This document shows positions 1 through 64,000 of a stretch of 64,000 bases of DNA, in pieces (position 1 is the first letter of the stretch; each line of letters begins with the position of its first letter). The notes below the pieces were generated by a model, which was not told where the DNA came from, did no database searches, and saw only the letters and a list, made by a program, of their open reading frames with translations. The translations under genes and the position numbers were made by a program. Source of the DNA: an uncultured Nitrospiraceae bacterium (GTDB lineage Bacteria > Nitrospirota > Thermodesulfovibrionia > Thermodesulfovibrionales > SM23-35); contig CAVSHB010000002.1 in NCBI GenBank assembly GCA_963727775.1, positions 448,001 through 512,000 of the forward strand, in the 5' to 3' direction.

Positions 1-223
1 CGGCCCTTGCCTCGTCCGGCATCCCGCGCTCGATGTATATCTTGCCGAGTGAAACACGGGCGCTCAAATATCCCGGCTGTCTTTCGAGGCCGCTGGTGAG
101 TACATCAATAGCCTCATCATACATCCCGGACTTTTTGTATTCTTCAGCTAAAGGTACAAACAGTTTTGAATTGGGGTCTTTTTCTATTTTTTCTTTCAGT
201 CTTTCGATTTCTTCAAGCGCCAT
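1..223 (-). CDS. Tetratricopeptide-repeat protein, N-terminal part (runs off the window start)
   Basis: Manual translation from ATG at 223: MALEEIERLKEKIEKDPNSKLFVPLAEEYKKSGMYDEAIDVLTSGLERQPGYLSARVSLGKIYIERG, a typical TPR helix pattern. Not in the ORF track because it is truncated. Confidence 0.8.
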   Translation of the reverse strand, partial: MALEEIERLKEKIEKDPNSKLFVPLAEEYKKSGMYDEAIDVLTSGLERQPGYLSARVSLGKIYIERGMPDEARA

Positions 224-259
224 AATATGACCAAATTTTCAATCAAATAGGGAAAAAAG

Positions 260-1450
260 TCAAGTTTTGATTTCAATCATCCTATCTAATATTGCGTCTG
301 CGACAGAATCTTTACTTAGAAGAGGAAGTTCCATTTCCTTTTTTTTATCAATAATAACGACCCTGTTTGTGTCGACGTCAAACCCTGAGCCGGGTTCCGT
401 GATATCATTGAATACGATCATATCCATGTTCTTTTCTTTTAATTTCTTTTTTGCATTTTCTATCTTACCGCCGGTCTCTGCCGCAAAGCCGATGATAAAA
501 GGCCTGTTTTTATTTTTGCTCGCTTCTGAGATAATATCGGTAGTATGTCTGAGCTGTAAGAGCAGCTCGCCGGTTTTTCTTATCTTTTCATGAGACATTT
601 CCAACGGCCCAAAATCGGACACTGCTGCAGACATTATTAAAACAGTCGATGAAGGCAGCTCATTGGTAACGGCATTCAACATACCTGCAGAAGTTTCTGT
701 AGAGATAAATTTCAGACCTTTGGGCCGGGGTAATGAAGACGGGCCGCTTATCAATGTTACATCGGCTCCTCTTCTTAATGCGGCCTTTGCAAGGGCGTAT
801 CCCATCTTGCCTGATGACCTGTTTGATAAAAACCTGACAGGGTCAAGGTATTCCCTTGTAGGGCCGGCGGTTACAAGTATTTTTTCTTTCAGCAGGTCTT
901 TGCCCGTGAGAGAAGACTTTATCGCTTCTATAATATCAGGGATGTCCGCTATCCTTCCAATGCCTTCTTCTCCGCATGCCAAAGGACCTTTTTCCGGGCC
1001 TACCTGAATAACGCCACGGGACCGAAGAGACTTCAGGTTGTCCTGCACAACGGGATTTTCATACATCCGCCAGTTCATTGCCGGGGCAATGACAATACTC
1101 CCGTTGAATGAAAGGAGGGCGGTGCTGAGAAAATCATCGGCAATGCCGTGAGCGAACTTCCCTATGATGTTCGCTGTGGCAGGAGCTATTACCAGGAGGT
1201 CGGCGCCGGCAGGCACTGCGATGTGTGACATCGGATCGGAGAACAGATCGGAATAGACTTTGTTTTGTGAAGCAACTTCGAGGGACAACTGTGTTACGAA
1301 ATTCCCGGCGGCCCCGGTCATGATTACAGTGACCGATGAGCCTTCTTCCCTGAGTCTCCGGGCTAAATCAATGGCTTTGTAAGCGGCGACCCCTCCTGTT
1401 ACTCCGAGGAGTATGGATTTATTCTTCAGTACCTTCCTCTTGTTTTTCAC
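260..1450 (-). CDS. coaBC: Bifunctional phosphopantothenoylcysteine decarboxylase/synthetase
   Basis: Motifs ILLGVTGGVAAYKA, APAMN and TAGPTREYLDPVRFLSNRSSGKMG. The GTG start at 1450 follows GGAAGG and overlaps the rpoZ 3' end; the start is uncertain (ORF open to 1495). Confidence 0.95.
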   Translation of the reverse strand: MKNKRKVLKNKSILLGVTGGVAAYKAIDLARRLREEGSSVTVIMTGAAGNFVTQLSLEVASQNKVYSDLFSDPMSHIAVPAGADLLVIAPATANIIGKFAHGIADDFLSTALLSFNGSIVIAPAMNWRMYENPVVQDNLKSLRSRGVIQVGPEKGPLACGEEGIGRIADIPDIIEAIKSSLTGKDLLKEKILVTAGPTREYLDPVRFLSNRSSGKMGYALAKAALRRGADVTLISGPSSLPRPKGLKFISTETSAGMLNAVTNELPSSTVLIMSAAVSDFGPLEMSHEKIRKTGELLLQLRHTTDIISEASKNKNRPFIIGFAAETGGKIENAKKKLKEKNMDMIVFNDITEPGSGFDVDTNRVVIIDKKKEMELPLLSKDSVADAILDRMIEIKT

Positions 1451-1817
1451 TGAAGAGACCTTCCAGCGCTTTTTTGTCAAGTGTCTCTTTTTCATGGAGA
1501 TAGACCTTCAGGTCTTTCTCGAACTCTGTAAGGTCCTCGCCCGTCATTTCCCTCTTCTTCTCCTCGAGAAGTTTCCTATAATCAAATTTTTTAGAATCTT
1601 CTTTTGCTTTTAAGGCTTCTTCACCGATCAGGAATTCGATGGTATTGCCTATTGTTTCTTCGAGGGCTATGGTCGAAATTTTTCTTGCCTTTGTTTTGAC
1701 CCTCGGGGCAGCGCCTACAGCGAGTTCCTTTGCCCTCTGAGCTGCTATGGCTATAATCCTGAATCTCCCGTCTATCTTGTTGCGGTCATATTCAACCGGT
1801 AAAGAAATAATATCCAT
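1419..1817 (-). CDS. rpoZ: RNA polymerase omega subunit with charged C-terminal extension
   Basis: IDGRFRIIAIAAQRAKEL...IALEE motif; conserved gmk-rpoZ-coaBC order. Confidence 0.88.
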   Translation of the reverse strand: MDIISLPVEYDRNKIDGRFRIIAIAAQRAKELAVGAAPRVKTKARKISTIALEETIGNTIEFLIGEEALKAKEDSKKFDYRKLLEEKKREMTGEDLTEFEKDLKVYLHEKETLDKKALEGLFSEKQEEGTEE

Positions 1818-1819
1818 GC

Positions 1820-2452
1820 TTATACTTCCTCCTGTTTTAAAAACCTTTCTTCGATCCAGAATGGATTGATTTTTTTAGTGCTGGCCCTATGCGAAATTAT
1901 TATCGCCTCAAATTCTCTGAGCGCATCCTCAAGGCGGTCATTAATTATAACATAATCGTACTTCGGGTAGGTTTTTATTTCTGCTACGGCCCTTTTAATC
2001 CTTTTTTCTATCTCCTTTGTCGAATCGGTCATCCTTTGTTCAAGTCTTTGTTTCAATACCTCCATAGAGGGAGGAAGAACGAAAACGTATGTCCCCATTG
2101 CAAACTTCTCTTTGATCTGCATGGCGCCCTGTGTATCAATATCCAGAATGACATCGTTTCCGGAATCCATAAGCTCTTCAAGACGGTTCCGTGAGGTGCC
2201 GTAAAGCTCACCATGCACTTCCGCCCACTCGATAAAACCACCCCTGTCTGCCATCGACCTGAAATCTTCCCTGCTTATGAAGGTATAGTCCCTGTCGTTT
2301 ACTTCACCTTGCCGGGGCTGCCTAGTTGTATAAGAGACGGAAAACCTTAATTGAGGCATGGACGAAACCAGTTTCCTGCATAAAGAAGTCTTGCCGGCCC
2401 CGGAAGGAGCAGAGACCACAAACAGGCTCCCTTTACTCTTCTTCTCCTGCAA
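1820..2452 (-). CDS. gmk: Guanylate kinase
   Basis: [11 protein letters not shown]-loop, [20 protein letters not shown]. Confidence 0.97.
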
Positions 2453-2717
2453 ATGAATCCTTTCCTTCGAAGAATCTCTGAGTAATCGTCTCTGCCTGGA
2501 TTGCGGACAATATAATGTGGTTACTGTCCGTTATTATGATCGAGCGTGTACGCCTTCCCTCGGTTGCATCGATTAATCTCCCTGCCTTCTTTGCTTCTTC
2601 ACGTAATCTTTTCATCGGTGCTGAACCAGGAGTGACAATCGCAACAACCTTGGAGGCAGCCACAACATTGCCGAACCCGATATTAACGAGCACCGGACTG
2701 AGGTCACCTTTTTTCAT
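2433..2717 (-). CDS. remA: DUF370/RemA family protein
   Basis: [10 protein letters not shown]...[25 protein letters not shown]; typical yicC-remA-gmk context. Confidence 0.9.
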
Positions 2718-2761
2718 TGTTTACATCCTTTCATTTGACATGTGTCGGAGTGAGCGTTTTT

Positions 2762-3610
2762 TTACTGTATATTCTGTATCTGTTCCCTGATCTTTTCGAG
2801 TTCTGTTTTCATTTCAACCGCAAGTTTAGATATGGAATAATCATTCGACTTATAACTTAATGTGTTCACTTCTCTGCTGATCTCCTGGAGAAGGAAATCG
2901 AGTTTCTTACCAATTATATCACCGTGAGTAAAAATCTCCAAAAACTGTTTTAAATGGTTTTCTATCCTGTTTATTTCTTCTGATATGTCAAGTTTTTCTG
3001 CCATGATCGCGGTTTCCTGAAGTATCCTGTTATTGTCTATAACTCCGGGATCGAGTAGTGAATTCAATTTTTCGACAAATTGCTCTTTCCATTTTATAGC
3101 CTCTTCAGGCGCAATGGATTTTATCTGTTTGTGCATGCCCTCGAGCAAATCCAATCTTTTTCTGATATCCTCCGTAAGAAGAGCGCCTTCTTTGGTCCTC
3201 ATCTCATCGAGGCGAGAAACAGCGGTATGGAATGCGGCGTACAAGGCTTCAGTGTTGTATTTCGGCTCTTCTTCTACAAAGATTTCACGATAGTCTTTAA
3301 AGGTTTCTATAGTTATATCCCCGGGTAGCCCGAGTTCCTTTTGTAAATTCCGTAAAGCGTCATAAATGTTTTGCGCCAGTTCTTTATTTATTTTCAACTG
3401 CGTTGCTTTGCCCGCTGCTACCGAGATGAAAACATCAAATCTACCCCTCTGAAACCGCTCCTTCAGAATATTTCTCAAAGGGATTTCATACTGACCCATA
3501 AGTTGAGGCATCTTCACTGAGATGTCGATAAACCTGTGGTTTAAAGAGCGAATCTCGACTGTAAAGTCGTCACTGGCAGCGCTGCCAAACCCTGTCATGC
3601 TCTGTATCAT
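2762..3610 (-). CDS. yicC: YicC/YloC family endoribonuclease
   Basis: MIQSMTGFG, EIRSLNHRF, GKKLDFLLQEISREVNTL, EKIREQIQNIQ. Confidence 0.95.
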   Translation of the reverse strand: MIQSMTGFGSAASDDFTVEIRSLNHRFIDISVKMPQLMGQYEIPLRNILKERFQRGRFDVFISVAAGKATQLKINKELAQNIYDALRNLQKELGLPGDITIETFKDYREIFVEEEPKYNTEALYAAFHTAVSRLDEMRTKEGALLTEDIRKRLDLLEGMHKQIKSIAPEEAIKWKEQFVEKLNSLLDPGVIDNNRILQETAIMAEKLDISEEINRIENHLKQFLEIFTHGDIIGKKLDFLLQEISREVNTLSYKSNDYSISKLAVEMKTELEKIREQIQNIQ

Positions 3611-3618
3611 ACAGTTAA

Positions 3619-3647
3619 ACTATAAAAAAGTTAGATAAATTAGTCAA
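3619..3647 (-). promoter_or_regulatory. Sigma70-type promoter for yicC (probably leaderless)
   Basis: Minus strand TTGACT-17 nt-TATAGT, ending 8 nt before the yicC ATG. Confidence 0.6.
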
Positions 3648-3736
3648 TGAAAGTAAGCAATAACAAGCAACAGCTTGCAAAATGAACTAATAATTGGATA
3701 AAATGAGTTTTGTAAAACTGCTTTGGAGGGACTGAA

Positions 3737-4312
3737 ATGGCTGAAATGATGGAAATAAGATGGCATGGAAGAGGAGGTCAGGGAACGGTTACCGCAGCCA
3801 AGGTGCTTGCAGACGCCTGTCTGAGCGGGGGAAGGCATGTACAGGCATTCCCTGAATACGGTCCCGAGAGGGCCGGAGCTCCGCTAAAAGCATATAACCG
3901 GATCAGTGCAAAGGAACTCAGGATGCACTGTCCTGTTCTCAATCCGCAGGTTGTCAGTGTGGTGGATGCAACATTGCTTGATGGAATTAATGTTGCTGAA
4001 GGTGCTACAGAAGATGCGATATTTGTTGTGAACACATCAAAGGACCCGAAGGAGATAAGGGCAAAGCTGAATGTGGGGCCAAAGCAGAAGGTCTTTACCG
4101 TTGACGCGACAAAGATTGCAGTAGATTGCATCGGAAGGGCTCTGCCAAATGCCCCTATGCTTGGGACCATATGTAAGGTGACAGGTATCGTAACCCTTGA
4201 GCACCTCCTTGAAGATGTCAAAAAAAGCTTTGGCAAGAAATTTTCACAAAAAATAATCGATGGCAACCTCGAAGCAACAAAGCGTGGATACGAGGAGGTA
4301 AAAGAAGGATGA
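3737..4312 (+). CDS. porC: Pyruvate/2-oxoacid:ferredoxin oxidoreductase gamma subunit
   Basis: EIRWHGRGGQG, FPEYGPERAGAP. Confidence 0.93.
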   Translation: MAEMMEIRWHGRGGQGTVTAAKVLADACLSGGRHVQAFPEYGPERAGAPLKAYNRISAKELRMHCPVLNPQVVSVVDATLLDGINVAEGATEDAIFVVNTSKDPKEIRAKLNVGPKQKVFTVDATKIAVDCIGRALPNAPMLGTICKVTGIVTLEHLLEDVKKSFGKKFSQKIIDGNLEATKRGYEEVKEG

Positions 4313-4602
4313 AACTCAAGGGATGGAAAGAAGTGAATCCGGGCGCTGTCATTACCGAGGCAGGCAGTGCAGTAAAGTTTAAAACAGGGTCATGGAGGTC
4401 TTCAAAGCCGGTTTGGATAGAAGAGAATTGCATACAATGTCTTTTCTGCTGGATTTACTGTCCTGATATGGCTGTTAAAGTAAAGGACGGCAAGAGAGCT
4501 GAATTTGACTATGAATATTGCAAGGGCTGTGGGATTTGCGCACTTGAATGCCCGGGGAAGAAAGGCAAGAAAGCAATCGTTATGGTAGAGGAGGGCAAAT
4601 AA
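4309..4602 (+). CDS. porD: Pyruvate/2-oxoacid:ferredoxin oxidoreductase delta subunit (2x[4Fe-4S])
   Basis: KTGSWR, CIQCLFCWIYCP, CKGCGICALECP. Confidence 0.93.
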   Translation: MKLKGWKEVNPGAVITEAGSAVKFKTGSWRSSKPVWIEENCIQCLFCWIYCPDMAVKVKDGKRAEFDYEYCKGCGICALECPGKKGKKAIVMVEEGK

Positions 4603-5783
4603 TGGGTAAAATTGTTGCCGTAACCGGGAATGAGGCGGTTGCAAATGCTCTCAGGCAGATAAACCCTGATGTCTGTGCAATGTATCCTATTACCCCTGCG
4701 ACTGAGATGATGCAGAGATTTTCAAGTTTTGTATCAGATGGCCTGGTAAAGACAGAACTTATTCTTGTTGAGAGCGAGCACAGTGCAATGAGTTCCTGTG
4801 TCGGCGCGTCTGCTGCCGGCGGAAGGGTCATTACTGGGACTTCATCTCAGGGACTTGCCCTTATGTGGGAGATATTATTTATTGCCTCAGGCACAAGACT
4901 TCCTATCGTTATGCCTGTAGTTAACCGAGCCCTGTCAGCCCCATTGAATATCCATGGTGACCATTCTGATGCAATGGGTGCCAGAGATACGGGATGGATA
5001 CAACTATGGTCTGAGAATGCACAGGAGGCATATGATAATGCTATTCAGGCGTTCCGTATTGCTGAACATATGGATATACGGCTTCCCATAATGGTCTGTA
5101 TGGATGGTTTTATCATAAGTCATTCTATAGAGAGGATACAGTATCTGGAGGATGAGGAGGTTAAAAAGTTTGTCGGTGAGTTCAGGCAGCTGAACCCTTT
5201 GCTGGACATAGAGCATCCGATCAGTTACGGACCTCTGATACTTACCGACTATTACATGGAATACAGAAAAGCACAGGCTGAGGTTGCGTCAAAGGTTTCC
5301 GGGATCGTGCTGGATGTTGCCCGGGAATTTGAGAAACTATCAGGAAGAAAATACGATTTATTCGAGACATACAGGCTCGAAGATGCAGAAATAGGGCTTG
5401 TCATCCTCAACTCTGCAGCCGGCACCTCGAAGGATGTGGTTGATGAATTCAGAAATAGGGGGATTAAGGCAGGACTCTTAAAGCCCAGGCTGTACCGGCC
5501 GTTCCCATATAAGGAAATAGGAGAAGCATTGAAACACCTGAAGGCTCTCTGCGTGCTGGACAGGGCTGATGCCTTTGGCGGTTCCTTTGGTCCGGTAATG
5601 TTAGACATCGCTACAAGCCTCTCCCCTTACAAGGAGAAGCCTGTACTGATAAATAAAATATACGGACTCGGTGGAAGGGATTATCTGCCTGAGCATGCAG
5701 AACTTGTTCTCAACGAACTTATCGGGATAGCAAAGACAGGGACAGTCAAGAGCTATAAGGAATACATAGGAGTGAGGGAATAA
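4602..5783 (+). CDS. porA: Pyruvate/2-oxoacid:ferredoxin oxidoreductase alpha subunit
   Basis: TGNEAVA, YPITP, ESEHSAMS, VVNRALSAP. The ATG at 4602 overlaps the porD stop (TAATG). Confidence 0.95.
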   Translation: MGKIVAVTGNEAVANALRQINPDVCAMYPITPATEMMQRFSSFVSDGLVKTELILVESEHSAMSSCVGASAAGGRVITGTSSQGLALMWEILFIASGTRLPIVMPVVNRALSAPLNIHGDHSDAMGARDTGWIQLWSENAQEAYDNAIQAFRIAEHMDIRLPIMVCMDGFIISHSIERIQYLEDEEVKKFVGEFRQLNPLLDIEHPISYGPLILTDYYMEYRKAQAEVASKVSGIVLDVAREFEKLSGRKYDLFETYRLEDAEIGLVILNSAAGTSKDVVDEFRNRGIKAGLLKPRLYRPFPYKEIGEALKHLKALCVLDRADAFGGSFGPVMLDIATSLSPYKEKPVLINKIYGLGGRDYLPEHAELVLNELIGIAKTGTVKSYKEYIGVRE

Positions 5784-5784
5784 C

Positions 5785-6720
5785 ATGGGAAAACTTACTT
5801 TAAAAGAACTTACCAAGAAAGAAATTCGGATATCATCCGGGCACAGATTATGCGCCGGCTGCGGCGCCCCTACAGTCGTAAAAATGGTCCTCCTTGCGAT
5901 CGATTATCCTGTGATTGCAGCAAACGCAACAGGGTGTCTCGAGGTTTCAAGCTGCATATCCGATTACACAGCATGGAAGATTCCCTGGATTCACAATGCA
6001 TTTGAAAATGCTGCTGCCACCCTCTCCGGTGTTGAGACAATGTACAGGTCTTTGAAAAAGCAGGGCAAGATAACCAAGGAAATAAAGTTCATTGCCTTTG
6101 GTGGTGATGGTGGAACATATGATATAGGCCTGCAGAGCCTTTCCGGTGCTATGGAGCGTGGGCATGACATGCTCTATATCTGTTATGACAACGGCGCATA
6201 TATGAATACCGGCATCCAGCGTTCAAGTGCAACGCCTTTTGGCGCTGATACCACAACCAGGCCTGCGGGCAGCGTCGTACAGGGCAAGTCCGAACAGAGG
6301 AAGAACCTGACAAAGATCATGGCAGCCCACAACATTCCCTATGCAGCCCAGGCTTCTCCAAGCCACTGGATGGACCTCATGAAAAAGGTGCAGAAGGCAA
6401 TGGAGATCAATGGCCCGAAATTCATGAATATCATTTCCCCCTGTAACCGGGGATGGAGATCGAGGACCGATGATGCGATACTGTTAAGCAGGCTTGCGGT
6501 AGAGACATGCTATTGGCCGCTGTATGAGATAGAGAACGGCGTCACAAAGATCACATTTAAGCCGAAAGAGAAAAAATCTATTATAGACTTTCTTAAACCG
6601 CAGGGGAGATTCAAACATCTTTTCAAACCTGAAAATGAAGGACTATTAACAAGAATTCAGGAAGAGATAGACAGAGAATGGAACAGACTGCAAAAGGAGG
6701 AATCCTGTTTTGCATCTTGA
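5785..6720 (+). CDS. porB: Pyruvate/2-oxoacid:ferredoxin oxidoreductase beta subunit (TPP-binding)
   Basis: GHRLCAGCG, GGDGGTYDIG, YMNTGIQRS. Confidence 0.95.
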   Translation: MGKLTLKELTKKEIRISSGHRLCAGCGAPTVVKMVLLAIDYPVIAANATGCLEVSSCISDYTAWKIPWIHNAFENAAATLSGVETMYRSLKKQGKITKEIKFIAFGGDGGTYDIGLQSLSGAMERGHDMLYICYDNGAYMNTGIQRSSATPFGADTTTRPAGSVVQGKSEQRKNLTKIMAAHNIPYAAQASPSHWMDLMKKVQKAMEINGPKFMNIISPCNRGWRSRTDDAILLSRLAVETCYWPLYEIENGVTKITFKPKEKKSIIDFLKPQGRFKHLFKPENEGLLTRIQEEIDREWNRLQKEESCFAS

Positions 6721-6746
6721 TTATAAGATATTGGTTGTGATAGATT
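6717..6746 (+). promoter_or_regulatory. Sigma70-type extended -10 promoter for mglBA
   Basis: TTGATT-18 nt-TAGATT with TG at the extended -10 position; the mglB ATG is 7 nt downstream and has no SD. Confidence 0.45.
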
Positions 6747-6753
6747 TTATGCC

Positions 6754-7248
6754 ATGACAGGTTCCGACCTTGTTATGTATGAAGAGGAGTTCCGGAAGAT
6801 CGATTCGGAGCTCCAGAAACTGCATCAGCAGTCAAACGCGAAGGTAGTCTTCCTGGTCGACAAAAACGGCCAGCTCATAGCATCCGCCGGCGAAACGCAT
6901 GATATCGACACTACATCGCTTGCATCTCTCACTGCCGGTAATATAGCTGCAACCGGTGGGATCGCAAGGCTTTTGGGAGAAAAGGAATTTACTATCCTCT
7001 TTCATGAAGGCGAGAAGGACAATATCCATATCTCTTTGATAGGACAAAGGATCATCCTCGTAGTTATATTCGACAGCAGGTCTTCATTAGGGTTGGTCAG
7101 GCTGCGTGTTAAGAAGGCGTCTGAATCGTTGGCAAGGATATTTGAGGAAATCACCCAAAAGGTTGAAAAAGACAAAGGTGAAGGAAAACTGGATGAATCT
7201 ATCTTTGCAGAAATCAGTGATGAAGATATTGATAACCTTTTCAGGTAG
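6754..7248 (+). CDS. mglB: Roadblock/LC7 GTPase-activating protein MglB
   Basis: LVMYEEEF, FLVDKNGQLIA, SLASLTAGNIAATGG, FAEISDEDIDNLF; directly upstream of mglA. Confidence 0.93.
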   Translation: MTGSDLVMYEEEFRKIDSELQKLHQQSNAKVVFLVDKNGQLIASAGETHDIDTTSLASLTAGNIAATGGIARLLGEKEFTILFHEGEKDNIHISLIGQRIILVVIFDSRSSLGLVRLRVKKASESLARIFEEITQKVEKDKGEGKLDESIFAEISDEDIDNLFR

Positions 7249-7260
7249 GGTGCCTCTTAA

Positions 7261-7848
7261 GTGTCTTTTATAAATTATTCCTCGCGTGAGATCAACTGCA
7301 AAATTGTTTATTACGGACCCGGACTTTGCGGAAAAACCACAAACCTCCAGTATATTTACAGGAGGACAAATCCGGACCAGAAGGGGAAACTCATATCCCT
7401 TGCGACAGAGACCGAGAGGACGCTTTTTTTTGATTTCCTGCCTATAGCCCTTGGTGATATTAAGGGCTTCAAGATTCGGTTCCATCTTTATACGGTCCCC
7501 GGACAAGTCTTTTATGCCGCCAGCAGAAAGCTCATTCTCAAGGGCGTTGACGGTGTTGTTTTTGTTGCGGACAGCCAGATAGAGAGGATGGAGTCCAATA
7601 TGGAGAGCCTCGATGACCTGAAGATAAATCTTTCGGAACAAGGGTATGAAGTTGAAAAATTGCCGTTTACGATGCAGTACAACAAGAGAGACCTCCCGAA
7701 TGTGGTGCCTTTTGATGATATGGACAAACTATTGAATTCCCGGAGGCTGCCATACTTTGAAGCGGTTGCCGTTTCAGGAAAAGGTGTTTTCGAAACACTT
7801 AAATCCGTTGCCAAACAGGTCCTTTTCGAGCTGAAGAAACACTATTAA
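7261..7848 (+). CDS. mglA: Small GTPase MglA
   Basis: SFINYSSREINCKIVYYGPGLCGKTTNL, ETERTLFFDFLP, YTVPGQVFY, NKRD. Confidence 0.96.
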   Translation: MSFINYSSREINCKIVYYGPGLCGKTTNLQYIYRRTNPDQKGKLISLATETERTLFFDFLPIALGDIKGFKIRFHLYTVPGQVFYAASRKLILKGVDGVVFVADSQIERMESNMESLDDLKINLSEQGYEVEKLPFTMQYNKRDLPNVVPFDDMDKLLNSRRLPYFEAVAVSGKGVFETLKSVAKQVLFELKKHY

Positions 7849-7875
7849 CCAAGTTGTATTGGAGAGGAGGCAGAC

Positions 7876-8283
7876 GTAGAGATTAAAATTTCATTCCCCG
7901 GCGGTAAAAAAGTCAACGCAGAAATGGACGGATTTATTATTTATACAGACCAGCCTCCAAAGTATGGCGGAGACGGTTCGGCGCCTTCTCCCTTTGACCA
8001 CTTTCTTGCATCTATCGGGACGTGCGCCGGCATTTACGTCCTAAGCTTTTGCCAGGAGCGAAAAATTCCTTCTGAACATATTTCCCTTGTCCAGCGCCTT
8101 GAATATGGAAAGACACCGGAAGGGAAGACATTTATCGAGAAGATTGTTATTGATATCATTGTGCCCCCCGGCTTCCCGGAGAAGTACCACAAAGCCTTAA
8201 TAAAGGTGGCAGATAAGTGCGCGGTAAAAAAGGCCATTATGAACCCACCGGTTTTTGAAGTAAGCACAACGGTAAAGAATTAG
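7876..8283 (+). CDS. OsmC family protein
   Basis: TDQP...GSAPSPFDHFLASIGTCAG and DKCAVKK. The reading frame extends upstream of ATG 7924 as (V)EIKISFPGGKKVNAE, starting at GTA 7876 after a GGAGG SD. Confidence 0.85.
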   Translation, partial: VEIKISFPGGKKVNAEMDGFIIYTDQPPKYGGDGSAPSPFDHFLASIGTCAGIYVLSFCQERKIPSEHISLVQRLEYGKTPEGKTFIEKIVIDIIVPPGFPEKYHKALIKVADKCAVKKAIMNPPVFEVSTTVKN

Positions 8284-8323
8284 CGATTGATTTTCTACCC
8301 GGACCTTATGGTTTATGAAAAAT

Positions 8324-8438
8324 ACCAACAATGGGGGACACAGTATTTTCGCTCATTCTCGGGCTGTCGCCCTCCGAGGTAAATTCTTTCTTCGAAAGAA
8401 TTTAAAACCGCTCAAATACTGTGTCCCCCATTGTTGGT
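8324..8438. repeat. Palindromic intergenic element with 25-bp perfect inverted arms (MITE/REP-like)
   Basis: ACCAACAATGGGGGACACAGTATTT (8324-8348) and its exact reverse complement (8414-8438), enclosing two internal hairpins. Confidence 0.8.
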
Positions 8439-8558
8439 TACGGAAAATTGCCTTAACTCAAAAACTGCAAATAGAGAAATGTACCGATGAATATCGGGAT
8501 TGTGAAGAAATTATTTTTCGATACATTATCTGCATTTTTCGGGTTATACTAAACTGCG

Positions 8559-9140
8559 ATGAATATAGGATTGTGCGGTAGCCACAGAACAGGCAAAACT
8601 ACGCTGGCGGAAGCGATTTCCAGAAAAACCGGGATGCCGTTTGTTAAAACCGGCACTTCAGAGGTATTTAAAGAAAATGGGTTGGATCCGTCCGGACCAA
8701 TGGATTTCAAACAAAGGATCTGGATCCAGCATAAAATACTGGATGCCGCGGAGAAACTGTGGCATGCCGGGCAAAAACAATTTATTACCGACAGAACGCC
8801 TTTAGATATGGCTGCCTATACCCTCGCAGATATCCAGGGGGCCACAGATGTAGATTTTATCGAATTGGAAAAATACCTTGAACGCTGTTTCAAAACTACT
8901 AATGAGTTGTTTAATATACTTGTGCTGATACAGCCGGGCATACCCCTTATGCACGAAGAAGGTAAAGCCGCTTTGAACGAGGGCTATGTCGAACACTTAA
9001 ACTACCTCATCCTTGGTCTTTGTAACGATGACCGCATTCAAAGCAGGTTTGTATTTTTAAGGCGTAATGTCACGGGTATAGAAGATCGAATTGCTTTGAT
9101 ACTAAACGAGCTTGACAGAATTAAGGATAAGAAGTGTTAA
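8559..9140 (+). CDS. AAA_28-like (NadR/Ttd14-type) P-loop nucleotide kinase; candidate thymidylate kinase substitute
   Basis: N-terminal GLCGSHRTGKTTL P-loop and FITDRTPLD motif; overlaps the holB start. Confidence 0.75.
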   Translation: MNIGLCGSHRTGKTTLAEAISRKTGMPFVKTGTSEVFKENGLDPSGPMDFKQRIWIQHKILDAAEKLWHAGQKQFITDRTPLDMAAYTLADIQGATDVDFIELEKYLERCFKTTNELFNILVLIQPGIPLMHEEGKAALNEGYVEHLNYLILGLCNDDRIQSRFVFLRRNVTGIEDRIALILNELDRIKDKKC

Positions 9141-10195
9141 AGGATATTATAGGACAAGATAAGGCTATCGGCATACTCCTGAGAACTATCCAGAGAAGAA
9201 GGGTCCCCTCATCGTATCTGTTTGCAGGAGAATCGGGAATTGGGAAGAAACTTGCAGCTGTCAATCTTGCCAAGGCACTGAACTGTCTTGCGACTTTGCC
9301 TTCACCCCTTGCCAAGGAGGGGATTGAGATGGGGTATGACTGTTGCGATGAATGCGATTCGTGCAGGAAAATAGACCACGGCGTTCATCCTGATTTCCTC
9401 TTAATATCTCCTGAGGGCGGGCAGATCAGGATCGAAGAGATTCGCGCGACTGACGAAGTCCTTTCCCTTAAGGCATTTGAAGGCAAATATAAGGTTTTGA
9501 TAGTAGATGATGCGGATACGATGAACCAGAACGCGGCAAACGCTTTTCTCAAGACACTCGAAGAACCTCCTGAAGACAGCCTGATAATCCTTATATCATC
9601 AAACCCCGACCGCCTCCCTGATACCATAAGATCGCGCTGTTCGAGGATCAACTTTACCCCGCTTTCTCAGGAAGATTGCGAAGAAGTCATCAATAAAGTC
9701 ATTAATAGACAGAAGAGCAGAGTGGAAGCAAAACAAAGAAGAAGTGAAAAAGTATCAAAACCTCCGGTGCCTCCCGGACCTTTGGCTTTATCACTTATGG
9801 TGCGTCTTTCGATGGGGAGACCCGGTGTCGCGATAGCGGAAGGCCTCATTGAAGAAAGGGAATGGTTTATAAATCTCCTGAATGGGATGCTGAATGCCGA
9901 GAAAGACTCATGGGCGTCAAAAGAAGAAATGGAAAAATGGTTTGACTATTTACTGATTTTACTCAGAGACATGACGGTCATGAAGATAACCGGCAGCGAA
10001 GCGGGTCTCTTTAATATAGACCTTAAGGATTATTTGTATAAGTTAAGCAGTTCACTGGATGTAAAGGTTATAATAGAAAATTATCAAAGACTGAATATTT
10101 TAAAAGGATATTTTAATTTTAATCTGAATAAATCCCTCACATGGAACTATACAGGGTCTTTGTTGAGAAAAACGATTGGAGTCATAAATGCCTGA
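9134..10195 (+). CDS. holB: DNA polymerase III delta-prime subunit
   Basis: LKDIIGQ, YLFAGESGIGK, Zn-binding CDECDSC, AANAFLKTLEEPP, TIRSRC. Confidence 0.93.
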   Translation: MLKDIIGQDKAIGILLRTIQRRRVPSSYLFAGESGIGKKLAAVNLAKALNCLATLPSPLAKEGIEMGYDCCDECDSCRKIDHGVHPDFLLISPEGGQIRIEEIRATDEVLSLKAFEGKYKVLIVDDADTMNQNAANAFLKTLEEPPEDSLIILISSNPDRLPDTIRSRCSRINFTPLSQEDCEEVINKVINRQKSRVEAKQRRSEKVSKPPVPPGPLALSLMVRLSMGRPGVAIAEGLIEEREWFINLLNGMLNAEKDSWASKEEMEKWFDYLLILLRDMTVMKITGSEAGLFNIDLKDYLYKLSSSLDVKVIIENYQRLNILKGYFNFNLNKSLTWNYTGSLLRKTIGVINA

Positions 10196-11048
10196 TGTTG
10201 TAGGAGTAAGGTTTAAACCCTGCGGGAAGATTTACGACTTTGAGGTCGACGGCATAGATGTCGGTAAAGGTGACCTTATTGTCGTTGAGTCCGAACTCGG
10301 ACTCAATATGGGGAATGTCGTTATAAAACGCCATACTGTAGAAGACCAGGAAAGAAAGCTGAAAAAAGTTATCAGGAAGGCAACAGAAGAAGACCTCCTG
10401 CAAAAAGAGGAAAACAAGAATCTTGAAAGAGAAGCAAGGGCCAATTGTGTCGAAAGAATAATGGCCCGGGGTTTGCCCATGAAACTTGTCAGCACAGAGG
10501 TGACCCTTGACAGAAAGCGTATTATCTTTTATTTTACCGCAGACAAAAGGATAGATTTCAGGGAACTGGTCAAGGACCTTGCATCAAAATTCAAGACAAG
10601 GATTGAGATGAGGCAGATAGGTGTAAGGGACGGAGCAAGGATAGTGGGGAACCTGGGGATATGCGGGAGAGAGTTGTGTTGCACAAAATTTCTGACAACA
10701 TTCGAACCCATCTCTATTAAGATGGCAAAGAAACAGGAGCTTGTACTGAATACCGGCAAGTTGTCGGGGGCATGCGGCAGGCTCATGTGCTGCTTGGGGT
10801 TTGAGTATTCCGAGACCTCCCTCATGGCTGAAAGCGATACCGTATCTGTTTCCGAAGAAGATATGGAGGAGGCAGTTGTCGCTTCAAGTGAAACACCGGC
10901 GGAGCCTGCCGAGCTTGTTGTTCAGCCTGAATTATCATTGCGGGAAGAACCGGAGCAGCCTGCCGGTCCGGAAAACAAAACGGAAAACAAACCGAAACGC
11001 AGGAAATGGCATCCAAGGAAACGCAGGAGAAAACCACAGACTAAATGA
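10188..11048 (+). CDS. yaaT: PSP1/YaaT (RicT) domain protein
   Basis: FYFTADKRIDFRELVKDLA, RIEMRQIGVRD, GICGRELCC, CGRLMCCL. Confidence 0.9.
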   Translation: MPDVVGVRFKPCGKIYDFEVDGIDVGKGDLIVVESELGLNMGNVVIKRHTVEDQERKLKKVIRKATEEDLLQKEENKNLEREARANCVERIMARGLPMKLVSTEVTLDRKRIIFYFTADKRIDFRELVKDLASKFKTRIEMRQIGVRDGARIVGNLGICGRELCCTKFLTTFEPISIKMAKKQELVLNTGKLSGACGRLMCCLGFEYSETSLMAESDTVSVSEEDMEEAVVASSETPAEPAELVVQPELSLREEPEQPAGPENKTENKPKRRKWHPRKRRRKPQTK

Positions 11049-12622
11049 AAAAAAAGTTTTTTATTACCACGCCGATTTATTACGTGAACGATGTCCCCCA
11101 TATCGGTCACGCATATACAACTGTTGCTGCGGACATCCTTGCCCGATACAACAGGTTAAAAGGGAACGAAGTGTTTTTTTTAACAGGCACTGACGAGCAC
11201 GGGCAGAAGGTCGAAAAAGCTGCTAATGAGAAAGGTATGACGCCTAAAGAGCATGCCGATACTATGGGGGAGAACTATAAAAGCCTCTGGATGAAACTCG
11301 ATATTCAGAACGATGCCTTTATCCGCACAACAGATAAACCACATATGGAGATAGTACAGGCAATACTCAAACAGCTCTTTGAAAAAGGCGAAATAGAAAA
11401 ACGGTTGTATTCAGGGTGGTACTGCGTGCCGGATGAGCGTTTCTGGACGGAAAAGGAGGTCCTGGACGGAAAGTGTCCTGATTGCAAAAGACCTGTTGAG
11501 CATATCTCGGAAGAGAACTATTTCTTTAAAATGTCAAAGTATCATCAACAGCTCATCGACTATATTGAAAAGAAAAACCCTATGTACATCCTACCCGAGA
11601 CACGAAAAAATGAGGTGTTGGGATTTTTAAAAAATAACATTCTGGGGGACCTGTGTATATCAAGGCCGAAACAGAGACTCTTATGGGGGATACCGCTACC
11701 TTTTGATGATAAGTTTGTAACCTATGTGTGGTTTGACGCATTGCTCAATTACTACTCTGCAACAAAATATCTCGCGCCTGAATCTCAAACCTCAGATATC
11801 AAATCTGACTACTGGTGGCCGCCGGACCATCACTTGATAGGAAAGGATATCCTTACAACCCATGCTATCTACTGGTCAGCCATGCTGATGGCTCTCGAAA
11901 TGCAGTTGCCGAATAATATCTTTGCGCATGGATGGTGGACTGTTGAGGGCAAGAAAATGTCGAAATCTCTGGGTAATGTTGTAGACCCCCATAAAGTTGC
12001 AGACACATTCGGGACCGACCCTTTCAGGTATTTTCTTTTCAGGGAAGTGCCGTTCGGACTTGACGGAGATTTCTCCGAGCAGGCGATGGTGCAACGCTTT
12101 AATACCGATCTTGCGAATGACCTCGGGAACTTATTGAGCCGTTCTCTGACGATGATAGAAAAATACAGAGGAGGAGAGGTTCCCCCGCCGATCGACAGTA
12201 AAGACAGAGAAGATTTTGAAAAAAGAATCCAGGCTTTGTTTACGGATAAGGAGAGCGGTATTAAGCACAGCTATGAAAACTTTCTGGAGAAACTTGAATT
12301 CCATCATGCTCTCGGTCAATTATGGTTTGCAATAAATGAGGTAAATGAATATATTCAGCGCGCAGTTCCGTGGAAAGAAACCGACCAGGGGACTTTGTCG
12401 AATGTACTCTATACCCTGTGTGAGGTGCTGCGGCTTATTGCTGTTTTTCTTTTTCCTTTTATGCCCTCCACTGCGGATAAGATATGGAAACAGCTTAACC
12501 TTGAAGGAGATATATCCAAGGTAGATTTTGACACAGAGGTACAATGGGGGAGATTAAAACCCGGGATAAAGATCAATAAAGGCCCGGCTCTGTTCCCGAG
12601 GATGGAAAAAAAGAACAAGTGA
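11045..12622 (+). CDS. metG: Methionine--tRNA ligase (short form, no C-terminal tRNA-binding domain)
   Basis: TTPIYYVN, HIGH, GTDEHG, YVWFDAL, KMSKS. Confidence 0.97.
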   Translation: MKKKFFITTPIYYVNDVPHIGHAYTTVAADILARYNRLKGNEVFFLTGTDEHGQKVEKAANEKGMTPKEHADTMGENYKSLWMKLDIQNDAFIRTTDKPHMEIVQAILKQLFEKGEIEKRLYSGWYCVPDERFWTEKEVLDGKCPDCKRPVEHISEENYFFKMSKYHQQLIDYIEKKNPMYILPETRKNEVLGFLKNNILGDLCISRPKQRLLWGIPLPFDDKFVTYVWFDALLNYYSATKYLAPESQTSDIKSDYWWPPDHHLIGKDILTTHAIYWSAMLMALEMQLPNNIFAHGWWTVEGKKMSKSLGNVVDPHKVADTFGTDPFRYFLFREVPFGLDGDFSEQAMVQRFNTDLANDLGNLLSRSLTMIEKYRGGEVPPPIDSKDREDFEKRIQALFTDKESGIKHSYENFLEKLEFHHALGQLWFAINEVNEYIQRAVPWKETDQGTLSNVLYTLCEVLRLIAVFLFPFMPSTADKIWKQLNLEGDISKVDFDTEVQWGRLKPGIKINKGPALFPRMEKKNK

Positions 12623-12691
12623 TACGAGGACCGTTCTTGACTTCCAAATAACCTCTCGGATAATATTAAGGAATTTAATTAATCTAACAAA

Positions 12692-13150
12692 ATGACAATC
12701 GCAATCGGCTGTGACCACGCAGGGGTCGAGCTTAAAAAAGAGATTTTATCCTTATTACAAGAACTCCAAATCGAGTGCGTTGACTATGGCACGGACACCC
12801 CTGAATCGGTAGATTATCCTGACTTCGGGGAAAAGGTATCTGAAGCCGTTTCATCCGGGAAAATAGAAAAGGGGATACTCATTTGCGGTACCGGGATAGG
12901 GATGTCCATCGTAGCAAATAAATTCCCTGACGTAAGGGCATCATTGTGCAATGAGCTTTTCACCGCAAAGATGAGCAGGCTCCATAATAATGCGAACGTC
13001 CTTGTCCTCGGCGGCAGGATAGTCGGGAAAGACCTCGCGAGGGAGATCGTCAGGACGTGGGTAAGCACTCCTTTCGAGGGAGAAAGACACAACAGGAGAC
13101 TCAAGAAAATAACCCTTATAGAGGACCGGTTAAAACGCCATGGTATTTGA
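12692..13150 (+). CDS. rpiB: Ribose-5-phosphate isomerase B
   Basis: [28 protein letters not shown]. Confidence 0.96.
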
Positions 13151-14378
13151 AAGTTTAAAAGCCTCTGATCCTGAAGTATTTGACGCTATACAAAAAGAAA
13201 TAAAAAGAGAAAGAAGAAACATAGTTCTCATCGCGTCCGAAAACTATGTGAGTCCATCTGTGCTTGAGGTACAGGGCTCGATCTTTACAAACAAATATGC
13301 GGAAGGATATCCCGGTAAAAGGTATTATGGCGGTTGCGAGTATGCCGACATAGTCGAAACCCTTGCCAAAGAGAGAGCAAAAGAGCTATTCGGTGCGGAG
13401 CATGTCAATGTCCAGCCGCATTCAGGGACCCAGGCTAATATGGCGGTCCTTTTTTCCGTGCTTAAACCCGGAGATACGATACTAAGCATGAGCCTCAGCC
13501 ACGGTGGACATCTCTCTCACGGGGCCTCTGTAAACTTTTCAGGGATGTTTTACAAGACTATATCATATGGGGTCAACAGAGACACCGGATATATTGATTA
13601 TGACGAGGTGAGGCGCCTTGCGCTGGAGAATAAACCCAAAATGATCCTTGTCGGTGCAAGCGCATATTCAAGGATTATTGATTTCAAGATATTTTCAGAG
13701 ATCGCAAAAGAAGTCGGCGCATATCTCATGGCGGATATCGCCCATATAGCAGGACTCATTGCTGCCGGCTTGCACCCATCCCCGATACCTCATGCCGATT
13801 TTGTCACATCGACAACCCATAAGACCCTCAGGGGCCCAAGGGGCGGGCTGATCATGTGCACGGCAGCTTATGCAAAGGCAATTGACAAGATGATATTCCC
13901 CGGAATACAGGGCGGTCCCCTGGTGCATGTTATAGCGGCTAAAGCCGTTGCCCTGAGAGAAGCCCTGAGTCAAAAATTTAAAGACTACCAGGTTATGGTC
14001 GTCAAGAACGCAAAGAAACTCGCTGAGGAGCTGATAAAAAGTGATTTTAAGATTTTCTCGGGCGGCACCGACAACCATTTGATGCTCGTGGATCTCGCGA
14101 ATAAAGGTATCACCGGGAAGGATGCTGAAGAGGCCCTCGGTAAGGCCGGGATAACGGTAAATAAAAATGTAATACCATATGACGAAAGATCCGCCACTAT
14201 AACAAGCGGGATAAGGCTCGGCACGCCTTGTGTTACAACAAGGGGCATGGGCGAAACAGAGATGGTTGAGATTGCCGATATAATATCTTCCGTCTTGAGG
14301 AACAACCATGACGCCGAGGCGATTAGTATCCTTTCGAAAAGGGTAGACGTCCTTTGTGATAGATTTCCCATATATTAG
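13140..14378 (+). CDS. glyA: Serine hydroxymethyltransferase
   Basis: [35 protein letters not shown]. Confidence 0.98.
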
Positions 14379-14412
14379 GTCCTTTTAGACCTTCATACTG
14401 TAAGAGGCTCTC

Positions 14413-14868
14413 ATGAAATGTCCCTTCTGTGGAAATATAGAAGACAAAGTCATAGACTCAAGGACAAGCAGGGAAGGCAATGCGATCCGCCGCAGGCGCG
14501 AATGCCTTAAGTGCGCAAAGCGGTTTACGTCTTATGAGCGTGTAGAAGATATTATCCCTATGGTAGTCAAGAAAGACGGCAGAAGAGAACCATATGAGCG
14601 GATGAAGATATTGTCCGGACTGAAGAAAGCATGCGAAAAAAGGCCGATAGGGATGGAAACCCTCGAAGGCATAACCGACACCATAGAAAAAAAACTCATA
14701 GGACTCGGGGTTAAGGAGATCCAGAGCACCTGGGTAGGCGAAGAGGTTATGTCATCTCTGAGGGAGCTTGATAAAGTCGCCTATGTAAGATTCGCTTCCG
14801 TCTATAGGCAGTTCAAGGACATCAACGAGCTGATGAACGAAGTAAAGACATTATTTGAACACAAGTAG
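14413..14868 (+). CDS. nrdR: Transcriptional repressor NrdR
   Basis: MKCPFC, VIDSR, RRRREC, VAYVRFASVY. Confidence 0.97.
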   Translation: MKCPFCGNIEDKVIDSRTSREGNAIRRRRECLKCAKRFTSYERVEDIIPMVVKKDGRREPYERMKILSGLKKACEKRPIGMETLEGITDTIEKKLIGLGVKEIQSTWVGEEVMSSLRELDKVAYVRFASVYRQFKDINELMNEVKTLFEHK

Positions 14869-14924
14869 TAACTTCTCTGATGTATCCGGACAAAAGTGTA
14901 CTTGCAATGCTGAATAGTGACCAA

Positions 14925-15686
14925 TTACAAATACAGCAGTCCCATCCCGCTGCCGGGATGGAAAGCTTTTCTGATGGCATGACCTACAAATTCCTTTGCC
15001 TTCCTGACCGATTCGAGCGGAGAGTGGCCGAGTGCAAGCGAGGCTGTGACGGCAGCAGAAAATGCGCATCCGGTGCCGTGGTATTCACCTTTTAATTTTT
15101 CGCCTTCAATAGGATAAAACTCTCCGTCATAATAAAGATCAAGTGCTATTTCCCTAAGGTGGCCTCCTGTGATTACAACAATGTCCGGCCCCATTTTCTT
15201 CAGCGTCCTGGCAGCTTCTTGCATACTGTTTTCATCTTCAATCATGACGCCTGTTAGGACAGATGCTTCATAAATATTCGGGGTGATTACTCTCGAAAAT
15301 GGGAAAAGTCTTTCCCGTATCGAATCTAATGTCCCATCATCAACGAGACTCATGCCGGATGAAGAAACAGTCACAGGATCAATGACAAGGTTTTTTAATG
15401 AATATTCCGTGATCATATCAGCGATTATCTCAACAGCCCACACACTGAAAAGCATCCCTGTCTTTAATGCGTCAGGCTTGATATCGGAAAGGAGTATATG
15501 CAACTGTTTTTCGAGGGTATTTCTATCGACAGGAAAGACTGAATCAACGCCTTCCGTGTTTTGCGCTGTAATAGCGGATGCGGCAGAAAGTCCGTGGACA
15601 TTAAAAGCCCTGAAGACTTTCAAGTCCGCCTGCAGCCCGGCCCCACCCGTTGGATCGGAACCCGCAATGGTGAGCGCCGTCTTCAT
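14925..15686 (-). CDS. thiD: Hydroxymethylpyrimidine/phosphomethylpyrimidine kinase
   Basis: ALTIAGSDPTGGAGLQADLK, HGTGC. The ATG at 15686 overlaps the thiC stop (ATGA). Confidence 0.95.
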   Translation of the reverse strand: MKTALTIAGSDPTGGAGLQADLKVFRAFNVHGLSAASAITAQNTEGVDSVFPVDRNTLEKQLHILLSDIKPDALKTGMLFSVWAVEIIADMITEYSLKNLVIDPVTVSSSGMSLVDDGTLDSIRERLFPFSRVITPNIYEASVLTGVMIEDENSMQEAARTLKKMGPDIVVITGGHLREIALDLYYDGEFYPIEGEKLKGEYHGTGCAFSAAVTASLALGHSPLESVRKAKEFVGHAIRKAFHPGSGMGLLYL

Positions 15687-16969
15687 TTCTTTTTCTTTAA
15701 AGCGCGCTCTACTGTCCTTATCGCGCAGAACTCTCCGCACATGCTGCAAACATCTTGTTCTGCCGGCGGCACTTCAGATCGCCATTGCTTTACGCGTTCC
15801 GGATTAAAACTCAATCCGATCTGCCCGTTCCAGTCGAGGTTTTTCCTGCACTCCGCCATCTTTCTGTCAAGTTCCACGGCTCCATGGACGCCTTTTGCAA
15901 TATCTGCAGCATGCGCCGCTATTTTTGAGGCAATAAGACCTTCTTTCACATCTTCGATATTCGGGAGCCTGATATGCTCAGCCGGGGTCACATAGCAAAG
16001 GAAATCGGCGCCCGCAGCGCCTGCGATTGCGCCTCCTATGGCTGCCGTTATATGGTCATAACCCATCCCGAGGTCGGTAACCAACGGGCCGAGAACATAA
16101 AAAGGCGCGCCTTTGCATACCTCCTTCTGGAGTTTGATATTCAATTCAACCTGGTTTAACGGGACATGCCCCGGTCCCTCGATGATTACCTGTACCCCTG
16201 CTTCGAGCGCCCTGTCCCTTAGTTCCCCGATAGTCAGCAATTCCTCTATCTGGCTTCTGTCTGTAGCATCTGCAAGGCAGCCGGGACGCAGCCCATCTCC
16301 GAGGCTCAGTGTTATATCATGTTTTTTTGCAATCTCCAGCAATCTGTCATAATGCTCGTATAAAGGGTTCTCTCTGTCGTTATAGACCATCCATTCAAGA
16401 AGGAATGAGCCGCCCCGACTTACAATATCGAGTACCCTCCCTTCGTCTTTAAGCCTTTCAACCGCTCTATTTGTTAGTCCGCAATGCACTGTAATGAAAT
16501 CAACCCCTTCTTCAACCTGCCGCTCTATAACACTGAACATATCGTCAGCCGTCATCTTTGAGATTGTACCGTACGTTTCAGCAGCAATAATTGCGGCCTC
16601 GTATATCGGAACTGTCCCGACTGATATGGGGGACTTTCTGAGCAATAGCTTCCTGAGGTCCTTAATCGGCCCGCCTGTCGAGAGGTCCATAACAGCATCG
16701 GCGCCGTATCTTACGAGGACATCGAGTTTTTCCATTTCGTCATCAAAAGAAATTTTGTCCTTTGATGTCCCTATATTTGCATTGACCTTTGTCTTCAATC
16801 CTCTGCCGATGCCGATGGGTTTTATAGTACGGCTTTTATTAATTGGAATTACAACCAGACCGGCAGAAATATCTGAGGCAAGTCTTTCAGGCGATACCCC
16901 TTCGGAGAGGGCAACCTTTGTTATCTCATCGGTAATAATACCTTTCCTTGCTGTTTCTATCCTTGTCAT
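15683..16969 (-). CDS. thiC: Phosphomethylpyrimidine synthase
   Basis: KVNANIG, MDLSTGG, SLGDGLRPG, EGPGHVP, CSMCGEFC. Confidence 0.97.
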   Translation of the reverse strand: MTRIETARKGIITDEITKVALSEGVSPERLASDISAGLVVIPINKSRTIKPIGIGRGLKTKVNANIGTSKDKISFDDEMEKLDVLVRYGADAVMDLSTGGPIKDLRKLLLRKSPISVGTVPIYEAAIIAAETYGTISKMTADDMFSVIERQVEEGVDFITVHCGLTNRAVERLKDEGRVLDIVSRGGSFLLEWMVYNDRENPLYEHYDRLLEIAKKHDITLSLGDGLRPGCLADATDRSQIEELLTIGELRDRALEAGVQVIIEGPGHVPLNQVELNIKLQKEVCKGAPFYVLGPLVTDLGMGYDHITAAIGGAIAGAAGADFLCYVTPAEHIRLPNIEDVKEGLIASKIAAHAADIAKGVHGAVELDRKMAECRKNLDWNGQIGLSFNPERVKQWRSEVPPAEQDVCSMCGEFCAIRTVERALKKKK

Positions 16970-17610
16970 TTCAGCAACCTCAAAAATTCCTCCGTTGTTT
17001 TTTTGATATTTTTTGTTGAAAATATCGCAGAGATTATCGCGACCCCATCAGCCCCGGCATCAGTCAATTCTCTAACCCGATCAGGTTTTATTCCCCCAAT
17101 CGCAAAGACAGGAATGGAAACATTGGACTTTGTTTCCCTGAGGACATCAATACCGATTGGATCACCGTATCTGAGCTTGGAAGGAGTCTTGTAAATGGGG
17201 CCGAGGGTTATAAAATTTGCGCCGTCTTTTTCCGCGTCGGACGCTTCACGAACGCTGTGTGCCGAGAGGCCGATCAGCAGATTATCACCGGATAATTTCC
17301 TGACTGCATGCGCCGGCATGCTGTTCTGTCCAAGATGGACCCCATCTGCTTTAACAGACAGAGCGACGTCGACCCTGTCGTTGATAAACAATTTTGCTCC
17401 GTATTCATTTGTCAATTCTCTCATCCACACCGCCATTCCAAGGAGTTCTTTTGTTGATAGATCTTTTTCCCTTAACTGGATATATTGAGCGCCTGCCTCA
17501 ATCGCACTCTCAACTGCAAGGTACATCGAACACTGGGTAGTAAACAGTCTCCGGTCGGTTATCAAATAAAGTTTACGTCCGGACTTTGACCTGCAACTTT
17601 CAGTTTTCAA
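16966..17610 (-). CDS. thiE: Thiamine-phosphate synthase
   Basis: LYLITD, QLREKD, INDRVDVA, GVHLGQ, AIGGI. Confidence 0.95.
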   Translation of the reverse strand: MKTESCRSKSGRKLYLITDRRLFTTQCSMYLAVESAIEAGAQYIQLREKDLSTKELLGMAVWMRELTNEYGAKLFINDRVDVALSVKADGVHLGQNSMPAHAVRKLSGDNLLIGLSAHSVREASDAEKDGANFITLGPIYKTPSKLRYGDPIGIDVLRETKSNVSIPVFAIGGIKPDRVRELTDAGADGVAIISAIFSTKNIKKTTEEFLRLLK

Positions 17611-17630
17611 CTCTTTTACTTCCCACTTTG

Positions 17631-18401
17631 TTACAGCATCCCCTCAATAGGGCTGCTTGCTGTGGCATAAAGCTTTTTAGGGATCCTTCCCGCTCTATAT
17701 GCGAGCCTTCCAGCAATGACGGCATGTTTCATTGCCTCTGCCATCGCGACCGGATCTTTTGCACCGGCAATCCCGGTATTGATCAGTACAGCATCACACC
17801 CGAGCTCCATCGCTATTGTCGCGTCAGATGCGGTTCCAACACCTGCGTCAACAATAATGGGCAACTGCACCGTTTCAAGGATTATCCTTATATTGAAAGG
17901 ATTTCTTATGCCGAGCCCTGAACCGATGGGCGCGCCAAGCGGCATGACCGCGGCGGCGCCGGCGTTCTCAAGCCTTTTTGCCATGATGGGGTCGTCATTT
18001 GAATAGGGGAGCACTATAAAACCTTCTTTTGCAAGAATCTCGGTCGCCTGCAGAAGTCCCCATGTATCGGGGAACAATGTTTTTTCATCTCCGATCACTT
18101 CAAGTTTTATAAGGTCTGAAATACCGGCTTCTCTTGCAAGCCGTGAATATCTCAAGGCGTCTTCCACCGTATAGCAGCCCGCAGTATTAGGCAGTATCTT
18201 GTATTTCCTGGGGTCAATATAATCAAGCAGGTTTTCAGACTTTCTGTCCAGGATATTAACTCTCCTGACGGCAACAGTCACAACATCCGCACCGGAAGCC
18301 TCAACAGCCTTTTTTGTTTCTTCAAAATCCTTATACTTCCCTGTTCCGACCCAGAGCCGTGACTGAAATTCAATCCCTTTTATGATCAGTTTATCGTCCA
18401 T
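17631..18401 (-). CDS. thiG: Thiazole synthase
   Basis: [35 protein letters not shown]. Confidence 0.97.
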
Positions 18402-18416
18402 AATATTTCTTTAGAA

Positions 18417-18617
18417 TTATCCCCCTCCGACAAAATTTACTATCTCGACCTTGTCTCCTTCATGCAGTCTGTATGTTGAGTAGTTTGTCTTTTTAATGAT
18501 AGATAAGTTTACTTCAACAGCAACAAGACCCGGATTGACATCGATCTCCCGAAGAAGCTCCAGCACCGTTTCCGTATTTGCAGCCTCGACTATTTCTCCG
18601 TTTATTGTAAGTCTCAT
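18417..18617 (-). CDS. thiS: Sulfur carrier protein ThiS
   Basis: MRLTINGE...VAVEVN...EIVNFVGGG (C-terminal GG). The true start is ATG 18617; the longer ORF runs through the riboswitch. Confidence 0.93.
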   Translation of the reverse strand: MRLTINGEIVEAANTETVLELLREIDVNPGLVAVEVNLSIIKKTNYSTYRLHEGDKVEIVNFVGGG

Positions 18618-18622
18618 AAAAC

Positions 18623-18678
18623 AAAAAACCGCATCCTTGTCAGCCCCGACTGATCCGCGGTGGCGGAAAGGATACGGT
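18623..18678 (-). terminator. Riboswitch expression-platform terminator
   Basis: Minus strand ACCGTATCCTT...AAGGATGCGGT followed by a T-run, just upstream of thiS. Confidence 0.65.
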
Positions 18679-18684
18679 CGTCTT

Positions 18685-18778
18685 CCCATTTCCTCCGTCG
18701 GCATTACCCGTATCAGGTTCGCGGGGTCTCTTCACTATTAATAGAAGACTCTCAGGCTTTGGGCCTCCCCCAGGGTTC
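18685..18778 (-). promoter_or_regulatory. TPP (THI-box) riboswitch aptamer
   Basis: Minus strand GGGG...CTGAGA...ACCCCGCGAACCTGATACGGGTAATGCCGACGGAGG upstream of the thi operon; ends approximate. Confidence 0.93.
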
Positions 18779-18784
18779 AACTTA

Positions 18785-18814
18785 AGTATAAATGAGGGTT
18801 TTCATCGAAGTCAA
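18785..18814 (-). promoter_or_regulatory. Sigma70 promoter of the thi operon
   Basis: Minus strand TTGACT-18 nt-TATACT immediately 5' of the aptamer. Confidence 0.65.
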
Positions 18815-18918
18815 CGGGCGGACAGCGTTATAACCGCTCCCAAAAACAAAAAAGGAGGCGGTTGATGATCAGTTTGTGAGCAAAATGGGGCAAAGACCAT
18901 ATAGCTTGGAATCGGAAT

Positions 18919-19662
18919 TTATTTGGAAGCGAGCAAATTTATCTTGTGCGCGAGGCATCCCGCCCCGAAGCCGTTATCGATATTCATTACGGCAATTCCC
19001 GGAACGCAGGAGTTGAGCATCGCAAAGAGTGCAGTCAACCCGCCGAGGCTGGTGCCGTATCCGATGGATGTCGGGACCGCGATAATCGGTTTGTCTGTGA
19101 GGCCGCCTACAACCGAGGGCAAAGCCCCTTCCATTCCCGCGACTACTATAATGACTTTTGAAGCATTTAAGGACTTTTTGGAACCCATAAGTCTATGAAT
19201 CCCTGCTACTCCTACATCAAAGACAGCCTCGACTTTACTTCCCAAAAAAGATGCCGTTACCGCCGCCTCTTCAGCGACGGAGATGTCGGATGTCCCGGCG
19301 GAAAGTATGAGGACATGTCCTTTTTTCTTTTTTTCTGTGTTTGCCGTTATAGTCCCGGATAAAGGATGGTATACCGCGTCTTTGATAAGGAGCCTGTCGA
19401 ATATCTCTTTAGAAGCCTTTGTTATAAGCAACTTTTTGCTTTTATTATAAAGAGCATCGGCTATGGCAATAACATCTTCGGTCTTTTTCCCCTCGGCAAA
19501 TACGACTTCAGGAATACCCTGTCTTATCTGCCGGTGGTGGTCTATCTTGGCAAAAGACAGGTCTTCAAAGGGGAGGTGTTTAAGTTTGCTGAAAGCATTT
19601 TTTATAGTCAACTTGCCCGATCTTACAGATTCGAGAAGTTCTTTGATCCTTAATTCATCCAT
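18919..19662 (-). CDS. larB: Nickel-pincer cofactor biosynthesis protein LarB (AIR-carboxylase-like)
   Basis: FAKIDHHRQIRQGIPEVVFAEGK, AGTSD, DVGVAGIHRL, AGMEGAL, PTSIGYG, NIDNGFGA. Confidence 0.9.
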   Translation of the reverse strand: MDELRIKELLESVRSGKLTIKNAFSKLKHLPFEDLSFAKIDHHRQIRQGIPEVVFAEGKKTEDVIAIADALYNKSKKLLITKASKEIFDRLLIKDAVYHPLSGTITANTEKKKKGHVLILSAGTSDISVAEEAAVTASFLGSKVEAVFDVGVAGIHRLMGSKKSLNASKVIIVVAGMEGALPSVVGGLTDKPIIAVPTSIGYGTSLGGLTALFAMLNSCVPGIAVMNIDNGFGAGCLAHKINLLASK

Positions 19663-19686
19663 CGGGATTCACGGGTATGCAGGATG

Positions 19687-20682
19687 TCAGCCATAAAATT
19701 CTGATTTTAATGAGCGGTCCATCAGATCTTTGGCAGCAAAGAAGGGGTCCTTGTCCTCATAAAGGACCATATAAACCTGTTCTATAATAGGCATCTCTAT
19801 TTGATATTTCTTCGCAAGCTCATAAGCGGACCCTGCAGTTGCCACCCCTTCGGCGACGCTCTTTGTCTGGGTCAGGATGTCTTTCAGTTTCATGCCCTGC
19901 CCGAGTTTGGAGCCTACGGTATAATTCCTCGACAGCGGACTTGTGCAGGTAAGGACCAAATCCCCTATGCCGCTCAGCCCTGAGAATGTTTTTTCTTTTG
20001 CGCCCATGGCAACGCCAAGCCTTGTCATTTCAGCAAGGCCTCTTGTTATGATCGTTGCCCTTGCATTATTTCCGAACCCAAGACTGTCGGAAATCCCTGC
20101 TGCTATTGCCATAACATTCTTTAAGGCACCCCCGATCTCAACGCCTATTATGTCATTGTGAGTATATACTCTGAAACTATTTATGTTGAATACTTCCTGG
20201 AGCTCGAACCCGATGTTTTTGTCTTCTGTCGCCAGGGTTACGGCAGCGGGCATTTTTTTTATTACTTCCTTTGCAAAGCTCGGCCCTGATAATGCGGCGA
20301 CAGTATGCCCGGAAAGTTCTCTTAATATTGAAGAGACTGTCAGCAAAGTCCCTTTTTCTATTCCTTTAGAGATACTGACGATTATTGCTTCATCGAATAT
20401 ATGACGTACTGCTTCACTGAATACGGCGCGGGTATATTGTGTTGGAACGGCATTGACGATGTAACGGGCTTTTTTTACAGCTCCGGCAAGATCGTTTGTG
20501 ATCTTCAGATCGTCAGTCAATCTTATATCAGGCAAATATGTGCTGTTTACCCTCGTTTTATCCATTGTTTCAGCGAGGTCTTTTTCGTGAGCCCATAAGG
20601 TCACGTCGTAGCCCTTATCGGACAGGAGATACGCGAGGGTTGTTCCCCAGCTGCCGGCACCTATGACGGTAATATAGCTCAT
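19687..20682 (-). CDS. gpsA: NAD(P)H-dependent glycerol-3-phosphate dehydrogenase
   Basis: GAGSWGT, LSGPSFA, GGALKNV, GDLVLTC, SRN. Confidence 0.96.
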   Translation of the reverse strand: MSYITVIGAGSWGTTLAYLLSDKGYDVTLWAHEKDLAETMDKTRVNSTYLPDIRLTDDLKITNDLAGAVKKARYIVNAVPTQYTRAVFSEAVRHIFDEAIIVSISKGIEKGTLLTVSSILRELSGHTVAALSGPSFAKEVIKKMPAAVTLATEDKNIGFELQEVFNINSFRVYTHNDIIGVEIGGALKNVMAIAAGISDSLGFGNNARATIITRGLAEMTRLGVAMGAKEKTFSGLSGIGDLVLTCTSPLSRNYTVGSKLGQGMKLKDILTQTKSVAEGVATAGSAYELAKKYQIEMPIIEQVYMVLYEDKDPFFAAKDLMDRSLKSEFYG

Positions 20683-22434
20683 CTAATTTTTCTTCTCCGG
20701 CTTCAGGGATTTTTCGATCTTTGTCCATGTGTCGCGCAGTGTCGCAGTCCTGTTGAAGACCGGTTTGCCGGGGGAAGAATCGGGATCGACGCAAAAATAA
20801 CCCTGTCTCTCGAACTGGTATCGACTACCTATCGGGGCATCCGAGAGACTTAATTCTACTCTGCAGGATTTCAATATCGTTAATGAGTTCGAATTAATAT
20901 TGAATTTAAAATCACGTCCTTCTTCAATATCATTCGGGTCTTTCTTTGTGAACAGGTGGTCGTAGAGGCGCACCTCTGCTTCGACCGCCTGAGGCGCTGA
21001 AACCCAATGCAGCGTCGCCTTGACTTTGCGCCCGTCCGGTGAGTCGCCTCCGCGTGTCGCGGGATCATATGTGCACCGTAATTCAACCGGTTCTCCGGTC
21101 CTTTCGTCTTTGATTACGCCGATACATTTAATGAAATATGCATAACGCAAACGCACTTCACGTCCGGGGGCAAGGCGGTAAAACTGCTTCGGCGGGTCTT
21201 CACGAAAATCATCCCGTTCAATGTAGAGCACACGGGAAAAAGGGACCTTCCGCGTACCCATTCCCTCGTCTTCAGGATTGTTTACAGCCTCCAGCTCTTC
21301 AACGAGATCTTCCGGGTAATTTTCTATAACGACTTTAAGAGGATTTAACACAGCCATAACACGCGGGGCGTGCTTGTTAAGGTCTTCGCGGATGCAGTAT
21401 TCAAGCAACGCCACATCTACCATGCTGTCTCTCTTTGCCACGCCGATGCGCTCGCAAAAGTTTCTGATCGCTTCCTGTGTGTAGCCGCGCCTTCGCAATC
21501 CGGAAATAGTCGGCATACGCGGATCATTCCATCCCTTTACGTATCCTTGATCCACCAGCTCAATAAGCTTGCGTTTGCTTAATACTGTATAACTGAGGTT
21601 GAGGCGGGCAAACTCTAACTGACGCGGGTGGTAAACTCCTAATTCGTTGAGAAACCAATCGTAAAGCGGCCGATGGTCTTCAAACTCCAGGGTGCAGATC
21701 GAATGAGTGATGCCCTCGATGGAGTCGGAAATTCCATGGGCAAAATCATACATTGGGTAAATGCACCATTTATCGCCTGTACGATGATGGTCTGCATGCA
21801 GTATGCGGTAGATGACCGGATCGCGCATGTTAAGATTGCCCGCTTTCATATCAATTTTCGCACGAAGCGTGTGTGAGCCGTCCTCAAACTCACCTGCATT
21901 CATGCGCTCAAATAAGTCAAGGTTTTCTTCGACCGTACGTGAGCGGTAGGGGCTGTCTTTCCCGTGTTCCGTCAATGTGCCTCTGTACTCTCTTATTTCC
22001 CGGGGGCTCAAATCGCAGACATAAGCCTTCCCGGCTTTAATCAACTGGACCGCATACCGATATAGGCTATCAAAATAATCTGATGCGTAATGTAATCTGT
22101 CGTCCCAGTCAAAGCCGAGCCACCGGACGTCCTCCTTAATCGATTCGACATATTCGACTTCTTCCTTTGTAGGGTTTGTATCATCGAACCGGAGATTGCA
22201 AGACCCTCCGAAATCTTCAGCAATCCCAAAGTTAAGACAGATTGACTTTGCGTGTCCGATATGGAGATAACCGTTTGGTTCAGGAGGGAACCGTGTATGG
22301 ACCCGGCTGTCGTACTTTTTTGCCTGTATATCCTCCGCTATGATGCTCCGGATAAAATCCGAAGTCTGAGACGAATCCGGAGCAGGCGCTTGAGAAGATA
22401 CCTCATCTTTATTCATTTCTTTTTTGTCTTTCAT
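20683..22434 (-). CDS. glnS: Glutamine--tRNA ligase
   Basis: [41 protein letters not shown]. Confidence 0.96.
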
Positions 22435-22447
22435 TTATTGTTGGCAT

Positions 22448-23866
22448 TTATTGCTTGTCATTTATGGTTCTGATTGCTTTATCGAGCCTTTTCATCGTTT
22501 TTTCCTTTCCGACCAGCTCAATCACCTCAAAGATGCCCGGACTTTCAGTCTTCCCGGTCAACGCGACCCGGACAGGCTGCGCAATATTTCCGAGCTTGGT
22601 ATCCAGCTTTTCCCCGATGGCAATAAAAACCTTTTCTATCTCCTGCGCGTCAAAACGGTCGAGTTTTGCGAGCAATTCCCTTACCTCGATCAGATTTACA
22701 AGATATTTATCCTGTAGGAATTTCTCTTTTGCCTTCTCATTATATTCCACGTCATCTGCTATATAATACCTCAATGATTGGGCAAGTTCCAGAAGGGTCT
22801 TGGAACGTTCTTTGAGAGTATCAATCGCCTTTGAAAGCCATCCTTCATCCGGAAGCTGTCCATCAACGGTTATTCCTTCCTTTATGAGAATAGGCTTAAC
22901 AAGACTTACAAGGTTTTCAGACGGAGATGCAATTATATATTGGCTGTTAAGCCAGAGGAGCTTCTCCGGATTAAAGACAGCTGCTGATTTACCGACGTTG
23001 TCAAAAGAAAAATATTCTATCAGCTCGTCGATTGTGAAGACCTCCTGGTCTCCGTATGACCAGCCGAGGCGCACCAGGTAATTGATCAATGCTTCAGGGA
23101 GATACCCCATTCCTTTATAGGCTGTGACCGAGGTAGCGCCGTGCCTTTTACTCAGCCTCGCCTTATCAGATCCTAAAATCATGGGCAGATGAGCAAACAT
23201 AGGGATTTCGTAACCAAGCGCGCTGTAAATGTGGATCTGTTTCGGTGTATTATTCAGATGGTCATCACCCCTAATGACATGTGTTATGTTCATATCCACA
23301 TCATCAACGACAACGGTAAAATTATACGTCGGCGTCCCGTCGGACCGGACGATTATAGGGTCGTCTATGAGAGCGTTATCAAAGGTTATCCTGCCCCGGA
23401 TCAAATCATTAACAACTATCCCGCCTTCCTGCGGCATTTTGAAACGGACTACAGGCTTTCTCCCCGGCACCTCCTTCAGGTCCCTGCAGCGTCCGTCGTA
23501 TTTGGGTGATTTCCCCTGCGCCAGCGCTTCCTGTCTCCTTTGTTCCAGCTCTTCAGGGGAACAATAGCAGTAATAGGCCTTTCCATATTTTAAGAGTTTG
23601 TCTGCGTAGTCCTTATATACATCAAACCTGTCTGTCTGTCGGTATGGGCCTTCTTCCCAATCAAGATTCAACCACCTCATCCCTTCCATGATCGAATCTA
23701 TATATTCTTCGGTTGAACGGGTCCTGTCGGTGTCTTCGATCCTCAGTATAAACGTGCCGTTGTTGTGTTTTGCAAACAGCCAGTTGAACAATGCAGTCCT
23801 TGCCCCGCCTATATGCAGATGTCCGGTCGGGCTCGGTGCGAACCTTACTCTTATTTTTTCAACCAA
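22448..23866 (-). CDS. gltX: Glutamate--tRNA ligase
   Basis: RVRFAPSPTGHLHIGG, RIEDTD, HVIRGDDH, LSKRHG. Confidence 0.97.
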   Translation of the reverse strand: MVEKIRVRFAPSPTGHLHIGGARTALFNWLFAKHNNGTFILRIEDTDRTRSTEEYIDSIMEGMRWLNLDWEEGPYRQTDRFDVYKDYADKLLKYGKAYYCYCSPEELEQRRQEALAQGKSPKYDGRCRDLKEVPGRKPVVRFKMPQEGGIVVNDLIRGRITFDNALIDDPIIVRSDGTPTYNFTVVVDDVDMNITHVIRGDDHLNNTPKQIHIYSALGYEIPMFAHLPMILGSDKARLSKRHGATSVTAYKGMGYLPEALINYLVRLGWSYGDQEVFTIDELIEYFSFDNVGKSAAVFNPEKLLWLNSQYIIASPSENLVSLVKPILIKEGITVDGQLPDEGWLSKAIDTLKERSKTLLELAQSLRYYIADDVEYNEKAKEKFLQDKYLVNLIEVRELLAKLDRFDAQEIEKVFIAIGEKLDTKLGNIAQPVRVALTGKTESPGIFEVIELVGKEKTMKRLDKAIRTINDKQ

Positions 23867-23914
23867 AGATGACCTCCGTATTCTTAAATCAAATAATAAT
23901 AAAACATAATTTCA

Positions 23915-24004
23915 GATGTTGTGAAAAAATTTATTTTTCGATACCTTGACATAATACTATTTCAGAATGAATTCATCGAGTTAAATAAATTTTTGAACAG
24001 TATC
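23915..24004. mobile_element. Miniature inverted-repeat element, copy 1 (shares ends with 28182-28315)
   Basis: Left end GATGTTGTGAAAAAATTTATTT..GATACCTT; right end CATCGAGTTAAATAAATTTTTGAACAGTATC. The ends are imperfect inverted repeats and a second copy lies at 28182. Confidence 0.65.
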
Positions 24005-24018
24005 TGAAATTATTTCCT

Positions 24019-25437
24019 TTAATCCCTGACCTTTTTCACCTCAAATTTCAAAATATTTTTTGTCTCTTCAGTGACCTTGAAGCGCTCATCCCCCCTGTAC
24101 CCTACGATCCATATAATATCATTTCCAGATACTATTAGCGGGACCCTGTCACGCTCATCTCTCGGTATCTTTTCGTCAACAAAAAAGTCCTGAAGTTTTT
24201 TCCGCTTGCCGAAGCCTGACGGATAAAAAGCATCACCGTTTGTTCTCGGCCTTGCCGTCAGAGGGAGGCGTACTTTATCTGCATCGAAGAAAGCTGAAGA
24301 AGCCCAAAGGCCATCATTTCGAGATACGACATCCAATCCGTGACTTTCGATTACAAAGGACTTAATCAATAATCCTGCTTCCTTCAGGATAGTGTCTCCG
24401 GGGACTGCCAATGTATAGGTATTTAATGCGACCGGCGTCTCAGACGTTAGGACGAGCATCGCATAGTCTTTAATTACCCTAATGTCTTTAGGGAGGTAGA
24501 GTCTGTCACCGGGCTTGCCCTTCTTTATAAGTTCAAAGATGTCCTCTATATGAATGAAAGTTATCCCGCGAAGACCGTTTGTTTCATCTATCGCCCTCCT
24601 CAGGACCTTTCTCAATATTACTTTATCCATGCTCTCAAACGGGCTGAGAAAAAGTTCAATTCTGGTATCGGTCTTCCTGCTTATGAGTTTCATCAGTGTC
24701 TTGGTAACAATGATCTCAAAATATTTTTCTTCGTCCCTGAATATTGACGCAGTCCTCGAAAGGGTTTCGGTAATATCGGGATTAAGTTCCTTAATGATCG
24801 GCATGAGTGAAAGCCTTATTCTGTTCCTCAGATAATCTATTTTAAGGTTCGATGAATCGATAACAAAATCGAGCTTCTCATGGGAAAGGAATTCTTCGAT
24901 CTCTTTTCTCTCAATCTCAATCAGCGGCCTGATGATATTTTTCCTTACAGGCGGAATACCGGCGAGGCCCGTGGGGCCCGATCCCCTGAAAAGACGCATT
25001 AAAACTGTTTCAGCCTGGTCGTCTGCTGTATGTGCCAGGGCGATTTTATGGGCATTTGTTTCATAAGCGGTTTCTTCTAATACCTTATAACGCAAACGCC
25101 TTGCTGCGTCCTGTATGGAAGTCTTTTGCTCTTTAGCACAGCTCTTTACATCAATCGCCTTTGTAATAAACGGTATGTTGAGTTTTCGTGCCTGCATTCT
25201 ACAGAAATCAATCTCATTAGGTGTTTCTCCGGGTCTCAGGCCGTGGTCGATATATATTGCATGCAACTCGGTCATGAATTTATCTTTTAGGGCATGGAGC
25301 ACATGGAGGAGACATACTGAATCGGGCCCGCCAGATAATCCAATAAGGATCCTTTCTCCGCCGGAGATCATGGCATACCTGGTTATAGAGGCAATTACTT
25401 TCTGAAAGAAGTTCGGCAACAAGATTGTTATCTCCAT
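24019..25437 (-). CDS. tilS: tRNA(Ile)-lysidine synthetase
   Basis: LSGGPDS, DHGLR, AHTADDQAETVL, IIRPL, LRNRIR, plus the C-terminal TilS domain. Confidence 0.95.
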   Translation of the reverse strand: MEITILLPNFFQKVIASITRYAMISGGERILIGLSGGPDSVCLLHVLHALKDKFMTELHAIYIDHGLRPGETPNEIDFCRMQARKLNIPFITKAIDVKSCAKEQKTSIQDAARRLRYKVLEETAYETNAHKIALAHTADDQAETVLMRLFRGSGPTGLAGIPPVRKNIIRPLIEIERKEIEEFLSHEKLDFVIDSSNLKIDYLRNRIRLSLMPIIKELNPDITETLSRTASIFRDEEKYFEIIVTKTLMKLISRKTDTRIELFLSPFESMDKVILRKVLRRAIDETNGLRGITFIHIEDIFELIKKGKPGDRLYLPKDIRVIKDYAMLVLTSETPVALNTYTLAVPGDTILKEAGLLIKSFVIESHGLDVVSRNDGLWASSAFFDADKVRLPLTARPRTNGDAFYPSGFGKRKKLQDFFVDEKIPRDERDRVPLIVSGNDIIWIVGYRGDERFKVTEETKNILKFEVKKVRD

Positions 25438-25733
25438 GAATCCTTATTTAATATGTCGAGGTACTCTTCCCATTCAACCGGCAAGAGATATTTCTTCTTA
25501 TTGTTGCATTCTTTGCAGGCTGGGACAAGATTTCCCTTTGATGATTTGCCTCCCCGTACTAAGGGAATTAAGTGCTCCATAGTGAGTTCTTTCGGCGGCA
25601 CTTTGGCCCTGCAGAAATAACAAATGCCTTCAGCACGTTTTCTTTGCCACCACTGGGATTTTCTCAGCTTCTGTGCCTTGTTTTTTTCTTTTTTTATCTC
25701 TTCTTCAGTAACAGGTGAAATAAAAGGTTCCAT
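25428..25733 (-). CDS. Small HNH endonuclease family protein
   Basis: CYFC...LTMEHLIPLVRGGKSSKGNLVPACKECNNKK. Confidence 0.9.
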   Translation of the reverse strand: MEPFISPVTEEEIKKEKNKAQKLRKSQWWQRKRAEGICYFCRAKVPPKELTMEHLIPLVRGGKSSKGNLVPACKECNNKKKYLLPVEWEEYLDILNKDSWR

Positions 25734-25833
25734 AGTTATATGTAATTAATAATAGGGGTTTCCCATGGCAATCTTATAAAGGGCCTATCAAGCTCTGAGG
25801 ACCTTGATGCGTTGGCAGAGATGGTAAGAAAAA

Positions 25834-26181
25834 TTAGAATAATTTGCCGAGATTGCCCAAGCCCGGCAACTGCAACCCGCCGGTCAATTTTGACATCTCG
25901 CCGTTTACCATCTCCTGGGCACGCCGCAAAGCCTCATTGGCTGCCGCCATGATAAGGTCCTGAAGCATCTCGACGTCATCCGGGTTGACTACATCTTTTT
26001 CGATCTTTATCGAGAGTATTTCTCCTGCGCCGCTTGCTACTACGGTGACCATCCCGCCTCCTGCGGAAGCTTCAACGGTTTTTTTCTTTGCCTCTTCCTG
26101 CATCTCGGCCATTTTTGTCTGAAGCTTCTGTGCCTCGCGCATGATATCTCCAAGCATCTTCTTTGACATCTTGTCCTCCAT
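25834..26181 (-). CDS. ybaB: YbaB/EbfC nucleoid-associated protein
   Basis: [31 protein letters not shown]; directly downstream of dnaX. Confidence 0.93.
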
Positions 26182-26209
26182 TCACCCCTTAAGAAATCAG
26201 AGGGGTAAT

Positions 26210-27880
26210 CTATTTTCCATCTTCATTTATTTGCGTCACATCGACAATCCTGCCGTCAAAGAGTTCAAGGACCTCTTTGACCAGCGGATCTGCCATTACT
26301 TCTTCCTTCAGGTCTTTTTTACGGACGGCCTTTTTTTTCACGCTTTCTATTTCCAGACTGATTCTGTTGCCGAGTTCTTCCGAAAAAATTTGCTCTATTT
26401 CTACCTTATGTTTTTTGATTGAATCCGCAAAGAATGAGTCCCCACCATTGAGGGTCAAGACCATTTTATCTCCAATAATCTTAAAACTTGCCCTGGACAA
26501 TTTCGAAGCCAATGGCGTATCCAACCTTTTTATAGCCCTGTCCCATATTCCGTCCGAAACAGCTTTCCCCTCTAAAGCTGCGGTATCTTCCCGGGCTTGC
26601 AATGCCGGTTCGGGCAAGCCGGCGGCTTTCGAATCTTTTGCAAGAATATCATGCGTCGGTTGCGTTACGCTTGCGGCAACCTTTTGTTCAATATCTCTTA
26701 CCGGGCTGTGAGGGACTATTTGCGGATTTCCTTTAGCCGGTATGAGTTTCGCATATTCCTCAATATTTTCCAAAATATCTTTTATCGGTTTAATATCGCG
26801 TAGAAAACTTATTTTTAAAAGGGACATTTCGAATGCGAGACGGGGTAAGGATGCATTTCTTATATCAATCTCTGTCTTCAGAAGTTCTGAGAGTATGAGA
26901 GCAAGCTGGTTTTCTGAGGTCTTCAGCAGGATATTTCTAATGCTTTCGAGTTCCTCGTTGCTTATGTCAAGCGTCTCTTCCGGTTTTTTCACAATAGCGG
27001 CAACAAGCATATTCCTGAAAAACTGAATGAGTTCTTTAGTGAAAGATCTGATATCAGTCCCCTTTTCCATGAGTTCCGCCGTAATGTTCAGAATGTCTTC
27101 TTTGTTGCCTTCGATTAGGGCCACCGAGAGCTGGGAAAGAAGCCCAAAATCTGTTATGCCGAGGAGGTCTTTAACATCAGATTCATTTATGTCTGTTGCA
27201 AATGAGGATATCTGGTCAAGTATCGTGAGCGAATCCCTCATGCTTCCGTCTGCCGCCCGCGCAACCATTTCGATTGCAGGTCCGGAAATATTGATGCCTT
27301 CCGTATCCGAGATCTTTATTAACCTATCCTTTATCATGGGAATGGATATCCTCCTGAACGGGAGATGCTGGCAGCGGGAAAGCACGGTTGAAGGTACCTT
27401 TTTGGGAGCTGTTGTCGCAAGCACAAAGACAACGTGTGCCGGGGGCTCTTCCAGCGTTTTTAATAAGGCATTGAAAGCGGCGTCAGACAGCATGTGCGTT
27501 TCATCGATTATATAGACCTTATACCTTGCGCCCGAAGGTACATATTTCACCCTTTCCCTGAGATCTCTTATGTCATTGACACTATTGTTCGATGCGCCGT
27601 CTATTTCCATCACATCTACTGAAGAACCGTCTGTTATTGAAGTGCAGAATGCGCATGAGCCGCAAGGGGAAGATGTCGGTCCATTTTTACAGTTCAGCGC
27701 CTTTGCGAGAATCCTTGCCGTAGATGTTTTCCCGACCCCTCTCGGTCCCGAGAAGAGATAGGCGTGCGCGATCCTCCCCTGATCAATAGAGTTTTTTAGG
27801 ACTCGTATTATGGGTTCCTGACCTATGAGGTCGTCAAATTCCCGGGGTCTCCATTTTCTTGCCAGTACTAAATAGCTCAT
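26210..27880 (-). CDS. dnaX: DNA polymerase III subunit gamma/tau
   Basis: SYLVLARKWRP, GPRGVGKTS, EIDGASN, IIDETHML, NALLKTLEEPP. Confidence 0.97.
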   Translation of the reverse strand: MSYLVLARKWRPREFDDLIGQEPIIRVLKNSIDQGRIAHAYLFSGPRGVGKTSTARILAKALNCKNGPTSSPCGSCAFCTSITDGSSVDVMEIDGASNNSVNDIRDLRERVKYVPSGARYKVYIIDETHMLSDAAFNALLKTLEEPPAHVVFVLATTAPKKVPSTVLSRCQHLPFRRISIPMIKDRLIKISDTEGINISGPAIEMVARAADGSMRDSLTILDQISSFATDINESDVKDLLGITDFGLLSQLSVALIEGNKEDILNITAELMEKGTDIRSFTKELIQFFRNMLVAAIVKKPEETLDISNEELESIRNILLKTSENQLALILSELLKTEIDIRNASLPRLAFEMSLLKISFLRDIKPIKDILENIEEYAKLIPAKGNPQIVPHSPVRDIEQKVAASVTQPTHDILAKDSKAAGLPEPALQAREDTAALEGKAVSDGIWDRAIKRLDTPLASKLSRASFKIIGDKMVLTLNGGDSFFADSIKKHKVEIEQIFSEELGNRISLEIESVKKKAVRKKDLKEEVMADPLVKEVLELFDGRIVDVTQINEDGK

Positions 27881-27902
27881 ATCTTTTTCCCTTGTCCCTC
27901 TC

Positions 27903-28011
27903 CAGCCTGAGAACGGCTACCTCCGGCACCCAGGAAAAACGCTTACCGTTGCTTCCTTCCGGACCTCACGGGGTTCACATCCACCTGCTGCGAAGGGCCG
28001 TCCCCAGGCTG
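27903..28011 (-). ncRNA. ffs: Signal recognition particle RNA (small bacterial type)
   Basis: Minus strand GTGAACCCCGTGAGGTCCGGAAGGAAGCAACGG domain IV inside a long stem closed by CAGCCTG/CAGGCTG; the tRNA-Ser-ffs-dnaX order is conserved. Confidence 0.92.
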
Positions 28012-28024
28012 CAGAAAGACAAGA

Positions 28025-28115
28025 TGGCGGAGAGAGTGGGATTTGAACCCACGGTACGGTATTAGCGTACACACGATTTCCAGTCGTGCTCCTTCGGCCG
28101 CTCGGACATCTCTCC
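28025..28115 (-). tRNA. tRNA-Ser (anticodon GGA)
   Basis: GGAGAGA acceptor stem, anticodon arm CACGA-CTGGAAA-TCGTG, long variable arm, GTTCAAATC T-loop, encoded CCA. Confidence 0.97.
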
Positions 28116-28181
28116 TAATGGCCGTTATTAATAAACAGTAAATCGTAACAAGTCGACACTAAAAATTAACGATGCAATACG

Positions 28182-28315
28182 GATATTGTGAGGAAATTTA
28201 TTTATTGATACCTTAGTGTACCTTAACCGATGGTTTTTGGAAATATTTTAATGGCAATAACAATCAAGGATAATTTCAATGTTCCATCAAGTTAAATAAA
28301 TTTTTGAACAACATC
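28182..28315. mobile_element. Miniature inverted-repeat element, copy 2
   Basis: Left end GATATTGTGAGGAAATTTATTT..GATACCTT; right end CATCAAGTTAAATAAATTTTTGAACAACATC. Both match 23915-24004. Confidence 0.65.
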
Positions 28316-28389
28316 CGTATTGTGCCTATCAATAGAGAAGATGCTCGGCTTACGATCCTTATAAGATTAATGAAAATACGGGTATAAAA

Positions 28390-29826
28390 TCAAGGTTGCG
28401 AAGAAAGCTTATTTTTTATTAACTCATTCACCATTTGGGGGTTCGCCTTGCCCTTTGTCATTTTCATCACCTGGCCTACAAAGAACCCTATGAGTTTTTC
28501 TTCTCCTCCCTTGAATCTTTCAACCTCTTTCGGGCTGTTTGCGATGATATCATCAAGCGCTTTTTCTATCGCAGCGGAATCGCTTATCTGTACCAAGCCT
28601 TTTTCTTTTACAATGACCACGGCATCTTTTCCGGTTTTATATATTTCATCGAAGACTGTTTTCGCTATCTTTCCGCTGATGGTGCCGCTATCTATAAGAT
28701 TGAGCATATCTACCAGTTGCTTCGGTCTCAAGGGACATTCTTCAACGGTCTTATTATCTTCATTCAGCAATTTCATCAAATCGCCTTTCACCCAATTCGC
28801 AACAGTCTTCGGCTGGCCGCCGAGCCTTACAGCTTCTTCAAACCAATCGGCCAACGGCTTTTCCGCTACGAGCAGCCCTGCGTCGTATTCGGGAAGAGCG
28901 TATTCGGACACAAACCGCGAGCGCTTTGTGTCCGGCAGTTCCGGCAAAGACGCTCTAATCCCGTCGATCCATTCTTTTGCGACTACGATGGGTACGAGGT
29001 CAGGCTCGGGGAAATAGCGGTAGTCATGGGCTTCTTCCTTACCCCGCATGGATTCCGTTATGCATCTGTTCGAATCCCAGAGCCTTGTCTCTTGAATAAT
29101 TTCCCCGCCTTCTTCCACAACCTTTATCTGGCGTTTTATCTCATATTCCAGGGCCTTTTCAACAAATTTGAAGGAATTGATATTCTTTACTTCCGCCCTT
29201 GTGCCGTATTCTTTTTGACCTATGGGTCTTACGGAAATATTTGCGTCGCAGCGCATAGAACCCTGTTCCATGTTGCCGTCACATACGCCGAGATATCTGA
29301 GAATGGCCCTGAGTTTTTTCATATATTCCACAGCTTCCTGCGGACTTCTTATATCAGGCTCTGAAACGATTTCCATCAAAGGTACACCTGCCCTGTTTAA
29401 ATCCACAAAACTGTAATTGCCCGCGCCTTCATGGATGTTCTTTCCGGCGTCCTCTTCCATGTGAATTCTCGTAATCCCAATTCTTTTGATAGAACCTTCC
29501 ACAACTATTTCTATATGACCATTCTCGCAGATGGGAAGCTCATACTGGCTTATTTGGTAGCCTTTCGGCAGGTCGGGATAAAAATAATTTTTCCGTGCAA
29601 ACCTGCTGTAATTGGAAATCCTACAGCTTGTAGAGAGGCCTGTTTTTATCGCAAACTCGATGGCTTTTCTGTTTAGAACCGGGAGCACTCCGGGCATTCC
29701 GATGCAGACGGGACATGTCTGGGTATTCGGTTCGGAGCCGAATATGGTAGAACAGCCGCAGAATATCTTCGTGTCTGTCAGCATCTGCGCATGAACCTCA
29801 AGGCCGATAACAGTTTCATATTTCAT
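28390..29826 (-). CDS. gatB: Asp-tRNA(Asn)/Glu-tRNA(Gln) amidotransferase subunit B
   Basis: [39 protein letters not shown]. The ATG at 29826 overlaps the gatA stop. Confidence 0.97.
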
Positions 29827-31307
29827 AGATCCGGTTCCTTCCTGTGCCAATTCGTTGCCTGCTCATAGGCATATGCGACTTTAAAAATGGACTCTTCATT
29901 AAAGTGTTTCCCGATAAGCTGCAGCCCGATCGGCAGATTCTTAGAAGTAAACCCGCAGGGCAGCGAGAGGGCCGGTACGCCGGCCAGGTTAACGGATATG
30001 GTAAAGATATCGGAGAGGTACATCTGCAAAGGGTCGGATGTCTTTTCACCGATTTTAAACGCTGAGGTCGGCGTTGTGGGAGTTGCAATGACGTCGACAT
30101 TCCTGAATGCCTCTTCAAAATCTTTTTTGATCAATGTCCTTACTTGCTGCGCCTTTTTATAATACGCATCGTAGTATCCCGCCGAGAGGGCATAGGTGCC
30201 GAGCATTATCCTTCTCTTGACTTCAGCTCCGAATCCCTGTGAACGTGTATTCATATACATATCCATTAAATCCTTGCCGTCGGACCTGAAGCCGTATTTC
30301 ACTCCGTCATAACGGGCAAGGTTCGAAGATGCTTCCGAGTTTGCGAGGATATAATAGGTTGCAATCGCATGTCCGGTATGCGGCAGAGACACTTCGACAG
30401 GAACAGCGCCGAGAGATTCAAGATCCCTTATCGCTTTTGTTACCGCCTCCTCAACTTCTTTTTCAATCCCTTTAATAAAGTATTCTTTGGGGATGCCGAT
30501 CCTTAACCCTTTTATGTCTTTGCCGAGGACTCCGGTAAAATCAGGCACTGGCACGGGCGCTGAGGTCGAATCCAGCGGGTCAGGCCCGGAAATACTGTTC
30601 AGCAGGATCGCGGAATCTCTCACGTTTTTTGTGATCGGGCCGATCTGGTCCAGGGACGATGCAAAAGCGACGAGGCCGTACCTTGAAACCCGCCCGTATG
30701 TCGGCTTCAATCCGACAACGCCGCACAGGGCCGCGGGCTGCCTGATCGACCCGCCCGTATCGGACCCCAGGGCGGCTATGCATTCATCAGCCGCGACTGC
30801 CGCAGCTGATCCGCCGCTTGAACCGCCGGGGATCCTCTCCAAATCCCAGGGGTTTCTTGTTATATGAAATCCCGAATTCTCCGTGGAAGAGCCCATCGCA
30901 AATTCATCCATATTTGTCTTTCCGAGCAAGACGTAGCCCTGCTGCATAAGCCTTGAAGTGACGGTGCTTTCATATGGCGGAACAAAATTGAACAATATTT
31001 GAGATGAACATGTTGTTCGAATCCCTTTAGTGCATATATTGTCCTTGACCGCAAGGGGGATCCCCGCTATGGATGTCTCCTTAATGTGCGCCGCTTGTGA
31101 TTCTCCAGCGGCGGATTGATTAATACTCTCCTGGGCACTTTCAGACATTTCCAGGGCCGTGTCTTTTGTGAGAGTTATGAAAGCCTTTACCTTTGTATCG
31201 ACAGCATCTATCCTATGATAGAGTGCATTGACTAAATCCGCGACCGACAGTTCTTTTTTGTCAAGCAGTTTTCTTGCATCTGAAATTGTAAGTCTGAAAA
31301 CCTCCAA
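29823..31307 (-). CDS. gatA: Asp-tRNA(Asn)/Glu-tRNA(Gln) amidotransferase subunit A
   Basis: [41 protein letters not shown]. Confidence 0.97.
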
Positions 31308-31463
31308 GAAGTCCTCCTCCGTTATTCTCTATAAAACGTTATCTCTAAAAACTTTTCTTGAAAGGTTCTATTATATTGTATTATAGTAGTTTTTTAGTAG
31401 GCATTTGCCGAAAAAATTCCTTATCCTCAAAAAAAAGAATAGAAAGATTAAACGGACAAATTA

Positions 31464-33914
31464 ATGATTTCTTTTGGAAAGAAAGATGGCAATGGAATGA
31501 GCAGCGAGAACTCGTTGGTTTCTATAATCGTTAGGACAAAGGACAGGCCTATACTTTTAAAAAAGGCGTTACGGAGTGTCGCCGTACAGACTTATCGGCC
31601 TATTGAGGTCATTCTGGTAAATGACGGAGGCTGTGACCTTAATGAAGCAGAGCTTCAAAACATCCTCGGGGATGTCTCATTATTTTATACGAAGCTTGAG
31701 GAGAATAAAGGCAGGTCACATGCCGGAAACGTGGGGATTGAGAATACTCACGGTAAGTATTTAGGGTTTCTCGACGATGACGACGAGTTCTATCCGGAGC
31801 ATATATCAACCCTTGTTCACCCTCTGGAAGATGGAGAATATGAGGTCGCATATACCGACGCCAATATCGCATACCTTAAATTCGATCCGGAAACGATGCA
31901 CGTTATATCCGCAGAAAAAAAATTATTTTCGTCAAAAGACTTTTCTTATGATGAATTTATCATCGATAACTACATACCTGTTATATGTCTTCTATTTTCA
32001 AAAAAGGTATTTAAATATGTTCAAGGGTTCGACGAAAGCTTTGATATCTATGAGGATTGGGATTTATTAATAAGGATTGCGGAGAAGTATCCTTTTTATC
32101 ACATCAAAAAAATAACTGTTGAATATGTACAATGGAGCAGCAGTTTGCAGGTCGCGCAGACTATTAAATATTCGGAAAAAGCCAATGCGGCCCATAAGAA
32201 AATAATAAACAAGCACAGAGAGAGATTTACAAATGAAATCATCAGGGGGCTCATACAGAATAGGAGACAGAGCCAAAAGATAACTGAGGAAAATGAACAC
32301 TTAAAAAATTACATATCCAGTATTGAAGATATCATTATGCAAAAAGAAGGGATCGGGGATTCGGTAAACGGGATAGGCATATCCAGTCTCTCTTCCATCA
32401 TCAGACAGAGTCAAGAACAGATACAGCAGAAGGAAGAACACATACAGCACCTCGATTCAGTAATAAAATATAAAGAGACCCTCCTTAACCTGGTTTATAA
32501 CTCACGCGGCTGGAGGCTCCTGTCACGGTATTATAAGGTCAGAGACAGAATATTCCCCGCTGATTCCAGGAAAAAGCTTCTTTATGACCTTTGTTTTATT
32601 GCTCTCGAAAACCCCCGGGGGTTTTTAAAAGGTCTGAACAGAGATAATTTGAGTAAATTTTTCCGGCAGTACGGATTGCTTAGACCTTCTGAGATCGAAA
32701 GCAAGGTAAAAAGAAAGGTCATGTTCAATACGTTCAAGGAAGTGGAGACCGCGAAGGATACGACTATTAAGAGTGAAGACACGCTGTATGACGCGGCTGA
32801 TTACGCGCCCTTCCTAAAAAAGAACAACGTCCTTGTCGTTGACCGTTTTCTACCTACCTATGATAAGGATTCAGGGTCGCTGAGGATGTTTTCTTTTCTC
32901 AGGATATTGAGCGACCTCGGGTATAAGGTCACGTTCTTGCCTGATGACCTGCAGGCGAAACAGCCGTATATGGATGATCTGCAGAACATGGGAATAGAGG
33001 TAGTGCATGGAAATCTTGACATCGAAAAATATCTTAAGAACATGGGAGGCGTTTTTTCTTATGTAATACTGTCGAGGCCCGAACAGACCTTTAAATATAT
33101 CCCCCTCATGAGGGCCTATGCCATCAACAGTACGATTGCTTATGATACCGTTGACCTGCACTGGCTGAGGTTTGAAAGGGCCGCAGCCATTAACGGCAAT
33201 AAGGAATTTCGTGAAAAGGCGAAGCAGTATAAAGCTATGGAACTCTTCAACGCCTCGTGTTCCGATGTAGTATTGACCGTTACCGGAGATGAAAAGGAAT
33301 TCCTGTTAAAGGAAAACTCCGAGTTAAAGGTGGAGGTGATACCCAACATCCATGAAGTTTTCAAGGATGTAAAACCTTTTGCTGAAAGAAAGGACATAAT
33401 GTTTATCGGCAGTTTCCTTCATCATCCGAATGAAGACGCTATTTTATTTTTTGTGAAAGAGATTTTCCACAGGATAAAGAAAAAAATACCGGACATGCGT
33501 TTTTTTGTCGTCGGCAGTGATCCCATGGATGCCATTTTAAAGCTTGATTCGAAAGACATTAAGGTGACCGGGTACGTGAAAGACGTTACTCCTTATTTTA
33601 AGAATTGCCGCGTCTTTGTGGCTCCTTTGCGATATGGCGCGGGCATGAAGGGAAAAGTCGGACAGAGCATGGCATACGGGCTGCCTGTAGTGACGACAAA
33701 GATCGGTGCTGAAGGAATAGGGCTTATCGATAATGAAACCGCTTTGATTGCAGATGATCCGGAGGGTTTTGCAAATTCTGTGATAAGGTTATATACAGAC
33801 GAAGAACTCTGGAACAGGGTTTCAGAGAGATCGATTGAGCATATAGAAATGAATTATTCTAAAGAGGTTGTCGGCAAAAAAGTCGCTGATCTTTTGAACT
33901 CCTTCGAGTTATAA
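31464..33914 (+). CDS. Multidomain glycosyltransferase: GT2 + short coiled coil + GT4-like domain
   Basis: N-terminal VSIIVRTKDR...FLDDDD...EDWD; central VYNSRGW motif; C-terminal FVAPLRYGAGMKGKV..SMAYGLPVVTT. The start may be 31497. Confidence 0.9.
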   Translation: MISFGKKDGNGMSSENSLVSIIVRTKDRPILLKKALRSVAVQTYRPIEVILVNDGGCDLNEAELQNILGDVSLFYTKLEENKGRSHAGNVGIENTHGKYLGFLDDDDEFYPEHISTLVHPLEDGEYEVAYTDANIAYLKFDPETMHVISAEKKLFSSKDFSYDEFIIDNYIPVICLLFSKKVFKYVQGFDESFDIYEDWDLLIRIAEKYPFYHIKKITVEYVQWSSSLQVAQTIKYSEKANAAHKKIINKHRERFTNEIIRGLIQNRRQSQKITEENEHLKNYISSIEDIIMQKEGIGDSVNGIGISSLSSIIRQSQEQIQQKEEHIQHLDSVIKYKETLLNLVYNSRGWRLLSRYYKVRDRIFPADSRKKLLYDLCFIALENPRGFLKGLNRDNLSKFFRQYGLLRPSEIESKVKRKVMFNTFKEVETAKDTTIKSEDTLYDAADYAPFLKKNNVLVVDRFLPTYDKDSGSLRMFSFLRILSDLGYKVTFLPDDLQAKQPYMDDLQNMGIEVVHGNLDIEKYLKNMGGVFSYVILSRPEQTFKYIPLMRAYAINSTIAYDTVDLHWLRFERAAAINGNKEFREKAKQYKAMELFNASCSDVVLTVTGDEKEFLLKENSELKVEVIPNIHEVFKDVKPFAERKDIMFIGSFLHHPNEDAILFFVKEIFHRIKKKIPDMRFFVVGSDPMDAILKLDSKDIKVTGYVKDVTPYFKNCRVFVAPLRYGAGMKGKVGQSMAYGLPVVTTKIGAEGIGLIDNETALIADDPEGFANSVIRLYTDEELWNRVSERSIEHIEMNYSKEVVGKKVADLLNSFEL

Positions 33915-33926
33915 AGGTTGTCCCGC

Positions 33927-36926
33927 ATGAGAAAGAAAAACCCGTTAGTCTCTGTAATCGTTAGGACAAAAGACAGGCCGATACTTTTGAAAAAGGCCAT
34001 TCAGAGTATCGCCGCCCAGACATACCGCCCCATTGAAGTGGTGCTTGTAAATGACGGAGGATGTGACCTTGACATTGAAGAGTTGAAACGCATGCTTGGA
34101 GATGTATCTTTAAATTATAAAAAGCTCGAGGTGAATAAAGGCAGGGCCCATGCCGGCAATCAGGGGATCGAAAATGCAAAGGGCGCATATATAGGGTTCC
34201 TGGATGACGATGATGTGTTTTATAAAGACCACCTGGCTGTTCTGGTAAATATATTAGAGAAATATGATCATAGGGTCGCCTATACCGATGCGGACATCAG
34301 CTTCCATGATTTTGACCCTGGAAATGAAGAAATCATAACAAAAATCAAAAGACTTTTTTCTTCAAAGGAATTTTCCTACAGAGAGCTTTTGATCGATAAT
34401 TACATCCCCCTCATATGCCTTCTCTTTTCAAAGGAAATATTTAAAGATATCGGGGGGTTCGACGAGAGCTTTGATATCTATGAGGATTGGGACCTATTGG
34501 TACGTATTGCAGAAAAACATCCTTTTTATCACGTTGGGAAAACAACGGTTGAATATGTCCAGTGGAGCAAGAACCTGCAGATATCTCAAACGCCTGAATT
34601 TATCGACAGAGCAAACGCGGCCCATATTGAGATAATAAATAAGCATAAAGGGAAATTTACTGCTGAAGTTCTTAGAAGCCTTGTGCATGACAGAAGGGCG
34701 CTCAGCGAAAGAAACGGGCGTATAAATGACCTCGAACGGGGTATGCAAGCAAAGCATGGCCAAGTGGCTAATATCGAGAAGGTTGTGCAGGAGCGTGGAG
34801 ATCATATTGCTGCTCTTGAAAATGCAATTCACGAGAAGGAAACCCATGCAGCCGATCTTGAGAAGGTTGTGCAGGAGCGCGGAGATCATATTGCTGCTCT
34901 TGAAAATGCAATTCACGAGAAGGAAACCCATGCAGCCGATCTTGAGAAGGTTGTGCAGGAGCGCGGAGATCATATTGCTGCTCTTGAAAATGCAATTCAC
35001 GAGAAGGAAACCCATGCAGCCGATCTTGAGAAGGTTGTGCAGGAGCGCGGAGATCATATTGCTGCTCTTGAAAATACGGTTCAGGAAAGGGAAAGCTATA
35101 TAGCTTCTCTCGGGAAGACAATACAGGAAAGGGAAGGCCGCATAGCCGATCTTGAGAAGGTCGTGCAGGAGCGTGGCGATCATATTGCCGGTCTTAAGAA
35201 TACAATTCAGGAGAGGGAAGCCTATATAGCTTCTCTCGGGAAGACGGTCAGTGAGAGAGAAAGGCGTATAGCAAATCTCGAAAAGACTGTCCAGGATAGG
35301 GATAGCCAAATAACCGACCTCGGTAAAATCATGCAGGACACAAAGGTCCGGTCGGACAGGCTTGAAAAAATGCTGGCGGAGAGAGAAAGCCGGATATCAG
35401 ACCTCGAAACGACATTGCAGGCAAATTATGTCCGCATATCCGGGCTCGATGAAATAATACAGAAAAAAGAAGCATCTATAAGTAATCTTGAAAGAACAAT
35501 TCAGGACAAAGAAAATCAAATACAGTATCTTGAGAAGAAGATCGATGACAATACAGATGTCATAAGTAATCTTGAACAAAGCTTGCAAGACAAAGATAAT
35601 CTCATTGCTAAACGGGATAAAACGATTCATGAGAAAGAAGAGCATATTGTCTATCTTGAGCATGCAATGAGAGAAAAAGAAATTCGTATTGTTGATCTCG
35701 ATAAGACCTTAGCGGAGAAAGATACCCGTATTGCCGACCTCGATGAGATAGTCCGGGAGAAGAATGTGTCAATAATGAACCTTGGAAGTACCAGGGATGG
35801 GCTTGAAAAACTGATTCAGGAAAAAGAAGCGGCATTGACCCGGATTTACAATTCTAACGGATGGAAAGGACTTTTGTTCTATTACAAAACAAGAGATATC
35901 CTGTTGCCTCCTGAGACAGCACAAAGGGCCCTGGTGAAATCGTCTGTGCGGGGTATTGGCAGCATAATAAGAAAAGCCAAAGATATGAATATAAGGGAAT
36001 CCTTTTCAAAGACCATTTCTTCTTTACAGGACAAATTCAGGCAAAAGCCCTTTGCAAAATCCCCTCTGGATTTTACTGCATTCCCACCTGTTGCCGGGGA
36101 TGTTGAGATTAAGAGTGTCCCGGACGGCGGGACTGTTTACGGGGATCAAAGGACTACTTTTGAGGCGCGAAAAAAGACCGCACAGATCAAAAAAAGAGCG
36201 AAGAAACAGAATATGAAAAAAGACAATGTTCTTGTGACCGGTATCTATCTCGCCAACCAGGCAAATGCAATAGAACATATAGTCACTCAACTGAATCAAT
36301 CTGAAAATTATAAAGTTATACAGAAATGGGCAGCTTTATTCGGTGACGCGCCGTCACAGACTGTGAAGGCAGTGACAACTCTTAAAATAGAAAACCCGCA
36401 GCCCAAGTTTGTGCTCCTCAATAAGATCCTGTCAGCGGAGGAGTTAAATAAGTACAGATATATTGTAATATGTGATGACGACATCCGTCTGTGTGATGAT
36501 TTCCTCGACAATTTTTTGGATTTTCAGGAGGAATATGATTTTGCGCTGGCACAGCCTGCGAGGACGCATAACAGCTATATAGACCATCCATTCGTGGAGC
36601 AGTTCGAAGGACTCAAAGCGAGAAGGACACGCTTTGTAGAGATCGGCCCTTTGGTCTCTATAAGGCGGGATGCCTTCTCCGCCCTTTTGCCTTTCGATGA
36701 GAGTTCATATATGGGATGGGGATATGACTTTGTATGGCCAGCGCTTATCGAAAAAATGGGACTGCGCATGGGTATAATCGATGCCGCACCCATTGAACAC
36801 AGTATGCGAAAACCGGTAAAGAATTATAACTACGACCAGGCAAACAAATCGAATCAGGATTATCTTTCCAGAAACCCGCATTTATCAAAAGAAGAAGCAT
36901 TCACAATACTTGAATCGTATGCGTAA
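33927..36926 (+). CDS. Multidomain glycosyltransferase: GT2 + long coiled coil + second GT-A-like domain
   Basis: N-terminal GT2 paralogous to the upstream gene; about 380 aa of 14-residue periodic coiled coil; IYNSNGW motif; C-terminal ICDDDI..FVEIGP..MGWGYD domain. Alternative TTG start at 33918. Confidence 0.88.
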   Translation: MRKKNPLVSVIVRTKDRPILLKKAIQSIAAQTYRPIEVVLVNDGGCDLDIEELKRMLGDVSLNYKKLEVNKGRAHAGNQGIENAKGAYIGFLDDDDVFYKDHLAVLVNILEKYDHRVAYTDADISFHDFDPGNEEIITKIKRLFSSKEFSYRELLIDNYIPLICLLFSKEIFKDIGGFDESFDIYEDWDLLVRIAEKHPFYHVGKTTVEYVQWSKNLQISQTPEFIDRANAAHIEIINKHKGKFTAEVLRSLVHDRRALSERNGRINDLERGMQAKHGQVANIEKVVQERGDHIAALENAIHEKETHAADLEKVVQERGDHIAALENAIHEKETHAADLEKVVQERGDHIAALENAIHEKETHAADLEKVVQERGDHIAALENTVQERESYIASLGKTIQEREGRIADLEKVVQERGDHIAGLKNTIQEREAYIASLGKTVSERERRIANLEKTVQDRDSQITDLGKIMQDTKVRSDRLEKMLAERESRISDLETTLQANYVRISGLDEIIQKKEASISNLERTIQDKENQIQYLEKKIDDNTDVISNLEQSLQDKDNLIAKRDKTIHEKEEHIVYLEHAMREKEIRIVDLDKTLAEKDTRIADLDEIVREKNVSIMNLGSTRDGLEKLIQEKEAALTRIYNSNGWKGLLFYYKTRDILLPPETAQRALVKSSVRGIGSIIRKAKDMNIRESFSKTISSLQDKFRQKPFAKSPLDFTAFPPVAGDVEIKSVPDGGTVYGDQRTTFEARKKTAQIKKRAKKQNMKKDNVLVTGIYLANQANAIEHIVTQLNQSENYKVIQKWAALFGDAPSQTVKAVTTLKIENPQPKFVLLNKILSAEELNKYRYIVICDDDIRLCDDFLDNFLDFQEEYDFALAQPARTHNSYIDHPFVEQFEGLKARRTRFVEIGPLVSIRRDAFSALLPFDESSYMGWGYDFVWPALIEKMGLRMGIIDAAPIEHSMRKPVKNYNYDQANKSNQDYLSRNPHLSKEEAFTILESYA
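34776..35075 (+). repeat. 84-bp in-frame tandem repeat (about 3.5 units, 28 aa each)
   Basis: GAGAAGGTTGTGCAGGAGCG starts at 34776, 34860, 34944 and 35028; encodes EKVVQERGDHIAALENAIHEKETHAADL. Confidence 0.97.
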
Positions 36927-37010
36927 GAGGTACCTATAAAGGTGAAGCTCAACACTCTTTCTGGGAAAATAAATTCGGGGCTGATCTCCGGGAAATTTTT
37001 AAGTTTATAG

Positions 37011-39701
37011 CTACACTTTTTTTTGAAAAACAGCAAACATTTCAGTCGGCCGCAATCTGCTTTCTTCTATTTGCTGCAAATCCAGATTAAATAGATATTC
37101 GAGATAATTCTTGTCTTCTTCTTTCTCCGGATCCATGTTTGTCCCGATATATTTATTGGTACATATAATCCTGCTGAATGCTCCATATTTAAAACATTTT
37201 ATGGCCTTAAAATACTTAAGAATTTCGGGTTCGATTTCCTCCTGCCGGATACCCTCCATACCTCTGAAAACGTCAATTGGTGGAATTATCTCGTCGATGT
37301 TGAGTATGCCGGATTTGTATTCCAACGGCATCTGTTCGATAATGCTTTTTGCGAAGTCGATATTTTCTTCCCAAAAAACAACTCTATTCCTGCCTATTAT
37401 GTCCAAGACTATAAATCTTCCGCCCTGCTTTAAACCTCTACTTATTTGAAGCATCAGATTCTCAAGATTAATTACATGATGTATGGAAGAGTGAGCATAA
37501 ATAATGTCAAAACTTTTTTCTTTGATTTGCAAGAAATTAAGATCGGCTGTTTCGAAATTTACATTAAGATCGTTTGTCTTGGCTTCATCAGCAGCCTTAG
37601 AAAAAATCTGCTGGTTAATATCAATGGCAACTATTTCATAAGGCTTATTTAAAGATTTTGCTATATTTAATTCATGTCCTCCATATCCACAGCCGAGACT
37701 TAGAATTTTCGGATTTTCGATACTGTTGGCAAATGATGTAACTTCGCTAAATAGGCTCGTCTTCCAAATTTTCTCTGAAAGAAACCTAAACCAATAATCC
37801 CATGCCTTTAGGGCGTTGATTCCACCTTCACCTAAATCATCCCTATTTCCTATATTGAAATAGTCAACAAATCCTTTTTTTTGAAAAACAGCAAACATTT
37901 CAGTCGGCCGCAATCTGCTTTCTTCTATTTGCTGCAAATCCAGATTAAATAGATATTCGAGATAATTCTTGTCTTCTTCTTTCTCCGGATCCATGTTTGT
38001 CCCGATATATTTATTGGTACATATAATCCTGCTGAATGCTCCATATTTAAAACATTTTATGGCCTTAAAATACTTAAGAATTTCGGGTTCGATTTCCTCC
38101 TGCCGGATACCCTCCATACCTCTGAAAACGTCAATTGGTGGAATTATCTCGTCGATGTTGAGTATGCCGGATTTGTATTCCAACGGCATCTGTTCGATAA
38201 TGCTTTTTGCGAAGTCGATATTTTCTTCCCAAAAAACAACTCTATTCCTGCCTATTATGTCCAAGACTATAAATCTTCCGCCCTGCTTTAAACCTCTACT
38301 TATTTGAAGCATCAGATTCTCAAGATTAATTACATGATGTATGGAAGAGTGAGCATAAATAATGTCAAAACTTTTTTCTTTGATTTGCAAGAAATTAAGA
38401 TCGGCTGTTTCGAAATTTACATTAAGATCGTTTGTCTTGGCTTCATCAGCAGCCTTAGAAAAAATCTGCTGGTTAATATCAATGGCAACTATTTCATAAG
38501 GCTTATTTAAAGATTTTGCTATATTTAATTCATGTCCTCCATATCCACAGCCGAGACTTAGAATTTTCGGATTTTCGATACTGTTGGCAAATGATGTAAC
38601 TTCGCTAAATAGTTCCGTCTTCCAAATTTTCTCTGAAAGAAACCTAAACCAATAATCCCATGCCTTTAGGGCGTTGATTCCACCTTCACCTAAATCATCC
38701 CTATTTCCTATATTGAAATAGTCAACAAATCCTTTTTTTTGAAAAACAGCAAACATTTCAGTCGGCCGCAATCTGCTTTCTTCTATTTGCTGCAAATCCA
38801 GATTAAATAGATATTCGAGATAATTCTTGTCTTCTTCTTTCTCCGGATCCATGTTTGTCCCGATATATTTATTGGTACATATAATCCTGCTGAATGCTCC
38901 ATATTTAAAACATTTTATGGCCTTAAAATACTTAAGAATTTCGGGTTCGATTTCCTCCTGCCGGATACCCTCCATACCTCTGAAAACGTCAATTGGTGGA
39001 ATTATCTCGTCGATGTTGAGTATGCCGGATTTGTATTCCAACGGCATCTGTTCGATAATGCTTTTTGCGAAGTCGATATTTTCTTCCCAAAAAACAACTC
39101 TATTCCTGCCTATTATGTCCAAGACTATAAATCTTCCGCCCTGCTTTAAACCTCTACTTATTTGAAGCATCAGATTCTCAAGATTAATTACATGATGTAT
39201 GGAAGAGTGAGCATAAATAATGTCAAAACTTTTTTCTTTGATTTGCAAGAAATTAAGATCGGCTGTTTCGAAATTTACATTAAGATCGTTTGTCTTGGCT
39301 TCATCAGCAGCCTTAGAAAAAATCTGCTGGTTAATATCAATGGCAACTATTTCATAAGGCTTATTTAAAGATTTTGCTATATTTAATTCATATCCTCCAT
39401 ATCCACAGCCGAGACTTAGAATTTTCGGATTTTCGATACTGTTGGCAAATGATGTAACTTCGCTAAATAGTTCCGTCTTCCAAATTTTCTCTGAAAGAAA
39501 CCTAAACCAATAATCCCATGCCTTAATAGCATGAATCCCGCCTTCCCGTAAATCATCTCTGATTTCTATATTGCAATATTCATCAAGTTCCTCTTCTACC
39601 AGTTTTTCATAGTCATAATTTCTCGTTAAATCCTTCTGAATATTTTGGTCAACGGATACAAAGTGTTCGGTTGGCCGATCTTCAGGTATTTCTTTAATCA
39701 C
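37011..39701 (-). CDS. Class I SAM-dependent methyltransferase with three tandem near-identical domains
   Basis: ILSLGCGYGG, IVAIDIN, FDIIYAHSSIHHV and LKQGGRF each occur three times; the start codon is uncertain. Confidence 0.85.
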   Translation of the reverse strand: MIKEIPEDRPTEHFVSVDQNIQKDLTRNYDYEKLVEEELDEYCNIEIRDDLREGGIHAIKAWDYWFRFLSEKIWKTELFSEVTSFANSIENPKILSLGCGYGGYELNIAKSLNKPYEIVAIDINQQIFSKAADEAKTNDLNVNFETADLNFLQIKEKSFDIIYAHSSIHHVINLENLMLQISRGLKQGGRFIVLDIIGRNRVVFWEENIDFAKSIIEQMPLEYKSGILNIDEIIPPIDVFRGMEGIRQEEIEPEILKYFKAIKCFKYGAFSRIICTNKYIGTNMDPEKEEDKNYLEYLFNLDLQQIEESRLRPTEMFAVFQKKGFVDYFNIGNRDDLGEGGINALKAWDYWFRFLSEKIWKTELFSEVTSFANSIENPKILSLGCGYGGHELNIAKSLNKPYEIVAIDINQQIFSKAADEAKTNDLNVNFETADLNFLQIKEKSFDIIYAHSSIHHVINLENLMLQISRGLKQGGRFIVLDIIGRNRVVFWEENIDFAKSIIEQMPLEYKSGILNIDEIIPPIDVFRGMEGIRQEEIEPEILKYFKAIKCFKYGAFSRIICTNKYIGTNMDPEKEEDKNYLEYLFNLDLQQIEESRLRPTEMFAVFQKKGFVDYFNIGNRDDLGEGGINALKAWDYWFRFLSEKIWKTSLFSEVTSFANSIENPKILSLGCGYGGHELNIAKSLNKPYEIVAIDINQQIFSKAADEAKTNDLNVNFETADLNFLQIKEKSFDIIYAHSSIHHVINLENLMLQISRGLKQGGRFIVLDIIGRNRVVFWEENIDFAKSIIEQMPLEYKSGILNIDEIIPPIDVFRGMEGIRQEEIEPEILKYFKAIKCFKYGAFSRIICTNKYIGTNMDPEKEEDKNYLEYLFNLDLQQIEESRLRPTEMFAVFQKKV
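37016..39524. repeat. 858-bp direct tandem repeat, about 2.9 units
   Basis: Units start at 37016, 37874 and 38732; within the homogenised part I see only two variant sites. Confidence 0.97.
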
Positions 39702-40305
39702 GATTTTTTCTGTAGTTTCGTTGTTATAGTCGGGTCAAAAACCGCTAATGTTTTTTAGTAGATTTTACGTCTATCTGAAAATAACTTTCAGAAAATCTCC
39801 ATCTCAGGAGTATTAATGCCGTCATCATATTAACCCGAACCAAAGTACTATTATTGATGATTTTAGCAAAATCTTCGGTCAAATTCTATGAATATTTTTG
39901 CAATGCAGCAATTCTGTAATAAAGTCTTGATAGGAGGATTTTAATGGGGATGAAGATTCCAATATATTTTTTTGAAGACTTCAGAAAATCAATGGCCATG
40001 AGTTATAATACTGCCGGCATTGTCATACCCCGTCTATCGGGAAGATGCTTAGGTTATATGCAGAGGAAAAAGTTCTGTGCGTCAGTTAATTATACTGAAG
40101 CAATATGGCAGCTTTTAGGTTTTTTTAAAATGGAACTTTTTATGTAATCAATACAACCCTATAATAATGAGGACAAAGGCAAAATTAATTGCCTTGTGAA
40201 TATATGCCGTAAATTCTTAAAGGAGGTGAATACAACAGGGTTAGCACATAACCGATGTTTTATTGCATTGTGGAAAATAAGTAAATTTAAAGAGGAGATT
40301 TTGAA

Positions 40306-40881
40306 ATGAAAAAATTGGGGATGGTATTAATGCTGGCTTTGACAGTGAGTTTATTCTGTTGTACAGAGAAACCAAAAGGAGGTACATCAAAAGAAAGTAC
40401 AATTCCTTCTCCTCCGGTTTCGTCCATGAAGTTTGGCTTTGAAGATGGGATTCAGGATTGGAAAGCGATGGGGAAAGCTCAGCTTTCGCAAACTACAGTC
40501 AAACATAAAACTGGAAAAGCAAGTTTGGAAATAAAAGGAATCGGGCAGGCCGGACTTTGGGGTTTTGCAAGGTCCAAGCAAATTAGTGTGTTCCCGGGGA
40601 AACATTATAAGCTTAGTGGATGGATGCTTATCGATTCTATCAGTGATGATACTTCTTTCTTTAAATGCGAATATTGGAGCGATGGGAATTGGGCCAAAAA
40701 TATAGGAGGTACACAGTATGACCTTAAAAAGAAAGGGGAATGGCAGGAACTGACGGCAGTATGTGATGCGCCTGAAGGAAAAAGCGTAACTTTAAGTATT
40801 GCTGTTGATAAACGTCCTATGGAGAAAGATGTTACTGCAACGCTCTATGTCGATGATGTAAAAATTGAAAAGATCGATTAA
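40306..40881 (+). CDS. Lipoprotein with carbohydrate-binding-module-like (CBM4/9-type) domain
   Basis: Signal peptide ending in SLFCC; FGFEDGIQDW, HKTGKASLEI, PGKHYKLSGWM, EWQEL, LYVDDVKI. Confidence 0.7.
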   Translation: MKKLGMVLMLALTVSLFCCTEKPKGGTSKESTIPSPPVSSMKFGFEDGIQDWKAMGKAQLSQTTVKHKTGKASLEIKGIGQAGLWGFARSKQISVFPGKHYKLSGWMLIDSISDDTSFFKCEYWSDGNWAKNIGGTQYDLKKKGEWQELTAVCDAPEGKSVTLSIAVDKRPMEKDVTATLYVDDVKIEKID

Positions 40882-41021
40882 TTTTGTGGGACATCGGCAT
40901 ACGATGAGGCGATAGTATCTTTTATTGACAAATAATGAAATGAAGAATCAAGTGAGTCGTAACAAAATCGGTTCGTGAATTTAATTTTGTGTTAATAAGC
41001 TGACTGAACAAAGGTTAAGAA

Positions 41022-41627
41022 ATGAAGGATATCGACAAACTTAGTGAAATCGAAAAATACTTTAATTTACTGAAAAAGACGATTGATAATGTGGATAGAA
41101 TTGAGATAAGTAAATTTATTGATATTATTGAGGAAGCGTACGATAGGGGATCGAATATTTATGTCTGTGGTAATGGAGGGAGTGCCCTGACTGCTTCTCA
41201 TTTTGCCTGTGACTTAAACAAAGGGGCAAGTGGTAATCTAAAAAAGAGATTCCGTGTTGTGCCTCTAACAGATAGTATAGCTACAATAATGGCATATGCA
41301 AATGATATCAGTTATGAGGATATTTTTGCCGAACAACTGAAAAATCATCTAAAAAAGGACGATGTAGTTATAGGGATATCGGGAAGCGGAAACTCCAGGA
41401 ATGTTCTGAAAGCTATAGAAATTGCCAAAAAAAATGGCAATATCACAGTCGGCGTAACGGGGTTCGACGGCGGCAGACTGAGGCATCTCGTTTCTCACAG
41501 CGTTAACGTGAATTGTAATGATATGCAAATTTCTGAAGACGTTCATGTGATTTTATGCCATTTGACAATGAAGATCTTGATGAAAGTATTGGCAGGTGAA
41601 AACTGTCGGCAAGAAGTAACAATGTGA
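41022..41627 (+). CDS. gmhA: Sedoheptulose-7-phosphate isomerase (SIS domain)
   Basis: CGNGGSA, ASHFACDL, AYAND, GISGSGNS, EDVH. Confidence 0.88.
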   Translation: MKDIDKLSEIEKYFNLLKKTIDNVDRIEISKFIDIIEEAYDRGSNIYVCGNGGSALTASHFACDLNKGASGNLKKRFRVVPLTDSIATIMAYANDISYEDIFAEQLKNHLKKDDVVIGISGSGNSRNVLKAIEIAKKNGNITVGVTGFDGGRLRHLVSHSVNVNCNDMQISEDVHVILCHLTMKILMKVLAGENCRQEVTM

Positions 41628-41652
41628 ATACAAGAAAAGCAACCCATAAGCT

Positions 41653-42597
41653 ATGATGGACATTCTTATTACGGGAGGAGCCGGTTTTATCGGAAGCCAC
41701 TTATGTGATTACCTGATTAGGGGAAAAGATAAGAGGCTCACCATTGTCGACAATTTATCTCTCGGAAGAAATGAAAACATTTCTCATTTGACGGGTACTG
41801 GAAATGTCAGGTTCTTTGAACAAGACATTCTTGATGAAAGAAAAATGTCTCAATTATTCGAGAAAGAACAATATGACATTGTTTTCCATATGGCTGCAAA
41901 TTCAGATATTGCGAAAAGTCATGCTGAGCCCGGCATTGATTTAAATAACACATTCATGACCACCTATACTGTTCTGAATCTTATGCGGCAGTATGATGTG
42001 AAGAAGATCGTATTTGCATCGTCATCTGCAATATACGGAGAAACAACAGAAACACTTACTGAAGATTACGGACCGCTCTTGCCGCTCTCTCATTACGGTG
42101 CTGCAAAACTCGCTTCTGAAGCATTTATATCTTCTTTTGCCGAGAATTATGGAATGCAGGCGTGGATAGTGCGGTTTCCCAATGTGGCGGGGGAGAGATC
42201 AACGCATGGCGTTATTTTTGATTTCATTGCCAAATTAAGGAAGGACCCCCGTACTTTGGAAGTATTGGGGGACGGAGAACAATATAAACCATATCTCTAT
42301 GTGAAAGATCTTGTTGAAGCAATACTTTTTATATGTGAAAATTCAAAAGAAAAGGTAAATTGTTTTAATGTAGGAGTAGGATCACGCACAAAGGTGAAAG
42401 ATATTGCCCGGATGGTTGTTGAGGAAATGGGATTGCATGCTGAAATAAAATATACCGGCGGGGATCGGGGATGGATAGGCGATGTACCGGAATTTTCATA
42501 TGATTTATCAAGAATTCATGCTCTTGGCTGGAAAGCAAAAATATCCTCGGATGAGGCAGTGAGAAAATCAATAAGGTATATCTTGGGGAAGAGTTAA
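41653..42597 (+). CDS. NAD-dependent nucleotide-sugar epimerase/dehydratase (extended SDR)
   Basis: ITGGAGFIGSHL, FASSSAIYG, YGAAK. Confidence 0.92.
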   Translation: MMDILITGGAGFIGSHLCDYLIRGKDKRLTIVDNLSLGRNENISHLTGTGNVRFFEQDILDERKMSQLFEKEQYDIVFHMAANSDIAKSHAEPGIDLNNTFMTTYTVLNLMRQYDVKKIVFASSSAIYGETTETLTEDYGPLLPLSHYGAAKLASEAFISSFAENYGMQAWIVRFPNVAGERSTHGVIFDFIAKLRKDPRTLEVLGDGEQYKPYLYVKDLVEAILFICENSKEKVNCFNVGVGSRTKVKDIARMVVEEMGLHAEIKYTGGDRGWIGDVPEFSYDLSRIHALGWKAKISSDEAVRKSIRYILGKS

Positions 42598-42623
42598 ATA
42601 TTGTTGCGGATAATAAGAGAAGC

Positions 42624-43907
42624 ATGAAAGTTGTTATCATCGCCGGCGGTAAGGGAACCCGTCTCGGGTTGAAAGAGATCCCAAAGCCGATGATAAAAAT
42701 CGCCGGAAAACCCATCCTTGAGCATCAGATAGAAATGGCGAGAAGATATGGAATTAGTGATTATTTTATTTTATCTGGACATCTTGGAAATATTATTTTT
42801 GATTATTTCGGGAACGGCGAGAATTTCGGGGTCAAGATTACACATATAATTGATCCTTATCCGCTCGGCACAGCGGGAAGCCTTAAACTTCTTGAACATA
42901 TTCTTACAGAACGATTCTTTGTGTTCTACGGGGATGTGGTAATGGACGTTGATCTTAAGGATATGCTGGAATTTGATAAGCAAAATGGAGGAACAGCTAC
43001 CGTTACCGTGCATCCCAATGACCATCCTTATGACAGTGATCTTGTCGAAGTCGATGAGGATAATTATGTTAAGGCATTCCATCCCAAACCTCATAAGGAA
43101 GGGATTTATTATAGAAATCTCGTCAACGCTGCGCTTTACATATTCTCGCCTGAAATTTTCATGCATATTCCTTTTGGCGAACCAAAAGATTTCGGCAGAG
43201 ATATATTCCCGGAATTGGTGGAACGCAATAAGAAGATCGGTGCATATAAAACTGTTGAATATATCAAAGATGTGGGTACGCATGACAGATTGGAGAAGGT
43301 ATCCCGGGATTTCGAGAGCGGGAAAGTGGCCCGGTTGAACAGGAGTAATAAACGGAAAGCCATCTTCCTTGACCGTGACGGAGTTATCAATAAATTTGTT
43401 GATAATCTTTCCCTTGTGGAAGAGTTTGAACTTGTCGATAAAGCGGCGGAAACAATAGCGAGAATAAATAAAAGCGAATTTATGAGTATTGTTGTGACAA
43501 ACCAACCGATGATAGCAAAAGGTTTTCTAACGGCAGAAACATTGAATGAGATGCACAAAAAAATGGATTCACTTTTGGGCGTGGGAAGGGCATACATTGA
43601 TCACTTGTATTATTGTCCTCATCACCCGCAAGCGGGGTTTGAAGGCGAGATCAGGAAGTTGAAGACAGAATGTGAATGCCGAAAGCCAAAACCCGGAATG
43701 TTTTTCCAGGCGGCAAAAGACTTTAATATCGATTTGAGTAGCTCATGGATGGTTGGTGACCATGAACGAGATATCATGGCAGGCAGGCGGGCAGGCTGTA
43801 GAACAATTTATTTAAATGATCAAGGCAAAGAAAATGAACTTGCGGATTATTTATTTAGTAACTTATCTGAAGCAATAGATTTTATTTTGGAGAAGGAGCA
43901 CAAATGA
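42624..43907 (+). CDS. Fused heptose-1-phosphate nucleotidyltransferase (HddC-like) + heptose bisphosphate phosphatase (GmhB-like)
   Basis: N-terminal AGGKGTRL..PKPM, PLGTAG; C-terminal FLDRDGVIN, VTNQ, CPHHP, CRKPKPGM, MVGD. Confidence 0.9.
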   Translation: MKVVIIAGGKGTRLGLKEIPKPMIKIAGKPILEHQIEMARRYGISDYFILSGHLGNIIFDYFGNGENFGVKITHIIDPYPLGTAGSLKLLEHILTERFFVFYGDVVMDVDLKDMLEFDKQNGGTATVTVHPNDHPYDSDLVEVDEDNYVKAFHPKPHKEGIYYRNLVNAALYIFSPEIFMHIPFGEPKDFGRDIFPELVERNKKIGAYKTVEYIKDVGTHDRLEKVSRDFESGKVARLNRSNKRKAIFLDRDGVINKFVDNLSLVEEFELVDKAAETIARINKSEFMSIVVTNQPMIAKGFLTAETLNEMHKKMDSLLGVGRAYIDHLYYCPHHPQAGFEGEIRKLKTECECRKPKPGMFFQAAKDFNIDLSSSWMVGDHERDIMAGRRAGCRTIYLNDQGKENELADYLFSNLSEAIDFILEKEHK

Positions 43908-44884
43908 TTATTACTCGTACACCATTTCGAATAAGTTTTTGCGGGGGAGGGAGTGACCTTAAGGAATATTACTTTAAATATGGAGGTGCTGTTTTAAGCG
44001 CAAGTATAAATAAATATGTTTTTCTCTCCCTCCATCCTTTTTTCTATGGCAACAAGTATTTTTTGAAATATTCAAAAAGTGAACTCGTAGACAATATTGA
44101 TCAAATCCAACACAGAATTATACGTCAAATTTTTAAGGATTATGGAATCAATGGCGTGGATTTTAACTCAAGCGCTGATATTCCTTCGGGCACGGGGTTG
44201 GGGTCTTCCTCTGCATTTACAGTCGGACTTATTAATCTTTGTAACGCGTATGTTGGAAAGTATATGAATAAAGAAGAAATGGCAAGATATGCTTGCGAGA
44301 TTGAAGTTGAAAAATTAGGTGAGCCTATAGGTAAGCAAGATCAGTTTATCTGTGCAATAGGGGGACTTAATTATATCTCATTTCATCGGGACGATAGTGT
44401 TACCGTTGAAAAAGTATATATTGACCATGTGAAAAGAAAATATCTTGAGAAGAATTTACTTATGTTTTATACGGGGATAACCCGTTCCGCAAGCGAAATA
44501 TTAGCAGAGCAGCAAAACAATACCTGTATAGATAAATCTAAAATCGAAAATCTACATAAGATGGTCAAATTAGCCGGTGAGCTTAAGAATGAACTTTTAA
44601 GAGGCAACATCGATGCATTGGGAGAAATACTCCGTGCAGGCTGGATGTATAAAAGGGAACTTGCGTCAGGAATATCTAATGAGCAGATCAACTATTATTA
44701 TGATATCGCCATGAAAAACGGCGCGACAGGCGGAAAACTCCTTGGCGCTGGTGGAGGTGGCTTCTTGCTTTTCTATGTAAAAGAGGATTATCAAGATAGG
44801 GTCCGAAACGCGCTGAGTGACCTTAAGGAACTTGAATTCCATTTTGATTACGCAGGCACAAGCATAATATATTACGATAAATGA
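43904..44884 (+). CDS. hddA: D-glycero-alpha-D-manno-heptose-7-phosphate kinase (GHMP family)
   Basis: TRTPFRISFCGGGSD, GTGLGSSS, GKQDQ, GGKLLGAGGGGF. Confidence 0.9.
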   Translation: MIITRTPFRISFCGGGSDLKEYYFKYGGAVLSASINKYVFLSLHPFFYGNKYFLKYSKSELVDNIDQIQHRIIRQIFKDYGINGVDFNSSADIPSGTGLGSSSAFTVGLINLCNAYVGKYMNKEEMARYACEIEVEKLGEPIGKQDQFICAIGGLNYISFHRDDSVTVEKVYIDHVKRKYLEKNLLMFYTGITRSASEILAEQQNNTCIDKSKIENLHKMVKLAGELKNELLRGNIDALGEILRAGWMYKRELASGISNEQINYYYDIAMKNGATGGKLLGAGGGGFLLFYVKEDYQDRVRNALSDLKELEFHFDYAGTSIIYYDK

Positions 44885-44896
44885 ATGAATTAAAAG

Positions 44897-46315
44897 ATGG
44901 ATATGAAAAGAAAGAACTTAGATTTCTTTGAAAAAATAGCGCCTGAGAGAGATAAATGGAAGGAGAAAAATAAATCTTATTGGGAAGACATAGAAAACTT
45001 TTGTTCATTCTTGGTCCCTGAAAATGCGAGTGTATTAGAGGTTGGTTGTGGAACAGGAGATCTGCTGGCCTCTATTCAGGCGAGAAAAAAAGTCGGCATC
45101 GATTACAGCAGTACGATGATCGAGGTCGCCGGGAAAAAATATCCGGATATTGATTTTTTTGTTATGGAAGCCGAGAATTTAATTTTCAATGAAAAGTTTG
45201 ACTATATCATTATCTCAAATTTAATCGGATATCTTGAAGATATCCAAAAGATTTTTTTTGAGTTGAAAAAAGTAAGTCATCCCCATACAAAGCTTATTGT
45301 TACTTATTATAATTTCTTGTGGCAGCCGTTATTAAATATTGCTGAATTGCTTAATTTGCGAATGAGGCAGCCGCAACAGAACTGGCTTTCCAAACAGGAC
45401 ATTATTAACCTCCTTTACTTATCAGGGTTCGATGCATTCAAAAGCGGAGAACGCTTGCTGTTTCCGATAAATGTCCCTTTTATTTCATCATTTTTAAACA
45501 AATATTTCGCAAAGCTCCCCTTGCTTAAAAAGTTGTGTCTTACCAATTATGTTATCGCGAAACCATTTCAATCAGAAGATGATTATAAAGATAAATATTC
45601 GGTATCAGTTATTATTCCTGCCAGGAATGAAAGCGGAAATATTGAGAATGCTATTCTCAGAATTCCTCAGATGGGAAGACATACGGAAATTATTTTTGTG
45701 GAAGGAAATTCGACGGACGACACCTGGAGAAAAATACAGGAGATGTACGAGAAATATAAAGCTCAATATGACATTAAGATCGCCCGGCAGGATGGCAAGG
45801 GAAAGGGAGATGCCGTGCGTAAAGGATTTGATATGGCCCATGGCGACATCCTTATGATCCTTGATGCGGATTTGACAGTTCAACCAGAGGACCTGCCAAA
45901 ATTCTATGATGCTATTGCCTCGGGGAAAGGTGAATTTATCAACGGCAGTCGTCTTGTTTACAACATGGATAAAAAGGCGATGAGATTTCTGAACCTCTTA
46001 GGGAACAAATTTTTCAGCCTAATGTTCACATGGCTTCTTGATCAGAGATTTAAAGATACGCTGTGCGGTACAAAAGTGATATTCAAAGGCGACTATGAAG
46101 AATTAAAGAAAGGCAGGAAATTTTTTGGCGATTTCGACCCCTTTGGTGATTTCGACTTGATTTTCGGCGCTTCCAAATTAAATCTAAAGATTGCCGAAGT
46201 ACCTATTCAATATAGAGAGCGGACATACGGATCGACGAATATCAGCAGATTCAGCCATGGTTTATTGCTCTTGAAAATGTGCCTTTTTGCAGCGAAGAAA
46301 ATAAAATTCAATTAG
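44897..46315 (+). CDS. Methyltransferase-like domain fused to DPM1-like GT2 (polyprenol-phosphate glycosyltransferase)
   Basis: VLEVGCGTGDLL; then VIIPARNE, GKGDAV, ILDADL, GSR, DTLCGTK, EVPIQYRERTYG. Confidence 0.85.
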   Translation: MDMKRKNLDFFEKIAPERDKWKEKNKSYWEDIENFCSFLVPENASVLEVGCGTGDLLASIQARKKVGIDYSSTMIEVAGKKYPDIDFFVMEAENLIFNEKFDYIIISNLIGYLEDIQKIFFELKKVSHPHTKLIVTYYNFLWQPLLNIAELLNLRMRQPQQNWLSKQDIINLLYLSGFDAFKSGERLLFPINVPFISSFLNKYFAKLPLLKKLCLTNYVIAKPFQSEDDYKDKYSVSVIIPARNESGNIENAILRIPQMGRHTEIIFVEGNSTDDTWRKIQEMYEKYKAQYDIKIARQDGKGKGDAVRKGFDMAHGDILMILDADLTVQPEDLPKFYDAIASGKGEFINGSRLVYNMDKKAMRFLNLLGNKFFSLMFTWLLDQRFKDTLCGTKVIFKGDYEELKKGRKFFGDFDPFGDFDLIFGASKLNLKIAEVPIQYRERTYGSTNISRFSHGLLLLKMCLFAAKKIKFN

Positions 46316-46469
46316 GCTATAAGAGTGAAATCCGAATCAGTTTATCTGCCCTACAGACGAGAAAGGCAACTCTTAATATGAACGATGAAGTGATAGAGAA
46401 ATGCGCGATCCCTTAAGAAATCTTTGTCGTTAAGAATTAATCGGCCTCTCAAAGTTATAAGGAGTCTCT

Positions 46470-48671
46470 GTGAGTTGCAATTGTATAAATAGCAAAATGA
46501 GAAACAATAAAGATGTACTTATTTTGATAGGTGTTATCCTTTTCTTTGTTTCAGGTAATCTTGTTTGGTTCAAAATGGATCAGGTGCCACCAATGTGGGA
46601 TCAGGCTGTATATTTAAAAGAAAGCCTGATTCTTTATGATAAGTTAACAAATGAGGGCCTCGTATCTTTTTGTAATGCTTTTACTCATGCGATTAAAATA
46701 AAGGCGCCATTAATTGCAGTTATGCCTGTGCCTTTTTATCTGCTATTTGGTAAAGGATACATAAGCGCTCTTTGTGTCAATCTTTTATTTATTTTTATCA
46801 ACAGCTATTACCTTTACAATCTTGGCGCAATAATATCAGGCCGCAGAGTTGCTTTGCTAAGTGTCCTCATTTTGAATCTTTTCCCGCTGGTATTTGGGAT
46901 GTCAAGGGAGTTTTTAGTTGAATACGGTCTCATGACCCTTGTAGTTATGTGGTTTTATTATCTTCTCAGATCGGACTGTTTTGAAAACAGGAAATATTCT
47001 CTGGTGCTCGGAATTGTTTCCGGTCTCGGAATGCTTATGAAAGTTTCTTTCCCTCTTTATGTTATTGCCCCTGCGCTCTTCCTTTGCATTAAAAGTGTCA
47101 TTAAGCAGAAGAAACTATCCGGAGTATCTATTGTGAATTTTCTGATGGCGCTTATTGCCGGAACGTTGTTGGCAGGTGTTTGGTATTTAAAGAACTTCTC
47201 CTATGTCATGGACTTCGCACTAACATCGGGATATGGACAAGTGGCGGAAAAGTACCAGATGGGCGCTGTGTTTTCACTGGAAACTATTCTTAAATATTGG
47301 TTGTTCATAATAAATTACGGCATATCCACATATATGTTTTTGGTGATTGGTTGCCTGATTATTATTTGGGGTGTCGCCTATCTGGCTAAGCGGACAGCAG
47401 CCTCACTGGAGAAAGATTATTTTTATTTCCTCTTAATTTGGTTCGCAGTTCCATTTGTTGTCTACACATTTGGAGTGAACAAAGACTACCGCTATATTAC
47501 TCCCGTTTGTCCATCTATTGCGCTATTAATGAGTATAGGACTAACCCATATCCCTTTCATTAAACTTAATACCCCGCAGTCTCTGCTGCGGGTACCTTGC
47601 GGTGTCGGGGTGCAGGGCGTCGGAGCGAAGCGGAGACCCTTGCCCACAGCACGGGGTCTAATACCCCGTGCACGGAGTACTGAGCGTAGCGAAGCTTTTA
47701 TTAAATACAGAAAGATTTTACAGGTTTTTCTTGTAATCTTACCCATTATTAACTATTTGTTTATTTCTTTTTACATGAAGCCTGTGAGTTTAGAAACCAA
47801 ACACTTTGTTTTGCTGGATAATAACCTTTCTTACACCCATCCACCTCGCAAAGAAAAATGGCCAAATGAAAGATTAATTGATTTCATACGCATTGATGCA
47901 ATAAGAACTGGAATAAGTCCTCAGTCAGTTGAGACAACATTGTTGTTTGATCATAATTATATGAACGATAGCACTCAGAATTATTATTCGAAAAAAGAAG
48001 GGGCAGGCATTAATTTTATTACAAATGACTATTATTCTAATGAGAGCATAGCCGAAACGGTTGATAAAATAGAGAATAAATCAAGCTATATTGTTACAAA
48101 ATCCGACAACCTCGGCCCGGATTTTTCGAATGTCAAAAACATTCCCATTATTGAACGTTTGAATGGAGGTAAGTTGCATTTTGAAAAAATCGGGGTGATT
48201 CCCCTGCCCGACGAGACTTTCTTAACAATTTACAGAAATAGGGATATAAAAAATAATTCAGCGGTTGAGATATTAAAAGATTACAATTCTCATGCACAGA
48301 AATTAGTCAATTTTTCGGGCAAAATAAGATTGCTGAATTCGGAATTAGAGCGCAACAAGAATGAATATCGAATGACCTTTTCCTGGGAATGTCTTGGTAA
48401 TATGGACCGAAACTACAGAATATTCGTCCATATATTTGATTCTCATAATGACTCGATTTTGAATTTGGACCATTTACCACTTGGTGCTTACCCGACATCC
48501 AAATGGAAAAAAGGAGAGATTATCAAGGATAAACTAAGATTTACAATGTATCCGGACAAAAACTTTCAGGTATACATCGGCGTGTATGAGGAAGATAATG
48601 GTAGCAGATTGCTTGTTAAGGATAAAATCGAGAACGATGATGAAAACATAAAGGGATTCAGAATTTATTAA
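46470..48671 (+). CDS. GT-C (ArnT/PMT-like) membrane glycosyltransferase with C-terminal extracytoplasmic domain; carries an in-frame repeat insertion
   Basis: PPMWDQAVY after TM1, many TM segments, GLGMLMK, NKDYRY, C-terminal YRIFVH..DH..YPTSKWKKGEII domain. Confidence 0.8.
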   Translation: MSCNCINSKMRNNKDVLILIGVILFFVSGNLVWFKMDQVPPMWDQAVYLKESLILYDKLTNEGLVSFCNAFTHAIKIKAPLIAVMPVPFYLLFGKGYISALCVNLLFIFINSYYLYNLGAIISGRRVALLSVLILNLFPLVFGMSREFLVEYGLMTLVVMWFYYLLRSDCFENRKYSLVLGIVSGLGMLMKVSFPLYVIAPALFLCIKSVIKQKKLSGVSIVNFLMALIAGTLLAGVWYLKNFSYVMDFALTSGYGQVAEKYQMGAVFSLETILKYWLFIINYGISTYMFLVIGCLIIIWGVAYLAKRTAASLEKDYFYFLLIWFAVPFVVYTFGVNKDYRYITPVCPSIALLMSIGLTHIPFIKLNTPQSLLRVPCGVGVQGVGAKRRPLPTARGLIPRARSTERSEAFIKYRKILQVFLVILPIINYLFISFYMKPVSLETKHFVLLDNNLSYTHPPRKEKWPNERLIDFIRIDAIRTGISPQSVETTLLFDHNYMNDSTQNYYSKKEGAGINFITNDYYSNESIAETVDKIENKSSYIVTKSDNLGPDFSNVKNIPIIERLNGGKLHFEKIGVIPLPDETFLTIYRNRDIKNNSAVEILKDYNSHAQKLVNFSGKIRLLNSELERNKNEYRMTFSWECLGNMDRNYRIFVHIFDSHNDSILNLDHLPLGAYPTSKWKKGEIIKDKLRFTMYPDKNFQVYIGVYEEDNGSRLLVKDKIENDDENIKGFRIY
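47563..47703 (+). mobile_element. Structured palindromic element, copy 1, inserted in frame in a CDS
   Basis: GC-rich 141-bp block inside an AT-rich gene; similar to 50173-50314; flanked by TTCATTA/TTTATTA. Confidence 0.85.
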
Positions 48672-48723
48672 TATTTCACGCACCAAGCACAACATTTATA
48701 GGGATAAGGAAGAACTTTATATA

Positions 48724-50118
48724 GTGAGAAATTTTTCTAATTTCACGAAGGGAATTATTGCATTTTACCTTTTTTCAATCGGGTATGCAATTATTACGCA
48801 ACGCCCTTTTTTTGCTGACGGAGCCCATAATTTTCTTAAGATACTCGAGATACAATCTTTTATTTATACAAATATCTTTGCGAGAGCGCATGCCATGTAT
48901 GTGTACTATTTCATCCCGTTAATCTTGATCAAGATATTTCATGTGAAAAATCTTGATTTCTTGTCGTATGCCTTTGGATTTGGACTATATCTGCCGCAGC
49001 TTGTCAGTCTGCTGATATGTTACTTTCTCACAAGAAAAAATAACATTCATTTCATGTTATTTCCTGTTATAGCCCTTTTTGGCATAACAATGAATCTTTC
49101 CTTTATCATCTTTCACGAGTCTCATCTAATTAATAATATCTTCTGGCCCATTTTATTCTATTTGATCTTAAAAGAGAACTTCTGCTGGAAGGACTCCGCC
49201 CTGTTACTTTTGCTCGGTGTCATATTTATGCGTTCCTATGAAACAGCTGCAATATTGGGGACGCTATTGATTATCTTATTAGTGGGCATAATTCGCCAGA
49301 GATGGCAAGGGGCCTTGGTGAAAACAAGAATGATTTGGATACTTATGTTGGTTATTTTTTCAGCCAGTGTAATTATTGCTACAAACTCAATAATCTCACC
49401 AGATATCCCGGCAAATCGAGCTTCTTTCATCTATTCTTTCCACAATCTTTTAAGGCACTGGATGGCTTTACTGTCTATTGGCTATATTATTCTGATATCT
49501 CTTTGCCTATTTAAGCCAGACTTTGTTAGAACATCCCTTTATCGATACATCACTGTGCTTTTGGTTGCCTTTACTATATTCATAAGCTTAACCCCGATTT
49601 TTGTGCCGAGCCTCATGAGACCCGATTTGCATTATCATGCGAGGGCCTTCATGACATATATGTTGCCCTTCCTTTCGGTTGTAGCATATTTAGTTATGAG
49701 GAATATCGTTACTGTTCCTGATTTCGCTTGGAGAAAGGTTTGGGTACTGGTGGCCTTCTTGGCACTCAGTCAGATAACCTGGCATGTGTTTGCAACGAGC
49801 CAATGGAATGGTTTCCGTCAAATATTCAAGGGCGAATTAGCCGCCCATAATGGTTTTGTGCGCGCAGAAGATACAATGCTAGTAAAAGACAATGTCGGCA
49901 TTCAATTAATTAGACCCTTAACCTGGCCATGGACAAACCCAACATTAAGTATCCTCTGGTCTAAGGATCAAGATGTCAGTACCATTATTAGTATTTCATC
50001 GATTGACTGGCCGTTTGACTGGCAACCCTTTAATCCATCAGTAGTCAGTGAACTGCCCAGAGTCGAAGGATTTGGGTTCTCCTTGGAAAAATACAGACAG
50101 GGCCTTTCTGAAAAATAA
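48724..50118 (+). CDS. Polytopic membrane protein, probable GT-C fold glycosyltransferase
   Basis: About 11 hydrophobic segments; acidic FFADG motif in the first loop; glycan-locus context. Confidence 0.55.
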   Translation: MRNFSNFTKGIIAFYLFSIGYAIITQRPFFADGAHNFLKILEIQSFIYTNIFARAHAMYVYYFIPLILIKIFHVKNLDFLSYAFGFGLYLPQLVSLLICYFLTRKNNIHFMLFPVIALFGITMNLSFIIFHESHLINNIFWPILFYLILKENFCWKDSALLLLLGVIFMRSYETAAILGTLLIILLVGIIRQRWQGALVKTRMIWILMLVIFSASVIIATNSIISPDIPANRASFIYSFHNLLRHWMALLSIGYIILISLCLFKPDFVRTSLYRYITVLLVAFTIFISLTPIFVPSLMRPDLHYHARAFMTYMLPFLSVVAYLVMRNIVTVPDFAWRKVWVLVAFLALSQITWHVFATSQWNGFRQIFKGELAAHNGFVRAEDTMLVKDNVGIQLIRPLTWPWTNPTLSILWSKDQDVSTIISISSIDWPFDWQPFNPSVVSELPRVEGFGFSLEKYRQGLSEK

Positions 50119-50172
50119 AACTCATGGTGTATGCTCTAATATTTTTTCCGTGCGTTTAGAATATATTTATTA

Positions 50173-50314
50173 ATCTCCATACCCCGCAGTCTCTGCGGCG
50201 GGCACCTTACGTCGTCGGGGTGCAGGGCGTCGGAGCGAAGCGCAGACCCTTGCCGACCCGCGGGGTCTAATACCCCGTGGTGTCGTGCCGAGCAAAGCGA
50301 GGTTTAGTTTATTA
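50173..50314 (+). mobile_element. Structured palindromic element, copy 2 (intergenic)
   Basis: ATACCCCGCAGTCTCTGC..GTCGGGGTGCAGGGCGTCGGAGCGAAGCG.AGACCCTTGCC..CGGGGTCTAATACCCCGTG shared with copy 1; flanked by TTTATTA on both sides. Confidence 0.85.
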
Positions 50315-50444
50315 TTTCCTGCGGAACTGTTAAAATTTATTAGATTGTGAAATGTGCGCCCTTGTGACAGATTCACTCTTGCAAAAAACATAATAAAAAT
50401 GATCAGGGATTTTTTCGGGGCATAACTTATCAGGTTGGAGGCAA

Positions 50445-51473
50445 ATGCAAAAAAAAAAATTACACCTCAGCGTAATCATCTGTACTTATAACCGTGCAGA
50501 ACTTCTTGAAAAGGTATTGGAGAGTCTTAAAAGCCAGACTCTCTCTAAAAACCTTTTTGAGATAATCGTTATTGACGGTTCATCTGATAATACCAAAGAT
50601 ACGGTGAAATCCTTCCAAAGCGCGCTTCCTGTCCATTATTTTTTTCAGAACGATGCAGGTCTTGCCGCCGCCAGGAATCACGGTATCTATGCATCTCAGG
50701 GAGAGATATTGCTTTTTCTTGATGATGATGATATTGCTACGCCAACACTATTGGAAGAGCATATCAAAACTCATCGGAAATATCCTGGCAATAATTATGC
50801 AGTTTTACATTACACGACCTGGGCGCCGAATCTTCTTGTTACACCATTGATGCATTTTATCACTGAGGTCGGCTGTTTTCTTTTTTCGTATCCTCAGTTC
50901 AACCATGGGGATATCCTTGATTACACCTATTTTTGGGGAGGGAGGTCTTCCTGTAAGAGATCATTCTTAATAGAATATGGAGTTTTTAACCCTCTATTTC
51001 GTTTTGGGTATGAAGATATTGAACTCGGTTACCGTCTCGCCCCGCACGGATTAAAGGTTGTTTACAATAGCAAAGCGGTAGCCAAGATGATCAGGCCTGT
51101 ATCATTCGATGATTTCTGCCGTCGACTTATTAAACAGGGAAAATCACAGTATGTTTTTAGTACCCTTCATTGTGATCAGGGCAACCATGAGGTTTACATT
51201 TGGGCAGAGATTGTCGGGGTCGAGGACAAATGGAATGCCATTAAAGACGTCTATCAGGCAAAAATCAAGTCTGCTAAGGCATTGGACAAAGTTGCCGACA
51301 TGAAACTCAAGTACGCAATGGATATGGATGAGACAACGAAGGGTTTGTTGCATAAGGCATATTGGTGGGCATTCAAGGCATGCAAAATAAAGGGCATCAT
51401 TGAGGCAAAAGAGGAGTTGCAGCAGAAAGCGCATGGCACTGAGGCAGACCGGAATGCATCTTCTCCAGCCTGA
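50445..51473 (+). CDS. Glycosyltransferase family 2
   Basis: LSVIICTYNR, AAARNHG, FLDDD, GYEDIELGYRL. Confidence 0.92.
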   Translation: MQKKKLHLSVIICTYNRAELLEKVLESLKSQTLSKNLFEIIVIDGSSDNTKDTVKSFQSALPVHYFFQNDAGLAAARNHGIYASQGEILLFLDDDDIATPTLLEEHIKTHRKYPGNNYAVLHYTTWAPNLLVTPLMHFITEVGCFLFSYPQFNHGDILDYTYFWGGRSSCKRSFLIEYGVFNPLFRFGYEDIELGYRLAPHGLKVVYNSKAVAKMIRPVSFDDFCRRLIKQGKSQYVFSTLHCDQGNHEVYIWAEIVGVEDKWNAIKDVYQAKIKSAKALDKVADMKLKYAMDMDETTKGLLHKAYWWAFKACKIKGIIEAKEELQQKAHGTEADRNASSPA

Positions 51474-51596
51474 ATATCATGCGGACACGGAGAACCCTGA
51501 GGGGACCGTCCGCAACGATAATTAGATCACCCATCATGAAGACCCATCCTGTTCGGTTTGACTTTATATTGTCACATCCGTATCTTACTATGCACA

Positions 51597-53264
51597 ATGA
51601 TTAATAAAGATTCGTTAACAGACTTCTCAGCCAACAGAAGTCAAAAGATATTAACGGTACTCACATTCGGCTTTGTCCTGTTTGTTCTTTTCTATAATTT
51701 GGGAGGTCATTTCCTTGAGGATTGGGATGAAGGTTTTTATGTCGTAATGTCGCAAACGGCAATCCAAAATAGTAACTATCTGACACTCGAGTATCAAAAT
51801 GATATTCATTGGTCTAAAACTCCGTTCCCTTTGTATCCGATGATAGCTTCGTTCAAGGTCTTTGGCGTTAACGAATTCTCTGCCCGCCTGAGTTCCGTTT
51901 TTTTTAGTTTGGGTTTACTTTTTCAGATATATCTTATTGCAAAACGCTACTACGGAGAATGGACCGCGCTCCTTGCGATATTAATAACAATTACGACAGC
52001 TCAATTTATCTTTTTTCATGGTTTAAAAACGGCCAATGTTGACGCAATTACTCTTTTTTTCCTGACCGGCGCCATAAGTTCCTGGTTATTAATAAGAAAC
52101 CCGGATTACAGAATCATAATGACCTTTGCGAGCCTCGCATTTAGTTTTCTATGCAAAGGCCCAATCGTATCAATTCCCATAATAGTGATTTGCCTGTCAT
52201 TTTTTATCGAGAATCCAATAAAAAGGGATTCCGTAAGGCCAATACTTATCGGTCTTTCTGTTGCGGCCATCATAGTCCTTCCCTGGTATATATATGCATA
52301 TATGACATATGGAGATATCTTCATAAAGAAGCACATCTTATACAACTTCCTCCAACGATATACTGCAGGGATAGAGGGGCATATACATGAGGATTTATAT
52401 TATATAAGAAATTTATTTTCAACCGGTAATTTTATCTGGATTGGTGCAGCTATGGTTTCACTCGTTTATTTCCTGGGGGTCATTTTGAAAGGAAAAAGGC
52501 CGATTGATTTTATGCTTCTTTCTTGGGTTTCTGTAACTTTTATTATTGTAAATTTCTCGCAGACAAAATTGTGGTATTATCTATATCCGATTTATCCCGC
52601 ACTTGCAATAATCACAGCAAAGACACTGTTGGATTTCGTGGAAAATCCGGGGTTTCTTAACCAATCGGCTTTTTACATCGGCTTCATACCTATGCTTATT
52701 TCTGATGATCTAACTATCTTTGGCTTTCACCCGTATATTTTCCATAAGCTCTTTTTTGATATCTTTGATGTTAATAAAACGAAAATAGCGGCTCTGTTAG
52801 CCGGTATAATTTTCATTGGAGCAGTATTTTTGTTGAAAAGGTATCTGCCGCATTACCAAAAAAAATTCAGGATCTTACTGGTGTGCATGATTTGTATAAT
52901 CCCGATTTCAGAGACATGCAAACTTACTATCAAAAAAGATCTCAATGCGCCTATACTTTCCCTTGCCAAGAAATTAGATTTTACCAAACCGGTTTACGCG
53001 CTTACTGTAAGTACTTACACTTTTCCGCCGGGGGCTTACTATTATCTATCGAGAAATGGTGAAGTAAAAATATGTACAGATTTCAGGAAGTTTTTGAAGG
53101 GGGAAACCGTCGTCATGCAGACTGTCTCATTCGAAGTACTTCAAAAATATGGGACAACAAAGAAGAATGAAGATGGAAGCCTTGAATTTGTTTATAGGGG
53201 AGATAAGTTTAAACTAACGCCAATAGAGAATTCCAAGGGTTTTACCATTGTTAAAATAGAATAA
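51597..53264 (+). CDS. ArnT-like (GT-C) membrane glycosyltransferase
   Basis: LEDWDEGFY, FGVNEFSARL, LCKGP, LPWY, SQTKLWYYLYPIYPALA. ATG 51597 is preferred because the TTG at 51558 is part of a -35 box. Confidence 0.85.
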   Translation: MINKDSLTDFSANRSQKILTVLTFGFVLFVLFYNLGGHFLEDWDEGFYVVMSQTAIQNSNYLTLEYQNDIHWSKTPFPLYPMIASFKVFGVNEFSARLSSVFFSLGLLFQIYLIAKRYYGEWTALLAILITITTAQFIFFHGLKTANVDAITLFFLTGAISSWLLIRNPDYRIIMTFASLAFSFLCKGPIVSIPIIVICLSFFIENPIKRDSVRPILIGLSVAAIIVLPWYIYAYMTYGDIFIKKHILYNFLQRYTAGIEGHIHEDLYYIRNLFSTGNFIWIGAAMVSLVYFLGVILKGKRPIDFMLLSWVSVTFIIVNFSQTKLWYYLYPIYPALAIITAKTLLDFVENPGFLNQSAFYIGFIPMLISDDLTIFGFHPYIFHKLFFDIFDVNKTKIAALLAGIIFIGAVFLLKRYLPHYQKKFRILLVCMICIIPISETCKLTIKKDLNAPILSLAKKLDFTKPVYALTVSTYTFPPGAYYYLSRNGEVKICTDFRKFLKGETVVMQTVSFEVLQKYGTTKKNEDGSLEFVYRGDKFKLTPIENSKGFTIVKIE

Positions 53265-53376
53265 AGACCTGTTGATTGATATTCGTTGAAGTATATCCAT
53301 CTTACGCGCTCTGCCTTGACAATATGCTACAATTATTGTTACATAAATAAAATTATGTAATTAAGGAGTATTTTTT

Positions 53377-55428
53377 TTGAAACTTAAGACAGCGTGTTTA
53401 ATCGTAATTCTTATCAGCTTTATAGTTTTATTTGCAGCAGTTCCTAATACTTACTCTCAGAACGAAGAACAGGTAAAGCCTCCTGAAACAACCGCCGCCG
53501 CGCCTGAAAAACAGCCCGTTGAAAAAGGACAGCAGGAAGTTCAGCAGCCCGGAATTTTACCGCCACAGCCCAATGCCGGGCAGGCGCCTTCTGCTCAACC
53601 AGAAAAGGTCCCGGCTGAAAAGTCCACGACTGGAATAACGCCGGTTATGCCCGCTGAGGCGCCACAGCAGCAGAAATCCCCGGCCACTGTGAGTTTCTTT
53701 TTTGACGACGCCGATATATTCGAGGTAGTCCAGACGGTCTTTGCCGATATTCTCAAGGTGAATTATATTATCGACCCGCAGGTGAAGGGCAGGGTGAATT
53801 TCAGAACAGTAACGCCTATCCCAAAAGATGAAGTCCTCTCCGTCATCAATATAATCTTCAGGCTGAACGGCATAGGTTATGTTGAAGAAGGCGGGCTTTA
53901 CAGGATAATACCCCTGACCGAAGTCCCTAAAGAGCTTGTCTATTCTCAAGTAGGGAAGCCCCCGGACAAAGTTGCTGTCGAGATGTTCACATTTAAAAAT
54001 CTTGACCTGAAGGAAGCCATGCCGGATATTCAAAATGCATTGGGGCTGTACCTGAAAGGCGGCACAGTCAGGATAATTCCCGTAGACCGTCTGAACGCGC
54101 TCATCGTTGTAGCTTCTTCCAGGGAAAACCTGGAGTATATAAGAAAATGGGTCGATGTGTTCGATGCCATGTTTTTGGTAGCAAGGCCAAAGATATACGT
54201 TTATTCTTTGCAGAACAGCAAGGCGGACCATATTGCGTCTTTGCTCCAGTCAATTTTCTCGGGCAGCGCAGCACCGTCATCGCCCACCACCCCATCATCT
54301 GTTTCTCAGCCGTCCAAGTCCCCTACACAAACCGGCGCTGCGTCTGCGCCTGCGCCGACGTCGTCAGCGCCCAGAACAGGGGCTGCGGCGACTGCAACGA
54401 GTTCCGGCACATTTGTCTCACGTGACACGAGGGTCTTTGCGGACGATATAACCAACTCCCTGATAATTCTCGCAATACCTGCTGATTATAAATTTATTGA
54501 AGAGACGATAAAAAAGATCGATAAGCAGCAGAGGCAGGTCGTAATCGAAGGGCTCATAGCCCAGGTAACACTGACGGATAACCTGAGTTTCGGGTTCTCG
54601 TGGTCCTTAAATACAAAAGCCAATATATCGGGCATAAAACCTTTTACAAACGGTATCAACCTTGCCGGCACCGCATCTAACAATGCGGGTGATTTTGCGA
54701 ATGTCCCGACGACCGGGTTTACTTTTGTGGGGACAGACCCGACAGGTAATGTAAGAGCATTGCTCAACGCTGCATTAATAGATTCTAAAGGCAAGGTCCT
54801 TGCAGCCCCTCATATCCTCGTGTCTGATAACCGTGAGGCGAGGATACAGGTCGGGTCACAGATTCCCCTTGCAACTTCTACGACTTCTTATATTACAACT
54901 ACGACCTCGACAACTCCTACTACAACCACTAATCCTATCACCTCCTCAGTCGAGTACAAAGATATAGGAATTATTCTTAAGGTGAAACCCCAGATTAATG
55001 ACAGCGGCGTGGTTACGCTTGAGTTGACCCAGGAGGTTTCATCTGTGGGCAGCCCGGTAACTATAGCCGGACAGGATTTTTCATCCATAGATAAGACCGA
55101 GGCCACCACTAACCTGGTTGCAAAAGACGGAGAGACGATTATTATCGGAGGTCTCATAAGGGAAGATGTCACAAAGTCAAAAACAGGCATTCCTTTCCTC
55201 AGTAAAATCCCATTGCTCGGTAGTCTGTTTTCTGATACAACCGATAAATCAACAAGAACGGAGCTCATAATCCTTCTCACACCTCGTGTAGTTAGGAACC
55301 AAAAGGAAGCCGCAGATGTGACAACAGATTATTTAGACAGATATAGAAGCACTACAAAGGACAAAGATATCAACGATTTCATAAAAGAAAAAAACCGGCA
55401 AAAGAATGACACAAAGGATGTCCACTAA
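53377..55428 (+). CDS. gspD: Type II secretion secretin, GspD/PulD family
   Basis: Signal peptide; N0 domain FFFDDADI..NYIIDPQVKGRV; QVVIEGLIAQV, APHILVSDNREARIQVG, DIGIILKVKPQIN, IPFLSKIPLLG.LF, RTELIILLTPRVV. Confidence 0.9.
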   Translation: MKLKTACLIVILISFIVLFAAVPNTYSQNEEQVKPPETTAAAPEKQPVEKGQQEVQQPGILPPQPNAGQAPSAQPEKVPAEKSTTGITPVMPAEAPQQQKSPATVSFFFDDADIFEVVQTVFADILKVNYIIDPQVKGRVNFRTVTPIPKDEVLSVINIIFRLNGIGYVEEGGLYRIIPLTEVPKELVYSQVGKPPDKVAVEMFTFKNLDLKEAMPDIQNALGLYLKGGTVRIIPVDRLNALIVVASSRENLEYIRKWVDVFDAMFLVARPKIYVYSLQNSKADHIASLLQSIFSGSAAPSSPTTPSSVSQPSKSPTQTGAASAPAPTSSAPRTGAAATATSSGTFVSRDTRVFADDITNSLIILAIPADYKFIEETIKKIDKQQRQVVIEGLIAQVTLTDNLSFGFSWSLNTKANISGIKPFTNGINLAGTASNNAGDFANVPTTGFTFVGTDPTGNVRALLNAALIDSKGKVLAAPHILVSDNREARIQVGSQIPLATSTTSYITTTTSTTPTTTTNPITSSVEYKDIGIILKVKPQINDSGVVTLELTQEVSSVGSPVTIAGQDFSSIDKTEATTNLVAKDGETIIIGGLIREDVTKSKTGIPFLSKIPLLGSLFSDTTDKSTRTELIILLTPRVVRNQKEAADVTTDYLDRYRSTTKDKDINDFIKEKNRQKNDTKDVH

Positions 55429-55467
55429 TTACCGGTCTGGTCCTTTTTGCCTGTACCTTCTAATTGA

Positions 55468-56235
55468 ATGCTTCAGGAATCTGAAATAATTCCTTATCAC
55501 CTCTCTCAGCCTTCGTGGGAGAAAGTTTTGGTCCTTGCACCCCATCCCGACGATGAGACCCTCGGCTGCGGTGGAGTCATCAGGTCTTTGGTCGAATCAA
55601 AAAAACGCGTTAAGGTCATATTTCTCACAAGCGGAGATAAAGGGGAGCCCGCTCATCCTTTATCAGGCATAAAGCATGCCGGAGAACACATCACGGATTA
55701 TTCGTTGATGCGTGAGAACGAGGCGATTAAGGCTCTCAGTGTATTGGGGGTCTCCGATTATGAATTTTTGAGATTCCCTGACAGGGAGCTGCATCTGCAT
55801 TCCGGCAAAATTCTTGAGAGGCTTTTAAAGATAGCGGGAGAATATGCCCCAGACGCGGTTTTCAGCCCGTCAATAATCGAATTTAACCCAGACCACCGGA
55901 CGACAGCGCAAGTGTCACTGAAGATGCATAGAACGATGAATTCCGAAGATAAAAAGGGTGTACGGTGTAGCCTTGTGTTTTATGAAGTGACAACGCCATT
56001 CAGGCCTAATATGCTCGTAGATATAACATCAGTCTATAACAGGAAAAAGAAAGCGATCAAGAAATACAAATCCCAATTGAAGGTCACGGATTATCTCAGC
56101 TACATCGCGGCGCTTAATACGGTCCGTTCTCTGACGGTCCGTGGACCGCGTTATGTCGAGGCGTTCTGGATTGTGGAAGCTTTTGCCGCTGATGAGGACA
56201 TTGCAAATTGGCTGTCATATCAGACGGCGATGTAA
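55468..56235 (+). CDS. PIG-L/LmbE family de-N-acetylase
   Basis: VLVLAPHPDDETLGCGG, R..EA, PDH, YKSQL. Confidence 0.92.
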   Translation: MLQESEIIPYHLSQPSWEKVLVLAPHPDDETLGCGGVIRSLVESKKRVKVIFLTSGDKGEPAHPLSGIKHAGEHITDYSLMRENEAIKALSVLGVSDYEFLRFPDRELHLHSGKILERLLKIAGEYAPDAVFSPSIIEFNPDHRTTAQVSLKMHRTMNSEDKKGVRCSLVFYEVTTPFRPNMLVDITSVYNRKKKAIKKYKSQLKVTDYLSYIAALNTVRSLTVRGPRYVEAFWIVEAFAADEDIANWLSYQTAM

Positions 56236-56251
56236 CGGATTATTTATCATT

Positions 56252-56356
56252 TGTATCAAAAAATACACAGCACAGTTCATAAAAAACACATGCTGCCCTT
56301 GAACATCCTTTAAAATCAAGCATTGCGCAAGGAAAAACGTGGCCTGATTTTTGCTA
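56252..56356 (+). promoter_or_regulatory. Sigma54 promoter (56340-56356) with candidate upstream activator site
   Basis: TGGCCTGATTTTTGCTA (GG-N10-GC) and TGT-N10-ACA palindrome TGTATCAAAAAATACA at 56252-56267. Confidence 0.7.
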
Positions 56357-56387
56357 TAAATTTTATAGAGTGACTATTCAAAAATAC

Positions 56388-56416
56388 TTGACATTGATAG
56401 GACAAGCAATTATACT
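56388..56416 (+). promoter_or_regulatory. Near-consensus sigma70 promoter
   Basis: TTGACA-17 nt-TATACT. Confidence 0.75.
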
Positions 56417-56497
56417 CTTAGCGTTATAAGATGAACGAGGCATGGCAAGTGTTCAATTATTCGGTGATGGAAAACAATGCGAATAGTAAAAAAAAGC

Positions 56498-56526
56498 TTG
56501 ACAAGGGAATAGTTCATTATTATAAT
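56498..56526 (+). promoter_or_regulatory. Perfect-consensus sigma70 promoter
   Basis: TTGACA-17 nt-TATAAT. Confidence 0.8.
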
Positions 56527-56741
56527 TTCAAAAACTATATCCCTTTAAGGGGGGTGAGGCGAAAATAATAATAGCTATTTGGTATCATCTATAGCTGCTT
56601 AACGTTAATTGCAATTTTTTTTTAAGAAAAGGAGGTGATAGAAAGGAGGAGATGTAAAGCGGACATATTGGTTTTTTTATGAAGTTCTTAGCCATCGGTT
56701 AAGAAAAAAGCACGGAGACTTAATAAAAAGGAGGTTTGAAA

Positions 56742-57965
56742 GTGAAGATAAGAAGCTTATTAACAGTTGTTGCAATGCTTAGTGTTTTGCTTTTTGGCAT
56801 CGGAACGGCCCACGCTGTTCTCGGCGTTGATGATAACGTCCCGGGCCAGGATATCGCGTTTCCGATCATTTGCAGTGCTCCTACTCCCTACCCTGCTGGT
56901 GCGACCGCCGGAGTGGATACTGCTTGGGCTATCGCTGATGTAGCAGGTACCGGTTCCCTATTCAACGTCGGCGGAGTTGTCAACTATACGTCAGCTCTTC
57001 ATATCGTTGTGCACGAGCCGAAGAATTCCTCACAGGTGAAGGACCTTCAGATCTACTTTACGCCGTTTGAGCTGCAGACGGACCTTTGCTCCCACATAAT
57101 TTCACTGGTGGATGTCGCTGCTAGGCCTAAACTTGTACAGAACCTGTGTGATAGCGGCGGAAATTGCCAGAACTACTATGTAGCTTATCTGACCTTCACG
57201 CAGAACCAAGGCACATTTGGCGGCAGCGCGGTAAGCGACCGTTTTGTTTCGTGGGTGGTATTTGACGACCTTAACAATGGTTATGCTTCAGGGTTTGACG
57301 GGCTTAGTCTTGAACTCGGCGCTGGCCCGGAACTGGAAGAGAATGGTGGTAATGTTGCCATTGCAGCGCGCCATATCTATCCAAGGTATGTTATACAGAA
57401 CGATCCGGCCCTGAAGCCCCAGGGACACGATTGGTGGATACTGCTGTTCGGTAGGGCGGACATAACCACAAAATTCGGAACCACTGATGCCAACTGGTCC
57501 GGCAATAGAAATCTTCAGTGTTTCTTCTACGACGAGGATGAGCATGTTGCCTCTAACACCGTCCCGATACCCAATGAGCTTAATGTGGTCGATGTGGACC
57601 CTTGGGTGACCGGTCTCTTTGCGGGCTATCCGCATAACGGTTTTGCAGTTTGCGATATACAGGAAGATGGAAGCCACACCGGCACCGGTCTTCACAACAG
57701 GGGAACATATGATAATCCTTCGCTCGTAAGCAATCTCCTTCCTCTGAGCACCGGTTATTATACGTTTGTTGGCTGGTCCCATGCGAAAGTGCAGGGGACA
57801 AGCGTACTAGCGACCTGGGATGTTATCTGGCCGATACACAGGACGTATTGCAGCCCGTTAATGCCGGCTGGTGGTAGCGCTGGTACGACCGCAGCTGATA
57901 CACGCGAGGACTGCAATTGCAAGGGTCCTGGGACAGGAAGTCCGGTCAACGGAGGCGGGTGTTAA
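56742..57965 (+). CDS. Secreted Cys-containing protein of unknown family; candidate major surface-array subunit
   Basis: Sec signal with AHA/VLG cleavage; 10 Cys; Gly/Ala/Asn/Thr-rich; GTG start 7 nt after GGAGG; has its own terminator. Confidence 0.8.
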   Translation: MKIRSLLTVVAMLSVLLFGIGTAHAVLGVDDNVPGQDIAFPIICSAPTPYPAGATAGVDTAWAIADVAGTGSLFNVGGVVNYTSALHIVVHEPKNSSQVKDLQIYFTPFELQTDLCSHIISLVDVAARPKLVQNLCDSGGNCQNYYVAYLTFTQNQGTFGGSAVSDRFVSWVVFDDLNNGYASGFDGLSLELGAGPELEENGGNVAIAARHIYPRYVIQNDPALKPQGHDWWILLFGRADITTKFGTTDANWSGNRNLQCFFYDEDEHVASNTVPIPNELNVVDVDPWVTGLFAGYPHNGFAVCDIQEDGSHTGTGLHNRGTYDNPSLVSNLLPLSTGYYTFVGWSHAKVQGTSVLATWDVIWPIHRTYCSPLMPAGGSAGTTAADTREDCNCKGPGTGSPVNGGGC

Positions 57966-58005
57966 TTAGTCGTTAGACCATTTGTAGTTTATTAGGGAGT
58001 TTGAG

Positions 58006-58034
58006 AAGGGGGATGAAAACATCCCCCTTTTTTT
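58006..58034 (+). terminator. Rho-independent terminator
   Basis: AAGGGGGATG-AAAA-CATCCCCCTT followed by a T-tract. Confidence 0.9.
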
Positions 58035-58061
58035 CAATAATCCGGTTTAAGAGGAGGAACC

Positions 58062-59321
58062 TTGAAGAGAGCGTTGAATGTGGTGTCCGTTTTTATTCTC
58101 TTATTGATTATGAGCTGCGCCACAACAAAGGAAACTACGAAGGAAAGCAAAGCAGAGAATAAGGGAGCCTTAACCCTTATAGATATATCAGACGGATTGC
58201 CTAAGGATGGTTTATGGAGGCAGAACATTTCTCTCGTTGATATGAACGGCGACGGCTTTCTGGATATTGTCGCTCCTCCCCCGAGAAAAGCCGGGGCAGG
58301 AGCAGCGGGAGAAAACAGGCCTTATATATTTCTCTGGAGTCAAGAGGATAGTAAATGGAGAGAGGGTTCCTTTAACCTGACGGAGAGCAAAAACTTCACT
58401 TATGGGGGAATAGCAGTAGGCGATCTGAGGAGGACCGGTTACACCGATATCGTCTTCGCGATCCACGCAGGATCGATCGTAATTTTGGAAAATGACAAGA
58501 ATAAAGGCTTTGTCGAAAGGCCCTTTCCGATGGAGAAGACATTTTATGCGAGGACAGTGGAGGTTGCGGATGTCAATGGGGACGGTTGGCCGGATATTAT
58601 AGCCTTTTCAGAGGGACCATTTGTTCGTGACTATACGCCTGCCGGCATCCTTGTCGGGATAAATAAGGAGGGCAAGGGTTGGGACGTGAAAATCCTGGAA
58701 GGGAGTTCCGAATTGTCAGGTGACTCCATGGCTATAGGGCAGCTCAAGGGAGACGGCAATAAAGATATACTTATTGCTCCTCTGACAGGGATAAAGGAAC
58801 AGAAAAAGCTGGTCTGGTTCGGGGACGGGAAGGGGAATTTCAAAAACTACGATGGCGACCTCGTGGGCAATGAAGTGTCCATGAACGTCAGGGCAGGTGA
58901 TGTTGATGGAGATGGAAAGGACGAAATTGTCTTCAGGCTGGCTGCTCCCGGCGCCTTCGGAAAAAACCGGCTAGCTGTTTTTAAGTGGACAGGGGAAGGC
59001 TTTACGGAGATGTCAAAAGGATTGGAGGCCATAGATACCCCCCTGGTCTTCGACCTTGTGGATTTGTTTGGGGACGGAAAGAAGATCCTGGTTGTGCTCT
59101 CGGGAAAGGCCATCGGCCTATATAAATACATAGATCAAAGCTGGGTAAATGTCGGATCCCATGAGTTGCCCGCTGTCGAGACAATGGGCGCCCATGATTT
59201 GAGGGCTGGAAGGAACCGCGATGGTTCAGTGTTTATTGTCTATAATCTCGGGTATAAATCTCCCGACTTAAACCTAGGGCTACGGGCATTCAAAGTGAAA
59301 TCGGATGGAGGAAAGAATTGA
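58062..59321 (+). CDS. FG-GAP/VCBS repeat beta-propeller lipoprotein
   Basis: Lipobox IMSC; repeats DMNGDGFLDIV, DVNGDGWPDII, DVDGDGKDEIV, DLFGDG. Confidence 0.85.
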   Translation: MKRALNVVSVFILLLIMSCATTKETTKESKAENKGALTLIDISDGLPKDGLWRQNISLVDMNGDGFLDIVAPPPRKAGAGAAGENRPYIFLWSQEDSKWREGSFNLTESKNFTYGGIAVGDLRRTGYTDIVFAIHAGSIVILENDKNKGFVERPFPMEKTFYARTVEVADVNGDGWPDIIAFSEGPFVRDYTPAGILVGINKEGKGWDVKILEGSSELSGDSMAIGQLKGDGNKDILIAPLTGIKEQKKLVWFGDGKGNFKNYDGDLVGNEVSMNVRAGDVDGDGKDEIVFRLAAPGAFGKNRLAVFKWTGEGFTEMSKGLEAIDTPLVFDLVDLFGDGKKILVVLSGKAIGLYKYIDQSWVNVGSHELPAVETMGAHDLRAGRNRDGSVFIVYNLGYKSPDLNLGLRAFKVKSDGGKN

Positions 59322-59752
59322 TGTTTCAAGAAGAAAGAACATGGAGACTGTCCGTTGATAGGAATTCCCTGCTGCTTTTGCTGGCCCTGATGATGGTTGT
59401 TATATTCACCTGCTGCGCAACAATTCCAAAGGAAGAAGACTTGAGAGGATCATTGAAAAGCGCAGCGGAGGAATACTGGAACAAGCGGATGAAATACCAA
59501 TACGAAGATACCTATGGGATGGAAGACAAGACGGGCTTACCGGCTTTCGAAGATTACCGCGAAAAGGCAATGCTGATGAAGAAGCTGGATATAAGATCGC
59601 ACTCCGTAAAGGAAGTCGCTGTCAGTGGTGATGAAGGAACTGTGAACGTTCAGTTTGATCTTATGCTTCCTCACATACCTAAGGCAGTTTCCCAAGTCCT
59701 TAAAGATGGATGGGTCTATAAGAACGGGAAATGGCGGCATGTGTTCAGATGA
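59318..59752 (+). CDS. Small putative lipoprotein (NTF2-like fold suspected)
   Basis: Hydrophobic stretch ending in FTCCA; EEYW...WVYKNGKW; start overlaps the upstream stop. Confidence 0.65.
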   Translation: MMFQEERTWRLSVDRNSLLLLLALMMVVIFTCCATIPKEEDLRGSLKSAAEEYWNKRMKYQYEDTYGMEDKTGLPAFEDYREKAMLMKKLDIRSHSVKEVAVSGDEGTVNVQFDLMLPHIPKAVSQVLKDGWVYKNGKWRHVFR

Positions 59753-59764
59753 GGTGACGCTTGT

Positions 59765-59905
59765 TGTCGCAGATGTTGACAAAAACCGGCGATATTTTTG
59801 TAAAGTGTTAGATTAAGTATCTTCAATAATCTTCAATAATAAAATATAATTCTTGACAAACTCTCCGGCGTATGCTAAATATTAAAAGATTGGTATGAAA
59901 TATGC
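59765..59905 (+). promoter_or_regulatory. Sigma54 promoter (59891-59905) with candidate upstream activator site
   Basis: TGGTATGAAATATGC (GG-N10-GC); palindrome TGTC-N9-GACA at 59765-59781. Confidence 0.5.
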
Positions 59906-60007
59906 GAAATATAATTCGGAGTAAAGGCATTGTGTGTAATGAGATTTAGTATTTCTCATGGCATACGGCTTATTATAAACATAATAATGCATAGCAGGAG
60001 GTAAGGG

Positions 60008-61273
60008 ATGAAAAGATTTCTCATAGCTTGTATTTCGATTGCAGCCATTTTAGGCTTAGCCGCTGTTACATGGGCGCAGGAGGCAAGCGTCTTTGATAGC
60101 GCTGAAAAAATCATTGTCAGGGTTTTTATCACTAATACCGGCAGTGGCGGATGTCTGCTGGAGCCGCCGACGACGGGTCTTCCATGTTATTCTGCGTTTA
60201 TTGAGGTGAGGGATTCCAGCAGTGCGATAATTTCCGCAAATAAACTTGTTGTCGACGGTATGATAATTCCTTCTTTTGTGGGAACAACAAATACAGACGG
60301 TACAATTATTCCGAACGCGAATCCATTCCAGATTCACAATAGTGATCTTACAGATCCTGACGTAACCATGTCTATAGACAATGATACAGGCAAAATTTAC
60401 GTCTTCTGCACAAATACGACCCCCGGTTTACATGTTATGCAATACAATATCAGTAATTCATCGAATGGAGTGTGCGGCACAACGCTCAACACCTGTACGC
60501 AGGGTACTTTTGCTGATATCGCTGACACAACTACGAATTATCTTTGGAACTGCGAAGGTTCAGGCGGAGGATCAACAGCATCGTGCTCGCTTCCGATACC
60601 GGTGAATGGAGTGTGCGGCACAACGCTCAACACCTGTACGCAGGGTACTTTTGCTGATATCGCTGACACAACTACGAATTATCTTTGGAACTGCAAAGGT
60701 TCAGGCGGAGGATCAACAGCATCGTGCTCGTTGTCGATACCGGTAAACGGAGTATGCGGATCATCGAACGGGCAGACATTAGCAACAAAGCCAACCTCAA
60801 ATCTCTGCGGTGACGCGTCACTACCGACAGTGAGCGGCAGCGGGCCTTGGACCTGGACTTGTGCCGGAACAAATGGCGGAAATTCAGCAAGTTGTTCGGC
60901 CAACCTGCAAAGCACAGGCGCCGATCTTATAATAACCTCTCTTCAGGGACCGGGCTCAGTAGGTGGAGCGGGCAGTTGGATTACTCCCGTGACGATTCAG
61001 AACGTGGGAGTTGGACCTGTTGTCGGGAGCTTTACCGTCAAAGTCTATCTAGCCAGCGGTCGTTCACTTGTCGGTGCGCAAGTTTTAGCTACGTACACAG
61101 TTACGAGCGGATTGGGCGTGGGGCAATCGTTGAACCTTTCTATTCCGACGACTGTCACCAGCCTCGGTCTGCACAGTTGGTATGTGCTCGGCGCCAAAGT
61201 AGATGCCGATAATAATATTGTTGAGAGTAACGAAGCGAATAACGAGGCGTACGTATTATTCCAGTGTCTCTGA
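60008..61273 (+). CDS. Secreted protein with Cys-rich repeats and C-terminal CARDB domain
   Basis: Signal peptide ending in TWA/Q; three NGVCG...W.C.G..GG..ASC modules; ADLIITSL...KVDADNNIVESNEANN. Confidence 0.85.
   Translation: MKRFLIACISIAAILGLAAVTWAQEASVFDSAEKIIVRVFITNTGSGGCLLEPPTTGLPCYSAFIEVRDSSSAIISANKLVVDGMIIPSFVGTTNTDGTIIPNANPFQIHNSDLTDPDVTMSIDNDTGKIYVFCTNTTPGLHVMQYNISNSSNGVCGTTLNTCTQGTFADIADTTTNYLWNCEGSGGGSTASCSLPIPVNGVCGTTLNTCTQGTFADIADTTTNYLWNCKGSGGGSTASCSLSIPVNGVCGSSNGQTLATKPTSNLCGDASLPTVSGSGPWTWTCAGTNGGNSASCSANLQSTGADLIITSLQGPGSVGGAGSWITPVTIQNVGVGPVVGSFTVKVYLASGRSLVGAQVLATYTVTSGLGVGQSLNLSIPTTVTSLGLHSWYVLGAKVDADNNIVESNEANNEAYVLFQCL
60464..60745 (+). repeat. 141-bp in-frame tandem duplication (47 aa)
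   Basis: AATGGAGTGTGCGGCACAACG at 60464 and 60605; the two units are nearly identical. Confidence 0.95.
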
Positions 61274-61284
61274 TATAGTCCTTG

Positions 61285-61320
61285 CCGCTTAGAGGGGAAT
61301 ATTTATTCCCCTCTAAGCGG
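61285..61320. repeat. Perfect hairpin (16-17 bp stem) between the CARDB gene and the yfhO-like gene
   Basis: CCGCTTAGAGGGGAAT-ATTT-ATTCCCCTCTAAGCGG. Confidence 0.8.
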
Positions 61321-61326
61321 AAAACC

Positions 61327-64000
61327 ATGAACAAGAATACCCACTGTATCTTCCTCTTACCTCTCTTGATCCTTATTTTTTTTTGTGATATTCTCTTTTT
61401 CGGCAAGACCCTCTCGACCGCTTCTCTTCTTCCCGGCGCAACACCGTCCGGCCCTTATGGTTTCTCAGGCCAGCGGCCCGAAATGCCCTTTTCCTTTGAC
61501 GTAGGCGGGAATGCATGGGTCAATGAGCCAAACCCGTACATTATAAGGCGCCTTCTTAATGAGGGCGGTGAATTGCCTTTCTGGAACCCCCATGAAGGCT
61601 TAGGCATGCCTCTTATCGCGAACATGAACAACGAGGTCCTGAACCCTCTGAAATTAGCTCTGAATTTATCTCCAGGTCCCTTTTCACAGGACATATTCTT
61701 TCTCCTGAGGCTGCTTGTCATGGGCATCTTCACCTATCTCTTTCTGAGGGAGCTGAAGCTCTCTCCGGCGTCCTGTCTCCTTGGGTCTTCTTCTTTCATG
61801 TTGTCCGGATACTCCGTCTGGTGGATAAATCTCCATCCGCTGAGCACTGTAATGTATCTGCCCGCGGTTTTTTATTTCTACGAGAGATGGGGCAATCGAA
61901 AGGACCTTAAGAGTCCCTTTCTTATGTCGCTGTTTCTCTGCTTTGCCTTTGTTGCAGGGAAGATACCCGATGTGATTATGGGCCTCTCTCTTCTTTTCAG
62001 CTATGCTCTGTGGAAGGGCATCATGGAACCTTCTCGTAAAAGGTTTTACCGGGAGGGAGGGAAGGTGCTCTTCGTCGCGCTCTCAGGCGCGCTCATGGCA
62101 GCCGTCGCTCTGATTCCTTTTATTGAACTCCATTCTCATGCCTCACCTTTGGCCAAGGCCATAAGGACAGGAGCGGCCGGCCACACAATCCCTTTTATTA
62201 CATCTGTATCTCTTTTCCAGCCCCTCTTTCTCGGCTGGAAGAACTATTTTTACGGTTCATGGCTCAGGTGGACCCCTGATGTGATCCTGCCCTATGCAAC
62301 TACAGTGATACTGTTATTGACCTTTTACGCGGTTCTCAACCGCACTATCTTAACAAGAACCTTTCCCTATTTCGTATTCTCAATATTTCTATTTTCCATA
62401 GTGTATGGTCTCTTACCATCCCATATTATGGTGCGATTGCCCGTTTTCAGAAGCATAGAATTTCTAAAATACAACGGTATGCTCTATTTTTCCCTATCTG
62501 TAATGTCCGCCCATTCTTTTGATAACCTCTTATCTGCCGAGGGAAACAAGAAGAGATTCCTTATCTCAATTGCGGTGGTCTCCTTATTAATCCTTGCATA
62601 TTTCTCCTTTCTGTACCGGCTGAGTCCCTCGCATATGAGCAGTTACATGATTACTATTCTTCTTTTCTCACTTGCAGGATTGTTTATCATAGGTCTGGTC
62701 TTCCACTTCTTTGAGAGCAAACAAATATTCGGGATAGCGATCTTTCTGTTTCTCATGGGCGAGCTTTTCCTATACATGCCGAAGGAGCACCCGGACAGGA
62801 CCGATCCTTACAGGAAGCCGCCTTACCTTGATCTCATTAAGGGGAGAGAGCCTTATCGGATTACCGGCGATGGAAGCTCTCTGCCTCCTCTTGTGAGCGG
62901 CGCCTTTGGTTTATATGATGCAAGGGGTATCAGTGTCTTGATGCAGGGGGATTATTATTATTTCTTTGAGAACCTTTTGGGGTTCAGCCTTCCCGGCACA
63001 AACAACCCTGATCCGCTCTTCACTGCTACGTCTCCCTTTATAGACCTTGCGGGCGTGAAGTACATAATGAGCCGTGAGCCTTTGGAGCGATCGAAGATCG
63101 AGGAGAAGGTAAGATCGCATATAGGCTCCTTGAGGCTGGTTCGCCTCTTTGAGGCAATGATGAATCATGCGATTAAAGGGGAAGCGACCTATGGGTCCTT
63201 TGATCCGGGCGGCGACATGAGGTTTTCCATCTTTTTCCCGATGACGTTTGCATTTGAAACAAAACTCAGGATATCGGAACCTTTTATTGTTGCAGGATTT
63301 ACGTTGACGGACGTCCCGAAAGGCGCAACCGCTAGGGTCAGAATAACGATGAAAAACAGGGTTGAAGAATTGATTGTCAGGGAAGGCGATTGGAAAGACC
63401 AATGGCTGGATGTCTCCAATTATTCAGGAAAGGTCATTACTATTAGAATTGAGGGAACGAGTTTCGGCAACGGAAGGATAGTGTTGGGGAATTTCGGTCT
63501 TTCACCGGGATATGAAAGAGAGAGAATTCTCTATAACAATCTCCTGACACTTCACAAAAAGGAGTTGGATTTCCTAAAATACAAAGGAGCATATGAAGGT
63601 ATCCATATATACGAGAATACCAATGTTATGGACAGGGCCTTTGTTCTGCATAGGGCAAGATTGGTGAGAAATCTCGATGAAGCGATAAAAGAGCTCCAGG
63701 AGGGGGCCGACTTCAGGGAGATGGGTCTCGTATCTGATATTGCGCCCGAAATCTCAAGAATGGCGCCCGACCTATTTACGGAGGAAAAGAGTAACGGAGG
63801 CGCTCCTGTGGCCGACGATAAAATCATAATGAAAAAATATACCGCTGATGAGGTGGCGATGGAAGTGGAATCGAGGGGCGGACTCCTTGTCCTGAGCGAC
63901 CTCTATTACCCTGGATGGAAGGTGAAGGTGAATGGGCAACAGGAAACGATTGTGAGCGCATTCGGTCTCTTTAAAGGGGTCTTTATTAAAGGGGGGAGGA
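61327..64000 (+). CDS. YfhO-family (GT-C) membrane protein, running off the window end
   Basis: Manual translation from ATG 61327 gives LPFWNPHEGLGMPLIAN near the N-terminus and, in the same frame, GGLLVLSDLYYPGWKVKVNG near the end. Absent from the ORF track because no stop lies in the window. Confidence 0.85.
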   Translation, partial: MNKNTHCIFLLPLLILIFFCDILFFGKTLSTASLLPGATPSGPYGFSGQRPEMPFSFDVGGNAWVNEPNPYIIRRLLNEGGELPFWNPHEGLGMPLIANMNNEVLNPLKLALNLSPGPFSQDIFFLLRLLVMGIFTYLFLRELKLSPASCLLGSSSFMLSGYSVWWINLHPLSTVMYLPAVFYFYERWGNRKDLKSPFLMSLFLCFAFVAGKIPDVIMGLSLLFSYALWKGIMEPSRKRFYREGGKVLFVALSGALMAAVALIPFIELHSHASPLAKAIRTGAAGHTIPFITSVSLFQPLFLGWKNYFYGSWLRWTPDVILPYATTVILLLTFYAVLNRTILTRTFPYFVFSIFLFSIVYGLLPSHIMVRLPVFRSIEFLKYNGMLYFSLSVMSAHSFDNLLSAEGNKKRFLISIAVVSLLILAYFSFLYRLSPSHMSSYMITILLFSLAGLFIIGLVFHFFESKQIFGIAIFLFLMGELFLYMPKEHPDRTDPYRKPPYLDLIKGREPYRITGDGSSLPPLVSGAFGLYDARGISVLMQGDYYYFFENLLGFSLPGTNNPDPLFTATSPFIDLAGVKYIMSREPLERSKIEEKVRSHIGSLRLVRLFEAMMNHAIKGEATYGSFDPGGDMRFSIFFPMTFAFETKLRISEPFIVAGFTLTDVPKGATARVRITMKNRVEELIVREGDWKDQWLDVSNYSGKVITIRIEGTSFGNGRIVLGNFGLSPGYERERILYNNLLTLHKKELDFLKYKGAYEGIHIYENTNVMDRAFVLHRARLVRNLDEAIKELQEGADFREMGLVSDIAPEISRMAPDLFTEEKSNGGAPVADDKIIMKKYTADEVAMEVESRGGLLVLSDLYYPGWKVKVNGQQETIVSAFGLFKGVFIKGGR

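Follow-up and report, generated by a model that had tools for sequence, protein, structure and literature searches.

A secreted protein behind the GspD of a second type II secretion system in an uncultured Nitrospiraceae bacterium is a likely S-layer subunit and a remote relative of NpdA

The question raised by this locus is whether a secreted protein of 407 amino acids, encoded behind a GspD secretin and a long run of glycan genes, forms the outer coat of the bacterium that carries it. The original prediction took this protein for the abundant subunit of a dedicated surface array. The window, which is the whole stretch of 64,000 nucleotides analysed here, corresponds to C2:448001-512000 of a 3.43-Mb genome, whose 2461 genes served as the background set for counts of regulatory sites. 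All of the previously described open reading frames were recovered by ORF calling at their coordinates, and ORF and family calls bore out both the gene order from gspD to the Cys-repeat/CARDB gene and the presence of about 22 kb of glycan genes upstream of gspD, as follows.

31464..53264, strand not assigned: glycan gene cluster with GT2/GT4, methyltransferases, heptose-pathway-like genes and GT-C/PMT_2 proteins (family matches)
53377..55428, plus strand: GspD secretin of the second type II secretion system (T2SS) (TIGR02517, 374.8 bits, cut-off 351.35)
55468..56235, plus strand: PIG-L family deacetylase (family match)
56340..56355, plus strand: sigma54-like promoter site (sequence scan)
56388..56416, plus strand: distal sigma70-like promoter, 11/12 (consensus match)
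56498..56526, plus strand: proximal sigma70-like promoter, perfect 12/12 (consensus match)
56629..56639, plus strand: orphan Shine-Dalgarno-like site, ~113 nt 5' of the start codon of the 407-aa protein (sequence scan)
56742..57965, plus strand: 407-aa secreted protein, candidate S-layer subunit and remote NpdA-like relative with an ASRT-like first domain
58006..58034, plus strand: intrinsic terminator-like hairpin and T-run (-18.4 kcal/mol)
58062..59321, plus strand: FG-GAP repeat lipoprotein, conserved downstream partner (lipobox-like Cys by eye)
59318..59752, plus strand: small lipoprotein, 144 aa, no known family, conserved partner (lipobox-like Cys by eye)
60008..61273, plus strand: secreted Cys-repeat/CARDB protein, variable, candidate minor surface protein
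61282..64000, plus strand: GT-C-like membrane protein, 946 aa, ending 122 nt past the window

The glycan cluster extends beyond the window with wzm/wzt and wbaP, and its heptose-pathway-like genes are best matches below the NCBIfam cut-offs. The last gene had been called a YfhO GT-C; a GT-C-like ORF does start at 61282, but the YfhO match is weak, was found in an ortholog and stays below the cut-off (27.3 versus 28.5 bits). The CARDB protein contains a 141-nt repeat unit (x2.1), a recent tandem duplication with a 95% match at 60463-60759, and in its orthologs this middle part with the Cys repeats is swapped for other domains.

The secretin had been described as a lone one, which holds for the window, in which no other gsp gene is found, but not for the genome. 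A genome search returned three secretins, namely a PilQ-like one at C2:359-361 kb, so labelled by position and size, a GspD at C2:368-379 kb that belongs to a complete gsp run, and the window GspD. The genes gspE, F, H, I, J, K, L and M and a gspC-like gene are located at C2:524.7-536.5 kb on the opposite strand, 13-25 kb past the window end; glycan genes and wzm/wzt separate them from the window, wbaP adjoins them, and a second gspG, above its cut-off, is located at C2:41.6 kb. The component set of a T2SS was found, with GspD, GspE and GspM above their cut-offs, GspF/H/I/K/L below cut-off or by similarity, and GspJ and the GspC-like protein assigned by eye. The location of the partner genes beyond the glycan genes, together with a related locus (L007) in which gspE directly adjoins gspD, indicates that the genes of a second full T2SS enclose the glycan and surface genes. 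The genome therefore has two T2SS, a complete general one and one that includes the window GspD. The supposed dedication of this secretin to the 407-aa family alone is not supported, since its type occurs in 88 of the 251 genomes of the order and the close family in 16, of which 15 have this GspD. The second gspG (G000:C2:41523-42839) adjoins a type IV pilin-like gene with an orphan Shine-Dalgarno-like site ~87 nt before its called start, and within the L007 cassette a gene at L007:13499-14107 has a weak match to an exosortase H-associated membrane protein.

The 407-aa protein has a signal-peptide-like N-terminus, as judged by eye, and 382 mature residues (mature chain ~40.8 kDa); its count of 10 Cys was confirmed, and its gene is single-copy in the genome. 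A single-sequence search found 22 related proteins, and a profile search, as the original prediction had proposed, found 216 relatives among 1.84 billion representatives (150 of them among the matches listed). The named relatives are from Nitrospirota MAGs, several of them Thermodesulfovibrionia, and the named remote members are Deltaproteobacteria/Thermodesulfobacteriota MAG proteins. Among 162 full-length family sequences, the median number of Cys is 10 in the core (n=87) versus 2 in the remote group (n=60), which argues against the suggested new disulfide-defined family; judging from these sequences, Cys richness is a trait of a subfamily and not a hallmark of the whole family. Four Cys columns are 92-98% conserved in the core, and two of the four are absent from the window protein. 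Remote paralogs (hhalign 98% to the family) are found near the cassette at L003:17637-18686, L021:10932-11957, L024:3073-4077 and L025:6380-7393, and two genomes (L049, L050) have additional copies outside it; a genome search found none in the window's genome.

As predicted, homologues are linked to gspD, glycan genes and the two lipoprotein genes; the comparison covered 8 loci from genome contigs, the 251 genomes and the remote loci. The FG-GAP, small lipoprotein, CARDB and GT-C genes follow the family gene in 7/8 loci, one GT-C gene being a fragment and the remaining contig too short. The gspD gene is upstream in 5/8, clearly not in 1, and 2 are cut by the contig; the other gsp genes adjoin it in L007 and L043, and in L004 and L024 gspD is not adjacent to the family gene. 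An FG-GAP ortholog occurs in 12 of the 251 genomes, each time (12/12) beside the family gene. Among 19 remote metagenome loci, the 6 longer ones were examined for neighbours: four have the triad of family gene, FG-GAP and small lipoprotein, one has FG-GAP up to the contig end and one ends inside the family gene. Two of the 6 have gspL, gspM, a secretin, wzm/wzt and, at the position of PIG-L, a PIG-L-GT2 fusion upstream. A small two-gene pair, which we take to resemble a nucleotidyltransferase/HEPN module, is inserted after gspD or PIG-L at L001:3208-3983 and L051:2598-3343.

From the 87 other gspD loci, we also selected 20 that have high scores, represent several families and give no strong match to the 407-aa family. 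After gspD, 11 of them have a candidate of 336-492 aa and 9 have none (one being a contig end); the closest secretin (G459) has no candidate gene after gspD. With signal peptides removed, six slot proteins were linked to the family by hhalign (87-94%) and one via the Comamonas route described below, and for 4 of the 11 no link was found by hhalign or iterated profiles. In relatives, other divergent superfamily members occupy the slot after gspD. A second group of secreted slot proteins (L052, L061, L063, L064) is mutually related, with no link to the 407-aa family found.

The slot protein of L069 matches four plasmid records, one of which is WP_224153019.1, a 'cell surface protein' of 510 aa from Comamonas odontotermitis, whose gene is located 3' of a gspE-to-gspD run and 5' of PPIase, ABC transporter, methyltransferase and GT genes. 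In the accessible text of PMC10765051, this species is listed as a holder of an npdA ortholog, a gsp run upstream is the published npdA layout, and partial gsp clusters upstream of npdA are also reported; tested NpdA-type members form S-layers (PMC10765051, PMC3110197). WP_224153019.1 serves as a proxy for the tested NpdA proteins (WP_011797163, DelCs14_2799), chosen by its species, size and locus. Iterative HMM searches were run in a pool made up of 244 family sequences and 3249 decoys (3005 from the genome and 244 reversed), and 0 of the decoys were included. Starting from WP_224153019.1, round 1 brought in P0160, and the window protein followed at E 0.014 (round 4) and E 1e-34 (round 5); starting from the window protein with relaxed filters, WP_224153019.1 was reached at E 8e-4 (round 3) and 2.7e-5 (round 4), and with default filters the iteration stopped at E 0.0012, all of these values being optimistic because the pool is small. 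The direct alignment covers residues 39-107 (E 2.7e-5), or ~70-75 N-terminal residues (hhalign 55%, E 1.2e-4). This shows that the first strands of the 407-aa protein and of the Comamonas NpdA proxy are remotely related, and not orthologous by this measure, and such a relation to a protein in an npdA-type locus favours the S-layer reading of the original prediction. NpdA-like genes also occur on Nitratiruptor plasmids (L072, L073), one of which has two; their neighbours are PPIase, pseudopilin-like, secretin/GspE and GT genes, and these loci look like a mobile version of the system.

NpdA of Delftia acidovorans and Paracidovorax citrulli (PMC10765051, PMC3110197) and the 407-aa protein share, as far as these sources go, a Sec signal peptide without a recognised domain, a gene downstream of gspD (which is two genes upstream of the 407-aa gene), ABC/GT/methyltransferase genes nearby and strong self-association, which for the 407-aa protein is a predicted homodimer only. 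In contrast, NpdA has ~490 mature residues versus 382, with a kinship detectable only by iterated profiles, and occurs in Beta- and Gammaproteobacteria, whereas the 407-aa family is found in other phyla, has a Cys-rich subfamily and, in this locus, gsp genes split around the glycan cluster. The annotated Comamonas stretch has no FG-GAP, small lipoprotein, CARDB or GT-C gene.

Among other S-layers, Aeromonas is said to use a dedicated PulD homologue, SpsD (a name with 0 occurrences in the one paper searched for it), next to its S-layer gene, and GDP-D-glycero-alpha-D-manno-heptose reportedly feeds the S-layer glycan of Aneurinibacillus thermoaerophilus. The S-layer genes of Aeromonas and of Pseudoalteromonas (Slr4) are located by a T2SS cluster thought to be dedicated, as is the 407-aa gene (accessible parts of PMC7821379, PMC10765051). 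However, PF19526 (Slr4) has no match in the 407-aa protein or in 70 remote family members, and the Atlas feature score for Slr4 is only 0.79, a lead at most. In Methylomirabilis lanthanidiphila, mela_00855 is likewise a small hypothetical S-layer protein that is secreted and encoded amid GT genes, but it has an IPTL-CTERM anchor and a Thr-rich tail, and comparison by eye found no motif common to the two proteins (available portion of PMC8671808).

The expression signals of the 407-aa gene exceed what chance would give in this genome. The three stacked promoters, two sigma70-like (56388, 56498) and one sigma54-like (56340), and the gene's own terminator were confirmed, the hairpin being missing from the output of the consensus scan that gave the sigma70 sites. 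Two sigma70-like sites of 11/12 or better are found upstream of 2/2461 genes, an orphan Shine-Dalgarno-like site upstream of 14/2461 and a sigma54-like site upstream of 41/2461, and an RpoN-box gene is present. Perfect 12/12 sigma70 sites number 23, of which 12 are copies of one repeated element; a 543-aa ORF, IS-like by its repetition only, recurs at 12 places in G000 (for example C1:135288-136919) with a perfect sigma70 site 8 nt upstream of the ORF. In homologous loci, which are kin, so that the counts are not independent, tandem sigma70 sites recur in 10/12 close loci, a perfect site in 7/13 remote loci, the orphan Shine-Dalgarno-like site in 22/25 loci (93-136 nt upstream) and the sigma54-like site in 13/23 related loci (0/5 of the remote ones). 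Such an orphan site stabilises mRNA in Bacillus cry genes. While promoters, leader site and terminator stay conserved, the gene itself varies far more than its neighbours, with ortholog identities of 29-52% for the 407-aa coding sequence versus 39-59% for FG-GAP, 57-64% for GspD and 49-70% for GT-C. On short contigs (L029-L035, L039), the leaders and the first 20-86 coding bases are the same or nearly so at protein identities of only 46-84%, which points to many alleles in a shared frame.

The model of the 407-aa protein is mostly beta (pLDDT 79, pTM 0.82), and its predicted first domain is an eight-stranded beta-sandwich resembling TM1070/ASRT; the second domain reached a pLDDT of 38 as a single-sequence model, and hhalign of domain 1 versus 2 gave 0.3%. 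The sandwich is common to the ASRAH superfamily (ASRT, Thermotoga TM1070), but the near-invariant Asn after strand 2 is present in only 6/90 core and 12/70 remote family sequences, and the Trp at the start of strand 1 in 9/90 core sequences at the likely column, strands being assigned by eye. According to the accessible text of PMC2739507, secreted ASRAH forms have two or four copies, and ASRT-like domains are sugar-binding modules, not lattice formers. Of the lattice or filament formation that modelling was expected to address, a homodimer is predicted with a score of 0.85 (best control 0.00; contact agreement 96%; pLDDT at least 89), the mark for this score being reached by 20/30 solved pairs and 1/23 single chains; it is, however, a tight, strand-swapped, closed two-fold, and Foldseek gave no PDB match.

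The distant relation to NpdA and the conserved, fast-changing slot beside the pore of the second T2SS make it likely that the 407-aa protein is an outer coat. We estimate a probability of about two in three that this secreted remote NpdA relative, a predicted dimer, is the major S-layer subunit and is exported by the second T2SS, and the system is likely a variant of the NpdA-type T2SS-linked S-layer rather than a new kind. The stacked promoters and a ribosome-protected long leader would give high expression. After Sec export, the protein would fold and form disulfides in the periplasm, where the FG-GAP and small lipoproteins might help, pass through GspD, and assemble as dimers into a lattice, with the two lipoproteins possibly assisting assembly or anchoring. 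The lattice would rest on a glycan, most simply an LPS O-polysaccharide, produced by the flanking wbaP/wzm/wzt/GT cluster, and predator or phage pressure could drive the rapid allele change.

The S-layer reading is compatible with a glycosylated subunit, to which the GT-C enzymes would attach a glycan that contains heptose; we regard this as possible but somewhat doubtful. The gene is flanked by heptose-pathway-like genes and several genes for GT-C-like proteins, conservation of the cassette extends to the GT-C ortholog downstream, and the protein has three N-x-S/T sequons; however, inspection of alignment A1 by eye shows no conservation of these, and wbaP with wzm/wzt fit an LPS O-polysaccharide equally well, so that the glycan genes may build the latter instead. 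Furthermore, NpdA, an SDS-resistant oligomer in the paracrystalline layer, is reported to need LPS for assembly, with the word glycosyl absent from the available part of PMC3110197, and no glycan was detected on the Methylomirabilis S-layer despite the GT genes around its gene (PMC8671808, in part). It is rather unlikely that the protein is instead an abundant T2SS-exported surface protein of discrete dimers, such as a glycan-binding coat, an adhesin or a matrix or sheath component, without a two-dimensional crystal, given the kinship with the npdA-type locus, whose tested members form S-layers, and a single-copy gene with extreme, conserved expression signals. More improbable still is a periplasmic or accessory part of the glycan or secretion machinery, for example a carrier or lectin, with the T2SS serving another cargo such as the CARDB protein; the family gene is always among glycan genes, and many genomes with this GspD type have no detected family gene alongside, but few cassette genes are less conserved than this one, which also comes with promoters and a terminator of its own, and a machinery part would show the reverse. 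A secreted enzyme is very improbable, since, although the core family keeps a few acidic and basic positions without any variation (R215, E267), neither Pfam, NCBIfam, PDB sequences nor Foldseek PDB gave a match, as originally predicted for known enzymes, and a Foldseek-independent structure search found only small beta-sandwiches.

Returning to the S-layer reading, its wider extension is more tentative. NpdA, the Nitrospirota/Desulfobacterota family and unnamed clusters from Planctomycetota, Methylomirabilota, Myxococcota and Campylobacterota might form one large, so far unrecognised superfamily of S-layer proteins that share ASRT-like sandwiches and export by a T2SS, encoded in an exchangeable slot (stacked promoters, ribosome-protected leader, terminator) behind gspD, with the FG-GAP/small-lipoprotein pair as a dedicated assembly or anchoring module. 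The Atlas neighbours, unnamed clusters from Planctomycetota, Methylomirabilota, Thermodesulfobacteriota and Myxococcota, count as leads, because their recognition is below the mark of the tool. In the literature searched, we found no such coat described for the bacterial groups carrying the family, and no report of this family in Nitrospirota or of an ASRT-like fold in an S-layer, although a table of >150 S-layers (10.1101/2024.05.28.596244, seen as far as accessible) may already hold NpdA or a member. If the S-layer reading is correct, it would name an outer-coat protein for uncultured sulfur- and nitrogen-cycling bacteria, carry the NpdA-type S-layer beyond Proteobacteria into several further phyla, assign a fold to this type for the first time, together with a dimeric building block, and make the two conserved lipoproteins testable assembly factors. 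A conserved leader before a variable coding sequence could also help to locate S-layer genes that escape sequence searches. One protein, P0176 (1446 aa), contains four tandem copies of the 407-aa family unit and a basic C-terminal tail.
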